DNA from: Lepidodermella squamata
Taxonomy: Eukaryota > Animalia > Gastrotricha
Direction: 5' to 3'
NCBI GenBank assembly: GCA_047495785.1
Contig: JBLDXI010000024.1
Location: 2,232,001 to 2,296,000 of the forward strand
DNA length: 64,000 nucleotides
Of this stretch, positions 1-64,000 are shown in pieces; position 1 is the stretch's first letter, and every line of letters begins with the position of its first letter. A model generated the notes under the pieces. It saw only the letters and a list, made by a program, of their open reading frames with translations, searched no databases and was not told the origin of the DNA. The translations under genes and the position numbers were made by a program.

Positions 1-174
1 AACTTTGCTAGTCGGTTTTCCAGCAGCTTCAACTCGGCCAGATTCGATTCGCGATCAGCATATGCTGCTTTCAATCTCTCCATCTCTTGCAGCATGCTTG
101 CATCAGAAACGGGCCCAGCGAAAGCCCGTAACTGCTCCTCTGCTTGCAGCTTCTTCGTTTCAGCCAAATTCGCC
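1..174 (-). CDS. Downstream coiled-coil exon of the giant GTPase gene (continues off the left edge)
   Basis: Open frame ANLAETKKLQAEEQLRAF...MLQEMERLKAAYADRESNLAELKLLENRLAK. The acceptor ttttatttaaag|G at 175/174 is phase-compatible with the donor ATG CAA AG|gtatgg at 5391/5390 (AG+G = Arg). Heptad-like composition continues the coiled coil. Confidence 0.75.
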
Positions 175-462
175 CTTTAAATAAAAGTGAGGCAATTAAA
201 TTATTGGGTGTTGGGTGTTGCTATTGACACGGACCTAGATGGTTGCGCACCAAAGGTCCCACAGGAGTCCCCAATACAAAATGCCGCATGGCGATTTAGC
301 TATCGCTGCCAAGCGTATGAGGTATATGGCGGTACCACATTTTTCGCATAGGGAAACGAATATTACGGTTACAAAAATTAAAAAAATACCGAAAAATCGG
401 CGAGCCTTTCAAGTCTCATGTAAAAACTTTCCAGTATAACCGCAATTATTTCTGATTTTTAA

Positions 463-3170
463 CTCTCATTTTTTCATTCAGCGAACTTACGCTGGTATAT
501 TAATGATTCTAACGCTTAGAGCATTGTCAGCTAATAATTTTGAGATCAGGCTGGTTTTTGTGGCTGCCGTATTTAAGACGATATTAACCGCGCGGTAAAA
601 CTTGGTATTGCATATTTTTAGTGCGCGCACTCACAGTCAGGCTTTCTCACTTGCATTTTTGACCTGTATGCAATTGCGCGCAAGATGAATTGCAACCATC
701 CTGTGCAGAACAATGCGAGGAATCGAACGAGACTACGCCCATCATCGTAGCACTCATAGTTTTGTGCCTATATGAGGCGCGGCCGATCCACCTTAAAATT
801 TCGAAATTTCGTTGTTTTTGTGAATTTTTTCGCGACGGTTTGGAAGAGACCCGGTGTATTATAATAACCATTTCAAGTACAGAATTCGACGGGCTTTCGA
901 TCGGTGAAAACCGCATGCAAATACCTATTACAGTTTTTTGCCAATAGGCCACGCGGTATAATATGAGATAAAAGACAAACCTAATAAATTTCGAAATATC
1001 GCTTCTTTAAATCTAGGTGTTATTAAACCGCGACTTTATGTACGAATATTCATTAGAATTAGGTAATTCGAGGCGCCCTTTCAAATGGTATAAGCCTCAC
1101 ATTTACCGGACGCACCAATTTGACGCCACATTTGTCTGAGTCAAAAAATTTTAATGGTGTTGACCAACTTTGCACTCTCATTTTTTTATTCACCGAATTC
1201 CCGCTGATATATTAATGATTCGAACTCGTAGCGCATAGTCAGCTAACAATTTTGAGACCAGGCTGATCGTTGTAGCCGCCGTAGTTATGGCGTCTTTCAC
1301 CGCGCGGAAGAACTCTTAACAGACATCTTGTTAGTGCGCGCTGCGCGCACTCACAGTTATAGGCTTTCTCACTTAAATTTTCGACCTGTATGCAATATTT
1401 CCCTGAGCAGCAAGTGCACGTTTTTTGCGAAATACTGCTAAGTTCCAGTGGGAATTGCAGGAAACTGCCTTAAAACGCCGTTTACTGTCATTTTTCATCT
1501 TTTCTCGAAACTAACTGCAGTTTTTGGAAAAAACTGGAAGTTAAAGCTGGAAACCAGTCACTTCGCGAAATTGACACAGTTTTTTCAAGAAACTTGGGAA
1601 TTTCGGTTTTACGACCCGAAGTTAACTGCCAGTTGAAATATTTCTACGTCACCGTTAACAAAACTTTCGAATTTTCTCTATTTCGAAGTGAGAACTGAGA
1701 AGTAGTGAACGAAAGTGAAATTCGATCCTCGACCTCTAGTTTTCATTGCTGAAAATTCCCTGGCTCGAAAAACTGCCTCCTACCTATCCGGATCAAACTG
1801 TTTTTATTTATCATGAAATTCCTCGTTTTTTTCCCGATTTTCTCTAATTTTTACTGATTATTTACCTGGATCCTAAACATACCCGAATTTTTATCGTTTT
1901 CAGCCTGAACCATTAAGAAAATAAGGAGGCTAGAAAAATTCGATAATTTTGATTTTTCGTAAAAGCAACATTTTTAATGACTGAAAATTGTCGTTCTAAA
2001 TAAAAGCTGAAATAGGGCAAAATCATTGTTATTATGGCAGTCGATTGTTGTGCACACATGCCTCGGGGTGTTGCGTAATCAGGCCATGCTTCAAAAATGT
2101 GGCTTTTTGGTTCATTCAAATCATCTTATTTTTGTTTTTAATTCCAAAACTTCAATGACATGTCCTATTTAGTAAGAATTTTCGTCCGGCCTCAATTTCG
2201 CATTTTGAGCTTCATCAATCCTTGCCGCCTTGCCACCAGGTGTGCCGACCATGCAATTTGGACAAGTTAGATATTTATCGAATATTCAAGGTAATTTTGA
2301 AATTAATTCCATTTTCTTTAATTTACCCGCAATTTTTGAAGGCTTGTCCCGCGAATCGATTTTGCTGTCCAACCAGTCTGAACGAGCCGGTCAGCAATTC
2401 GTAATGGTATCGATGAAAAATTAACAAGGTATTTTCGTGTTCAATTAATTTAAATTATTAATTTAAATTTATTTCTACAGGTTATCGGGCCTGCTCCAGT
2501 GGCGGTTTTCTGCATCGGTCACGGCCGTTGTTCGAGCATGGCGTCTCGTGAAAAATCATTCACTATTAACTTGACAATTTTTCAATTTTTTTATTGATCA
2601 GTTTTGATTAAAAAAATCATACTTGAATAAAATGATTACATCGACGGACGTGAGAAGGGTAAAACTGTCTTTTTTGAAGCTGCAGTGCAGGTCGCGTTTT
2701 TAGCAGTAAGTGCGAAGTACTAACGGCCCGAAGTGAAAGTTTTAGTATCGCAGTAAGTGACTGCGCAGTACAAACCATTTCTCACAGCGAAACTCTCATC
2801 GCGGTTCCGCTGGCCCAGCTCCGCAAAAAACTACACTTTCAACAGAATACTGTCCTCAGACAAACTCTCGCTAATTTGCATATTTAGTTTTTTTGATTTA
2901 GGCAGTTAAATGGCCCGAAATTGTCGCTCAGGGTTGTGCGCAAGATTAATTGCAACCATCCTGCGCAGAAAAATGCGAGGAATCGAACGATACTACGCCC
3001 ATCGTCGTAGCCCTCATAGTCTTTTGCCTATAAGAGGCGCGTGGAACTTGTTTCGATCCACCGCTTCTACAGTTGAAATGCGAGTTCAGTGGCGAATTTC
3101 ATGAGGAATGGGTAATTGGAGGCGCTCTATCGAACGGTAAATACCCCATTTTCACAAGGTGCGCCCATTT
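463..3170. repeat. Two diverged tandem copies of a ~0.5-0.7-kb intronic repeat; the second copy is interrupted by an insertion
   Basis: 463-674 aligns with 1174-1395. 675-781 aligns with 2935-3041 (caagat.aattgcaaccatcctg.gcagaa.aatgcgaggaatcgaacga). 1062-1091 resembles 3111-3141. Confidence 0.75.
1401..2933. mobile_element. Non-autonomous DNA transposon with CCC-initiating short TIRs (CMC/CACTA-like)
   Basis: Left end CCCTGAGCAGCAA and right end TTGTCGCTCAGGG are inverted with 11/13 matches, flanked by TT on both sides. Removing the element re-joins the second copy of the 463-781 repeat. No transposase ORF is present. Confidence 0.6.
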
Positions 3171-3819
3171 AACAGCACACTCTTTATTAAGGTCGAATTT
3201 TGAGCGAAGCCGCGCCTCCATGCATACAAGTTTCACATATGTATCGTATATCATTCGTGACTTGAACCGACGTATACTTCAATGCTCAGCGTAAAGCTGC
3301 CAAAATGAACCAAATTAATGTCGTAGCATGGTTTTTTACTGGATGTTTTCATCGGAACAACAATAACTTTAATCGGACTGTTTTTACTTAATTCATCGGA
3401 AAGTCAAAAATAAGAATATTTTTAACTTAAACCGTCGGAAAAATAGTAATTCAAAACTACATCGCATTATTACGAGCTTATTTTATCGAAAGTTTGCTGC
3501 CTTCATCGGAATATATATAACAGTAGAATTACCGTAATGTCATTAAACTCGCAAAAGGTTAATTTCGAAAACAGAGGCGGTTTTTATACCAAATTAAAAT
3601 TTGAACAATTCTCTATCAAATGAAAATGGGTTTCTTGCGCAATAAATAAAGATAAAAATGTTATACGCTCACTCAATAGTCCGCGGAGACATGCGCGGAG
3701 ATGGTTTGGAGCACTCACATGCAAGCCGTGCCGAGTGAAATCAATCAAGTTTTCAAAATTTAATGAAAATACGCGTCCCATAGAGAACGTAGTGATCAGA
3801 GAGCGCACTAACTATATAT

Positions 3820-3998
3820 CGCGGGGTGGGCGACAGAACGACCTGACTAAAATAGTAACAAATGGCGTAATGCATTTGATGCACAGAAAAAACTGGCGCT
3901 CAGTTTTTCCGGCACGCGACTGACTTGGCCGAGATGCAAAAATAGCTTTACGCTATTTGTTTCTATTTTAGTCAGGTCGTTCTGTCGCCCACCCCGCG
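3820..3998. mobile_element. MITE, ~180 bp, ~50-bp TIRs, in a TA-rich site (Tc1/mariner-like)
   Basis: CGCGGGGTGGGCGACAGAACGACCTGACTAAAATAG.AACAAAT from 3820 is the reverse complement of 3955-3998. Flanks are TATAT and TATAT. Confidence 0.85.
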
Positions 3999-4252
3999 TA
4001 TATGCGACATTGAAACAAAAAATAAACGAAAAACCCCTCCTCATTTATATTTGCCGAATTTCTCGACTATCTGGGATAACACTTTTACATGCAAATTTTG
4101 ATTTTTTGGAGATTTTTACTTGACATAGGTCATTTTATATTTCTTCCTCATTATATGCGTCACGTAATAGATCGTTTCTCGCTCTATCGTTTCATGAAAA
4201 TCCCACCGAAAATCCCACAAATTAATCCAACTTAGAGATTTGATTTAGTTGA

Positions 4253-4362
4253 GATAGTGACAAACAACTCTTTTATAGAGACAAAAGTGGATAGAGACGC
4301 CAGAAATAAAATAGAGACAAATTTAGCCACGATAGTGACAAAGTGATCTATATAAAGACAAG
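4253..4362 (+). repeat. About six dispersed copies of ATAG(A/T)GACAA at ~20-bp spacing
   Basis: Copies near 4254, 4275, 4291, 4311, 4332 and 4352; probably a transposon subterminal array. Confidence 0.55.
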
Positions 4363-4671
4363 AAAATTTCCATTCGAAATTTTTGTATCGTTAAGTATCC
4401 TACTTAGAAATACAAACACTATGGTGACCGGTGGCACCGAAAAGCTAGCTATCCACCTTAGCAGAAATTTTAACTAGGTGAACTTTCACGGCTTTAGCAA
4501 AGATCAAGGCACAAGGAGTAAATTGATATCTGAACGGCGCTCGTAGCTATCACGGTTGTTGAGAAACGCAGCCTCGAATCATACGACCCAAAAACTTTCA
4601 AATTTTCAAAATTCGCTCTCAAAACCCAAATTATTGGGTTTCATTCGTAATTTGCTTCACTACACACACTG

Positions 4672-4783
4672 AGGTTAACCGCCGGGCTCGACCACGACGG
4701 CCCGGCTTGCCGCGGGTTTAACCGGCCCGGTGGTTAACCGCGGGCCTCCGGTTAATTTTTAACCGCGGCACCCGGCACCTCTA
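4672..4783. repeat. GC-rich palindromic cluster (GGTTAACCG/CCGG), probable DNA-transposon end fragment
   Basis: Repeated GGTTAACC and CCGG palindromes ending in CGGCACCTCTA. No partner end was found in the window. Confidence 0.4.
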
Positions 4784-5390
4784 ATTAAGGCCATTCATGT
4801 TCAGCCTTCAATTGATGTTGGAGGTGGCCGTCTTAGGGTGAGTTTTTGTTAGGAAGGTAGCATTAATAAATGATGAGGCAATAGTTGTCTTATTACATCG
4901 GATTATTCAATAACCAGAACAATGCTTTTCCGATGAAAATAGACGTTTTTCGTGTATAACTAATTATTCCGATAAGTCCGATGGTTTAAGTTTAAACGGT
5001 TCGATGAAAGTTAAGTCTATGAAGTTACTTCATTGACAAATAACGATGTGCCTTTTATTGGCTATTGGCACATGATGCTAATTTCATTTTTCGCTGTTTT
5101 AGAAAAACACGCACCACGCGAGTATTAGGGTTTTCATCAACGGGGAATCGAATGGCGATATCGAAATTGCAGTCAAGGGCCCGCGATCTGAGGTCTATCG
5201 CACAGTTACGTGAATCCGACAATTCCAGTGAATTCGCCGCCCCTAGATTGCTAATGCAATGTTGAAATGCTGGTATCTAGGATCTAGGAGTTAATGATTA
5301 AACTCCCGAAAGGCGTAGTTGAATGTAAAATTTTATGCGCCAATACCCACACCGTAAATTATTTAATAGAAACACATATATAATCCATAC

Positions 5391-8300
5391 CTTTGCATGG
5401 CCACAACAATCACTGCATCATCAACTGGCAAGCCATCTTCATCAAACCCGGTCTCCTCCATTTGCTTCACCTTCTGGGTGAGCTTGACCGTTAGCCTGCT
5501 GAAGAGTTTAACAGCCTCCTCGAGCTCCTTGATCTTTTCCGGAGATACATAAGTGAGCGGATCGGATCCAGCCATCGATTGATAGGTCTCGATCAATTGA
5601 GCCATTTGATCAATTGTGCCGAACTGCTTTTGATAAGCCTCCTTCTTATCTTTTCTTTCACGGACCTTCAAATCTGTTTCCGCAATTTCCGAATTTACCT
5701 TCGTCATCTCATCTCTGTTTGCCTGAAGAGACTCATTGGCGGCATGAGAAAGGTTTTCCAAACGCGATCTCTCATCACCAAGGGCAATTGCTTCTTTTTT
5801 GCGAGCATCGAGGAGGCTTTCAGCTTCTCCCGAATTTGTGTTTCCGCTGGCGCTATCCTTCTGCAAAGCTTTCAGTTCACCCACAGCTGAACTCAGCAAT
5901 GCCTCCATTACGAGCAACTGAGACAAGCATTCCTGCCACTGCGCATATTCTGCATTAAGTGCCTCAATAGAGGACGTTAGTGGCGAATCGCTTGAGCATT
6001 TTCGAGTTTGTTCTTCGATGAATTCACAAATTTGACCAAGTTTTCTTTCAATGGCAGCTGAATGCTCGCCTCCGTCGCCCGACTTATCCATCCGCTCATC
6101 CCTGGAAAGAATCGCCGGAATAGCTCGGAATGCGGAGGACAAAGCTGATGCAAGGGCCAGTTTATTAGCGTTAAAAGCTTCGAAAAATGATTTCCGATCG
6201 AGGGAAAGTCGAGTCTTAGAAATCAGTTCCTGTCGCTTTCCCTTAAAGTTAGCCTCCTCGACTTCCTTTTCCGTAAGCAACTGTTGTAGACGGCCTTGTT
6301 GTATATGACATTCTTGTTTGGCTCTAACACACGATAGCTCATTTTCCAGCGCAATTCGAGTCGCTTTCACAGTTTCATATTCCGTCTTGGTTAGTAGCAA
6401 TTTTTGCTCGTAGCCACTGATGGCTGCCTGGTCCTCAGCGGCTAGACTAGCCTTCAGTTCCTGAAGCCGCTCTTGCTTCTCACACCGATACTCCCCAGTA
6501 GCTTCTTTATGGCCTTTACGCTCGGCACATTTCAAAAAGCATGAATTGCACTTGTTCAAGCATAGAGAGAATCGACTTCCCAAAGCGCTAATTTTGCTTT
6601 GAATCCAAGTATGAAAGGCCTTCTTTTCCTCCTGATTAAGAATCGGGTCAAGAGCAGCGAGCTCATGAGCTGCGAAGGCCCTAATGATTTCCAGACGTTT
6701 GGTTGTGAAGTCAACCAAAAGGTCGTTGAAGGAGCCCCACATTTGATTGAAGTCAACCTTGCTAAACTTGGGGTTTTGGTCGCTGAAGAGATGCTGCTTC
6801 AAGGCGGCCGTGATAGCTGAATATCCGCCATCGTCAACTTCACCCGGATAAACGAAAGCAACGCTACTCTGACTTATCTCAAGTTCTTCGTTTTCACTCT
6901 CCGGTTCTTCTTCACGCCCAGCGCGACTTTTGGGTCGCTTCGACTTCGAAGTTGAGACTTGCTCCGCTTTTGAAGTATCTCCCCATAGTGACAGGATGCG
7001 GCTCTCCGTTTGCATCATTTTGACACGTTTTATGTGCTCATCCCCAGCCTGCTCGTCGCCACGATTGACTTGGAGCATGACAACCTTCAATGATTGTAGC
7101 AGGGTCATCGAATCAGCCCAGCGATTCCTTTGTAGGCCAAGGTCCTCGTTGTTATCATCGAAAAAGGACATGCGAAGGTCGTTCAGTTCGCCAACAAAAA
7201 TGTCTCGGTTCGTGTAGTTGTTCAGACACTGGAAAACCAAGGCACCACTGAAAAGTCGCTTCAGAAAGTGATGGTCGCCTTTCTGATTCAACACTTGGAT
7301 GTTGCGCTGGAATTCCTGCTGAGCTTTCTCACGCTCCTCTGACGCCACATCACGAACAGCCATCATCAGCAGGCCCTTGAAGTAGTTTTTACCCTTCACA
7401 CGGTCAACGGCGCTGTTCAAATCACTGAAAAGACGATTCAGATACCGGTTGAAGTTCAAATCCTGGTTAAGGATGGTCACGTCACACACGGCTGCTAAAA
7501 TGGTCAGCAGTTTGACTTCTTCCAGTTCATTACGACTGATACTGAAAAGACCTTCGCAGTCAAGAATGACAAAATCCCGCTCAGCGCCATCGGACTCACG
7601 GACTAGCCTCGCATAGCTCATCCAAATTCCGTCCGTACATCGCGTTGCAGCAACACTGAATCTCGTACCGAACAGCCGATTGAGCAGGTAGCTTTTACCA
7701 GAAGATTGCCGCCCGATGATACCGATGATTTTGATTGGGCGATCACCTGCCATGGATCCTAGCACACTTTCGAGATGACCGAGGGTAACGCGATCCGCCA
7801 GCTCAGCAATCTGACTTGCTTTTTCCGTACCAAAGCGATGTCGTTTCCCGTCGATCAGTGGCACCAAGTTGTTCTCCTCAATCGTGCAAATGTGAACAGG
7901 GACGCGTGTCAGAAGTATGCAGCTGAGTTGTTCATTCGTAAACGGCGATTCCTTCATCGCCACAGCATCGCAGGGTTTGATTCCGACAGACAATTTGTAC
8001 GGGAAAGTTCTCAGGTATCTCTTCAGTTGAGTTGGTTTTAAACTGGCATTCTTCTTCGAAAGAACCAGGTCGTAGGTAATGTTTTCAGAGGAACCGATGA
8101 AATGGGCGATGGGACCATACTTCATGGAACTTGCGTAGATGATGTCAACAACAGGGTTACCCCGAACTTTCTCACGCTTCACTTCGTCGCCCATGGCCTT
8201 GAGAGAAACGTCAGAAGCCAAGCCAGGCAATATAAAACTCCTGACTGAATTCACCTCCATAATCGACAGATAGATGTTCGCGCTGTCACAAAATAACTTC

Positions 8301-10369
8301 AAGCCCCTCGATTTTTCGCTTCGGAAGGAATGGATGATTTCGAAATTCAGGTCGTAAATATCAGTGTAGCTTTCATTTCGCATGGCGAAGAATGACAGGT
8401 TTTTTGTCACGTGGACGCTCTTGTAGGGCTCTCCGTTTTTCGAGAGGAGCCGCTTCTTCACACTTTCGCGGCCGGTATTGCTGCGATGGCACCACTCTTC
8501 TGCCTCCTTTGTCGTGAAGCTGTACAGGTACAGATTACCCCGTTCATTCAAAAGCAGAGCCTCGCGGCGGCCACCCATCATAGCCATGGAGACGATTTTA
8601 CCATTCACATTATTCGGAATGAGACTAATGCCTTTGCTCGTGTATTTCAAAGACTCGTTTTCCGCTATCTCTTGAAGATGTATTGATTTTGATTCGTTAT
8701 CGAGAACCGCAATCAAAACGGATGTAGTCGATTTATCACCAGGTTCATAGGCCATCAGACAATCTCGAATATTCCAAACAGCGATTCGCTTGATCTCGCT
8801 GGCCGAAATTCGAACGAGAAGGGTGTAGGGCAGCTTGCTGCTTCCTATGGCTACAATGAACAGTTTCCCATTCCACATCGGGTAGCATGAACGAACGAAA
8901 CAAGTTCTCAGAATTTCAGTTATATCGTGAGAGACAACAGGTTTTGGAGGCAGCAAGTCTCGCAAAATCTCCGGCGTGATTTGAACCGACCATGTTGAAG
9001 GAGCGAATGTAATAGCGTCGTACTCGCCTTCGTTCTTCTGAACAGCATTCACCACGCAAGGTATCAATTTGAGGGCTGTAGAACTAGTCCGTTTGGTCTG
9101 TGATGTATCGAATATGACAGAGCATGCGTTTGAAAACGTGCAGATGGGCCGCGTTAATTCGCGACCTCTGCGATAAACAAGCTCCTCGAGGTTTTCTGCG
9201 CGAAGTATTTCCTCGATATCACGAAGCGCTTCCTTGACCTGTCCATACATGTTACGAGTGAAGAAATTGGCTAGTTCGACGCTGAAATCCTTCGCGATGA
9301 CACGGTAGTCGAAATTGAACCGGTCAGTGCTGATGCTGTAGCTTTCAATCACTTTATAGGTCAGCTGTTCGGTCAAGAAGTCGACAATAGAGGGATAGTT
9401 CTTCTTCATAGTACCTTGCTTGTGCGAGAATGAATAAGGTCGTTCGGAATACCCGACCCAGCTTGGATTTTTGCGGCGCAATGTATCCTCAATTCGAGGC
9501 AGCCATGAGCCAAGCTCTAGTGAAAATGACTTGCAGACTTCGGCAAGGTCCTTGGCATATCGTTTATGCTCAGCGGTGACTTTGTTAGTTATAGCATCGG
9601 TGGCTAAGTCAGTGCATAATCTTCGGACTTCATAAGTTACCGTAGGTGGCCTGTGCTTCGTCAGCCGGAGGAGTGAATATTTAAGGTCATGAACTTTCAT
9701 GCCAATATCTTCTTTAGCCGAGGCTTTCGACTCATCTAGGTCGGTGTAGAGAACATATCGGCTACCATTATCGTTTAGCAAGAGGCCTCGTAGTGCGTGG
9801 TCTCCCAAATCCCGCGTCAACAGCTCTGTTGAAGTGCTCACAGTGATGACTTTGATGTCGTTGTTTTTGTGCTCTTCTAGCCTGAACCTCGCCCTACCAG
9901 CTACACTCGTGTCGATGAACGGATTTTTCGGCCCAGGATAAAACTGAGTAATCTCTTCTGAACCAGGGCAAAGAAATATCGACGGGGAAATATCTTCCAA
10001 GTAACGAAACAAGGTTACCAGAATGTTTTCCTTGTTGAAACTATCTTGCTTCAAGAATGACTCCTCAGCAACAAGAAGAAAGAGGATGTTGTTATCTTTG
10101 ATAGCGGCGAACAACTTTTTGTCAACATTCTTGCCCGTAGGGAGGTCAAACTCAGGCTCAGCCAAGAGTTGCCTCGCCGTCGCAATCACTTGATCACGCT
10201 GACCGAAACACGCTGCAACACTGCTGTTGTTGTTCATGGTTATCTGCAGATTTAGTTGTTGCAAATCACGCAGATTGACGGCAACTTGCTCGATTGAATC
10301 TATCTCTGCTGCGCCAGCTACTTTGCCGTAGAAAGGCGTGTACAAGCGGCAACGAGATGATGATGCCAT
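5391..10369 (-). CDS. Giant GB1/RHD3-type (GBP/Sey1/VLIG-like) GTPase; 5-kb coding exon
   Basis: Uninterrupted ORF with first ATG at 10369. G1 GRQSSGKS (7691-7714), G2 RCTDGIWMS, G3 DCEG, G4-like VRDV, then Cys/His motif CLNKCNSCFLKCAERKGH and a long coiled coil. Splice donor at 5390. Confidence 0.85.
9171..9514 (-). repeat. Shared 115-aa domain, copy in the GTPase
   Basis: LGSWLPRIEDTLRRK...EEILRAENLEELVYR; 344 bp colinear with 11526-11869; 17 aa differences in 115. Confidence 0.95.
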
Positions 10370-10633
10370 GAATAAAACTCCTGTTGAAATTTCTAAATTA
10401 AAAATACATCTTTTATCAATTAGCAACAAGTTTTCTCTCATTAACGATGCAGCCTATAAGCATATGAATTTCCGCGTTGTTTATCATCTCAAAGTAACCC
10501 TTTTAGAAGGTGAAAACTAAGATTCGGCCAAGAAAAATCAAACGGATCTTTCCCATGTTCCCAACAGGAAGAGGAGAAGCTTTCAAATCATTTTCAAAGG
10601 ATTTAAAGTGTATATACTGTTCATTTTAGGAAG

Positions 10634-13495
10634 CTAAGGTAAGCGTGTTTCCTCAATATAATTCTGCAACTCTAAGTTTCCCTTTCTCTGAGCAAGTTGC
10701 AATGCAGTTTGATCCTTCGAGTTGCGAATATCGACAGCAGCCCCGTTTTTGACCAAGATTTTCGCCACATCAGTGAAGCCTCTGTTGACAGCAATGTGAA
10801 GCGCAGTGTTATCCGGGGTTCGACCTTTCTTCAATATTTGCGCATTGAGGTCAGCCCTTTTCAGTAGCTTAACTATGTGACGCCTGTTAAACTCAGCAGC
10901 GTAATGTAGAGCGGTACGTTTGGTTTGGCGGCTCGCATTGTTCAGTCCAACGCCATGTTCGACCAACAACTTGGCTATAGCATCGCTGCCTTCGATTGCT
11001 GAAAACATCAACGCGGTACGCCCGTCGCTGTTCACAGAGTTTCCATCAGCTTTATTCACGAGGAGGAGCTCCGCTACCTGAGTTGCATGCCGAGAGGCAG
11101 CGTACATCAACGCGGTTTCTCCTCCGTTTCTAGAAGCGTTGACATTAGCACCAGCTCGAACTAGCAGCGAGGCGCATCGGTATTGATTGTAATAGGCGCA
11201 TATCATCAATGCCGTCCACCAGTCTTTGTCGCGAAAATCGACACTTGCGTGCTTTTCGATTAAGAGCTCGACAATTTGATCGAAGCCTCGTTTGCATGCA
11301 ATTTCGAGTAAAGAGCGGCCTTTTTTGTTAATGCTATCAGGGCTCGCGCTCATTGCTAACAGAGATTTGACCTCGCCAACATCTCCTTTCTTTACCGCTA
11401 AGCTAATTTTCTCCCCGAGATCGAGAGTTAAAGCTATTGCCGGTAATTTAGAGTCAAAAGCATTTAAGACCCTTCGAAAAGCCGTAGAATAAGCCTTAAT
11501 AGTTCCAGTAAATTCTTGACCAATGCGATAGACAAGTTCCTCGAGGTTTTCCGCGCGAAGTATTTCCTCGATATCACGAAACGCTTCCTTGACCTGTCCA
11601 TACATGTTACGAGCGAAGAAATTGGCCAGTTCGTCGCTGAAATCCTTCGCGATGACACGACTGTCGAAATTAAAACGGTCTGAACTGATGCTGTAGCTTT
11701 CAATCACTTTATAGGTCAGCTGTTCGGTCAAGAAGTCGACAACAGCTGGGTAGTTTTTCTTCATGGTACGTTGATTGTGCAAAAATGCATAAGGTCGATC
11801 GACAAAACTGACCCAAGTTGGCTTTTTGCGCCGCAGTGTATCTTCGATTCGAGGCAGCCACGAGCCGAGCATTGAAAACCTCCGTCTGACTTTTTCCAAA
11901 TCTTCTGTGTATTTTTTATGCTCGGATACGACGCGATTTAAATGCGATGCGGCCGTGTCTCCGAGGTGTGCAACCAGTTCAGCCTTGACAGCTAAGGCAC
12001 TGTGATTGTAGAGCTTCAATAGTGATTCAATCAACGCGTCCACGCTGCCTCCCGCTTTAACATCAAGTTCCGCCAGCCCTGCTTCAGTTACTAAGGGATA
12101 AATATTAGTTTTTCGCCATGGGTCTAGTGTAGAGCGCAATTCCTTTTCCCGCAATACCGTAGTCAAAAATAGATAGGGGGATAGGAAAGTGAACCAATTC
12201 ATTAGATCCAAAAACTGCTCTCGAATAAGGCAACTTTGGATAAACAACGATCGTCGAGACGCGCGACCGTATCGGAATCTTTGGTATAGGAAAGGGGACC
12301 ATTTCCCTGGGATGACCCAAACTTTGTTTTAGATGAAAGGCTGATAACAACGAGCGTAACGGCGCGATATCATCCTTGGGAGGGGCGTTCAAGCCGTAAG
12401 CGAGCTCTGGCATTGGAACGGGAAATTTCACCAGCTCTACGATGGCTTTGGCACGCAACTTAGATTTCCTACCCCACCTCCTAGGTAACAAGCGAAGCCG
12501 GGACTCACCTGAGGAGGCGGCTACTGCTGGAGCCGGTCTAGACTCCCTAACCATCTCCATGTCATTCGCGCTAGCCGCCAATTCTAAGTGCCTGCAAATC
12601 TCCTGGAAATTCGGTCTGTTTTCAGGAGGCGATTCCAAGCACATCGATATCATTGATGTCAGCGCCTTGCAAAGTTCATTCTTCGGCAGCTCACCATCTT
12701 TTACCTGGAAAATTTTAGATTGGCTTAGTCAATGTTATTGGCGAAACCTCAACTTACCGGGTACTCGAAAAAGGCTAAGCGAAACGCAACCACTCCAAAA
12801 GCCCAGGCATCGGTCATTTCAGAGGGCCGGCGACTTCTTTGCAGTTCAGGCGCTTGAAATCTGGCGTCAACTTGATCCACACTCATCCTAAACAATTCAG
12901 ATTGCAAATTTCACGAAATTTCACAACTCGGTGGTGAAATTGACTCACAGATGAAATGGCCTGAGTAAACCGAGTTTCAATTGGGTACGAGTTTCGTCAC
13001 AGAAATAAATTGTATCTGTCGTTATATTCCCGCTGGTGCGTTTTCGCGAATGCAAGTATAATGCAGCTGATGCTAGTTGCGTTAGAAATGACAGGACTTC
13101 ATCCGCTGTCAGAGGCTCCTTCCCCTCTGCTGCTCAAGAGTCCCACGCGGACAGAATTCACTCAGTAAGTGATACTCTTCTGATATGGTGAATACGGAAT
13201 TGAGTTTGACGATATGTTGATGCTCGAGGGTGGTGAGTATTTTTGAAGCCTGAAACATTGCGAGTTACGAAATTGAATATTTCAAAACAAAAACCTTTAC
13301 GTCACTTAGCGCATCTTGAGCGGATTTTTTTACTTGGCTGCCGAGTTTTCGGCCGATTTTAGCGATAGATATCGTTTTGAGAACCACATAACTTTCCGAT
13401 TCGCCTTTTCGCTTAAGCAGGATTGTTGCGTTGACATCGCCCTGCTTTTTGAGTACTTGAGCTGTTTCCAAACTATCAAAAGGAGCTGGCAGCAT
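10634..13495 (-). pseudogene. NEK-like pseudokinase + shared domain + 8 ankyrin repeats (two apparent frame disruptions)
   Basis: Exons 13495-13301, 13249-12949, 12887-12758 and 12704 onward, with GT-AG introns of 51, 61 and 53 bp. Kinase motifs VVLKTI, EHQHIVKL, EFCPRGTL, APE, TDAWAFGVV and MCLESPPENRPNF are present. HRD is replaced by SGN and DFG is absent. A 1-bp shift lies near 13120, and a second frame change is needed within 12105-12328. TALxxA ankyrin repeats run to the stop at 10634. Confidence 0.75.
11526..11869 (-). repeat. Shared 115-aa domain, copy in the pseudokinase-ankyrin gene
   Basis: Same segment as 9171-9514 with no indels; long near-identical nucleotide runs in its C-terminal two thirds. 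Confidence 0.95.
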
Positions 13496-13819
13496 TTTTA
13501 AATTACAATAAACGCCTTTCTATGCTACGTTTATCGCCAACGAAAATGATAACTTGACCGCTGCATGGGTATCAGCTGAGGATCGGCATTTCCATGGTAA
13601 TTCAAGCCTACGCACCGCTCGTTTTTGCGGCAAGTTATGCAGATAGTAATGTCTAAAACAAGACTTATCTTATAGTGATTATTTAATCATCACTGCCGTA
13701 GATTATAGGGTCAAGTAAAGTGAAAATGGGCTCATTTCAGAGATGAAATTTGTGCAACGTACCTTATCACAGCGAGATTAGCCGCCTGGGTCATTTCTTT
13801 TTTTTTTTGAAGCTATCAC

Positions 13820-15058
13820 TCTATCTTATCATTCATGTTTAATCTGAAGTTTCTTGTTTTCACGCGCGAGTAATCAGACTGGAAATTCTTGAGTTATCAA
13901 CGAACTCTAGCGCCATATTTATCAGCGTTGCTTGGAATAGCCCAGGATGTCGTTATGCACTGTGCACATGGTACTGTCATGGAAGAAAATTAAATAGACA
14001 AATTATTGGTGAGAGAATGAAAATTCAGTAATTCGGTGGATCCCCGGGGACAACTGAGCGCACAGCTAAGGAGGCCCGACAAAACAAGGCTCGCGCTAGC
14101 CCACCCGCTGACAACTAGAGCCTCTCTACGGGCCATCAGAGTGGTGCTTTAACAGTGAGGGTGTAACAGGAGGTTTTTGTAAGATCTCGACAGTTTCTAA
14201 GCCACATTCATATATATTCTTATAGCTCGGGCAATCGCTTTTGCAGTTCTTGCAGCTAATCGGTCTTTCAGCATTGGAACACCTGATTCGAGATGAATCT
14301 GCTTCGTGCCGTACCATCGCGGTTTACCGAGGCAAATCTTCAGGGCAGTGTTTTGAATGGTTTGAAGGGTTGTCATGTTGTCGTCGTTCATTGAGAGAAA
14401 GGCTTCGCAGCCGAACTCCACGGCAGAGCGGACGTAGGATTTGAACACAGTAAAGCTGGTTTCGGAGGCATTCGAACTGATGGACCACACAGGCGACGCA
14501 AGCTTGAAATTTGTGAGGTGACTTTGTCCTGTATCTTTAAGACATGAGAGTTAAAATTGAGTATTTTATCAAAGTAAAGCCAAGATATGTAACTTCCGTA
14601 AGCCAGGGAAGGGTATTGCCATCAAAGACGAGTTTCGTTCTGCTATCCTCTTTCGCTAGAGAGAAGCGGATCACCTGCGTTTTATCCGAATTCAGTCTAA
14701 GCATATGTCGGTTATACCATTTGAGCACAAGGTCAAGTGTAGATTCAATTCTCTCTTTTACCTTTCGTTTAGCAAATGAGGAGCGTTCGGACATTAGTAA
14801 AAGTAAAATATCGTCAGCCAGCCCTCCGCGTTCAACAAGTGGCTGGTTAATATAGAACTTCAGCTTGTTTCTTGCATGAGTATGACTCATCGTGGAATAG
14901 CAGACACCTAATTATAAGGTGGTCACCTGAGCTGAAGTCAGGAATTCGTCTTAATCATGTTGTGAATTTCCAGAATTTCAGATAGGAGGAAAACAAATGT
15001 GATCCATTTATGGATTTGAAATTCAGTGATGTCGTATCCGAAGGGTTTTGAGAATGTG
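13820..15058 (-). mobile_element. Decayed 5'-truncated non-LTR retrotransposon (RT C-terminal fragment)
   Basis: Broken frames ADDILLL...LRLNSDKTQVIRF...VTYLGFTL and FKSYVRSAVEFG...IQNTALKICLG at about 14200-14820. A 13-bp direct repeat TTGAAGCTATCAC at 13807-13819 and 15059-15071 is a candidate TSD and defines the limits. Confidence 0.7.
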
Positions 15059-16383
15059 TTGAAGCTATCACCATTTCAAAAGCAAAAATTGTTAATCTTT
15101 ATCACAATTTATTATCGGAAAAAATACCGCTTAATACATTTGAGGCTTCTGTATTCCAAGAAGCCAATCAGTCGCTAATGAATCAAACAGAATGTTCTTG
15201 AGGAAGCGAACAAAGGAGCTCCTCTCGATATGAAGAACTCGTTATTTACATTAAATTAAGCATTTTCCCATATTTTTATAACTCGATCCCGTCGGCTGAG
15301 CACACTCGCCGCGGGTGCGTCATGCCGCGCCACGCGCTTTTGTTCGGAGTCGCCCACGCCTTACAACTTTGGAGGGCGAACAATAGAAACTTCGGACGGC
15401 GAAATTCGCCGCACTTCGGAACTGATAAGGCGCCCGAAGTATTTTAAGGAGAAGTTCTTAAAATAACGTACACAGGAGAGCCTTAACCCCTGAACCAGCA
15501 CCTTGAATACTTTTTCTACATACCAGCATCGGGAGGGTCTTCGTGAAAAAGGTACCAACATCCGTGCAGCATTGACCGAACCACTTAGGACGAACCATGG
15601 CAAAGGCTGCAATAACGTCATCGATGGCTCCACTTCCACAAATGAACTGCGAGATAGATTCTGCGGCGGCGCCAGCTAAAATGCCAAAGCCACCAGCGAA
15701 GATTGGAGCAATGACGAAGCTTAACAGCAGCTGTTTCCACAAGGGGGTGTCATCGTATCCATTAGGACGAATCTTTTCTGCGATGAACTTTCCTATGTTA
15801 TATAAATTCAAATAATCTATATAATTTGTGCTGTTAGTTTTAAAATAACAAACCAAGGTTCAGTAGGACCGTATCGATAGCAGTGCAAATTCCTACAGCG
15901 AATCCACAAGCCCACGTCGCGACAACACCACAACTTTCGAAAGTAGTTGCGAGGAACGGACCCAACCAGGCAGACACTGCTCCGGCTATTCCACCGAATA
16001 TGATAGACATAACAACTCTAACAGCCATGACCTTATCCTGTTCGCTTGCATCTAGCCTCGAAAACTTTTCACTCATGCCAGTTCCAGCCACTGACATGAA
16101 CGCAGCAATGCAAGCCCCTCCAATACCTGCAAGTGCGAGTGGTACTACTGCACCAGAGACAGTAGCCGAAGCTGCAAAGAAAGCACAATTTTCGTTTTGA
16201 AAAGCACGTGGATTTTTCTCTCTTTTTTTCTTAACTTGACTTTTCTTTCAGCCCTTTAGCTTACAATTTACTATACTGGCACTAAGCCAATAAATTAATC
16301 ATCTATATTTCCTAATTACCCAACCTCTTCTAAATAATTCCAAGCCGGGCTTAACCCAGCTTGTTCCCTATTACAATCCCTCT

Positions 16384-18006
16384 ATGATGGCTCAGCCGTC
16401 AACTTTTTCGGACGACGACGGCGAGGTCTTCCACGACCTCACCGAATCAATAAGCCAAGCTACTGAAATCGACCTGGACGCGTCTGTCGAAGAGCCAAGG
16501 GTATCAACTGATGACGGGCTAGCCGACGACAGCGATTTTCAGGTGGTCGCAAATAAAAAGGGTAAGAAATTCCGTCTCGGAAATGAAGGCGAAGCCGAAA
16601 TGGGCAACACCTCGTTCGGGTCCGATAGTACCCCCGGCCGCAACCGAAAAGTGGCCACTCGCCGGGAGGTCCCACATGGACAGGGGCCCAATACCGCTGT
16701 GAAGCAAGCCCAAAACCTGCTACGTGATCAAGCAATAGAGCTGCGAACTGTTGTAATTGACAATGTCCCGCCAAACTTTATCGATCAGAAGGCGGTTCAG
16801 GACGAACTTCAGCGTCTCCCCGAGGGCAATTACGTGTGTTACAAAATCAAGGTATTAGCCAGAGGTGGCATTCGGGTAACATTCATTGAGGCCGAGATGG
16901 CGAAGGCCGCGCTGGAGAAGCGGGACTGGCCGCCGACGCTCTTCGGTGGCAAAGCGAGGGTCCACAGATCCAAGCGATACTACGAGATCTTCCCGAATGA
17001 AACTCCCCCAGCCGCGGCGAACGACACGTCCAGTCTCCACCAAAAGGCAATCGTCGAGGGCAGGGCTGTGATCTGTACTAATTTCCCGAACGAAGTGAGC
17101 GCTGAAGAAGTCAAGGCCAACTGGTCAGATTACGTTGAGGACGTTGTGGTCACCTCGAAAAACGATCATCAAACTGTTATCTGCTTTTTCAAATCTAAGG
17201 CTATAGCTTGGAATGTTCTAAACAATGGGTTACGTTGGCAGAAAATATGGCAAATCTTCGGCAAAGAAATGAAAGCCAAGGTCAACCCGCCCAGGTGCAA
17301 CTACTGCCAATCCTTCGAGCATCTCACAACAGCCTGCAAGGCGAAGGCTGCTAAATGCGGCTGGTGCGCTGGCGCCCACATCACTCATGAGTGCAAGAAA
17401 GCTGGCAACGAAGCCTTCCGGAAGTGTGCGAACTGCGATGGTCTGCACTCGTCTGGCTGGTTTGGCTGCAAGGCAGTACGAGATGCTTGGAGTAAACTCG
17501 AAGCCAAGAATAGGTCCGCAATCCACAACATTTTAGGGTCCGACACAGCACAGCAGCAAGCCGACGGTGCAAGGCCGACGCCCGTCGCTGCCCCGCCGCC
17601 TGTCAAGAACGTATGGCTAGAGCTTCAGCAAGTGAAGACGAACAAGCTGGCATCAGCTGCCAGCACGCAAGCTCCCTCAGGACAGGAGTCTCTGGTTCAG
17701 ATTGATGACGCTAAAATCGAACAGATCACCAACGCAGTGCTAAAGAAGTTGAAAACTCAGGTTGACTCCGTGATCGCCGAAGTGCTTACCAGGCAGGCTC
17801 AGCGTATTGAAGCGCTAGAAACCAAAATGACGGAACTCATAGCTCTGCTTAAGGGCAACAAATCATTTGTCCATGTGAGCATCAACGACGGCGACCTAGT
17901 CACCGAAACGGCCCGGGATGTCCCCATGCAGCATGCCAAGGACGACTCCAAGAGCAGCTCGAAGCCAAACGCCAAAGGTAGATCGTCAAATTTAAACAAT
18001 GTTTAG
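16384..18006 (+). CDS. LINE ORF1 (gag-like nucleic-acid-binding protein)
   Basis: Three CCHC knuckles (CNYCQSFEHLTTAC, CGWCAGAHITHEC, CANCDGLHSSGWFGC), RRM-like segments before them and a C-terminal coiled coil. Confidence 0.92.
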   Translation: MMAQPSTFSDDDGEVFHDLTESISQATEIDLDASVEEPRVSTDDGLADDSDFQVVANKKGKKFRLGNEGEAEMGNTSFGSDSTPGRNRKVATRREVPHGQGPNTAVKQAQNLLRDQAIELRTVVIDNVPPNFIDQKAVQDELQRLPEGNYVCYKIKVLARGGIRVTFIEAEMAKAALEKRDWPPTLFGGKARVHRSKRYYEIFPNETPPAAANDTSSLHQKAIVEGRAVICTNFPNEVSAEEVKANWSDYVEDVVVTSKNDHQTVICFFKSKAIAWNVLNNGLRWQKIWQIFGKEMKAKVNPPRCNYCQSFEHLTTACKAKAAKCGWCAGAHITHECKKAGNEAFRKCANCDGLHSSGWFGCKAVRDAWSKLEAKNRSAIHNILGSDTAQQQADGARPTPVAAPPPVKNVWLELQQVKTNKLASAASTQAPSGQESLVQIDDAKIEQITNAVLKKLKTQVDSVIAEVLTRQAQRIEALETKMTELIALLKGNKSFVHVSINDGDLVTETARDVPMQHAKDDSKSSSKPNAKGRSSNLNNV

Positions 18007-20908
18007 GATAGGACAGTGGAACAAAGGCCACGGTTCCAAAATCATAGATAGACTAGTTGAACTATTATTTCTTATCCAATCGCTCTTTCTAGACATTGTC
18101 CTAATCAATGAAACGTGGCTCTCATCTAATGATAATTTCGAAATCCCAGGCTTTGTCATTTTTCGTGTAGATAGGGAACAAAAAGCTGGCAACAACGTAG
18201 CCTACGGGGGAGTGGCGATTGCGGTCAAAAACTCGATCAGGGTAAGTGAGTTCTATTCACACAATACCACACATAGCGAATGGCTCGCTCTCAAACTGGT
18301 AAACAAACACGGGAAAACGCTAACGGTTGCAACGGGGTATAGCTCCCCCGGCTATCCACTTGACGTTTCGTTTCTTTCCTTAGCACTAGGTGGCGTAGTC
18401 GACTCCGACGAGCCATGCGTGCTAGCTGGCGACCTCAACTGTTGGCACCCACGGCTTTCCAGGCCGGACGATTCGATCAATGCCTCGGGGGCGGTCATGG
18501 TCGACTGGCTGGACCGCGAGGGTCACACTCTTATTAGCTCCGGCCAGCCGACGCATTTCTCACCTCAGGGACGAGGTCGGCAGTTGGACATTTGGCTCGC
18601 CAATCAGGCAGCCTTGTCGATGTTGACCCAACCGCCCATGGTGGCGGACAAGTTTGGTAGCGACCACTGTGCGACAGTGTTGAATGTCGATTTCAGCACC
18701 ACCTCGGAGCCCCCTCGGCCAAACGGTAATGAACCGAGATTGAATTTCTATAAAGCCAATTGGAAAAAATTCTCCGAAAAATTAAAAGTTTTATTATCAA
18801 TTCTCGCTCTTCCTTTAAAGCCCATGCCCGGCGATCCGGTAAGTAAGATAGATTTATACCTAAACGCGATAATTGAAGCCATCAGCATGGCGGCCAAAGA
18901 AACGATACCAACTTGCACGGAAAAATCTCTACCTACTTGGCGCTTAACGCCAGAAATAGCTACCAAGCTGGAACAGCGTAATAAAATGCAAAGGCTATAT
19001 GATCGCACTCGCGACCCACAAGTCAAGACCGAATGCAATAGGTTAAACGAACAGATTAAACACTTAATTATAGCTCAAAAAATCAAGCAATGTGAACTCT
19101 TCCTCATAAGACTGGTAAAACTTTTTGAGGAAAATAAGCCCAGACCAGCGTGGCAAGCTGTGAACTCCAAACTCTCATCGCGGCGTCGCCATCGCAAGAT
19201 CGCTGTGCTGAGAAACGCTCTAGGACTAAATGTCATCGACGACGGCGAAAAGTGCGAGTTACTTGCCGAAACTTTCTCCGAAGTTCTGAAAGGCCCACCA
19301 GCTACGTCGACCAAGCCAGAAGATGTCAAATTCTGGAATGAAACAGATGCTGCAATGGCCAGTGATGAAACGATGAAACCTTTTCCGACAGTGCCCCGAA
19401 ATCAGTCTATAAAAGTCCCAAAATGGGCGGTAAAGCAAATGCTCAGGCAGCTGAAATGGAAGGCCCCTGGTCATGACAATGTCTCAAATATCTTGCTCAA
19501 GAAAGGCGGCTCAGCTCTGGTAGGCCATCTAAGGTATCTCTACAAAGTGAGTTTGAACTCCGGGTATGTACCCCGTGCTTGGAAAATCGCGATTATAGTG
19601 CCCATACTCAAAGAGGGGAAGGATTCACGTTTGCCAGACTCTTACCGACCGGTGTCCCTTCTGCCATCACTCGGCAAAGGGCTCGAAGTAATCGTAGCGA
19701 AATTTCTCTATCGTTTTCTCGAAATAAACAAATTGCTTCCATCCCACCAGTATGGTTTCAGGTCTCTTAGGTCAACCATCGACCCTGTGTTCCGGTTCAT
19801 CAGCGACATCGGTCTAGCCATATCAAAACGACAAAAGCTGGTCGCTATTCTCTTGGATTTCAAGGCTGCATTTGATGTTATATGGCATAACGGCTTGCGG
19901 CTAAAACTAAAACAATCAGGTTTGCCGATTCCATTGGTAAGATGGATTTCGGACTTCTTAAGAGAACGCTCGTTTCAAGTAAGGGTTGGCAGCAGTCTAA
20001 GTGCAAGCAGAGATATTTTTTGCGGCGTACCGCAGGGGTCGCCTTTATCACCTCTACTTTTTATCTTTTATGCCATGGACATTCAGCCAAAAGGTTCCTC
20101 GCCGCAAGACGCCACCAGATCTGTCGCAAAAGGCACATTTGCTGACGACTCCCTAATCTGGACCTTCGGCTACTCGATTGCAGCCAGCGTCGCGAGGCTA
20201 AGAAAGCGCCTACGCTCAATCGAAGTGTGGTGCAACAAATGGCGGCTTCGCTTAAGCCCGGGGAAGTGTGAAGTGATCGTCTTCGGTAGATATGGCAACT
20301 CGCCTCCTGAAGTACGCTTTGAGCTATATGGCCAGCCCCTGCCTCAGGTCAACCGCGCACGCTACCTCGGGATTTACCTCACACCCCAGCTAAGTTGGAA
20401 TTACCATCTTGAAATAATTGCCTCAAAACTGAAGCCTCGCCTTGGCGCCCTCTACGCCTTGGCCAAGCGGCATGTTTTGCCTAAAAACCTTTGTGTGCTC
20501 TTTTATAAAACAGTCCTGGAGTCCTTGGTTGCCTATGGAGCCCCTGCCCTTCGTTGCCTTGCGCCCTCCTCGGTTGGAAAACTGTTGGAAATCCAAGCCC
20601 ACTGCCTTCGAGCCTTGTTTGATCTGCCCTTCGAAACGGAAGTAATAGACGTCATCGCTTACGCCGGAGTCGACTCCATTGAGGATGTCTTCCTTGGTGC
20701 CTTCAAACGCTATGGCGAACGCTGCTTAGCAGCAGGTCTAGATACGGCGGACTACATCAACTACGTCTGCGGTATCCGCCCAACGTCAGAAGACGCTCGC
20801 AAAGTACTTGCCGATAAGTGCCCAGCTTGGCATTTACGTGAAGTTTCAAAACCTAGCCAGCTGAGCCTCTCACACGACCCACGGGACTGGCTACAAGTCG
20901 TTTTATAA
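17999..20908 (+). CDS. LINE ORF2: APE endonuclease + reverse transcriptase
   Basis: NETWL, GGVAI, AGDLN and SDH (APE); YRPVSLL, LDFKAAFD, GVPQGSPLSP, FADD and YLGI (RT). No RNase H seen. Overlaps ORF1 by 8 nt. Confidence 0.95.
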   Translation: MFRIGQWNKGHGSKIIDRLVELLFLIQSLFLDIVLINETWLSSNDNFEIPGFVIFRVDREQKAGNNVAYGGVAIAVKNSIRVSEFYSHNTTHSEWLALKLVNKHGKTLTVATGYSSPGYPLDVSFLSLALGGVVDSDEPCVLAGDLNCWHPRLSRPDDSINASGAVMVDWLDREGHTLISSGQPTHFSPQGRGRQLDIWLANQAALSMLTQPPMVADKFGSDHCATVLNVDFSTTSEPPRPNGNEPRLNFYKANWKKFSEKLKVLLSILALPLKPMPGDPVSKIDLYLNAIIEAISMAAKETIPTCTEKSLPTWRLTPEIATKLEQRNKMQRLYDRTRDPQVKTECNRLNEQIKHLIIAQKIKQCELFLIRLVKLFEENKPRPAWQAVNSKLSSRRRHRKIAVLRNALGLNVIDDGEKCELLAETFSEVLKGPPATSTKPEDVKFWNETDAAMASDETMKPFPTVPRNQSIKVPKWAVKQMLRQLKWKAPGHDNVSNILLKKGGSALVGHLRYLYKVSLNSGYVPRAWKIAIIVPILKEGKDSRLPDSYRPVSLLPSLGKGLEVIVAKFLYRFLEINKLLPSHQYGFRSLRSTIDPVFRFISDIGLAISKRQKLVAILLDFKAAFDVIWHNGLRLKLKQSGLPIPLVRWISDFLRERSFQVRVGSSLSASRDIFCGVPQGSPLSPLLFIFYAMDIQPKGSSPQDATRSVAKGTFADDSLIWTFGYSIAASVARLRKRLRSIEVWCNKWRLRLSPGKCEVIVFGRYGNSPPEVRFELYGQPLPQVNRARYLGIYLTPQLSWNYHLEIIASKLKPRLGALYALAKRHVLPKNLCVLFYKTVLESLVAYGAPALRCLAPSSVGKLLEIQAHCLRALFDLPFETEVIDVIAYAGVDSIEDVFLGAFKRYGERCLAAGLDTADYINYVCGIRPTSEDARKVLADKCPAWHLREVSKPSQLSLSHDPRDWLQVVL

Positions 20909-22463
20909 CCAGCACTCTTTTTAGAGAAACGGCATATTATCTTTTCTACCGTTCATTTTATATCGCCTTTTTACATTGTTGATTGCATCATAAATTTCTA
21001 AGTCTATGAGGCTATGTAATCGCGCCGAGAGCGCCGTAACAGGCGGTGGTAGTAAAATAAAATCAGAAATATGCCAATACCAGCGACTGCACCCACGGGA
21101 ATGACCCACTGCCAATACCGCGGTAAACGCTGGATACGCTGCCATTTACGTTTCCAGTGCGCCTTGGTGAAGTACTTCTGCGCATTCTTTTCATGGTGAT
21201 CCCGTGAAGCTTTATCTCGGAGAGTATCGTAGGCATTTTTCAAAAGCGCAAGGTAGGCTTCGGATACGCATGTTTCAATAGTCTCGCTTACCGCCTGCAG
21301 TATAGCAATCCGTTATGATAGAAAAGAGAATAACTAATTAGCTTACTTGCTGATATTGTTCAACCTTATTGAAGTTTTTTCCACTTCGAAGATTCGGAAA
21401 AATAGTGAAATAGCTACCGTTGCCTGTATGAAAGTCACGCAACGTCTTAACTTGGTGGAAAAGCTGTTTTCCATGTGGAGTAGATATATCCAGTTCCTGT
21501 ATCCAGTATCCGGGGAGCCTCTTTTCCATGTTTGAGTTGAATGACCGCTGAGCTTGAAATTTCATCAGTGACGTATTTAACACCTTTTGATTCAATTTCA
21601 AGACGAAATGGCTCAGAGGAGTACTCCGCCGTCGTCTCGTTTCGTTCTAGCCATTGATCCCTAGTTTCTCTGAAGGGTTTCCACTTGTACTTCCATGTAA
21701 TTTTGCAATCTTTGTCGGGTAAGCCATGAATCTCGACAACAAAACTGCGTTTTACTTCGACCATTTTGCTCAGTAAAAAATACAAGAACAATGCGTTATG
21801 GTGCCAATAACCCTGAGGACTCCTTTATACCCAGGCGGCTTATCTTGCTGTCGTAAGGTCAGAAGTCCCTGGCAAACCATCCTTCTAAAATTAGTACGCG
21901 ACCCTATCTACAATAGCGATGATTAATATTATAGGTGTAAGAATAATCATAATGAGATTAGCCTTGTTGAATTTTCAAGGATATGGGGATCCTCATATGA
22001 TACCACTATGATTCAAATACATTCGCGCGGAATAATAGCGGGTATTCTCGATGCCGTCATCATGATGAAGTCGACTCTATCAATAAAGCAAGCCTTATCT
22101 GGCAAAAACCAAGGCGGCGGCTTCAAAGTGCTCATCGTCAGCCATGACCTAATTGTTGCTAGCCTCGTTTATTGCTATGATTCATTATACAACTACAATT
22201 TGTTTACTCATATTTAATTACGCATGCGTAAAGGGGATAAAGCTGAGGCTGGTCGACTTTATCGGCCGTAGATACATTTATGTTTGCGAGATAGAGCAGA
22301 CTTTAGTGAATACAGGTTGCGTTTTTGTTCCATCATACCGATCATGAGGTCGACTTTATTCCCAGGCAATAAAGCTACATGTTTTTAGCTTATTGTATTT
22401 CAAGCAGAAAACAGGAATTTTTCGCCTTTCCTGTTAGTTTATTATCGATAAACTAATTTATAG

Positions 22464-23651
22464 TCAATATAATGTATTGCAACTTCCGTTTTCTTCATCG
22501 ATCAATTTCAGGCGTCGTCGGTGCGCCTCGAGAGAAAAAATGTGGTTATGAGCATTCATCACCTCCTGGAACATCCATTCGTTAGGATTGACGGTATCCC
22601 AGCGCTTGACGCCGCAGAACACCCTAGCGTGGGCGTCACTCATCATTGAATAACAGACACCTAGCTTCAACGTATTCTCCAAGCCATTCGGATCTTTCCT
22701 AGTAAATTCATAGGTCCAATGAATCGCAACTCGAGGCGAGCCTCGTTGCAGAAACTCCACCGGAATTCCAGCCTCTTCGATCGACGAAACCTGCTGGGAA
22801 GGGAAAGGCCCGGAATACTTCGGATCAGTCTCTTCGATTATCCAATAGTAACTATCTCGGTAATTATTCCATAAATAAGCGCACATAATGTCGAATTGAG
22901 AGTAAGGTATACCAGACCCGTTTCTTGCTATGAAACTGAACGCGTCATCGAACGTCTTTCTCTTCAAGTGACTTCGGACGTGTTCACGTATTGAAGCCAG
23001 ATGTTCAATTTTGAAGATAATCGGAAAGTAAGACATGCACGTAAATGGTTGTTTATAACCGGTCGCGTTGAAGGTTGATTCAGGTACGCGCCACCAGAAG
23101 TCACCCCAGGGCATAGGCCGACCGTAATAAGCGCGGACAATTGGTCTGTTGAACTCATCGAACAGGTCTGATTTGATGACTTTAGTCACGAAGACAGTGT
23201 CAGAGTCCACGAAGCCAACAAATTCTGCGTCTGGAGATGTGAAGTTATCCGCCCAGAACATCAACCACTGTTGTCGATCGTGGCCTCCAACAAAATGCAT
23301 GTTTTTAGGCACTTGGTTGAATTTGAGGTTGAAAGGCTGTAGTGGGTCGGTTGATGAGCGGTTGTTCTCAACCTGAGTCTGTTTTGCTTCTTCATCAGTG
23401 ATGACGAGAAGTTTGGAGTTCAGTTTCTGCCAGTTGAAGAAGAGAATGTAAGACCGGAGGAATAAATTTTGAAATTCCTTGATGGTATCCTGAGTTGGGG
23501 CGAGAGGTAGAAAGATGTCTGTCCTTGGACAAGCGCGACGGCTGAAAGGAATCCGATGTTGAACAATGTCGCTTGTTAACAGGAAGAATAGTGCTATTGA
23601 GATACAGATCGCCGCAAATATTTTAGTGAATCGTCTCAAGTTCCAGGTCAT
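22464..23651 (-). CDS. Type II membrane DxD glycosyltransferase-like protein (intronless)
   Basis: N-terminal TM anchor and QQWLMFWADNF...VGFVDSDTVF (DxD, GT-A-like). Paralog at 48801-50206. Confidence 0.7.
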   Translation of the reverse strand: MTWNLRRFTKIFAAICISIALFFLLTSDIVQHRIPFSRRACPRTDIFLPLAPTQDTIKEFQNLFLRSYILFFNWQKLNSKLLVITDEEAKQTQVENNRSSTDPLQPFNLKFNQVPKNMHFVGGHDRQQWLMFWADNFTSPDAEFVGFVDSDTVFVTKVIKSDLFDEFNRPIVRAYYGRPMPWGDFWWRVPESTFNATGYKQPFTCMSYFPIIFKIEHLASIREHVRSHLKRKTFDDAFSFIARNGSGIPYSQFDIMCAYLWNNYRDSYYWIIEETDPKYSGPFPSQQVSSIEEAGIPVEFLQRGSPRVAIHWTYEFTRKDPNGLENTLKLGVCYSMMSDAHARVFCGVKRWDTVNPNEWMFQEVMNAHNHIFSLEAHRRRLKLIDEENGSCNTLY

Positions 23652-24325
23652 AGCTTAAGGAAGCAACTGTCTCTCGATTATCACTCTCAAAGTCAGACTG
23701 GTGCGTAGTATCATCTCGCGCTGCAGTGCTACCACCTCGTTATTTGTGGACTCAGCTGCCATTCCCGGATGGCAATTGAATGGGCGTGGTATTTACTCGG
23801 ATATAAATTCACGACTATTATTGCGAGTGATTCCGGTCCTTTCCCTAATTCGCGCCTTTGGAATTTTGACCTGAAGCCTTGTATTTATCCGTGTGGTTCC
23901 ACGGAACATGCTGGCAGGCTTCGTTTTTCTCTCCATTCAAGTCAATTCAGAAGCTCCTCGTGTGATTCAGGAATCATGGATTAAATTACCCTTGATCACG
24001 TTCATAGTGCAAAAATGCTAATATATATCGAGAAAAAAGACATGGCAATTTGACCCAATAACAATCAAGCAAATTTAGTCACATAAAGGGTAATAACGAT
24101 ATCACCCTGAACAATAAAGCATCATAACCCGCGATCATGGAGGTTATTAAAAGCGGTCATTTTTTCTTGTAAATCTTACGTCACTAGTATATTACTACGT
24201 AAAATCGTGTGAGAACACCAGTTTTATTCTCACCAAGCTTAAGTGCTCACGAAGCCTGCGATTATTGATATCAGACTAGGTAAATTTGCATTCGGGGAGG
24301 CAGCTACTTGATCTTTCACGCAAGA

Positions 24326-25221
24326 ATGTCTCAATTTTTTAGGTGCTTGATAGCTTTTGGATTATGTTGTTCCACCTTAGCGGCATTGAATGACGCTGAA
24401 TGTGGCCTGGTGAAGACCTTCTCCCGCCGTATTTTAGGTGGATCGACCGCCAACAGAGGAACGTATCCATGGCTGATTTCTCTGCGAGCAACCAAAGGTT
24501 TTGACCATATTTGTGGTGGCTCAATAATCGACGACCAGTGGATTTTGACGGCAGCCCATTGCGCCGGAAATCACTCCGTGGGTCTGACGGTCCGGGTTGG
24601 AGCGTTCAATCAAACAGCTGGACCTGAAATCGACCCAGCAGTTAGAGACTACGTGGTTGAAAAAGTCATCCGGCACAAAGGTTACAACCAATCTGAATCT
24701 AGACAGCACGACGTTTGCCTGATTAAGCTTACTGAGAAGATCAATTTTTCATCCAGTCACGTCAACCGCGTTTGTCTACCTGAAAATGATTACGAAGATC
24801 TGCAGGGCCAGGTGGCTACTGTTGCAGGGTGGGGTGGTATGACTGATAATGTATTCGATCAACCTGACCTGATTCAAGATGCCGAGATGACTATCAACGC
24901 TGAGTCAAAATGCTCTCTAATATGGGTTTGCAATTTTGCAATTTTGATTTTAACGGGATTAATCGGGTTTCTAATTTTTGATTTTACTAGCTATCTCACT
25001 GGCGGGAAGGGACCATGATCTGCGCATCTAATGACAATGTTTCCACGTGCAATGGCGACTCGGGCGGGCCGTTGATTATTAAGGATGCAAACGAGCGAGC
25101 AACTTTGGTTGGATTGGTGTCTTTTGGCGAGAAGGGCTGTTTGCTGAATCAAAGGCCTCCTGTATTTGTCCGCGTTTCGCATTACATACACTGGATAAGG
25201 AAACAAATGGCAGAAAATTAA
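24326..25221 (+). CDS. Secreted S1A serine protease, 2 exons (24326-24925, 24991-25221)
   Basis: Signal peptide, R-ILGG activation site, TAAHC / HDVCL / GDSGGP triad, and a 65-bp intron. STCNGDSGGP puts Ser rather than Asp at the S1 pocket, so it is probably non-tryptic. Confidence 0.92.
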
Positions 25222-26199
25222 GCAATCAAATTGCTATCAATTGAGGGATTAATTCCATTATAATGAGTAAAATTTGACTGTGACAGCTGTACTTCTCTTT
25301 TATAATTTCGCGAACTTCGAACCAGCGGACAGCGAAAAAATAATCGAAAAATGCACAATTTTTTAAAATTTCGCGTGAACTTTTTCGCAAGTTTTCTTTC
25401 CAGTGGCCTACGCTTCCGAGACACGAAAAAAATCGGAGGAGTGACTGTGCTCATCGACACTGGATCTGGCCTAGGGTCCGTGAATTTTGAATTCTTTGAA
25501 TTCCGTGAATTATTTTCTTGATGTCTCTTCTCCCGTCGCGGCGACCTGGGTTTAAGCGGTGGACAATATGACATTTTTCAACATCGGCAGTCACGAGTAG
25601 AAAAAGTAGGGGTCATTAGAAACATACATTATTCATTAGAAGAAGGAAAGGCTAAAGTGGAAGTAGGTTGAAGTGTCGTTGAAGTAGGTTGAAGCATCGT
25701 TGAAGTTCCACAATTAGGCAACGTTTTGTCGGTCTCCGTTGATGTTGGACAATATCACCATTAACCTATTTGAATTGTGAGGGATTTTGCGAAGGCAGGA
25801 CTATGATGACGTTAATAAAGTTTAGAAGATGGAGTGCTTCAATTCCCTCAGACAATATTTTTCGCACGGAGCAAAGTAAGCGAACGTGAGGATTTGAGTC
25901 AGGTGACTACCATAAGGTACGGAGCGGAGCGAGTCCGCCGTCAGCATGAAGTGGACGTCGAGCGTTGAGCTGCAAATTACGTGGAAATTAGCAATAAAAT
26001 TTGTTGTGTAGGTTGTCTAAATGGGATCAATAGTAATGCCGGCATTAATTTCAAAGTACAAATTGGCGTGGTAAAAACGTGAACAGCTCCATATGACGAA
26101 GCTTTCTTAATGAGGTAATTCAACCCGAAATTTGCGCAGACCGGGGATGCTTACTGATTGCACGTGGAATATGTCATAACTTTAAATTGTCAAACGATA

Positions 26200-28737
26200 A
26201 TGCAGGAATTATTGAAAATATTACTGCTACTGGCTTCACATTCGCCTGTAGCTTTGAGTTTGTCTAAAAAATACAACCTCTCTTTCTTGCAAATTTTCCC
26301 TTTAACACATGAGGCTTGTTTACCGGCAGTCAAAATCGCTATTGATAATGTCAATAATCGCTCAGACATCCTGCCGGACTACAATTTGGTTCCAGATATC
26401 CGTGACGAGGAGGGTTTCAACCTTGGATACGCACCAGTGCGAGAAGTTGTCCGCTATGGGAGAATGTGGGAAAATCGCCCAGATGACGGTCTCATCCGCT
26501 CTCCTCTCCTTGTTGGGCCCTTCTTCTCAATCGGATGTAAGCCAATGGGGAAACCGCTAACTTACTTTAACATGGTCACTATTGCAATGGCCTGTCACGC
26601 AGCCTATCTAGCGGACCACGTAACCTACCCAAATCTTTATAATGTCCAGGGAAACGGCGAGTTGAATGCTATTGCATTGGTCAACATTTTCAAGCAAGTC
26701 GGCAAATGGACCAAGGTTGGTATTCTCACGATTGTCGGTTCGCCCCAGGATTATTCAGCGGCCACATACGTGGAGAAATACGCATCGGCTAACGGAATTC
26801 ATGTCCCAACGTTCAACGTTGTGTTGGAGATAACTGATGATGTTATAAACGATCTAATTTTCCATGAGGTCCGGATAATTGTGGTCTACATCACTCAGGA
26901 GGTGCTGTTGTGGCGATTCCTTTGCATGGCTTGGTATGCTGGTCTAACTGGGTCGAGATACCTATTTTTCCTGGCAAACCCACTCGCTGGTGAACCCGAT
27001 TTTATCAACCCCGCAAATATAGTGGACAAGACCTGCAATAAAGAAATAATTCGCCAGCAATTCTACAACTCAATTTTCTTCGGGGCTGTCATTCAGGTTC
27101 TTGACGATAGCCGAGTTAGCGAGTTGGGGTATAATACTACCTACTTCGAAGAGCAGTTGTTTACTTACTTGAAGCAACCTCGGCTCAAATCAGCTGGGTC
27201 ACTGAAATACGTGTGTCACGACGCTACATTGATGGGAATTTTCGCATTGCAAAACGCGGATAATCGTCTGAAGCAGGAATACAACATGTCGCTAAGAGAT
27301 ATGAATACCAACCCAGGCTTTGTAATGAGAATCGTGAACGAATCTGTATTGAACACCAACGTATCCGGCTTACGCACCCAGCTTCGTTTCAGCAAGCGGG
27401 GATATCCCGAAAATGACAAGATTGTGTTCTCGTACTATGACAGAAAAGGGTTCCAGTTCAAGTTTCACATCTCGCAGGTTGATGAGGCTAAAGGACCTTT
27501 CTCGGGGAGATTCCAAGCATTCGCATTTGAACCATGGGATTGGGCAGCTTGGAATAACAATGGGAAGCCACCCCGCGATCGATATAATGTCATCACCTTG
27601 AAAGACGACGTTCCCAGCGAAATATCTCTCGCCATAGTCATCCTTGCAGTCATGATTTCCTCATTTCAATTATCAGCAATCATTCTAACAGTGAAAGATG
27701 CTTGTAAAATACATATTGTTAATTCTCCTATTGCTAAGATTTTCGGCTATATCGGTTGCTTGGGTCTTAACGGAGCTGCAATCGCGTTCTCGGTAAAAAG
27801 CGGTGCGAGTAGCTTTGTTATAGCTGTGGTAAGGTTGGCTCTACTAATTATCTCTCTATCAGTTTTGAATGGAGCAATTTCATTCCGGGCATTTTTTCTG
27901 GCTTGGAAGCTACCAAAAATGACCAAGATGCTCAAATCCAATCAGAATAGCAAATTACTCAGCAACTTCATGGCTCCAAGGAATCAATCTAAGACTACCA
28001 TCGTTATCGCGAAAGCTGATGTCGATACGTCTCCAGGTGGCAGCCCGCCTATGACACCCGATCTTCAACGCAGAATAGATAATTTGGCGGGATGCGAAAA
28101 TGTCAATACAGCATCACCGGTTCCTCGGCAAAATTTGGTTGCTGCGAAACCTCAGCCGCTGAATATTAATCAGAGAGCTGTCGTTCGAACAAACTCAAAC
28201 CGGAGAGGTCGCAAACCTAGTACTGTGGAATTTGAAAGCGACATTGACCGAAAAACTGTCGGCTTCACTTTGATCTTCATGGGTATTAACCTTGTCATTT
28301 TGGCCAGCTGGCTGCTTTCCGACTCTCTATCTTGCCGTACTGTCGTAGCACGGAGTGCCAAAAACTATGACCCTGTATCTGACACATATTACGACATCTC
28401 AACGGAAATCTGCACATCAGCTAATGCCATGTACTGGATGACTTCTCTGGCTTTTCTTCACGTCGTTTTGCAGGCCTACTGCACTTATCAAGGGTACCGT
28501 GTAAAGCAGCGGCTGAAGATGATGGCAAAGAGTATCTGCTCCGAGATCACAGCCGTTATTCTTGGTCCGCTGAATGGTTTCTCTTTACTGCTTTGCTTCA
28601 TCCTAGTTGTTTTCACGTTGGGCGATCAAAAGAGACAGCATATATCTGTCGCATTTATGGGGCTGTTTTATTCGATGAGCACGAGCATCACCCTGAGTTA
28701 TACTCTCTTTCAACGCATCAAAAAATTAATCCACTGA
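26200..28737 (+). CDS. Class C GPCR, GABA-B-type (receptor R1), intronless
   Basis: Signal peptide, Venus-flytrap motifs (AIDNVNNRSDILPDYNL, LVGPFFS, YPNLY), no cysteine-rich domain, seven hydrophobic helices and a long ICL2. Confidence 0.85.
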   Translation: MQELLKILLLLASHSPVALSLSKKYNLSFLQIFPLTHEACLPAVKIAIDNVNNRSDILPDYNLVPDIRDEEGFNLGYAPVREVVRYGRMWENRPDDGLIRSPLLVGPFFSIGCKPMGKPLTYFNMVTIAMACHAAYLADHVTYPNLYNVQGNGELNAIALVNIFKQVGKWTKVGILTIVGSPQDYSAATYVEKYASANGIHVPTFNVVLEITDDVINDLIFHEVRIIVVYITQEVLLWRFLCMAWYAGLTGSRYLFFLANPLAGEPDFINPANIVDKTCNKEIIRQQFYNSIFFGAVIQVLDDSRVSELGYNTTYFEEQLFTYLKQPRLKSAGSLKYVCHDATLMGIFALQNADNRLKQEYNMSLRDMNTNPGFVMRIVNESVLNTNVSGLRTQLRFSKRGYPENDKIVFSYYDRKGFQFKFHISQVDEAKGPFSGRFQAFAFEPWDWAAWNNNGKPPRDRYNVITLKDDVPSEISLAIVILAVMISSFQLSAIILTVKDACKIHIVNSPIAKIFGYIGCLGLNGAAIAFSVKSGASSFVIAVVRLALLIISLSVLNGAISFRAFFLAWKLPKMTKMLKSNQNSKLLSNFMAPRNQSKTTIVIAKADVDTSPGGSPPMTPDLQRRIDNLAGCENVNTASPVPRQNLVAAKPQPLNINQRAVVRTNSNRRGRKPSTVEFESDIDRKTVGFTLIFMGINLVILASWLLSDSLSCRTVVARSAKNYDPVSDTYYDISTEICTSANAMYWMTSLAFLHVVLQAYCTYQGYRVKQRLKMMAKSICSEITAVILGPLNGFSLLLCFILVVFTLGDQKRQHISVAFMGLFYSMSTSITLSYTLFQRIKKLIH

Positions 28738-29729
28738 GAGGTGGCGAACATGATAGTCCTAAACTGTTATTTCCATGTTTTATTCTACGAAATCTGACCA
28801 TTTTGTAGCGTCAGACAGCCGCACACTTTTCCCTAAATCATTAGAACACATTTCTCAGACAAGAAAGTTGTCAAATATCGCGAACAAGTAAAATGTCTGT
28901 TGTCGTAAAACTCATATACAGCTAATTTCTCAATCGTTAGTTGAAAATTCTTCGAATATAATGAGTGCTTGTAAATCCATTGCGCAGAGTGAAATAAATG
29001 CATATCAATAACAAAATCTGCGCTATGCGCTGATCAAATTGGGGCAATTATCATGTTCGAGCTTGTTGCTGTTAAACGCTGCAGCTCGTGATGAAATCAA
29101 ACTTAGCATTAGGCATCAGTGGGCAGCTGACGTGAGAGGTGTATGGCAAAGGTTTAAATGTCATTAGCTTCATTTTTTATAATGAAATAATTGAATACCT
29201 ATTAATTATTACATAGTTTTGAGGTTTTAATTTAAAAGCGGGTTGATTGTTGTCACGTGACGCCAGCCATAGAAATGTCCCTTAGATGTATCATCAAAAA
29301 TGAGCTTTTCACATGTTTGAGTTTCACATTTAAGTTGCCCTGATCGAATATTACTGCAAGCATTTCAATCCTGTTTTTATAGACGTAGAACCTGTCTGAA
29401 GATCCCTCGAGTAAGACCTTTAAATTTAAGCTGCAATAGTTATCTTTGCAGCGTGAATGGTAAAGATATCCCCCGATTCCGGAAGACGTCGAGTTTGATT
29501 ATTTCTGTCGCTTGGTCTGAAATGCCACTCCTCAGCATATGCATGATTTATCAGGTGTTGGGTGTAAAAATGCCCTATTTAATAGCCACGAGCCACCCCG
29601 CAACATCACGATATTCCAGGGACCGGAATTGCAAAAGACTCTGAGTGAAATCCGGGCAATCTGAGACGTTAATTGAAGCTCGCATCAAATCCCATCGCGA
29701 AATTATAGAAACAAAGCATAAATGAGAGG

Positions 29730-32126
29730 ATGATGCCAAACGTGTTCATAATTGCTTATTTTTTACTTTCCATGCCAGCAAATGTGGACCCGGCAAAGCC
29801 GAACCGACTGAAGCTACTCCAGATGATTCCATTTACTGGCAACGAGCCCAAAAATGGGCAAACATGCCGAGCAGCTGCTCAAATCGTGGCTGATAGTTTC
29901 AACAACCGAACAGACATCCTGCCAAACTATCACATTGAAATTCAGTTCGAGGACGATCTTCAAAGCACAAAAGCAGCATCATTGATATCAGCGTACAGCC
30001 GTAGATACGAGCCAGGCCATACAGAGCTATCCTACCCCTCCCCGATCACTGTAGGCCCACACGGATCGCCGGGCTGTAAGGCAATCGGTGGTATACTTCA
30101 CCACCTTAATCTCGTCGACATCAGTACATATTGTGCCGGCGCCCAATTGACGGATCGAAAATCATATCCTAATCTTTACCTAATGGTCTCAACGGGCAGG
30201 GTAGCTGCAATTGCCGCTGTTAAATTTATGAAAAGTATCGGAAAATGGGGCAAGATAGCTGTGTTATCGAATGCTGGTAACATCAACGATTACTCAACAG
30301 CCATGCTGGTTCAGTCCCTAGCTACTGACCAAGGAATAAAGGTAGCTACATTCGATATCATGATTGACATAAACGCTGATAAAGTTGCAGCGTTGAAGGA
30401 GAACGATATTAGAATCATCCATTACTCAGCTCCTTTACTATCCAATCGAAGACTGTTGTGCGAAGCTTACCTTCAAGGCCTAACTGGGTCGAGATACGTT
30501 TTTATGATCAGTGTTTCAAGTTACGTCGACCCAGCAAGCTTACCCGAAGTCATCTACCCTGGCTGTACTAGGCTCATTGTCATCGAGCAGATGAAGTACA
30601 CGTTTTGGATAGGACAGGCCTTGGAAATCGACAATCCTAGTCCGGATTATCGGTCTGAGCTCGGTCATTCAATCGCTGAGTTTGAGACGCTGCTAGACAA
30701 ATACGTGAACGGCCGAAGATTGGCTGATTATGAGAACCGAAATCTTTGCTACGACGTAGTACTTCGAGCTGGGTTTTCTCTCCACCAGGCTGATTTACTC
30801 CTAAAGGCGCAATTCAATTTAACTCTCAAAGATTACTCAAAATATCCCCAGATGATTATGACTATCATTAACGATACAGTGATGAAGTCGAATCTCAGTG
30901 GGTTTCGAATAGGCCAGATGTATTATGGAAAAACGGGCCAGGTCGATGATGATGTGCAGGTTATTGCTTATTGGACGAGAGATTCTGGTCTGACGCACGT
31001 TTACGCCGTTAGCTTAATGGCAAACGCGACAGACAATGTGAGTTTTTATGACTACTCACTTCAAGTGGTCGAGCCAAAGATATTCAAATGGCCCACGGCT
31101 AATCGGAGGCCACCAAGCGACTCAAAGGCGGTTATCACGAAACTTGGCTCGGTTCCAATTTCGATTTTCGTAGTTCTAGTCTGCTTAACATCGTTAGTCT
31201 CAATATGTCAGCTATCAGCTTTGGTTTATCTGATTATTGCCCTTAAATCCGGAAAGGAATCGATCATCAGCACGACTCCCTGTACTAAAATAGTTGCCTT
31301 GTTCGGATGTCTGATTTTGAACGCTGCTTCAATTGTTCTCTCACTGCCATCCGCTGAGGCAAAATCGATTTCTGAGGCGTTATGGATTGCTAGAATTGTC
31401 TTAATTGGCCTGGGTTCATCTTCTGTCTACGGAGCTTGGTCATTTCGGATTTTGGAACTATTTTCTCTGTTTCACAAGGTTGACCTCAAACTGCCGAAAG
31501 CCCGTTCAAGCACGAGATTGGCTGCTCCCTCTCCACACACAGCTCTGGCTCGTCCGAGCTCACAATTATTATTAGTTAATCCTGATCGAAGAACTGTAAA
31601 TAGAAGCCTGAAGTCTGTAGTCACGCATGCTCAGTGGGTTTCGTTTGACAGAAGAATCTGCTATAAAATTTCAGCTTTCACATTATTATCAATCGCTCAC
31701 CTGGTAATTTGGCTGAGCATTCAACCTTTGAAATGCCGATTGGTGATTGAAGAAGCCTACTATGATCAAGATTACGATGCATTGCTCGAACGAACTGGGA
31801 TTTACTGCACTTCCGATCACATGTTGGCTTGGATTCTCTCATTTATCGGCATCCAAGTTGTATTAATGGTGCATGGGTGTTACAAGAGTTTCAAACTCGG
31901 TGTCCTTGGTGTTAAATCGTCTGTCTATGAAGAATTTTCTGCTTCAAGATTCGGTCTGATGAATGCAGCAATAATTGCTGTTCTCAGTATTTTTATTACG
32001 TTTTTGATTGACGATTCAATCTATCAGCAACAGACTGCGGTGGCGTTTTTGGCGCTAACTCTGTCGACTTCCTCATCTGCACTGTGGGTGTATCCACTTT
32101 ACAAGCAGCATATAATTCGAAGTTGA
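29730..32126 (+). CDS. Class C GPCR, GABA-B-type (receptor R2), intronless, divergent paralog
   Basis: NNRTDILPNYHI, VGPHGSPGC, LTDRKSYPNLY, LCEAYLQGLTGSRYVF; seven TM helices. Confidence 0.85.
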   Translation: MMPNVFIIAYFLLSMPANVDPAKPNRLKLLQMIPFTGNEPKNGQTCRAAAQIVADSFNNRTDILPNYHIEIQFEDDLQSTKAASLISAYSRRYEPGHTELSYPSPITVGPHGSPGCKAIGGILHHLNLVDISTYCAGAQLTDRKSYPNLYLMVSTGRVAAIAAVKFMKSIGKWGKIAVLSNAGNINDYSTAMLVQSLATDQGIKVATFDIMIDINADKVAALKENDIRIIHYSAPLLSNRRLLCEAYLQGLTGSRYVFMISVSSYVDPASLPEVIYPGCTRLIVIEQMKYTFWIGQALEIDNPSPDYRSELGHSIAEFETLLDKYVNGRRLADYENRNLCYDVVLRAGFSLHQADLLLKAQFNLTLKDYSKYPQMIMTIINDTVMKSNLSGFRIGQMYYGKTGQVDDDVQVIAYWTRDSGLTHVYAVSLMANATDNVSFYDYSLQVVEPKIFKWPTANRRPPSDSKAVITKLGSVPISIFVVLVCLTSLVSICQLSALVYLIIALKSGKESIISTTPCTKIVALFGCLILNAASIVLSLPSAEAKSISEALWIARIVLIGLGSSSVYGAWSFRILELFSLFHKVDLKLPKARSSTRLAAPSPHTALARPSSQLLLVNPDRRTVNRSLKSVVTHAQWVSFDRRICYKISAFTLLSIAHLVIWLSIQPLKCRLVIEEAYYDQDYDALLERTGIYCTSDHMLAWILSFIGIQVVLMVHGCYKSFKLGVLGVKSSVYEEFSASRFGLMNAAIIAVLSIFITFLIDDSIYQQQTAVAFLALTLSTSSSALWVYPLYKQHIIRS

Positions 32127-32401
32127 GACTCTCGAGCCTCAATTCAGGTACTGCTGGCAAAAGTCTTATTCAGCATGGATCAATGATTTTGACTTATATC
32201 AACTGGAAAACCGCGCCATTTAGAAAAAAAAACAAATTTCAGAATCGCAAAATACTCACTTTACTGAAATAAACTGAAATAATTTCTTAGACTTATAGTT
32301 TGCAGTATTGCAACTCATGATGGGAACTAAATCAAATAATTTATAACCATCCCACACATTCACACTAATACGAGTAGTTTGTTTGATGAGCTATTTGATG
32401 A

Positions 32402-35400
32402 CTAAATTCGCTTGCCGACGTGACCTCTAATCCAGCTTATCACCTGGCAAACATCACCATAGAGACCAGGAAATCTAGGCTCAGCACACCCAACGCCATT
32501 TGAAGTCACCCCCTGCAGAACAAAGTATCCATGCTTGAAGCAGGCAAGAGGTCCTCCAGAATCCCCTGGACACGTATCAATCCCGCCTACGCCGTCATAG
32601 CCAGCGCAGAATGCCTTCATATCAGCCAGCGTGCCTTTTTTGTAACGATTTCGCCGTTCACACACCAAATTTTCAACGATCGGCAATACTGCGTTTAATT
32701 GGCGCGTTGGTTTGATGCCCTCAGCATTTGTGCGTCCATAGCCTGATATCAGCACCAGTTCACCAGGCGAGCACGTATCGGCACAGCTTTCTGGCAGGCA
32801 GATAGGCCGGATGTCCCAGCTGTCAAGAGATATTGGCTCGTTCAATGGAAGAAGGCAGAAATCGTTGGAGACGTATGGAGATGTACTGTTGTTGAAAAAT
32901 TATCACACACAGCTCAAGTACGTTATCGACTTTATTATTGTCACAATCCATAGGTAATTCATGTGCATCTTCGATTTTTTTAGCTCGGCATACTAGGGAA
33001 TAATAGTTTTTATACCTGTATTGAGGATGAAGGATGTTTCCGGTGCTTTTTCGAATGGTGCTGTAAGCAGCAAAAGTCGCATTGAGACTGCCTAGCCAGC
33101 CGCTGTTACCGCCAACCAATACTAGTGTTTCGCTGGAAAAAGACAATTCACTTTTGACCACATAGCTGCAAATAAAAAGAAACTCACGAAAATGGCTCCG
33201 GGGTAGCACAGCAATGACCTCTAAGTAAGGGGGGAAATCTAATTTCAGTCTATCATATAAATGAGGGTCAAGGTTACGCTGTTAAAACCCATCGATCACT
33301 GAGGACAGAGCCACCGCACTTGCCGACATGGCCGAGATCATCCTCGTTATATAACAGCACTAGAGCCTAATTCGAGAGAAGTAAGAAATAAGAAATGACC
33401 GCAAGTTGCCTCTTTTAGATACCTACCTGCCATGGGAATTCGTTTTCAGCCGATTCCGTTCCACCAACAATTTGTAGAGATGGCGTCAGATCATCTTCTT
33501 CGACGTTCCAATATTTGCTGTGCCCGCAGTCACGGTACGGACTTTCTTGCGGTGCTGTTTCGTTGTAACGTGGACGAGGTTTCAACGGCGGCGGAATGAG
33601 GCCAGCATTCTGAAGCGCCACCGGCCCAGCGTAGTGAGCATCGACCTGGTTTCGGGTCATAGCAAAATCGCAGATTAGGACTTCGTCGACATAAACTGGA
33701 AAGTCCGGGGAACCGATAACATAGGAACAGGTCGAGACGAAAACGGAGCTATTCGTATTCCGGTATTCTCGAACTAAATTCTGCGAGAGAGAAAATACAT
33801 CAAATGTCAGGTTTATGCAGAATTTGGTCAGTTAACATTATTTTGCCATATTCCGACCTTCCCGCCTCCTACGACCATGCAGACTTGCACGAAATTCTCA
33901 ACCGTAGTTGAATCCTCGTTAATGACCGATGTGTAGTTGATTTGAAAAGCCGGCTGATATAAGGTGGATAGCACTTGAAACGACGAGTTTTCTGCATCAA
34001 TTAGCAGGTGTGAAATCGATATTGAAGAATACGAAGATCCATCAGGACAGTCAACGTTCGCAATCACGCGGCCGGAAGTCTCGTCATCAAAAGCCCTGAG
34101 AAGAAAACCTTGAACTGATACCAAGCAAATGAGTGTATGGACTACTTGTAAAACAGGCAAATTGAATATTCTTGTCCGTAACTCAGAACATTGGGAATTC
34201 TGACGGTTCCATCATTAAGGAGCAGAGAGCCACTTCCACGAGCTGAAGTGACATTTTGCACCGAGAAATCACCTGAGCCAATGGTTGTTGCTGGATATTT
34301 TGAATGGTCGTTGATGTCGCTGTCGAACGGCAAGTAAACTCTACACTGACGGCCACCAGCCCCCGCTTGAAGTGGCTGTATTAAATTTGTTAAAAATGTA
34401 TTACTTTATTGTTGGTAGGTCAGACCTTGTAAGTAGCAAGGTACTTAGAGCAGTCGGCAAAATTCGCGCCAAAGTCATTGCTGTCGGAAAATTGTTGCAC
34501 CTGGACTGCAGGGATGATAGGAGCCACATGAATTTCGAAATAGGCCTACCAAGGTCATCGGAGATTGGCAACGGCCTCGACATAAATACCCAGCTGCTGA
34601 CTTGCACAAAGCTGCGGGCTGAACGAAGGCAATAGAACCACAGCTTCTGAAAATGAAAGAAACCTACGCCAGTCATGCAATGCTTTTTGTCAACGTAAAC
34701 ACCACGGCTGAATTGCTGTAAAAAGCAGGTATTATTCTTAAAGATTTCTGGTGCATTCGATAGTATCCTAACCCAAGTCTCCCCGTCGCCGCATCGAGTG
34801 TCGTTGTTATGGCAACCAACAAAGGAGCGATCATACATGGAGAAGCAACGCACATGAGGCAGATAGCCAGAAGTATCAACTACAAATTCCGGATTTGCTT
34901 CGAGACCATCTTTACACTGAAAGATTACCTCCTCTTTCAGTCAAGCATTCTCGCAAGGTTCGCATTGATGCTTCTAATCTCTGCAATTTAGGTAAATGCA
35001 GGAGACATAATAAAATTGGGGCAAAAACAATCTCACCGCTCCAAATGGACAATCATCAATAATTCTAGGATAACACACGAACTTCCGCGGACTAAACTTG
35101 CATAGGTTGGCCGGTTCGTCCTCGATAATAAACAAAAATGAAAAGATGGATTGGCAATGGTTGTAATCAAACCATGAAAGCAGCAGCCGTCTTCCGGCAG
35201 GCTTCATATCGCGACTTGAATTGCGTACCCATGGATTGTAGGAACTTAGGTGAACATATTTATATCGCGTATCTTTGAAGACTTCAAAGAATCTACTTAC
35301 CGGCACTTCATCAACCGAGCACCAATCATTGTTTGCTATGCATCTCATTGAAAACGTCTTGAAGTTGTAACAGCTCATCGCCCACTATAGAAATATATTG

Positions 35401-35688
35401 AGTCTATGATTCTTTTATAATTCAAGTTTCTTACGCCTGTTGTGCAAGAGGACATCGTTGATAGCGGAGATCCAAACTTTAGTTGAAATAAGTCGAGTGA
35501 ATACGGCTGACATTTATTTTGCTAAGAGTTACCTGGATTTCATCGAAGAACAAACATTCATCCTTCCTACAGGCCACAAAATGATCATCCCACCGTGAAA
35601 TGCATCGCAAATAATCAGCATTCACCAATTGGCGATTCAGCTCAACCGTCGAAATCAGTAGAGCGGCAATCAAATTCAAAGCCAGCAT
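32402..35688 (-). CDS. Multi-exon secreted protease PA: Cys-rich repeats + LamG/ConA-like domain + trypsin domain
   Basis: ATG at 35688 with signal peptide. RC-initiated Cys-rich exons; YLPFDSDINDHS...YSICLFYK...DEVLICDF (LamG-like); LQ-IVGG. His in micro-exon 33188-33220 (GHC), then NDFCL and DTCPGDSGGP. Confidence 0.85.
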
Positions 35689-35789
35689 TTTATTTATGAG
35701 AGAAAAAATGACCCTGGATTTTAAAACACAGCGGCCTCACATTGTCTCCCGCTTTGCACGAGCCCAGTTCAACTCAATTAATGATGCGG

Positions 35790-35892
35790 TGATTTGAAAA
35801 GTCGCGTGTTTGGACAAAAAAATCACCTAATTCGACACGACAATTATCAGTTCCCAATTCCAGGAGTGTGTTTGGGGATTGGACAATACTTT
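35790..35892 (-). promoter_or_regulatory. Conserved upstream block of protease PA
   Basis: GTGTTTGGACAAAAAAATCAC.TAATT...TTGGACAATA is shared with 39761-39870 and 48604-48702. Confidence 0.5.
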
Positions 35893-36450
35893 CGTCCTCA
35901 AAAATAAGAAAAACCCGGCAAATAGCTTGCCGTGGTATGAGAGTGTGAAAAGAAATCTGACGGACTATCGAAGTTAAATATTTTAAAAAGCAGGAAAAAC
36001 TATTATATAGCCCAAGGCTGGTGTCATTATTACTTTAAGTTCAATATTGCATCTGATAGTGAGAACGTGCGTGAAAATCACCGTAAAAATCTCGCATCTT
36101 CGAATCATTTCGCGAGGAGCCATAGAAATAACTTGTTTCAATTTTGCCATAGCCCAGAGCATCATTGACTTTAGAAAATCGACAATTCAAGTCCAATAAG
36201 TATTCAAGCTACTCGGGGACATTGAAATTATTAGGGCGGTAATCATTACTCAATAGCTAAGAAATATCAAAGATCTTTAAAACGGTAGCTCTTGCAACAT
36301 CCGATCTTTATTTCAATTCAAATCGCCGTTCATTTGCATTGGATCAGCAATTCGCTTAAATTTTACTCTTCAAAGAGACTCAAATCGTATAGTGTTTATA
36401 ATCCCTCCATTATTTTCTCCACAACGCATTTCATCAGCTATTTGATTCGA

Positions 36451-39400
36451 CTAGATTTGCTTTCCAACATAGCCTCTGATCCAGCCTAACACCTGGCAAA
36501 CGTCACCATAAATCCCAGGATATCTCGGCTCAGCACAACCATTTCCATTTGAGGTCACACCTTGCAGAACGAAGTATCCATTCTTAAAGCAGGCAAGAGG
36601 CCCCCCGGAGTCGCCTTGACACGTATCGATTCCGCCCACGCCGTCATAGCCAGCACAGACGGCTTTCATATTAGCAATTGTGCCTTTTTTGTATTCATAT
36701 CGCTGTTGACAAAGCAAACTCTCGACGATTGGTACGACAGCGTTGAGCTGGCGCCTCGGTGATTCCTGCCCCCCTGCGCTTGTATCGCCGTAGCCTGATA
36801 TCAGCACCAGTTCACCAGGCGAGCAGGTATCAGCACAGCTATACGGCAGGCAAATAGGTCGAATGTCCCAACTATCAAGAGGTATTGGCTCTTCCAATTC
36901 AAGTAGGCAGAAATCGTTGTAGATAATTTCATCAGTATTACTGTGGTAGAAAACAAATTAGTACGTGAAGGCATAGCTTAAAAACTCTAACTGCTCACTA
37001 GCCCGTGATATGTAATAATGATAACAGCTCACCTGTAGTCGGGATGACGAATGTTTTGGGCAGTTTTTCGCACAATTTTGTATGACGCAAGAGTGTCATT
37101 GTAATGGCGAAGCATGCCGACATTACCGCCAAGCAAGACCGTCGTATCGCTGAAACAAAATCATTCTTAACTTGGTATAGTGAACATTGGATAAAGTTAA
37201 TGCTCGAAAGGCCAACAAAATTAACATGAGGTAAAATCTTTTTGTTGTACGTTCAATGCTATTTCTGTAAAGTATCAACGCTACAAATAAAAACGCACGT
37301 TGGATCAGGATAGGAACAGCAGTGGCCACTAAAGAATTGAAACCAGCTCACAAATTTTGGGAATAATACGGTTATAAAGGTTACGCTGTTAAAACCCATC
37401 GATCACTCAGAACAGAACCACCGCAAAAATAGCGTACACGGGGATCAGCTTTTTTACTGTCTATTACAAAAGCCTAAGTAGGGAAAATAAAAACACTATT
37501 ATCAATCCCATAAAGTCTCTTAAAATATCTACCTGCCAAGGGAATTCGCTTTCAGCCGATTCCGTTCCACCGACAATTTGTAGAGATGGTAGCAAATCTT
37601 CTTCGACGTTCCAATATTTGTTATGCCCACAAGCGTTGTATGGGCTTTCCTCCGGTGTTGTTTCATTGTAACGTGGACGAGGTGTTAGCGGTGGCGGAAT
37701 GAGGCCAGCATTCTGAAGTGCAACAGGTCCGGCGAAATGTGCATCGACATGGCCCGGGGTCATTTCGAAATCACAGATTAGAACCTCATCAATGTGGCCA
37801 GTGAAGTTGTTGGAGCCGATTACGTAAGGACAAGTTGAGACGAAGATGGAGCTATTCGACGGGTAGTCACCTATTTTTTCCTGTAATAAACAATGAACGG
37901 CTCAGCGAACCAGGCAGATAACGAAACTAGTTACATCATTTTGATAAATTGTGGTCTTCCCACTTCCGACCACGACGCAGATTTGTGTGAAATTCTCAGC
38001 TGTAGATGAAATTCTAAGCGATATGTGATTGATTGGGAAAACCGGTTGATATAGGGTGGACAAGACTTGAAACGACGAGTTTCCGTTTTCATTAGATGAG
38101 TGGGAGATCAGAAGGGATGGGTATGAAAAACCATCCAGGCAATCGACGTTGGATACCAAACGGGCTGAATTATTACCGCCAGGCCTGGAAAAAGAGATGA
38201 CGGTTAAAGTTGGTTTAAAAGCTGCAAACATTTACCTATAATACAGACAAATCGAATACTCTTGTCCATAACTGAAAACATTGGGAATTCTGACGTAGCC
38301 GCCATCGACGAGAAGTGAACCACTTCCCCTTGCTGAAGTCCTGTTGTCTACAGAGATATCACCATAGCCGTTCGTTTTTGCCGGGGATGCTGAATGGTCG
38401 TTGATGTCATTGTCGAAAGGCAGGTACATTCGACATTGTCTGCTCGCAGCAGGATCTTGAGGTGGCTATGAATAGAATAATATAGGACTATCAGAGCATG
38501 ACTGTCAACTCAGACCTTGTAAGTAGCAAGATATTTAGAGCATTCGGCAAAATTCACGCCGAAGTCATTGCTGTCGGAAAATTGTTTCACCTAATATAAG
38601 AAATCATGAGAGCAGCCGAAATGTAATCAAATCAATGCTCACCAGAGTCATCGAAGGAAAGCAGCGGCCCTGACATAAATACCCAGCTGCTGACTTGCAC
38701 AGCGCGGCAGGCTGAACGGAGGCAATAGACAATATATATTATTATAAAAAGGAAAGAAACCTACGCCAGTCGTACAATGCTTTTTGTCGACGTAGACGCC
38801 AGGGCTGGACCCCTTAAAACAAGAGAAGACTAAGTAGGACGAAATGGATCTACACTCATTGAACTAACCGATGTTTCACTGCTCCCGCATCGAGTTTCGT
38901 TGTTACGGCAACTGACAAAAGAGCGATCGAACATAGAGAAGCACCGCACATGAGGCAGAAAGCTGGATGTATCAACTGAAATTACAGAATTCATTTCAAA
39001 GAAGCCATTTTTCACTGAAAGACTACCTCCTCTTTCAGCCAAGCATTCTCTCAAGGTTCGCTTTGGCGTTTCCAGTGTCTGTTAACAAGGAGCAGTGAGG
39101 AAGATGTTTCTTTTTTAGAAATTAGGTTACCGTTCCAATCGGACATTCGATTGCAATAGGATAACATACGAACTTTCGTGGATTAATCTTGCACAGGTTG
39201 GCCGGTTGGTCCTAAAATAAACAAAATAAACGTAATTGGTGAAATGGCTGTCGGCAAACCATGAATCCAGCAGTGGGCAATGCATCGCATCGAATACTGC
39301 TTGAAGTTGTAGCAGCTCTTTGCCCACTGTAAACGAGACAAATGACAACTCATCTCGCAGAAAGAGCGAGAAATTCTTACGCCTGACGTGCATGAAAACA

Positions 39401-39649
39401 ACGTTGTTCTTGGTGCTCCCAGCTTAATTTTAAATTTAGCAGATTAAAAGATGAAATATAGGTAATGTTTCGTAAAGTCACCTGAATTTCAGTGAAGAAG
39501 GAACATTCCGGCCTACAATCCAAATAGCTATCATCCCACCTTGAGATGCATCGGGAAAAAGTACCACTCACTGAAACATTTAAACAACTTGAATGTTCAA
39601 TCGTAGAAATAAACAAAACGGCAATGAACTTCAAAATTAAAGCCATCAT
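36451..39649 (-). CDS. Multi-exon secreted protease PB (paralog)
   Basis: ATG at 39649 and the same exon series as PA. His micro-exon 37299-37328; DTCQGDSGGP. Confidence 0.85.
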
Positions 39650-39760
39650 TCGAATATTATAACTTTCTGTTATTTGAAATTAAGGCCTATATGAGCCTGG
39701 AATCAAAAAGTGATATCAGGTCGCACGTGCCCATATCTGGATTGATTGCCTGGAGATGTC

Positions 39761-39870
39761 ACTAATTGGCGCAGTGATTTTCAGGTCACACGTTCGGACA
39801 AAAAATCACGTAATTTAACTGATAAATTGTCATTTTTCGGAGTATTTGGACAATATTTCTAACATGAAAA
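39761..39870 (-). promoter_or_regulatory. Conserved upstream block of protease PB
   Basis: ACTAATTGGCGCAG...AGGTCAC...CGGACAAAAAATCACGTAATT...GATAAATTGTCATTTT...TTTGGACAATATTTCTAAC. Confidence 0.55.
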
Positions 39871-41068
39871 ATAGATCGTTTCATAGATGTTCTATCCGAG
39901 CCTTCTAGTTTAAAATTTTCTGACCAGGACAAGCATGGAAATATTTTTTTTAAAATATGTTCTCATTTTCTTGCTCCATTTTAGGCTCCATTCGCTGTGT
40001 CAGTGTGTCATACTCTCTTTTGCCTTAGGAATGGTGTGTATCGGTGATAACTGCCGAGTTGTTGTTCCTTTACTCAATACGTGGATAGATCTGAATGGCA
40101 TAGTATTCATCCAAAATGGCTCAATTCGTCACTTATTGTCCATCTAATGAACTGGATCTACGGGAATCGAGCATGGATTGTCCACATTGTCCACACGCTC
40201 TACGTAGGGTCGAACTCGAACTCGAAAATTCCGATCTAGCCAGAGTCAAATTGCTTACGACTGGGATACCTCTTCAAACCTTCTAGATTGGAAGGTATCG
40301 GCATCGAAAATTCTTTGGCCACTTTCCACCTTTGAGCACAAGAATTCTAAAGAGCCTGAATCGAGGCTGCTTGTCGAAAATCGAAAAAGTCCACACGACG
40401 TTGCATCCAAGAGATATAGAATTCGCCAACTTGGAGTTCGCGGTCGAAGAGACGGTCGAATGGATGAAGCAGGACATCAAGGTCCTTAGTTCACGCTCCT
40501 CGGCCAAGCTTGACCAGGTTTTCTACATCGGGAAAGCTCGGAGAATTGACATATTACGATTATTTCGGTAGTTCCGAAAAAGTATTGCAGAACTACCGCA
40601 AGAAAATACTTATGAATGAGGTCGCATGGCGCTTTGGCCATCCTATAGCAATATATACCTAACAGAATAAAGTAAAAATACACCCACAAATTTGTTTGTA
40701 GCTGTTTATCAACAACAACACTCTAATTGTCCTAGAATATGCCCTTAAAGTGGCAAATTTAAGGCAGCTCTGAAGGCATTTTTAAATAGCAATCTACGCT
40801 CTACGCCCTCTAAAACCCAAAACCCGCGGAAATTATAACGAATATCTTTCCCGCTGAAAAACTATTCCGCTATGAAAGAAAACAATCATTGCTTATGCAC
40901 ATATTTTTCGCCTGGGTATCACACATTAAAATCGGAACTTATAACTCGGGACATCTCAAATAAGGATAAGCTTCCGCGAGACGTTTCTTAATTAAGTTAA
41001 GTGCGGCGGATAAGCCTACGAGCCTTTGCAAAACAGCTGGCTAATTAGCTATCGCGAATCAATCCCGC

Positions 41069-43690
41069 ATGCACCATTTCTTTCAGCTTCGTCAGGTTAA
41101 AATTTTCTACTTTGCGGAAATGATTTTTCTATACATTTCTCTACTTGCTACGATGCCGACAACGTTCGTTAGTAGTAGAGTTACGAAAAAGTACAACATT
41201 TCTATGCTGCAGGTTTTCCCCATTGGACATATACAATGCCAGCCAGCTGTGAAAATCGCCATCGACCACGCTAACAACCGAACTGACATTCTGCCCGACT
41301 ACAATATTGTGCCAGACTATCGAGATGAAGAGGGCTTTGCGCAAGGCTACGCCCCAGTCCGTGAGCTCGTGAGATACGGCCGAGCGTGGGAAAACAGACC
41401 AGATGATGGTCTCATCCGCTCTCCGATTTTCCTCGGACCATTCTTCTCCGTCGGCTGTAAACCATACGGGAAGCCACTGAAATATTTCAACATGGTCGGA
41501 CTTGCTATCTCCTGCACAGCGCCCTTTCTTGCTGATCACGTGACCTATCCGAATCTATACAGTGTTCAGTCAAATGGGGAGCTGAACGCTATATCTCTGG
41601 TTCACTTCTTCAAAGACGTTGGGAGGTGGTCGACTATAGGGATTCTAACTTTGGCCAGCGCTCCAAACGATTACATTGCCGCATCATACGTCAATAGATA
41701 CGCGCTAGAGAGTGGTATTCAGGTTCCAACTTTCATCATCGTCTTGGACATAACTGACGATGTGATCAATGAGCTTCTATTTCACGGCGTTCGAGTTATA
41801 GTTGTTTACATAACTAACGAGCCTTTTTTGTGGCGTTTTCTCTGCAAAGCTTATTTCGCTGGAATCACCGGGCAGCGTTATATTTTCTTCCTGATAAACT
41901 CCCTAGCAGGGGAACCAAGCAACATCAAGCCAGCAAATTTACCTGACAGTTGGTGCACAAGGGAAATCATAAGAATCCAACTCAATTTCGCTTTGTTTAT
42001 CGGTCCAATAACTCAGGTCATGGATGATAGCAGAGTCAGCGAGCTAGGCTACAATACAACTTATTTTGAGGACAAAATGACTGAAATCCTCAACATACCT
42101 CGCTCTGCAACATCAGGATCACTGAAATACGTCTGCCATGATGCGACTATGATGGGTATATACGCCATGCATGACGCAGACAATCGACTGAAACGAGAAT
42201 ACAACATGTCGTTGCGAAACATGAATACCAACCCTGAATTTGTGATGAAGGTTGTAAATCAATCTGTTTTGGCTGTGAATATCTCAGGCCTGAGGGGACC
42301 ACTTCGTTTCAGCAAGCGAGGCTACTCAGAGAATGATTTGATTCTTTATTCCTACTATGATCCTAAAGGGTATAGAAATAAGTTCGCTTCAGTTGAGGTG
42401 GATACTAGCCGAAACTACATGTTCTATGGCCGGTATAAAATTTCCCCTCTCGAGCCAATGGATTGGGCAGCTTGGAATAATGGCGGGAATCCTCCTCGGG
42501 ATTCAGCATTTTTCATTTCTTACATTCAAGACGTTTCCTCTGATGTATCACTATCAGTAATAGTGATTGCGAGCATTTCCTCAACATTCAATCTTCTTAT
42601 GCTGGTTCTCACTATAAAAAACAGGAGAAACCCTGAATTGGCCATTTCAAACATCCTGAAAATCGTGGGCTACGGAGGTTGCATTTTGCTGAATGGGGCC
42701 GGAATCGCTTTTTCATTGAAAGCCAGTGAAAATAGTCTATTGGTGGCTATCATCCGGCTTTGCCTAGTTGTCGTTTCGATGTCTCTCCTAACGGGTGTGG
42801 TGTCTTTCCGGGCTTTCTTTCTAGCACGGAAACTTCCACCCCCACTAAAACGAGTGAAAGTTGTTCAGGAACGAAGGACAGTTAATGTGATAACTGTTTG
42901 CAACTCAAATCCAAGGTTCAGTTTTGTTACACCAGCCAAAGGAAGAGAAGGCTCGAATCCTATATCAGGAAGCCCAGAACCACCAAAGGAACAGAAAACA
43001 TTGGCTCGATCCCCTTCTGAAACCTCGCAAATTAAAATGTTTTCAAATCAGCCTGGCGAAAGGAAAACATCCGTCACAAATTTAGGACCGCGTATGCCTG
43101 TCACTCGTTCAGCGTCAAATCAAACCCAGCACTTTCCTGCTAGCATGCCAATGCATACCCGGAACACCGTTATGCAAACAGAATTTGAAGACGGGATCCA
43201 AAAAGACAGCGTGGTTTTCACGGTTGGGTTCGTGGTCCTAAATGCTTTTCTGCTCTCGATCTGGCTACTTTTCGATTCATTCAGCTGTCAAACAATCACT
43301 AACCCTCGCACCAAAAACTATGACCCAGTCACAGACACAAATTATGACATCTCTGTAGTGATTTGTTCATCAGCAAATGGAATCTTCTGGATGATGGCTC
43401 TCGCGCTTTTGCACGTTGCAGTCCTAGCTTTTAGCTCGTTTCAAGGCTACAGGGTAAAACAACGCCTGAAACTGCTTCCCGGCCATTGCTGTCGTGAAAT
43501 TGGCGGGATCATGCTCGGCCCACTGAATGCACTATCGTTGCTTCTCTGCTCGATTTTGATTGTATTTGTCCTAAAAGATCAAATTCGTCAGCATACTGCC
43601 GTTGCATTTGCGGCTGTGCTTCTGTCTCTGACGACGAGCGTCAGCCTAGGGTACTCAGCACTGAAGGACGCGTTCGGAAAGCGCGGTTGA
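41069..43690 (+). CDS. Class C GPCR, GABA-B-type (receptor R3), intronless, closest to R1
   Basis: Long identities with R1 (WENRPDDGLIRSP, DDSRVSELGYNTTYFE, GSLKYVCHDAT). The start may be the ATG at 41120. Seven TM helices. Confidence 0.85.
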   Translation: MHHFFQLRQVKIFYFAEMIFLYISLLATMPTTFVSSRVTKKYNISMLQVFPIGHIQCQPAVKIAIDHANNRTDILPDYNIVPDYRDEEGFAQGYAPVRELVRYGRAWENRPDDGLIRSPIFLGPFFSVGCKPYGKPLKYFNMVGLAISCTAPFLADHVTYPNLYSVQSNGELNAISLVHFFKDVGRWSTIGILTLASAPNDYIAASYVNRYALESGIQVPTFIIVLDITDDVINELLFHGVRVIVVYITNEPFLWRFLCKAYFAGITGQRYIFFLINSLAGEPSNIKPANLPDSWCTREIIRIQLNFALFIGPITQVMDDSRVSELGYNTTYFEDKMTEILNIPRSATSGSLKYVCHDATMMGIYAMHDADNRLKREYNMSLRNMNTNPEFVMKVVNQSVLAVNISGLRGPLRFSKRGYSENDLILYSYYDPKGYRNKFASVEVDTSRNYMFYGRYKISPLEPMDWAAWNNGGNPPRDSAFFISYIQDVSSDVSLSVIVIASISSTFNLLMLVLTIKNRRNPELAISNILKIVGYGGCILLNGAGIAFSLKASENSLLVAIIRLCLVVVSMSLLTGVVSFRAFFLARKLPPPLKRVKVVQERRTVNVITVCNSNPRFSFVTPAKGREGSNPISGSPEPPKEQKTLARSPSETSQIKMFSNQPGERKTSVTNLGPRMPVTRSASNQTQHFPASMPMHTRNTVMQTEFEDGIQKDSVVFTVGFVVLNAFLLSIWLLFDSFSCQTITNPRTKNYDPVTDTNYDISVVICSSANGIFWMMALALLHVAVLAFSSFQGYRVKQRLKLLPGHCCREIGGIMLGPLNALSLLLCSILIVFVLKDQIRQHTAVAFAAVLLSLTTSVSLGYSALKDAFGKRG

Positions 43691-44763
43691 GACGCCGCCG
43701 ATTAGCTGAATACTCAAGCTTCCTCGAGGGCTATTTTTCGAAGGCGTCCGACATTAGCTGATATTTCGACTTCAGCTTGATGATAAAGACGTCATATTCG
43801 AAGACGTAATATGATACGTATAATTACTTTTGTAAGGTGCGTGTTAGTATGAGAATAAAGTTTAAGCTGGTGTGCTGGGAATAATTTTAGAAAGTCGGGC
43901 AATAAGCAGCATGAGAACTGCAGCATGAATAAAACTCGGTTAAAATAACTAGGTTTAACCCAGGTTTTTGAATGATTTAACAAAAATAATTGAGTAAAAA
44001 TCAAGCTTCTACTCGGTTATCTCGGTTTTACTGGAATTCTGCTTTTAATCCAGCAAGTACCCCAGGCTTTGAAACAATAATTGGGTAATATTAAGCCGAT
44101 ATATTTACGAGCGCTTCTTTATTATACTAATAGTTAACTGCGGTGAATGGTGACAAACGAGTTAGAGAAAAAGTCAAAACCAAGTGTCTTTTTTACTGAC
44201 TTTTCAGCTCTTTGAAAACAGACTTATAACTTGTATTGCTATAAAAGGTAACGCTTTTTCACTTGAAGCTGAGCAACCGAATATCAGTAATAATTGCTTT
44301 ACTGAAGTAATAACCGACAGTTTTCATCACCTCCATTCCAGTTAATGAAAAGTTGAACGTCAAATAATTCCGATTTTTCGCAATTGGACCAATTCAAATG
44401 CTCATTCAAACGGCAATGTGAAGAGTTTGGCGAGAATCCGTAACAATCTCCTTTGCGGAATTAGCGAAACATCTAGCCTAAGCAAATGAATCAAACCTTC
44501 GGGCCGTGAGAGCATTTCAGGTAATGGCGGTAGTTTGTATCGTGAACTGGATATTTAAGATTTGAAAGGCTTCAATGTGCAGCATCGGAATCTTTACTTC
44601 AATTGCAACGAAAATGATTAGGCATAGTAGCTCGTTAATTCCCTTTGACCAGTTCGCTACGCATTATAACATCTTCATCGAGACTATTACTCATTACATA
44701 GTTTATGATCCTCACACCATGGAATTATTTTAAATAACGTATTTCATCAGCTGTTTGATTCGA

Positions 44764-47700
44764 CTAGATTTGCTTTCCAACGTAGCCTCTGATCCAGCCT
44801 AACACCTGGCAAACATCACCATAGAGACCAGGATATCTAGGCTCGGCACACCCGTTTCCAAATGAGGTCACACCTTGCAGAACGAAGTAACCATTCTTGC
44901 AGCAGGCAAGAGGTCCCCCAGAGTCGCCTTGACACGTATCAATCCCGCCCACGCCGTCATTGCCAGCACAGAAAGCCGTCATGTTAGCCACAGTGCCTTT
45001 TTCGTATTTATTTCGCCGTTCACACACTGTATTTTCAACGATTGGTACGACTGCGCTGAGTTGTCGGGCTGGCAGTTTCCCTTCAGCGCTTGTAGCACCA
45101 TAGCCTGATATCAGCACCAGTTCGCCAGGCGAGCAGGTATCAGAACAGGTGTATGGTAGGCAGATAGGCCGAATGTCCCAGCTATCAAGAGGTATTGGCT
45201 CTTCCAATTCAAGTAGGCAGAAATCGTTAGAGGGATCACCATTAGCACTTTCACTATGAATGAATACAAATTAAGTGAAGCTACAACTTTACAATTATAG
45301 GAATTCAACAGACCGTGAATTTAAATTAAATTAAATGTAATCAAAACAACTTACTTGTATTGAGGATGGAGAATGTTTCGTGCAGTTTTTCGCACGGTTC
45401 TATATGAAGCAATAGTTGCATTGAGACTGTCATGTACGCCGTCATTGCCACCAACCAAGACTAACGTAGAGCTAGAAAAAAATTCATTCTTATCGTTAGA
45501 AATGCATAACTGAACTACATAGACTCCAGATGCTAGATCCGGGATGATTGGCCAATTAAAACTTTTTAAATTTTTCGAGGTGTCTCATGACAGGCAGGTG
45601 CCTGCGATTCCCCCCAAATCCTCTTGGCCTTTTCAGCTGAAATTGCTACATTCCTATATGCTAAAGGAACATTTTTGCCATGGGAAAATTTAATTTCTAT
45701 AATCTATAACGTTCTATGAACATTTTCAAGGTGAAACTTTCACCTCAATTTTCAAGATATTTTCACATGGGTAGTATGGGTATGCCTCCTTAACACCCCA
45801 AGAACGGAAAAGGAGTAGGAATAGAAAGAATTTTCCTACAGAAGCCCCTTTCTCCATAGAGTTGGAGTATTCCCTTATTTCTTATTGTTCTATGACTTGA
45901 GAGGAAGACTTAAGAGCATACAATTTTTCCATATTACCTATCGCACTTCTCTCAAATTTCATTGCTACACATAAATAATGAACATACTTGATTGGATGTG
46001 ACGAGGAGCAGCAGTGGCCACTAAATAATATAAAACACCTCAAATATTGCGCGTGCAAAACGGTATAAAAGTTTACGCTGTTAAAACCCATCGATCACTG
46101 AGAACAGAGCCACCACAAATGCCATAACTATTCACCTTAATTAATAGTATCAAAGCCTGCAATTTGAGAAAAAATACCACTATTGATGGAATCTGAAGCC
46201 ATTGTTACAAATACCTACCTGCCACGGGAATTCATTTTCAGCCGACTCTGTACCACCCACAATTTGTAGAGAAGGCAGCAGATCTTCTTCGACGTTCCAA
46301 TATTTGTTGTGCCCGCATGAGCTGTACGGACTTTCTTGTGGAGTTGTTTCATTGTAACGCGGGCGCGGTGTTATCGGCGACGGAATGAGGCCCGCATTCT
46401 GAAGTGCTACAGGTCCGGCGTAGTGAGCATCGATCTCGCTTCGGGTCATTTCGAAATCACATATTAGAACCTCGTCAATGTGGCCAGTGAAGTTGGTGGA
46501 GCCGATAACGTAAGGACAAGTCGAGACGAAGATGGAGCTATTCGAAGGGTAGTCTTCTATTGCGTGCTGTATTTGAAAGACAATCAAAACATGACAGCTA
46601 GAGGCGGATATTTAAAATACTTACGTCATTTTGATAGATTGTGGTGGTTCCATTCCCGACGACCACGCAGATTTGGGTGAAATTCTCAGCTGTAGAAGTA
46701 GCATCTTTAACACGCGATGCGTAATTGATTTGCAAAATCGGTTGATATAAGGTGGATTGCACTTGAAACGACGACCTCCCGTTTGGCTTTGACGAGTGAG
46801 AGATTAATAGAGATGAGTACGAAAACCCATCCAGGCAATCGACGTTGGATACCAAACGGGCTGAATTCTTACCATTGGGCCTAAAAAAAAAGAGTCGGGA
46901 TAATTGATATTGGTTTAAAAACTGTCAAATTACTTGTAAAACAGGCAAATAGAATATTCCTGCCCGTAACTGAAAACTTTAGGAACTTTGACGTAGCCGC
47001 CATTCACGAGAAGTGAGCCACTTCCACGAGCTGAAGTCGAGTTGTCCACAGAGATATCACCATGACCGTTCGTTTTTGCTGGAGTTATTGAATGGTCGCT
47101 GATGTCACTGTCGAACGGCAGGTACATTCGACATTGTCTGGTCGCAACAGGTGACTAGAATTATGAGAAATTTAGAACGATCAGCGCGTGGCTGTCAACT
47201 CAGACCTTGTAAGTAGCCAGAAATCTAGAGCATTCGGCAAAATTCGTCGCAAAGTCATTGCTGTCGGAGAATGGCTTCACCTATAGAAATGAGAGATCAT
47301 GAGGGCCGACTGAATTTTAAGTATAAGGACTCACCAAAGTCATCGAGGCGAAGCAGTAACCTTGGCACACATATCCTGCTACTGACTTGCACAACGCTGC
47401 GGGCTGAACGAAGGCAATAGAACCACAGATTCTGAAAATGCAAGAAACTTACGCCAGTCGAACAATGCTTTATATCAACGTAGACGCCTGGGCTGGATGC
47501 CTTGAAACGTGAGACAGAAATGTAAGAATAATTTGATATACTCTAAATGACTAACCGATGTTTCATTGTTCCAGCATTGGGTTTCGTTGATACGGCAGCC
47601 GGCAAAAGAGCGATCGAACATGGAGAAGCATCGCACATGTGGCTGAAAGCCAGAAGTGTCAACTAAAAAATAACGGATTCAATGCTAGAAAACCATTTCA

Positions 47701-48488
47701 GACGCAAACATTACTTCCTCTTTCTGTCAAGCATTGTCTCAAGGTTGGCTTCGGCGTTTCAGATGTCTGTTAACGAAGAGCCATGAAGAAGACTTTTTAG
47801 GAAAACAATTAGCTTACCGTTCCACTTGGACACTCGATTGCTGTGGGATAACATACGAACTTTCTTGGACCAGTCTTGCACAGGGTGGCCGGTTGGTCCT
47901 TCAATCAACAAGATTCAATCAACAAATTGGTGATTATAATGCTGAAATCAAACCATGTATCCAGCCGTTGCCGTCCGACATGCCTCATATCGCGATTTGA
48001 ATTGCCTCCCAGTAAATTGTTGGTGCTTTAATGAAATTAATCGATTACATTGCTTATCTTTAAGGGAGAAAGACAATCACTCACCGGCAATTCATCAACC
48101 GAGCACTCAGCATTGTTGGCAATGCATCGTATCGTAAACTGCTTGAAGTTGTAGCAGCTCTTCGCCCACTAGAAGCAAGAAAATGAACAATCACGCGCAG
48201 AAAGAGGGAGAAATTCTTACGCCTGCCGACGCGCAAGATGACAACGTTTGTCGCGGTATTCCCAACTGAATTAAAAATACACCAGATGAAAATGTGAGAG
48301 AATATAATATGTCACAAAGCCACCTGAGTTTCAGTGAAGAATAAACAATCCGGCCTACAAGCCACATACCGATCATCCAATCTTGAAATGCATCGTTCGT
48401 AAGTACCATTCACTGGAACATTCGCACAACATGAACGTTCAATGGTAGAAATTAGCAAAACGGTAATCAACTTCAAAATGAAAGTCAT
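44764..48488 (-). CDS. Multi-exon secreted protease PC (paralog, closest to PB)
   Basis: ATG at 48488 (MTFILKLITVLLISTIE). His micro-exon 45988-46020; DTCQGDSGGP. One intron is expanded to ~0.5 kb (about 45476-45987). Confidence 0.85.
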
Positions 48489-48603
48489 TTTCTGAACTTT
48501 TGGGCGTTCGAATTGAATTCAAAAGTGAGTCTGGAATCAATAAGTGATGATAGCGGTGCTATAAATCTATCTCAGGTCGCACGATTAATGGCCTCGGGAT
48601 GGC

Positions 48604-48702
48604 ACTAATTGGCGCAGGTCACGTGTTCGGACAATAAATCACGTAATTAAACAGATAAATTGTCATTTTCGCTGCCTTTGGACAATATTTCTAACCTGAA
48701 AA
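48604..48702 (-). promoter_or_regulatory. Conserved upstream block of protease PC
   Basis: Near-identical to 39761-39870. Confidence 0.55.
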
Positions 48703-48800
48703 CTTTTCGAGGCTCCAATTGTTTACCGGGACAATAATAGAAATATTATATTTTCAATCACAATTTTATTTCATTCATTTAGAAAGACTTTTAGCTAAAC

Positions 48801-50206
48801 TTAATCATGAAAAAGCTGTTTGATGTCATTTAGGCATAGCTTGTTGCCAGGATCGCATAGCATGAGCAGAAGGTCCTGGTTCCAGCTTCTATGAGGGCAA
48901 TCGTTGTTCCTTTTCAGCCTTGCCAAATGAGCTTCAAAAGCCCACCTTTTGTTATAGGCTAAATCGTAGCCTTCAAACGTCCATTCATATCGATTCATTT
49001 GCGACCATCGCCGGGGCGATAAAGACCTACACAGCCAGGGTAGTTTCTCTTTATCTGTCAGCGAGTAACAGAAACCTGTTCTCATTGCTTGCAAGAAGCC
49101 TTGAAATTCGGTTCTGAAGTGTTCATAAGTCCAATGGATCGATAAATGTGGAGAACGAGATCGGAATAACTCCAGCGATATGCCAGCTTTAGCTTCATTT
49201 TCGGCCTGGCCAGGTGCTAAATCAGTCGTAAAATTCTGAGCTCGGCGTGTTAATTGCCAGCTGTAATCAGAATTTCGGTAGTACCATAAATAGGCGCAAA
49301 AAATGTGAAATTGCGAGTATCTCAATTTTTCCCGAGTGACTTCGAAAAATGCCTCGTCGAAGGTAGTTGCGTTCATTTGACGTCGAATATGTTCCCGAAT
49401 ATCCGGCAAGTCGCGAATTCGAATAATCACAGGGAAGTAAGACATGCAGCCAAAAGGTTCTGAAAATTTAAATAATTAATTAAATTAAAAAGTGGATTAA
49501 TTATACCTTTTCGTCCGATTAATCTCTCTGTAATTCCCGGAACATCCCACCACCAGACAAAGTCATAAGGAGGCCCGAAAATGCCTCGAACAATCGGTCT
49601 TCCTTTGTCGTCAAACAAATCTGGAGCCGTAATTCGTGTTACAAAAACAGTGTCCGAATCAACGAACCCAACAAAGTCCGATTTCGTGAAATTATCCGCC
49701 CAAAATTGCAGCCATTGTTGAAAATCCCAGCCTTTTCGATAGAATGTACCGTTTTCACGAGGTTTTTCAGGTCTGATAACCACGGGCTTGGGAAGATTTA
49801 TCAGCCATTTTGTTGAATTTTTTAATGTGGAATAAATTTTCGCCGTAAATTGGTCGGTGGTATTTTTTGGTTCCGCATCACTGAGTATGAGCAAACGGGT
49901 TTTCATTGGACCATTCCTTGGCCAGAATAACCCAAAGCTCGGCAGGAAATTATTTGCGAAAAATCCGAATTCTTCATCGTTGGGTGCGATTGGTAGAAAA
50001 AGATCTAAACTGCTGTTGCCAGGCCAGAAACTGTCGATATTTGAGCAGGAAAATTGCCTCTCGGTTAGGGAACTATTATTGCTGGAATTATTTCGATGAG
50101 CTAATACAATTTTTGTTGTACGCGGAATTCGTGAAAATTTCACAAACAGTATTACGAGTATTAAAATTGCCAGTGGGAAAAATCTGCGTAAATTTAGCCT
50201 TGCCAT
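48801..50206 (-). CDS. Type II membrane DxD glycosyltransferase-like protein, 2 exons (50206-49507, 49459-48801)
   Basis: QQWLQFWADNF...VGFVDSDTVF. A 47-bp GT-AG intron joins RK-EPFGCMSYFP. Paralog of 22464-23651. Confidence 0.75.
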
Positions 50207-52562
50207 AAAAAATAATGTGAGGCATTTTATTTACGAGATAGGAATGCATACACCTTTCATTCAAATCCATTCAAGGTAGGCAGAGCATTCAGCCATTCAT
50301 AAAAATAGTTCATTTCATTTTGTATTTTCACTCAATTTATTTCTAGTGAGCGATTGTCCTGTATAATGCAGTTCAAAAAAAGCGATAAAATATACCTAAT
50401 GACCTTTTGGTAAAGATCAATCGAATGGGTCAATACGTGCCGCAACGAATGCGTTTCGAACTCAGCGCATCTGCGTTTCAGAAATAGAAAATGACGATGT
50501 TCGAGCAATAAACTACCTTGTTTACGGCTGTCTAATTACAGCTATTTTCGGATAACCGATTTGCGGCTGTTTCTTCTCATCGGGCATGCCGGGAAAAAAA
50601 TGCCGGCATTTTTTGCATAATATTTACCTTTTTTACATTGCAGAAACATCGTTACATGAAAAAAGCCGGTTTATGTAGTATTGAATGGGCTATTTTTATC
50701 CCGGAAATGGCTCTCAACAAGGGTCAAGCAGGGTCGAAGCGATTTTCGAAGGGAAATCAAGTAGAAAATTAAAATATATTTTCAGAAATTTTTTATTCTT
50801 TTTTTCATAAGGCTGAGAGCCTTTAGTTTATCGCAATAGAGTGACCGCAAGTTTTTATTTTAACCAATTTCCCGTATTAATTATATCCGAATTTTTTTTC
50901 TCGTTAATTTTAATCTATCGATAATGTCTTTGAAAAGCTGAAGTAAAGGTCTTTTATTTGCCGATGCGTTAATTATTTTTTGTAAAATTTTTAAAGAGAT
51001 GTTTTGACCTTTCAAGGTCGCTGCTGTCTGGTCTGCATCTGCCATCGCCAGCGTTTAAAATACAGGCGGCATTCTTTCTTTGATGATATGTTGATGATAC
51101 GAGTTTTTCGGCATCCAATCACTTATGATAATGTTGTGCGCGTTTTTTCACCGATCCCCGGAAGCGACCCTCAACCGCAGAGGCGGCGAGAGACTTTCGG
51201 CTTATTTTGCCTCAGATATTCAACAAAACACGGAGAGCGAAAAAGGTAGCGAAGCGGAACCCGCCGCCGGCTAAAAATTATCAGCCGCGCGCCATGTGTT
51301 CAAGGCGGAAAAAAGCGCGCTCACGTTTTTTTGACCAATATTATCCGCGCGCAGTTTATATATATAGTCCTCCTTAATAATAATAGTATTTTTCTTACCT
51401 TTCGGCAGCGCGCGCGTTATTAAAAACGTGAAAATAATAAAGCGGCTACAGCTTGCGGGCCCCTAGCAGCTTTTTGCTTGTAAACATTGGCGTGGTGGTA
51501 AGAAGGAGCGGCCGGTTCTAACAATAATCTACCGACCGACTCGTCGTTATTATAACCGGCAAATTTAGCCGGGGAGTAGCACAGCACAATACTAATAAAC
51601 GCGCCACGCCGTTAGACGCCCAAGGCGCGCTCCAAGACACGCCCGGCCGGCCGAGTAGCAGGGGTGAGAGAAAATCACACCGCGGCGCTGAAAGGTTAAC
51701 CAGCCACCGGCTTACTTACGCGCCTACTGGGTAGCTTGTGATGTGCCAATAATTAATCTGCAAACGAGCTACAACACAAGCGGCCTCCCGATTTATTATA
51801 GCGCGCGATTTGACCCACTGCGCGAGAGGAGGCCTAAATTGCAGGCCACACACACGCACAAACAAGTGTGTGTTATCAGGCCTTTTTATTGCAGCGAGAT
51901 ATCGATATTTATTATTATCATGTCTTTAGCAACAAACTTTTAGCTAAGCCACAGCCAGGCGCATTTAGGCCCACCAAAAATAACAACAAACAAAACAAGA
52001 AACGGTGCTGTGTTTTGCCCAGCGAGTGTTCGCTACATTAGTAACATCGTATTATTTAGCATGCCAGCAACACCACGACTGCAGCAGGTCCCTTAGCGCC
52101 TTCTACTTGCATACATTGAGCAGCGAAAACTGCGCGCACAGCAATTTATCGCGCGCGCGGCGACCGATTCTTATTGAATTAAACGCGATCGCCTCGCCTC
52201 GACAGCTTGGGTCAAGCCTGGCTGTAGTAGCAGTAGTACTAATCGGATAATTTTGCTACGCATCGACGCAACCGCAAACCAGCCGACTGGCGGACACTTG
52301 TATAAATTATTTTTGTATCGCTTACTCCACATCAACTAAGTATACTGGTTTTCGCCGCATTTTCTAACAACAACTAAAAAAAACGTTTTCATTAAGGTGG
52401 ACTTTTTAATTATTTTTAGATGCTGTCAGCATTTTTAACAACTGCCAATATCGAAAGTGACACAGAGATTGATCGCAAGCTGATCGACGAATTGCCTTGA
52501 TATTTATCGAATCAATTTTTCGTCGCTGGAAACAACTTTTACATTATTAACACAACCAAGTG

Positions 52563-55500
52563 ATGGTTCTTCATTATTTATCGTCGTTATTATTCATCAT
52601 TGGCGTTACGTCGATTTACGTTCTCGCGGCTACCGGTAACAACTCGCCGATTTTGAAAGATCAAGCCGAGGAGTTTGAACGTTACCGGGCGCAAATTTCT
52701 CGGCAAAAACCTCGCGTCTCATCAGGTACGTTGGTATTTCCTTAACCTCGTTACTAGGGACGCTTTTTTAAGTGCGCGGTTGCTATGGACTCGGAACTGC
52801 TTAAATCACTTGTTGTTATATCGTAATCGATGTTAATCAAGTGTAGCTTTTTCAGTGCGGTCAGTGGAAAAATCGCTGCCTGTTATTGCGTTTCGTTACG
52901 CTCCGCCGCTCGCCGGTAGCCGCTACCAAGTTTTGTTGTAATAAGCGATAAATTATCGCTGTTTGTTTTTGGCGCATGCTTTTAACTTGTAACGGCTACT
53001 GCTAGTTGGTATTATCACTGGCAATCATTTAGAACGGCCTGTGTTTACCTTTTTATGTGCGATAGAAGCCAAGATTTTTGTTGTTATTTTTAACCGCGCG
53101 TTGTGCTTTTGTTTTCTCGGTCGCTACTGCGCCCCACCCCCGGTTTTATTGTAAGTAATCGCAACAACGCGCGCATTTTTACTTATCTCACCGGGCAATG
53201 AAATTAGTTTTCGCGGAAATAGCCGCGATATACTAAATAAGCGCGTCTCTGGTTTGCGTTAGCAGGCGCGGTTATTGCGAGTAAAAAATAATAATAGCTC
53301 CATTCATCTGCCTTAAAACCGCGCCCGCGCACTTGAGATTATTCAGTGCGCAATAATTATGAACAGCCAAGTCGCGAAATATTGCACGCAAAATTCAGTA
53401 CTAGACCAATCAGTGCATTGATTGAACAGAAAAATCGAAAAAAAATTAGAAATTAAATGGGATTAAAATGGAAAAAAATTGTTTTATTTTTCAGAAACCG
53501 GCGAAATGGAAATAGTTTACCCTAAAAAATTAGCTCAATCATCGTCGAGTGATCATTTATCTGCTTCTCTGTCGATGCGTGTCGGCGGCGGTGTGCGCCT
53601 TCACCGTTCTCAGCGCGATGCGGCGCCGAGCGACCCGAATGTCGCCGCCGGCGGCAATCACGAGGAAACGGGCGCGCACTGGCTCGGCATCCAGGTCTAC
53701 CGAATTCGCGCGTTCAATCGCGATTTTTTGCTAACAGTCAACCCGCGCGAGACGTTTCTCGCGCCCAACTTCGTCGTGCAGCACCTGCGCGATAACGACA
53801 CGTGGGTGAGTACGGCGCATCAGACGCCGCTGTCGGTTAGTGAAACGAGCGCCGAGCAAGTCGGGAATATGTCTTCGAGTGAAGAATCGGCGAGTGGCGC
53901 TGGATCGAACGGGGCGAATAAGTTGAACCCGAATTGGCAGCGGTGTTTTTACAGCGGAATCGTCAATTACGAACGCGATTCTAACGTCGCTCTCAGCTTA
54001 TGTCGAGGAATGGTAACTTCAATTTATATTTTACATTTTCCATGGATTTTTTTGGGGTATTTCAGTTAAAAGAGACCATTTCGCCTACTGCTGAGTAAAA
54101 AAAGAAGAAATAATGAGAAAATGCGATGAGAAGTAATTCTCAGTTTACAGCGCTCTTATGGCTTCCGTCTTGGTCTTTTTCTTTTATAAAATTATTAAAA
54201 AAAAAACATTTTTCCGGGATTCCGTGAAATTTGAGAATTTTCTGCCAGAAATGTCCTGGTTGTTTTCCATTTAAGGGCTTCAAATTTTGTTTTACTATAA
54301 TAATTTTTTCTCGAGTAATTTAGGTTTCTTTTGATTAATTTTGAAATTCTATTATAAATCCACCTTAAAATTAAAGTCGGTAAATTTTCATTTCTTTTTT
54401 CGCTGTAGTTTGGAATTTTCCGGTTCAAAGACAACAATTATTTCATCGAGCCGTATTCGCCGCAAAAGATTCCGGGAGCTTCGAATTCAACCTCAATCCA
54501 CGACAGACCGCATTTAATTTACAAATTCAAGACAGCGGCTGCTACACCCCAGCCAGGCCCCGCTTTACTTCAAATTCAGCCTGGTAAGCCATTTCATCGC
54601 CTCATTTATTTTTCTAGATTATAACTTGGGGTTATTAAGGCCACTTTTGGTTGAGTGGCTCATCGGCACTCGTGTTAATAAGGTAACTGGGTTTACTTCG
54701 TGGCCGATCGTATTTAGATTTTTTATTACGCAAAAACGACGATGACGCTGAGCGAACAGCCGGCCACGCTTGCGCGCAAAAGGGCACGCTCTGGATTATA
54801 CTGCCCGGCGTTTTTTTGCGCGGCAAAAAACGCGCAGTTATAATAATAATAAGCGTTAACTTGCGAAAATATTTGTTTAATAGCCGCGACCAATCGCTTC
54901 GAACTACACACACACCGCCCAGGGTTTGCTCGATAGACCTATAGGTATAGCTGTTTCACGTGAACTGGATTTGTTTACGTTATGGCCGGTTTTATATAAT
55001 ATCCTATCTATATTGATGATGATCGGGGTTGGGAACCAGGTGGGTTGCTCGTTTCAGTGAATCCTGGCTTGGGCTTTCTTGACGTATGCCTTTCTCCACT
55101 TCGGGCACTCGTCCTTATCCAGGCCTCTTGAGTCAAAGTCCAGGTTTATTGGGGCGAATTCTCAGTTATTTATCGTCCAAAGAGGAAAATTACCGAATTG
55201 ATGGAAATCTGAATATCAAGATGTAAAAAATAGGAATTTCGAAAATTTTACCGCAGATTTGCCCTAAAATTCAACCGTGATGGGTAAGTAACACCAAGCT
55301 CCTAGTATAGGAGAGTTTATATGCCATGAAAATAAATATCAGCGAAATGGGAACTTTCACGTCCCATTCGCACGTCTTCAAGAGCGCGGTTCTATATACA
55401 GAGTGCCCCATAGGTAATTCAAACGAAGAAAATAAAAGGATATTGAAAGTGATAAGAAGGTCTGAAATGAGAGGCGAAATAACATCTCATGGTCAGAAAC

Positions 55501-58500
55501 AAATCCAAACGCCATGAGAAACTTAATAATTAAGGAGGACGATTTTCAATAGTAATAAAAATCCGAAGAAATATGAAACACCCTCGTAAATTACCGAAAA
55601 TTACCGAACCAGTTACTATCGGGGTTTTCCGGGTATTCTCAAGTAAATTTTGAATTTCTTCGGTGAAATCACGCGTGATAAGTAGGAAATTGAAAAGTCA
55701 TGAATAAAACTCGAAACCTCCGGTGGTAACAAAGTGTTCGGTAATTTTCGGTATTTTATGGATGTGCCACGTGCGCACCCTAAATTTAGGGTTCCAACAC
55801 TAAAATCGAGACTCCAGCACTAGATTTCCCTTGAATATGCTTTTTTAGAGTTTCATGTCTTTTCTGGAATCTCAATTTTTGTTATCATGATCAATCTATG
55901 GATCTTCATATTACGCGTATTATTCGCTATGAGCTATGAGTTTATGAGTTTTATTTCAGCCTGTTGAGCTGAAATCGATTCCAAGTATCGATTTTACAAA
56001 TAACTGCTTTTTCCGATATCAGCCGTCGTGGAACCCAAAAACGTTAATTTTTCTACGTAGCTTAGGGCGCCAGGTAGCTAAAACAAACAATCCTAGGTTC
56101 AGGGAGGGCATCAGTATCGATCAAAAAAGGAAACGCCGAAATCTTTAAGAATATGAGAAATTTAGTGCCAGGACGCTTAAATTTAATGTTGGACCCACGT
56201 TTTTAGTTGTGGAAATATTTAGACCCAACATCTAAATATTTCCACAAATTAATATTCAATTGACCAACACTCGGTAAATTACCTAAAACCCTTTACAATC
56301 GGGTATTTCCGGGTTCTCTCTGGTAAATTTGATATTTCTTCGGTGAAATCGCGCGTAAAGAGTGGGAAATTAAATTCACGAAAAAACCCGAAAAAATTCG
56401 ACGGTAATAAAGGGTTCGGTAATTTTCGGTATTTTTGTATTATTTTTGCCGTAATTCGGAGGGAAAATGGCTAATTTACATGTCTTTTTCGCGAGCAGCT
56501 GATTATTTTTATTTTCTCTTTTTTCTATAGAAAATGAAACCGTCAGTTCATTGGACTGGCCAAACGTCAGATATTCACGCGACTCGGCTAAATTCGAAGT
56601 CGGCGCCTTGCCGTCAGATTACTACACAAAACCGCACTCAAACACCTCCAGCCGGCAACACCACCACCACTCACGCCGCCGGCGACCCCGCGACATGACC
56701 CCGGTCGGCAACGACCACAAACGCGTTCAACGATCCGCCTCAAAAAATCATTACGTCGAACTGATGGTGGCGGCTGATCATCGAATGCGGGCCTATCACG
56801 GCAGCGATTCCGCCTTAGAAGCCTACATCCTAACCCTAATGGCTGTTGTCGCGAGTGTCTACCGCGATCCATCGATCGGAAACCCTATCCACGTGTTGCT
56901 GATGAAGGTTATAATAGTTCATAACGAAAAGGACGGCCCGGTTATGTCGCAGCGAGCCCCGGAGATGCTGCAGTCGTTCTGCCAGTGGCAGCACCGCTAC
57001 AACGACCCGGACCCGCTGAGTCCTAACCACTACGACGCCGCTATTCTACTGACCCGCCACGACATTTGCCGGCGTTCGGAGAAGTGCGACACGCTAGGCC
57101 TGGCTGAGATGGGTACGATTTGCGACCGCGAGAAGTCGTGTGCTGTTGTTGAGGATAACGGCCTGTCGGCGGCGTTTACGATTATTCACGAACTTGGGCA
57201 TTTGTTCAATTTGCCGCACGATTCTGACGTTAGGTGTCGCCAGTTTCCCGACCAGGCGAATGGGATTTACCATGTCATGGCGCCGACGTTGGATTTCAAC
57301 ACGAATCCGTGGTCGTGGTCCCAGTGCAGCCGGAAATACGCCACTGAATTCTTAGAGTGAGTTGAAAAATCAAACTAAAGTTGTAAACTAGAAGACCACT
57401 TCTGTTTCTTCATTTTGCATTTTTTTCCATTCGAAGGCTAGATCATTCAATCTAGGTCTACTCTTACCCATTAGTTACACAAAAAATTGAAATGAATCAG
57501 AGCACATTTCATCCAACTTGGGGACCCCATGAAATTGAATGTGTGGTTTGTTTCGAATAAATTTTCGGGCCCAACTTGTTTAGCAGAAATTTTGAATTAA
57601 TTTGGAGAAAGTGTCTGCTTCCGAATTTCCGAGAATTTGTTATCACCAAAATTTAAATTTATTCAGAATTAAATGCTGAGATTTCTCTGTATCAGACCCA
57701 ATTTCAATTTTATATTCTAATTTTAATCACGTGGCTTGATTGGAAATTTTTTTCAAGGCTCTTGGGAAGAATTAGTGAATGCTAGAGATGATTTTTTAAT
57801 TTATAATCCACTCTACGTGAAATTCTCATTCTAATTTTGAATATTTTGAGATCATTAGAAATTCGAAAGTTGTAGCAGAAAAATGATTTTGATATGAACG
57901 GGTTCCAACTTGAAATATCCAACTGGCAACGTTGACTAATTTTTCGGAATTTTCTTCAAGATCGAAACCTTTGACATTTCGGGTTACCAAAATGGATTTG
58001 CCGAATGATAACCAGCGCTAAATTAGAGAAGCTAGTCCCTGATCTCTTCAAAATATGATTTTCCTAGTTTTCCGAGTCTTCCTTAGAACCTCATTTTTAG
58101 TTATAGTTTTTCGTTATACAGTTATACAGCTGCACGTTATAGTTAAGGCTGCAGAGCCGATATCGATTCCAAGTATGGATGTTACAAATCAGGGATTTTT
58201 CCGATATCAGCAAAACCTAGGAAGCGTTGAAAATTACTTGGCCTTTTTTTAGGGTACCAGGAGGTGAAAAATCGAAAAATCTCTGCTCATATTTTGGTTA
58301 GTATCGATCAAGAAAAAGCTAATAAGTATTGCAAATTCTGGACAATTTAGTGCTTGAACCCACATTTTAGTGATAGACACATTCAGAATTCAGACAGTTC
58401 GAAATCTCAGGAATAAAAAAAATTTCGATTGCGAAATTTCAAAAATGTCCGAAGAACTCAGTCAGCTTTCAAATGTGATACATAGATACTGTTTCCATTG

Positions 58501-61500
58501 GAATTATTGACTTTTTTCTTGCAATTTTCAGCAATGATCACGGTCACTGTCTGTGGAATATCCCGAATGATCTCGAACTACAACGCCGCGTCGATAACGA
58601 CTACACGCAGTTCCCGGGTGTTACCTACGACACGAATTTCCAGTGCCAACTCGTCTTCGGCCGTTCGTCCCGCGTCTGCCCGTACATGCCTGTTTGCAAA
58701 CGACTGTGGTGCACGGCTGACATTGGCGAATCGGACGGGTGCCGCACCCAGCACATGCCATGGGCGGACGGGACGTCGTGCGGCCAGAATCGGTGGTGCA
58801 TCAAAGGCGAGTGCGTCGACAAGGACTTGAGACCGGAGCCTGTCGACGGCCAGTGGAGTGCCTGGTCGACTTATGGACCGTGTTCGAGGACATGCGGTGG
58901 TGGTATAAAAATGGCAACTAGATCTTGCAATAACCCACCGTTAGTAATTTAGCTTTATTTTTGAAATTTCGGAAAATATTTGAAATTTTTATGAGATTAA
59001 CATTTTTTAGTTTCAATTTTTTTTGAAATTTTCAAGTTTTCTTTTTCGATTTTTCAATATATTTATTTTTTATTTCTCAGGCCATCAAACGGCGGCAAAT
59101 TTTGTCTTGGCGAGCGTCAAAAGTTCAAATCCTGCAACACTAAGGAATGTCCGCCGAATACACCCGATTTTAGGGAGGAACAGTGTGCTAAGTACAATGG
59201 CGACAATTCACGGGCCGAACGGCTTCCTCAGAACGTTTTCTGGGTGCCAAAACACGATGGTGAATTGTCAAGATTTTTCTAAAATATCTGTTTAATTATT
59301 TGAATTTTTCTAGTCGATCCTCGATTTCGTTGCAAGTTGTACTGCGAGGCGTTCGGTACTGGTATCTCAGTTCTAATGGAGAGCCAGGTTATCGATGGTA
59401 CCAAATGTGGGCCTGATACGACCGATATTTGCGTAGCTGGTGTATGCCATGTAAGTTTTTCCCTGAATGGAATTTAATATTTGGCAAAATAGAATTTATT
59501 AAAACAGAAATAAATTATCAAAAATAAAATGAATAATAAATAATAGGAGAATTGAATTTTTAGAATTTGAATTTCAAATTTCAAATTATTTAAAACTTGA
59601 GGTCTAACATTTCCAAATGTTAAGGTTCTCGCACAAACTCGTTTCTATTTTTTTTTCTTACGCATACGAGGAAAAACATACGCACACAGCGAATCGCATA
59701 CACCCGCCAGCTCACAAACTGATTTCTTTTTTCCTCGTATGTAATTTCTTTTTGCTCCGTCAAGTCGTCGAAAAAAGCGATGGCGGCACGTTGAGACGAA
59801 CCCTTGACGCTCTCACAAACATCGATAATTATATCGACTTGGCTAAGCCGTCAAGCTTAATGTGTGACCTATAAATTAGGTTTTAAGGCAAAAAATGCCC
59901 TGATGCTTGCCAGCAATTAGGTCAAATATCATGACTCATGCCCGCGTTTGACCCAGAAAACACGAATGGCTTTAGCAGCCAATTATCGGCCAGTTTAGAG
60001 TAATAAATAAATGTGATGCAACATGGTGCAGTTGCTATTATACTGGCCTGTTCAACAGGCGGACAGGGTTCGAGCCCCGTCAAAGTTGGCCATTTTTTTC
60101 AGTGGCCTCTTTGATCAGAAATTACATACGAGGAAAAAAGAAATCAGTTTGTGAGCTGGCGGGTGTATGCGATTTCTTTCTGCAAACACATACGACCCGC
60201 AAAAAAAACTTATTGCTTATTAGCAAAAAAAATTACATGACGAGTATGTGCGCACTCCTTTATGAAATGTAGATTTTTCGCAAAAGGCCCAAAAATATCG
60301 AAAATGCTTAATTTTATAGATATAATTATTTTTTTAATATGCTCGCCTTCCACCTTAAAACTTTTTTCATTTTGCTAATTGTTATTCAATTTTTTAGCCT
60401 GCGGGTTGCGACAACAAGCTATATTCGAACGCGCAGTTTGACAAGTGCGGTGTCTGCGGTGGCGATAATACAACATGCGTCAGTGTGGAGGACACGTTCA
60501 CGCGGCACATGAAATACGGCTACAACGACATCGTCACGGTGCCACGCGGTGCGGCTAACATTGAAATCGAACAATTCACTGTCAACTCGGAACGAGGAGA
60601 CGAAAATTACCTGGGTAAGTTCATTCCCTCAAGTCGTACAATATCTTGCAATTTTTATGTAAAAATTGTTGAAAAAAATCGAAGCAATTTAAAATTTCAT
60701 ATTTTCAAAATAAAAAGAGCGAAAATAAAAATTCCTCCTTAAAATTTTTTTTCTCAGAAATTTTGATTTTTTGAAATTTGAATAAGAATTCGTTTTTGAC
60801 GCAATAAAATTGTGAAATTTTGGCATTTTTCAGCTCTTCGAAGTTCAAATGGCGAGTATTTGCTGAACGGTAACTTCCTGGTGAATGGTTTCCGGCGCGA
60901 AATTCGCGTTCGAGGCGCCGTTATCGAATACAGCGGCTCTCACAACATCGTCGAACGCCTTAACACATCATCCCAAATCGGCGAAGACCTGCACATTTCA
61001 ATCCTCGCAGTCGGCAGCCTGCAACCGGCTAAAATTCACTATAAATGGTTCATTTCCGACAAATCTAAACTGCACTACCGCTGGCGGGTCGACCTCGGCG
61101 AGTGGTCGCAGTGTGACCGTATGTGCCAGGGCCTGCGCTACATGCAGCCGCGATGCGTTGCCGATAACTCTGACGACGTAGTCGAAGACCACTTCTGCTT
61201 CGGACTCGACCAGCCGCAGTCGAAGAGCGAGCTATGCAACACCGACTGCCAGCTGACGTGGATTGTCACCCGGCAATCCCGCTGCTCGGTAACCTGCGGC
61301 GAGGGCACTATCCGCCGGCAGTTCGCCTGTGCTAAGGTCAGCTTGAACAGGGGGTTGAACGAAACGGTCGCTGATCAGAACTGCGAGGCGATTTCGCAGC
61401 GACCCAGGGAAGAAACCGCCTGTTCACTGCCCGCTTGTTACCAAGAGCCCGCGAATGACTGGGAGTACTCGGCCTGGGGCCAGTGCTCTACAACCTGCGG

Positions 61501-64000
61501 ACGCGGTTACCGGTCGAGAAAAGCTCGTTGCATCAACAGCCAAACTGGGCGTGAGGTTAGCCCGACCAAGTGCGATAGGCGCCGCAAGCAGCTGACGGAT
61601 GATGTTTGCGAGGGCCCGCCGTGTTTAAGCTGGAAGACGTCGGAATGGGAACAGTGTTCGGCAACCTGCGGCCGGGGTGTGAGGTCTCGTCACGTTTTCT
61701 GCGACTCGGACGGCGTTCCGGTCGATGACCACCACTGCAATGAAGCGGAACGGCCGGTTGATACCGAAGACTGCCCGGATCTACCAAACTGCCCGCGTTG
61801 GGTCGTCGGTAACTGGTCGAGTTGTTCGGCGACTTGCGGCCTAGGTACTGAATCTAGGTCCGTATGGTGCGCGGAGAGTGATGCCGTGATTGTGAGTGAC
61901 GCGACCTGTGCGCGGGATTCGGTCAAGCCGGATGCGGAACGGCGGTGCGAGGGCGGTGACTGCCCGTTTTGGCGCGTCGGGCCGTGGACGCAGTGTTCGA
62001 AGTCGTGCGGGTCGGGCGCGGCTCGGAAACGCGAGATTTGGTGCCAGACTAACGAGCGGCTGTTCTCGTTCGACCACTGCCCGCCTGATACTATGCCGCA
62101 CGAGGTCGAGCCGTGCGCCCTGCCCGACTGCCCGGGTTGGACTGTCTCGGAGTGGTCGCGGTGTTCGAAAACGTGCGGAACGGGCCAGCGGTTCCGAAAT
62201 GTCACGTGCCTGCCGATTGAACACCGCGATAAATGCGACGAAACTATCCGGCCTGAGTCGGTTGAGAATTGCGAGGTGAATGACTGCCCGAGTTGGGTGA
62301 CGGGTGACTGGTCACCCTGTTCGGCGACCTGCGGCCCGAATGGTGTGCAAAACAGGGCGGTCACGTGCCGGCATAACGGCGTCGCTGTGGACGAAACTTA
62401 CTGCTTCAAGGAGGATAAACCCGATGAGGTTAGGTCGTGCCCGAATCTAGGATCCTGCCCTAGTTGGCACATGACGATCTGGGGCCCGTGCTCCGCGACC
62501 TGTGGCCCTGGTACCCGGAAGCGGAATGTTGTTTGTAGGAACGAAACAACGCTACATCCGAATGAAGCCTGCGCCCTGCATTTAATGCCGGCTGAAACTA
62601 CGGCGTGTTCGAACGGCGAGTGCGCCCAGTGGACGGTGGGTGAGTGGTCACCCTGTTCCGTGACCTGCGCGGCGCCCGGGGCGATCCGCACCCGAGATGT
62701 CACGTGCACCCTAGGTCAAAACGGCCAAATCGCCCCGCCTGTTCGATGCCAGGCGCAAAAACGCCCGGTCGATCGGCAGATTTGTAAGAATCTCCCGCCG
62801 TGTCTGAAACTAGGTCACACCGACTGGTCACCCTGTTCCGTGACCTGCGGCGACGGGGTGCGCCACCGCAGCCCGGTTTGCCTGAGTGGCGATGAAATTG
62901 TTGAAATTTCGAAATGTGAAAATTTGACTGAGACAATATCGGCGCCGTTGAGTGAGCCATGCTCCGTGCCCGGCAACTGCCCGCAGTGGAAACCCGGGCC
63001 CTGGTCGGTTTGTTCCTCATCATGCGGCACTGGCGAGCAGAAACGGGATGTCTGGTGCGAATCAAACGGCCGGTCTGAGAGTGATTACGTTTGCAGTCAC
63101 CTTCCTAAGCCCGAGAATTGGAAGGTCTGCTGGGGTGACCAATGCCCGACTTGGGCGTTTTCGGCCTGGGAACCCTGTAGCCAAAGCTGTGGTACCGGGG
63201 TTCAGGGCCGACAGGTTTGGTGCCAGCTGGGTAATATGACTAAATTCGATAACGGGTCATTCGTCGAACCTAACCCGGCCGATGCGGTTAGTCCTCACCT
63301 GTGCCAGGGTATAGCCCGGCCGCCTAGTTACCAGCCGTGTACCGGGTCTGACTGTCCGGTTTGGTTCGCGACCGATTATTCGGAATGTTCCGTGCGGTGT
63401 GGCGGCGGTCAGCAGTACCGATCGGTATTCTGCGTCCAGAACAGCTCAATCCCACTCAAGCCCGCTTCATCCATGGCCAACACGACGAAAATATTAGCTG
63501 AATCTCTGAATTTACTGCAAATCGAAAAATGCGATCTGGATTCGAAGCCGGAAACTGTGCGGCATTGCAACGCGTTTTCCTGCTCGAATTGGACGGTAAC
63601 CGATTGGGACGGGTGTATACCAGATTTGGATGACCAGTTGAAATCGTCGTCTCGCGAGAATGTTCAGCCGAATTGCGGCGTTTTGACCGGGAAGCGGCGG
63701 CGTGTTGTCGCGTGCCAGGATGTTGTTACGCAACAAAAACTGCCTGATGATTCATGCTCGAGTGAGGCGAAGCCGGTTGAACTCGAGGGCTGTTCGGTTG
63801 AGATAAAATGTTCGCCGCTTGTTATCGACGACGGGCAAAGTTTGGTTGAACGCAGCGCGCCGAAGCGCATCTATCCGACGAGGCGAAAATTGGCGCTGAC
63901 AAATTTTGATATTCAAAATGCGGTTGATTCAGCGCTGAAGACTACGACGAAACCGGTTGCGGCGGGTCAAATGGCTGAAACGAGTACGCTGGTTGCGGCG
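52563..64000 (+). CDS. ADAMTS9/20/GON-1-like metalloprotease (3' end outside the window)
   Basis: Exons 52563-52725, 53495-54012, 54409-54583, 56531-57356, 58532-58939, 59081-59259, 59314-59450, 60398-60614 and 60834 to >64000, all phase-compatible. Furin sites [22 protein letters not shown], Met-turn VMAP, disintegrin-like, TSP1, Cys-rich, spacer, then about 15 TSP1 repeats. Confidence 0.93.
55591..55753. mobile_element. MITE with TACCGAAAATTACCGAAC TIRs; second copy at ~56276-56431
   Basis: Inverted ends; the internal TTTCTTCGGTGAAATC.CGCGT is shared by both copies. Confidence 0.7.
55790..56196. repeat. MITE-like family; related copy at ~57900-58363
   Basis: GGGTTCCAAC...GTTGGACCC imperfect inverted ends. 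ATCGATTCCAAGTAT, TTTTCCGATATCAGC and AGTATCGATCAA are shared between the copies. Confidence 0.55.
59692..60174. mobile_element. Intronic element with a perfect 58-bp inverted repeat
   Basis: 59692-59749 is the exact reverse complement of 60117-60174. Confidence 0.8.
60018..60099 (+). ncRNA. tRNA-derived (SINE-like/pseudo-tRNA) Pol III unit
   Basis: A-box-like TGGTGCAGTTG (60024-60034), hairpin GCCTG/CAGGC, B-box GGTTCGAGCCC (60067-60077) and a T7 terminator. The acceptor stem and anticodon loop are non-canonical. Confidence 0.5.

What the first reader, a model, noticed from the sequence alone, without database searches (positions are those of the whole stretch)
9171..11869. Adjacent pseudokinase-ankyrin and giant GTPase genes share an unrecognised 115-aa domain: candidate paired sensor/effector system
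Seen: two tandem genes with unrelated architectures carry the same 344-bp segment (9171-9514 vs 11526-11869; 98/115 aa identical, no indels). Weaker similarity extends about 70 aa further N-terminal (SLLRLTKH/SLLKLYNH; EHKRYAKDL/EHKKYTEDL). I do not recognise the domain. Known: shared homotypic modules link partners in innate immunity (death-fold and TIR domains), pseudokinase and/or ankyrin proteins act in such pathways (RNase L, MLKL, RIPK4), and GBP/VLIG GTPases are cell-autonomous immune effectors. Inference: the domain may be a new homotypic interaction module or decoy coupling an ankyrin sensor to a GTPase effector.
Basis: partly seen in the sequence, partly recalled or inferred. Interest (0 to 1): 0.9.

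Follow-up and report, generated by a model that had tools for sequence, protein, structure and literature searches.

The report
GTPase domain copied into neighbouring pseudokinase-ankyrin gene
A dead-kinase/ankyrin gene carries a copy of a helical domain from the giant GTPase gene next to it, and the near-identical core is a patch of gene conversion in a tandem gene array, not a proven interaction module; the kinase-ankyrin copies are all damaged.

Summary
Both genes lie on the minus strand. The giant GTPase (G3, ORF 5363-10441) and the pseudokinase-X-ankyrin gene (K3, 10634-13495) share about 204 aa at 63% identity, with a core of 98/115 identical residues.

X is the GTPase family's own domain. 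It is a self-contained helical bundle between conserved blocks, and it sits at the same place in paralogs on two other contigs and in a 2646-aa relative from a metagenome. It matches no Pfam family, no solved fold, and nothing in 1.84 billion proteins.

The window holds the third of three tandem units [K][G] on contig C24. K is a pseudokinase-ankyrin gene that acquired X. The near-identical core is a sharply bounded tract of about 360 bp, imported from a GTPase gene into K3, in an array full of gene conversion.

K genes exist only in this array, and all three are damaged:
- K1 has a frameshift and a stop in X, and its ankyrin array is lost.
- K2 is a 5' relic.
- K3 has a derived 16-bp frameshifting deletion in a kinase exon.

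Past purifying selection is detectable. No RNA data were available. A sensor/effector pairing is neither supported nor excluded. First readers of this scan had already noted the same architecture at K1 and the tandem amplification.

The parts
5391..10369 (-). G3, giant VLIG/URGCP-type GTPase, exon 1 (about 1660 aa). Start MASSSRCRLYTPFYG at 10369. Predicted donor AG|GTATGG at 5391/5390. The open frame itself runs 5363-10441.
   Evidence: ORF list. Pfam URGCP_GTPase/RHD3/GBP hits. Start conserved in G1/G2. Donor read from sequence and compared with G1.
7154..7753 (-). G domain of G3 (P-loop GRQSSGKS)
   Evidence: Pfam GBP 34.3 bits (cut-off 21.1), URGCP_GTPase 52.6 (cut-off 55), RHD3_GTPase 37. 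93 homologs, many named VLIG-type G domain proteins.
9092..9703 (-). X domain in G3 (aa 247-450 of the ORF), a helical bundle of about 200 aa and the most variable block of the family
   Evidence: BLASTP. AF2 pLDDT 81.7 alone and 82-92 within aa 1-480. Per-block identities.
9153..9515 (-). G3 side of the high-identity tract
   Evidence: blastn 87.3% over 363 bp. Sliding identity 75-97% inside and 35-55% outside.
175..5390 (-). Intron of G3, swollen by an insertion of about 5.2 kb (the same intron is 59 nt in G1)
   Evidence: blastn colinearity G1 vs G3. Splice sites read.
1..174 (-). Start of G3 exon 2 (an 859-aa exon with a C-terminal VWA_4 domain). It runs off the window start.
   Evidence: ORF region -2400..176. 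VWA_4 E 4e-9 on the G1 copy. Acceptor TTAAAG|G.
10634..12090 (-). K3 last exon, X plus ankyrin array, open frame intact (predicted acceptor CCCTTAG|TA at 12091/12090; stop at 10634-10636)
   Evidence: ORF. Sequence read. Pfam ankyrin hits.
11447..12079 (-). X domain copy in K3. It starts within a few codons of the exon start.
   Evidence: BLASTP/tblastn. Alignment A1.
11508..11870 (-). K3 side of the conversion tract (GTPase-type sequence inside K-type flanks)
10658..11398 (-). Ankyrin repeats of K3 (at least 6)
   Evidence: Pfam Ank_2 E 3.4e-44, Ank E 8.6e-43.
12509..13495 (-). K3 pseudokinase exons 1-4 (13301-13495, 12949-13249, 12758-12887, 12509-12704), with GT..AG introns of 51, 61 and 53 nt
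   Evidence: Sequence. Alignment with K1. Pfam kinase hits on K1/K3 exons.
13109..13131 (-). Lesion in K3: a 16-bp deletion between 13131 and 13130 relative to K1 and K2, which shifts the frame into a TGA at 13109-13111
   Evidence: K1/K3 alignment. K2 retains the 16 bp. A unitig of run X1 covers 12777-13247 with no difference.

Best explanation
The window holds the third unit of a three-fold tandem array on contig C24. All units are on the minus strand, and each is a K gene (pseudokinase, X, ankyrin) followed by a G gene (N-terminal domain, X, middle region, VLIG-type G domain, coiled coil, then a second exon with VWA). X is a native, fast-evolving helical domain of the GTPase family.

Inferred: a pseudokinase-ankyrin gene next to the GTPase picked up a copy of X by partial duplication, placing it at the start of its ankyrin exon. 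That old copy diverged to about 68% nucleotide identity.

Shown: around the time the units were triplicated, about 360 bp of GTPase-type sequence overwrote the core of X in K3 by gene conversion. This gives the 98/115-aa block with sharp edges. The array as a whole is a mosaic of conversions.

Shown: K genes were under purifying selection for a time, and all three copies now carry disabling lesions.

Inferred: K3 today most likely makes no full-length protein. If K ever worked with G, the likeliest way is that its X copy mimicked or associated with the GTPase's X region. This remains a guess.
For: - X sits at the same position in G1, G2 and G3, in the C29 and C33 paralogs (A1, A4), and within a colinear full-length alignment to P0002 (2646 aa, 32% identity from aa 4).
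- The genome holds only 7 X copies, all in GTPase or K genes.
- Three tandem units are seen by blastn and tblastn.
- K kinase exon 1 occurs only three times in the genome. Its nearest kinase relatives are at most 38% identical, and at least one lies just upstream of an ankyrin array on the same strand (C31).
- The tract edges are sharp. K3-G identity is 75-97% inside and 35-55% outside. K3's N-flank is closer to K1 (0.51-0.79) than to G (0.38-0.55), while its tract is closer to G than to K1 (0.58-0.73).
- Inside the tract, K3, G3 and G1/G2 are about equidistant (86-88%). With K1 as outgroup, each lineage has about 17-21 private changes.
- Synonymous divergence (dS) between K3 and G in the tract is 0.37-0.43, similar to the highest dS windows between G paralogs (0.3-0.39). 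Other windows have dS near 0, which shows pervasive conversion.
- Constraint: K3-private tract changes are 11 synonymous to 6 nonsynonymous (p 1e-4). For K1-K3 kinase exons the nonsynonymous/synonymous rate ratio (omega) is 0.33.
- Lesions: K3 has a 16-bp deletion, derived and present in a read-derived unitig that may come from the assembly's own sample. K1 has a frameshift and a stop in X with the ankyrin array reduced to a relic. K2 has only 5' kinase relics with several indels.
Against: - The 1.46-kb X-ankyrin exon of K3 is still fully open, and its X tract shows purifying selection. K3 may therefore have been inactivated only recently, may be polymorphic, or may be expressed as an X-ankyrin protein from an internal start.
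- No RNA data could be consulted.
- The order of events (original acquisition of X, then conversion) is inferred from identity profiles among only five copies.
- The direction of some exchanges inside the tract is ambiguous. G3 itself is unusually diverged from G1/G2 there.
- Keeping [K][G] together through three duplications is also what a functional pair would show.
Confidence: 0.68

Rival explanations
1. Paired sensor/effector. The pseudokinase-X-ankyrin protein senses something through its ankyrin array and couples to the giant GTPase by X-X association, or it acts as a decoy of the GTPase's fast-evolving X surface.
For: - K and G have stayed adjacent and co-oriented in all three units.
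- Only about 265 bp separate the K3 stop from the G3 start.
- X folds as an autonomous domain.
- X is the most variable block of the GTPase family, as expected for a contested surface.
- K3's X tract and the K kinase exons show past purifying selection.
Against: - All three K copies are disrupted.
- K exists nowhere else in the genome.
- The GTPase paralogs on C29 and C33 and the P0002 contig have no K-like neighbour.
- Block duplication alone explains the adjacency.
- The high identity is explained by conversion, not by constraint.
- There is no expression evidence.
Confidence: 0.14
2. Conversion reservoir. The K-linked X copies, functional or not, serve as donors that feed variant sequence into the GTPases' hypervariable X core, much like pseudogene-templated diversification.
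For: - Between G3 and G1, the X core has the highest nonsynonymous divergence of the gene (dN 0.127 vs 0.046 overall) and high synonymous divergence (dS up to 0.385).
- 21 tract sites group G3 with K3 against G1/G2.
- A cluster of 12 G3-private changes within 50 bp (9426-9476) looks like a micro-conversion from an unsampled donor.
Against: - With K1 as outgroup, most G3=K3 sites are ancestral states, not shared derived ones (14 vs 3). They therefore do not require K-to-G transfer.
- Only one clear tract exists, and its direction is G to K3.
- There are only three donors, and two of them are decayed or lack X.
Confidence: 0.1
3. Assembly artefact: the duplicate segment or the K3 frameshift comes from mis-assembly or collapsed haplotypes.
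For: Tandem paralogs at 85-95% identity are hard to assemble. The only read set found probably comes from the same sample as the assembly.
Against: Unitigs at about 100x word depth cover 10211-11611, 11713-12774 and 12777-13247 with no differences or gaps. No alternative indel was reported. The two X copies differ at 46 of 363 positions, so they are distinct loci.
Confidence: 0.03

Closest known systems
VLIG/URGCP-type very large GTPases (Pfam URGCP_GTPase PF25683; the 'VLIG-type G domain'), in particular the >2000-aa GTPase-VWA proteins of ciliates, rotifers and Anaeramoeba
   Same: G3 has the same G-domain type, a similar size (about 2500 aa with exon 2), and a C-terminal VWA_4 domain like many hits. 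The best relative, P0002, is colinear over 1340 aa.
   Different: The N-terminal 880 aa, X included, matches no described family. URGCP_GTPase scores just under its gathering cut-off (52.6 vs 55). An interferon or immune role, known for vertebrate VLIG-1 and GBPs (my own knowledge), is untested here.
Chimeric genes made by partial tandem duplication, with ectopic gene conversion between the duplicated segments
   Same: A segment of one gene lies inside its neighbour. There is a conversion tract of about 360 bp with sharp edges inside older, diverged homology. The array paralogs have mosaic relationships.
   Different: The captured piece is a complete, autonomously folding domain placed exactly at an exon start between a pseudokinase and an ankyrin array. 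It evolved under constraint for a time.
Pseudokinase-ankyrin gene families of this genome (NEK-like dead kinase plus ankyrin arrays, noted by other agents of this scan). Functional analogies are RNase L, RIPK4 and integrated-decoy immune receptors.
   Same: K shows the same kinase-then-ankyrin order. Its catalytic motifs are degenerate (HRD reads SGN, DFG reads LLR). Ankyrin genes are hugely expanded in this genome (2394 first-look candidates).
   Different: K's kinase is at most 38% identical to any other kinase in the genome. K has only three copies. It alone carries X between the kinase and the ankyrins. The decoy analogy is a resemblance only; no partner binding or sensing was shown.
Death-fold and TIR homotypic interaction modules
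   Same: Only the idea: one domain shared by two proteins that might associate.
   Different: X is a bundle of about 200 aa and seven helices with no Pfam hit and no fold match (best VIA Z 7.3, Foldseek E >= 0.076, Atlas TM by the query <= 0.44). It is not a six-helix death fold of about 90 aa, nor an alpha/beta TIR domain.

Membership tests
VLIG/URGCP-type large GTPase | G domain matching the URGCP/VLIG/GBP-RHD3 class, with a P-loop GxxxxGKS | tested here: met
   GRQSSGKS is present. Pfam GBP 34.3 bits (cut-off 21.1), URGCP_GTPase E 3.9e-14 but 52.6 bits against a cut-off of 55, RHD3_GTPase E 3e-9. There are 93 homologs down to E 1e-101, many named VLIG-type G domain proteins.
VLIG/URGCP-type large GTPase | Very large single polypeptide (>1500 aa) with the G domain in the middle. 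In the protist/rotifer branch there is also a C-terminal VWA domain. | tested here: met
   The 1692-aa ORF plus the 859-aa second exon with VWA_4 (E 4e-9) are joined by GT..AG splice sites. P0002 carries RHD3_GTPase, URGCP_GTPase and VWA_4.
VLIG/URGCP-type large GTPase | GTP binding or hydrolysis, and inducible immune function | not testable with these tools
   No biochemical or expression data are available (one search found no RNA run).
Protein kinase fold, pseudokinase class | Kinase-domain homology | tested here: met
   PK_Tyr_Ser-Thr E 3.1e-13 (50.1 bits, cut-off 23.1) on K1 exon 2. Weaker hits on exons 3 and 4 line up colinearly with profile positions 53-258.
Protein kinase fold, pseudokinase class | Loss of catalytic residues (HRD Asp, DFG Asp) | tested here: met
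   Read from the sequence...LHSQKLISGNITTD... where HRD is expected, and KLGLLRPF where DFG is expected. The beta3 Lys (VVLKTI) is kept.
Ankyrin-repeat protein | Tandem 33-aa ankyrin repeats | tested here: met
   Ank_2 E 3.4e-44, Ank E 8.6e-43 with 6 stretches.
Death-fold / TIR homotypic modules | Sequence or fold match to a death-fold or TIR domain | tested here: not met
   No Pfam hit over X. The AF2 model is an all-helical bundle of about 200 aa. PDB Foldseek, VIA wide and the Atlas give only generic helical matches.
Gene-conversion tract between paralogs | A block of high identity with abrupt edges inside older, much more diverged homology, with the tract's phylogeny differing from that of its flanks | tested here: met
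   Identity is 75-97% inside and 35-55% outside. K3's flanks group with K1, while its tract groups with the G genes.
Paired sensor/effector or integrated-decoy system | Conserved genetic linkage of intact partners beyond a single duplication block | tested here: not met
   K genes occur only in the C24 array. The C29 and C33 paralogs and the P0002 contig have no K-like neighbour. All three K copies are disrupted.
Paired sensor/effector or integrated-decoy system | Physical or functional interaction, and co-expression | tested here: inconclusive
   The complex prediction gave no verdict. No RNA run holds the locus.
Transposable-element protein (origin of X) | Match to a TE protein, or a multi-copy dispersed distribution | tested here: not met
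   The genome has only 7 X copies, all inside GTPase or K genes, and X has no Pfam hit.

The most novel reading that the evidence does not exclude
The pseudokinase-X-ankyrin gene is (or recently was) a working partner of the giant GTPase. Its X copy, kept GTPase-like by gene conversion, would either mimic the GTPase's fastest-evolving surface as a decoy for a pathogen factor, or dock onto the GTPase to couple ankyrin-based sensing to GTPase activation. That would make it an animal/protist analogue of integrated-decoy immune pairs, built on an undescribed helical domain.
Probability: 0.12. Interest if true: 0.65.

Novelty: new member of a known kind. Interest (0 to 1): 0.3.

Why it matters
The result is a worked example of how a new multidomain gene arises: a pseudokinase-ankyrin gene captured a whole domain from the giant GTPase next to it. 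It also shows how gene conversion in a tandem array can produce a striking "conserved module" signal that is not evidence of function. And it defines the gene model and an undescribed, fast-evolving helical domain of a poorly studied family of about 2500-aa VLIG-type GTPase-VWA proteins. If the pair proved functional, it would give a testable model for how such giant GTPases are regulated. On present evidence, however, the captured-domain gene is decaying.

Tried and rejected
- Profile of six X copies against 1.84 billion representative proteins: one spurious repeat hit only. The library did not return this genome's own proteins, so a blank says little about close relatives.
- hhalign of the X profile against the matching region of P0002: not significant on its own (probability 1.9). 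Homology there rests on the colinear full-length BLASTP alignment.
- Fold searches with the X model gave only generic helical bundles. Foldseek PDB: best E 0.076. VIA wide: best Z 7.3. ESM Atlas: TM by the query <= 0.44. Death-fold and TIR readings were rejected.
- Complex prediction of X(G3) with X(K3): no verdict (scores 0.52, 0.00, 0.00). This is neither support nor evidence against binding.
- RNA evidence: no RNA run holds the locus. The one holder is a DNA-like run kept as contigs, probably from the assembly's own sample. Read laying was given 5,001 letters.
- TE origin of X: rejected (7 copies, all genic).
- Rescue of the K3 frameshift by a tiny intron: considered and judged unlikely. 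The only GT..AG span is about 20 nt, while the gene's real introns are 51-61 nt.
- The literature search on VLIG/VWA GTPases found nothing specific to this family.
- The organism was not identified. Other agents' notes call it an unidentified animal.


Full report
**1. Observation**

The two genes lie on the minus strand.
- ORF 5363-10441 encodes 1692 aa with a URGCP/RHD3/GBP-type G domain at aa 897-1096.
- ORF 10634-12247 encodes 537 aa with at least six ankyrin repeats.

Similarity between them:
- The repeat finder reports 9153-9452 vs 11508-11807 at 88%.
- blastn reports 363 ungapped bp at 87.3%.
- BLASTP aligns 204 aa at 63% identity, E 4e-77.
- The core is exactly 98/115 identical.

**2. 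What the genes are**

*G3 (the GTPase).* G3 starts at MASSSRCRLYTPFYG (10369), the start shared by its paralogs. Its first exon ends at a predicted donor at 5391/5390. The next exon is an 859-aa ORF with a C-terminal VWA_4 domain (E 4e-9).
- In paralog G1 the intron between them is 59 nt.
- In G3 the same intron holds a 5.2-kb insertion, and exon 2 runs off the window start.

The protein is therefore about 2500 aa. Relatives of its G domain are the large "VLIG-type G domain" proteins of ciliates, rotifers and Anaeramoeba, many with VWA. The best relative, P0002 (2646 aa, single exon, on a metagenome contig), aligns colinearly from residue 4 over 1340 aa at 32% identity.

*K3 (the pseudokinase-ankyrin gene).* K3 has four short kinase exons (13495-12509), with GT..AG introns of 51, 61 and 53 nt. 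A longer predicted intron follows, and then one exon (12090-10634) that begins with X and continues into the ankyrin array.
- Pfam confirms a kinase fold (E 3e-13 on the K1 copy).

**3. Where X comes from**

The genome (121 Mb, 151 contigs) holds only seven X matches:
- three GTPase paralogs in a row on C24 (G1, G2, G3; 82-83% aa identity in X);
- K3;
- a degenerate copy upstream of G1 (K1);
- two distant GTPase paralogs on C29 and C33 (23-27%).

In all GTPases X sits at the same position, between a conserved N-terminal block and a conserved block beginning LKLxPC..N.VQ (alignments A1 and A4). X is therefore the GTPase family's own domain.

It is the family's most variable block. G3 vs C29 is 25-27% identical in X against 47% before it and 39% after. 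G3 vs P0002 is 15-16% against 25% and 32%.

AlphaFold models X as a seven-helix bundle with pLDDT 81.7 alone, and 82-92 when embedded in aa 1-480, whose N-terminal part is poorly modelled.

Nothing recognisable matches it:
- no Pfam hit;
- no real hit among 1.84 billion proteins;
- Foldseek PDB E >= 0.076, VIA wide Z <= 7.3, Atlas TM by the query <= 0.44.

It is not death-fold- or TIR-like, and it is not a TE protein.

**4. The array**

Self-comparison of C24:2192001-2254000 shows three tandem units, all on the minus strand: [K][G exon 1][VWA exon].

K kinase exon 1 occurs only three times in the genome, once per unit. The nearest other kinases are at most 38% identical. At least one of them (on C31) lies just upstream of an ankyrin array on the same strand. 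Ankyrin genes are hugely expanded in this genome. K is thus a pseudokinase-ankyrin gene that uniquely carries X between its two parts (inference).

No K-like sequence lies next to the C29 or C33 paralogs, or within 10 kb of P0002.

**5. Why the core is so similar**

Sliding-window identity shows abrupt edges:
- K3 vs any G gene is 75-97% between about 11530 and 11880 (G3 9175-9530).
- It is 35-55% on both sides.

In the N-terminal flank K3 is closer to K1 (0.51-0.79) than to G (0.38-0.55). In the tract it is closer to G than to K1 (0.58-0.73). GTPase-type sequence therefore overwrote the core of an older, diverged K-type X. This is a gene-conversion tract, direction G to K3.

Inside the tract K3, G3 and G1/G2 are about equidistant (86-88%). 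Polarising with K1 gives 17, 18 and 21 private changes per lineage.

Synonymous divergence (dS) between K3 and G in the tract is 0.37-0.43. This is similar to the highest dS windows between G paralogs (0.3-0.39). Other windows of the G genes have dS near zero in changing pairs, which shows pervasive conversion across the array. The tract is therefore about as old as the triplication, not very recent.

**6. Is K alive?**

Past constraint is visible:
- K3-private changes in the tract are 11 synonymous to 6 nonsynonymous (binomial p 1e-4 against the share of synonymous sites).
- K1 vs K3 kinase exons give dS 0.26, dN 0.086, and a dN/dS ratio (omega) of 0.33.

Yet every copy is now damaged:
- **K3** lacks 16 bp in kinase exon 2 that K1 and K2 both have, so the deletion is derived. 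It shifts the frame into a TGA at 13109-13111. A roughly 100x unitig of the only run that holds the locus covers 12777-13247 without any difference, so this is not an assembly slip, although the run is probably from the same sample.
- **K1** keeps intact kinase exons, but it has a frameshift within X, an in-frame stop after X, and only a relic ankyrin repeat.
- **K2** keeps only 5' kinase exon relics with several indels.

K3's 1.46-kb X-ankyrin exon is still open. Inactivation may therefore be recent, or an X-ankyrin product may be made. No RNA run was available to decide.

**7. Interpretation**

*Shown:*
- a shared, undescribed, autonomous helical domain;
- its home in the GTPase family;
- the conversion tract;
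- the tandem array;
- the lesions.

*Inferred:*
- capture of X by a pseudokinase-ankyrin gene through partial duplication;
- a former function for K;
- present decay of K.

The sensor/effector pairing is not excluded, but nothing beyond adjacency supports it, and block duplication explains the adjacency. A complex prediction of the two X copies returned no verdict. I put the pairing at about 0.12-0.14.

A second non-standard reading is that K-linked X copies feed variation into the GTPases' hypervariable X core. It gets about 0.1, because outgroup polarisation makes most G3=K3 sites ancestral.

**8. Earlier notes of this scan**

First readers had already flagged three things: the K1 copy ([quoted passage not shown]), the tandem amplification, and the giant GTPase of this window. 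My tests agree with those observations. They add that K1 and K3 are both disrupted.

**9. Verdict**

This is a real and tidy case of domain capture plus gene conversion in a fast-turning-over array of an understudied giant-GTPase family. It is ordinary in kind, and the functional hypothesis is open but weak. Interest 0.3.

Noticed in passing
window 175-5390: The intron between G3's 5-kb exon and its VWA exon carries an insertion of about 5.2 kb. The same intron is 59 nt in paralog G1. The insertion has internal direct and inverted repeats but no long ORF.
   Followed up: partly
G000:C24:2220574-2225631 (L011, outside the window): Paralog G2 has a deletion of about 2.5 kb that fuses the GTPase exon in frame to the VWA exon (1686-aa ORF). 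This removes about 500 aa after the G domain and the first ~310 aa of exon 2.
   Followed up: partly
window 5391-10369 vs G1/G2 (L013, L011): The three GTPase paralogs are mosaics. Synonymous divergence in 100-codon windows swings from about 0 to 0.39, and the closest pair changes along the gene. This indicates pervasive gene conversion.
   Followed up: partly
window 9426-9476: Twelve G3-private substitutions fall within 50 bp inside the X core, where K3 agrees with G1/G2. This may be a micro-conversion from an unsampled donor, or local positive selection.
   Followed up: no
window 16384-20908 (+) and 14197-14890 (-): A LINE-like retrotransposon with a 540-aa ORF1 and a 969-aa ORF2 (endonuclease plus reverse transcriptase). 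A reverse-transcriptase-like fragment lies on the other strand, upstream of K3.
   Followed up: no
window 26158-28737, 29730-32126, 41069-43690 (+): Three long single-exon ORFs (798-873 aa) with ANF_receptor ligand-binding domains. This is a small tandem family of receptor-like genes.
   Followed up: no
L007 / L023 (G000:C33:1940815-1951400): A 486-aa ORF holds only the N-terminal block, X and the start of the middle region of the GTPase family. Directly upstream on the same strand is a 1716-aa ORF that begins in the pre-G-domain region. This could be a split or rearranged paralog pair.
   Followed up: no
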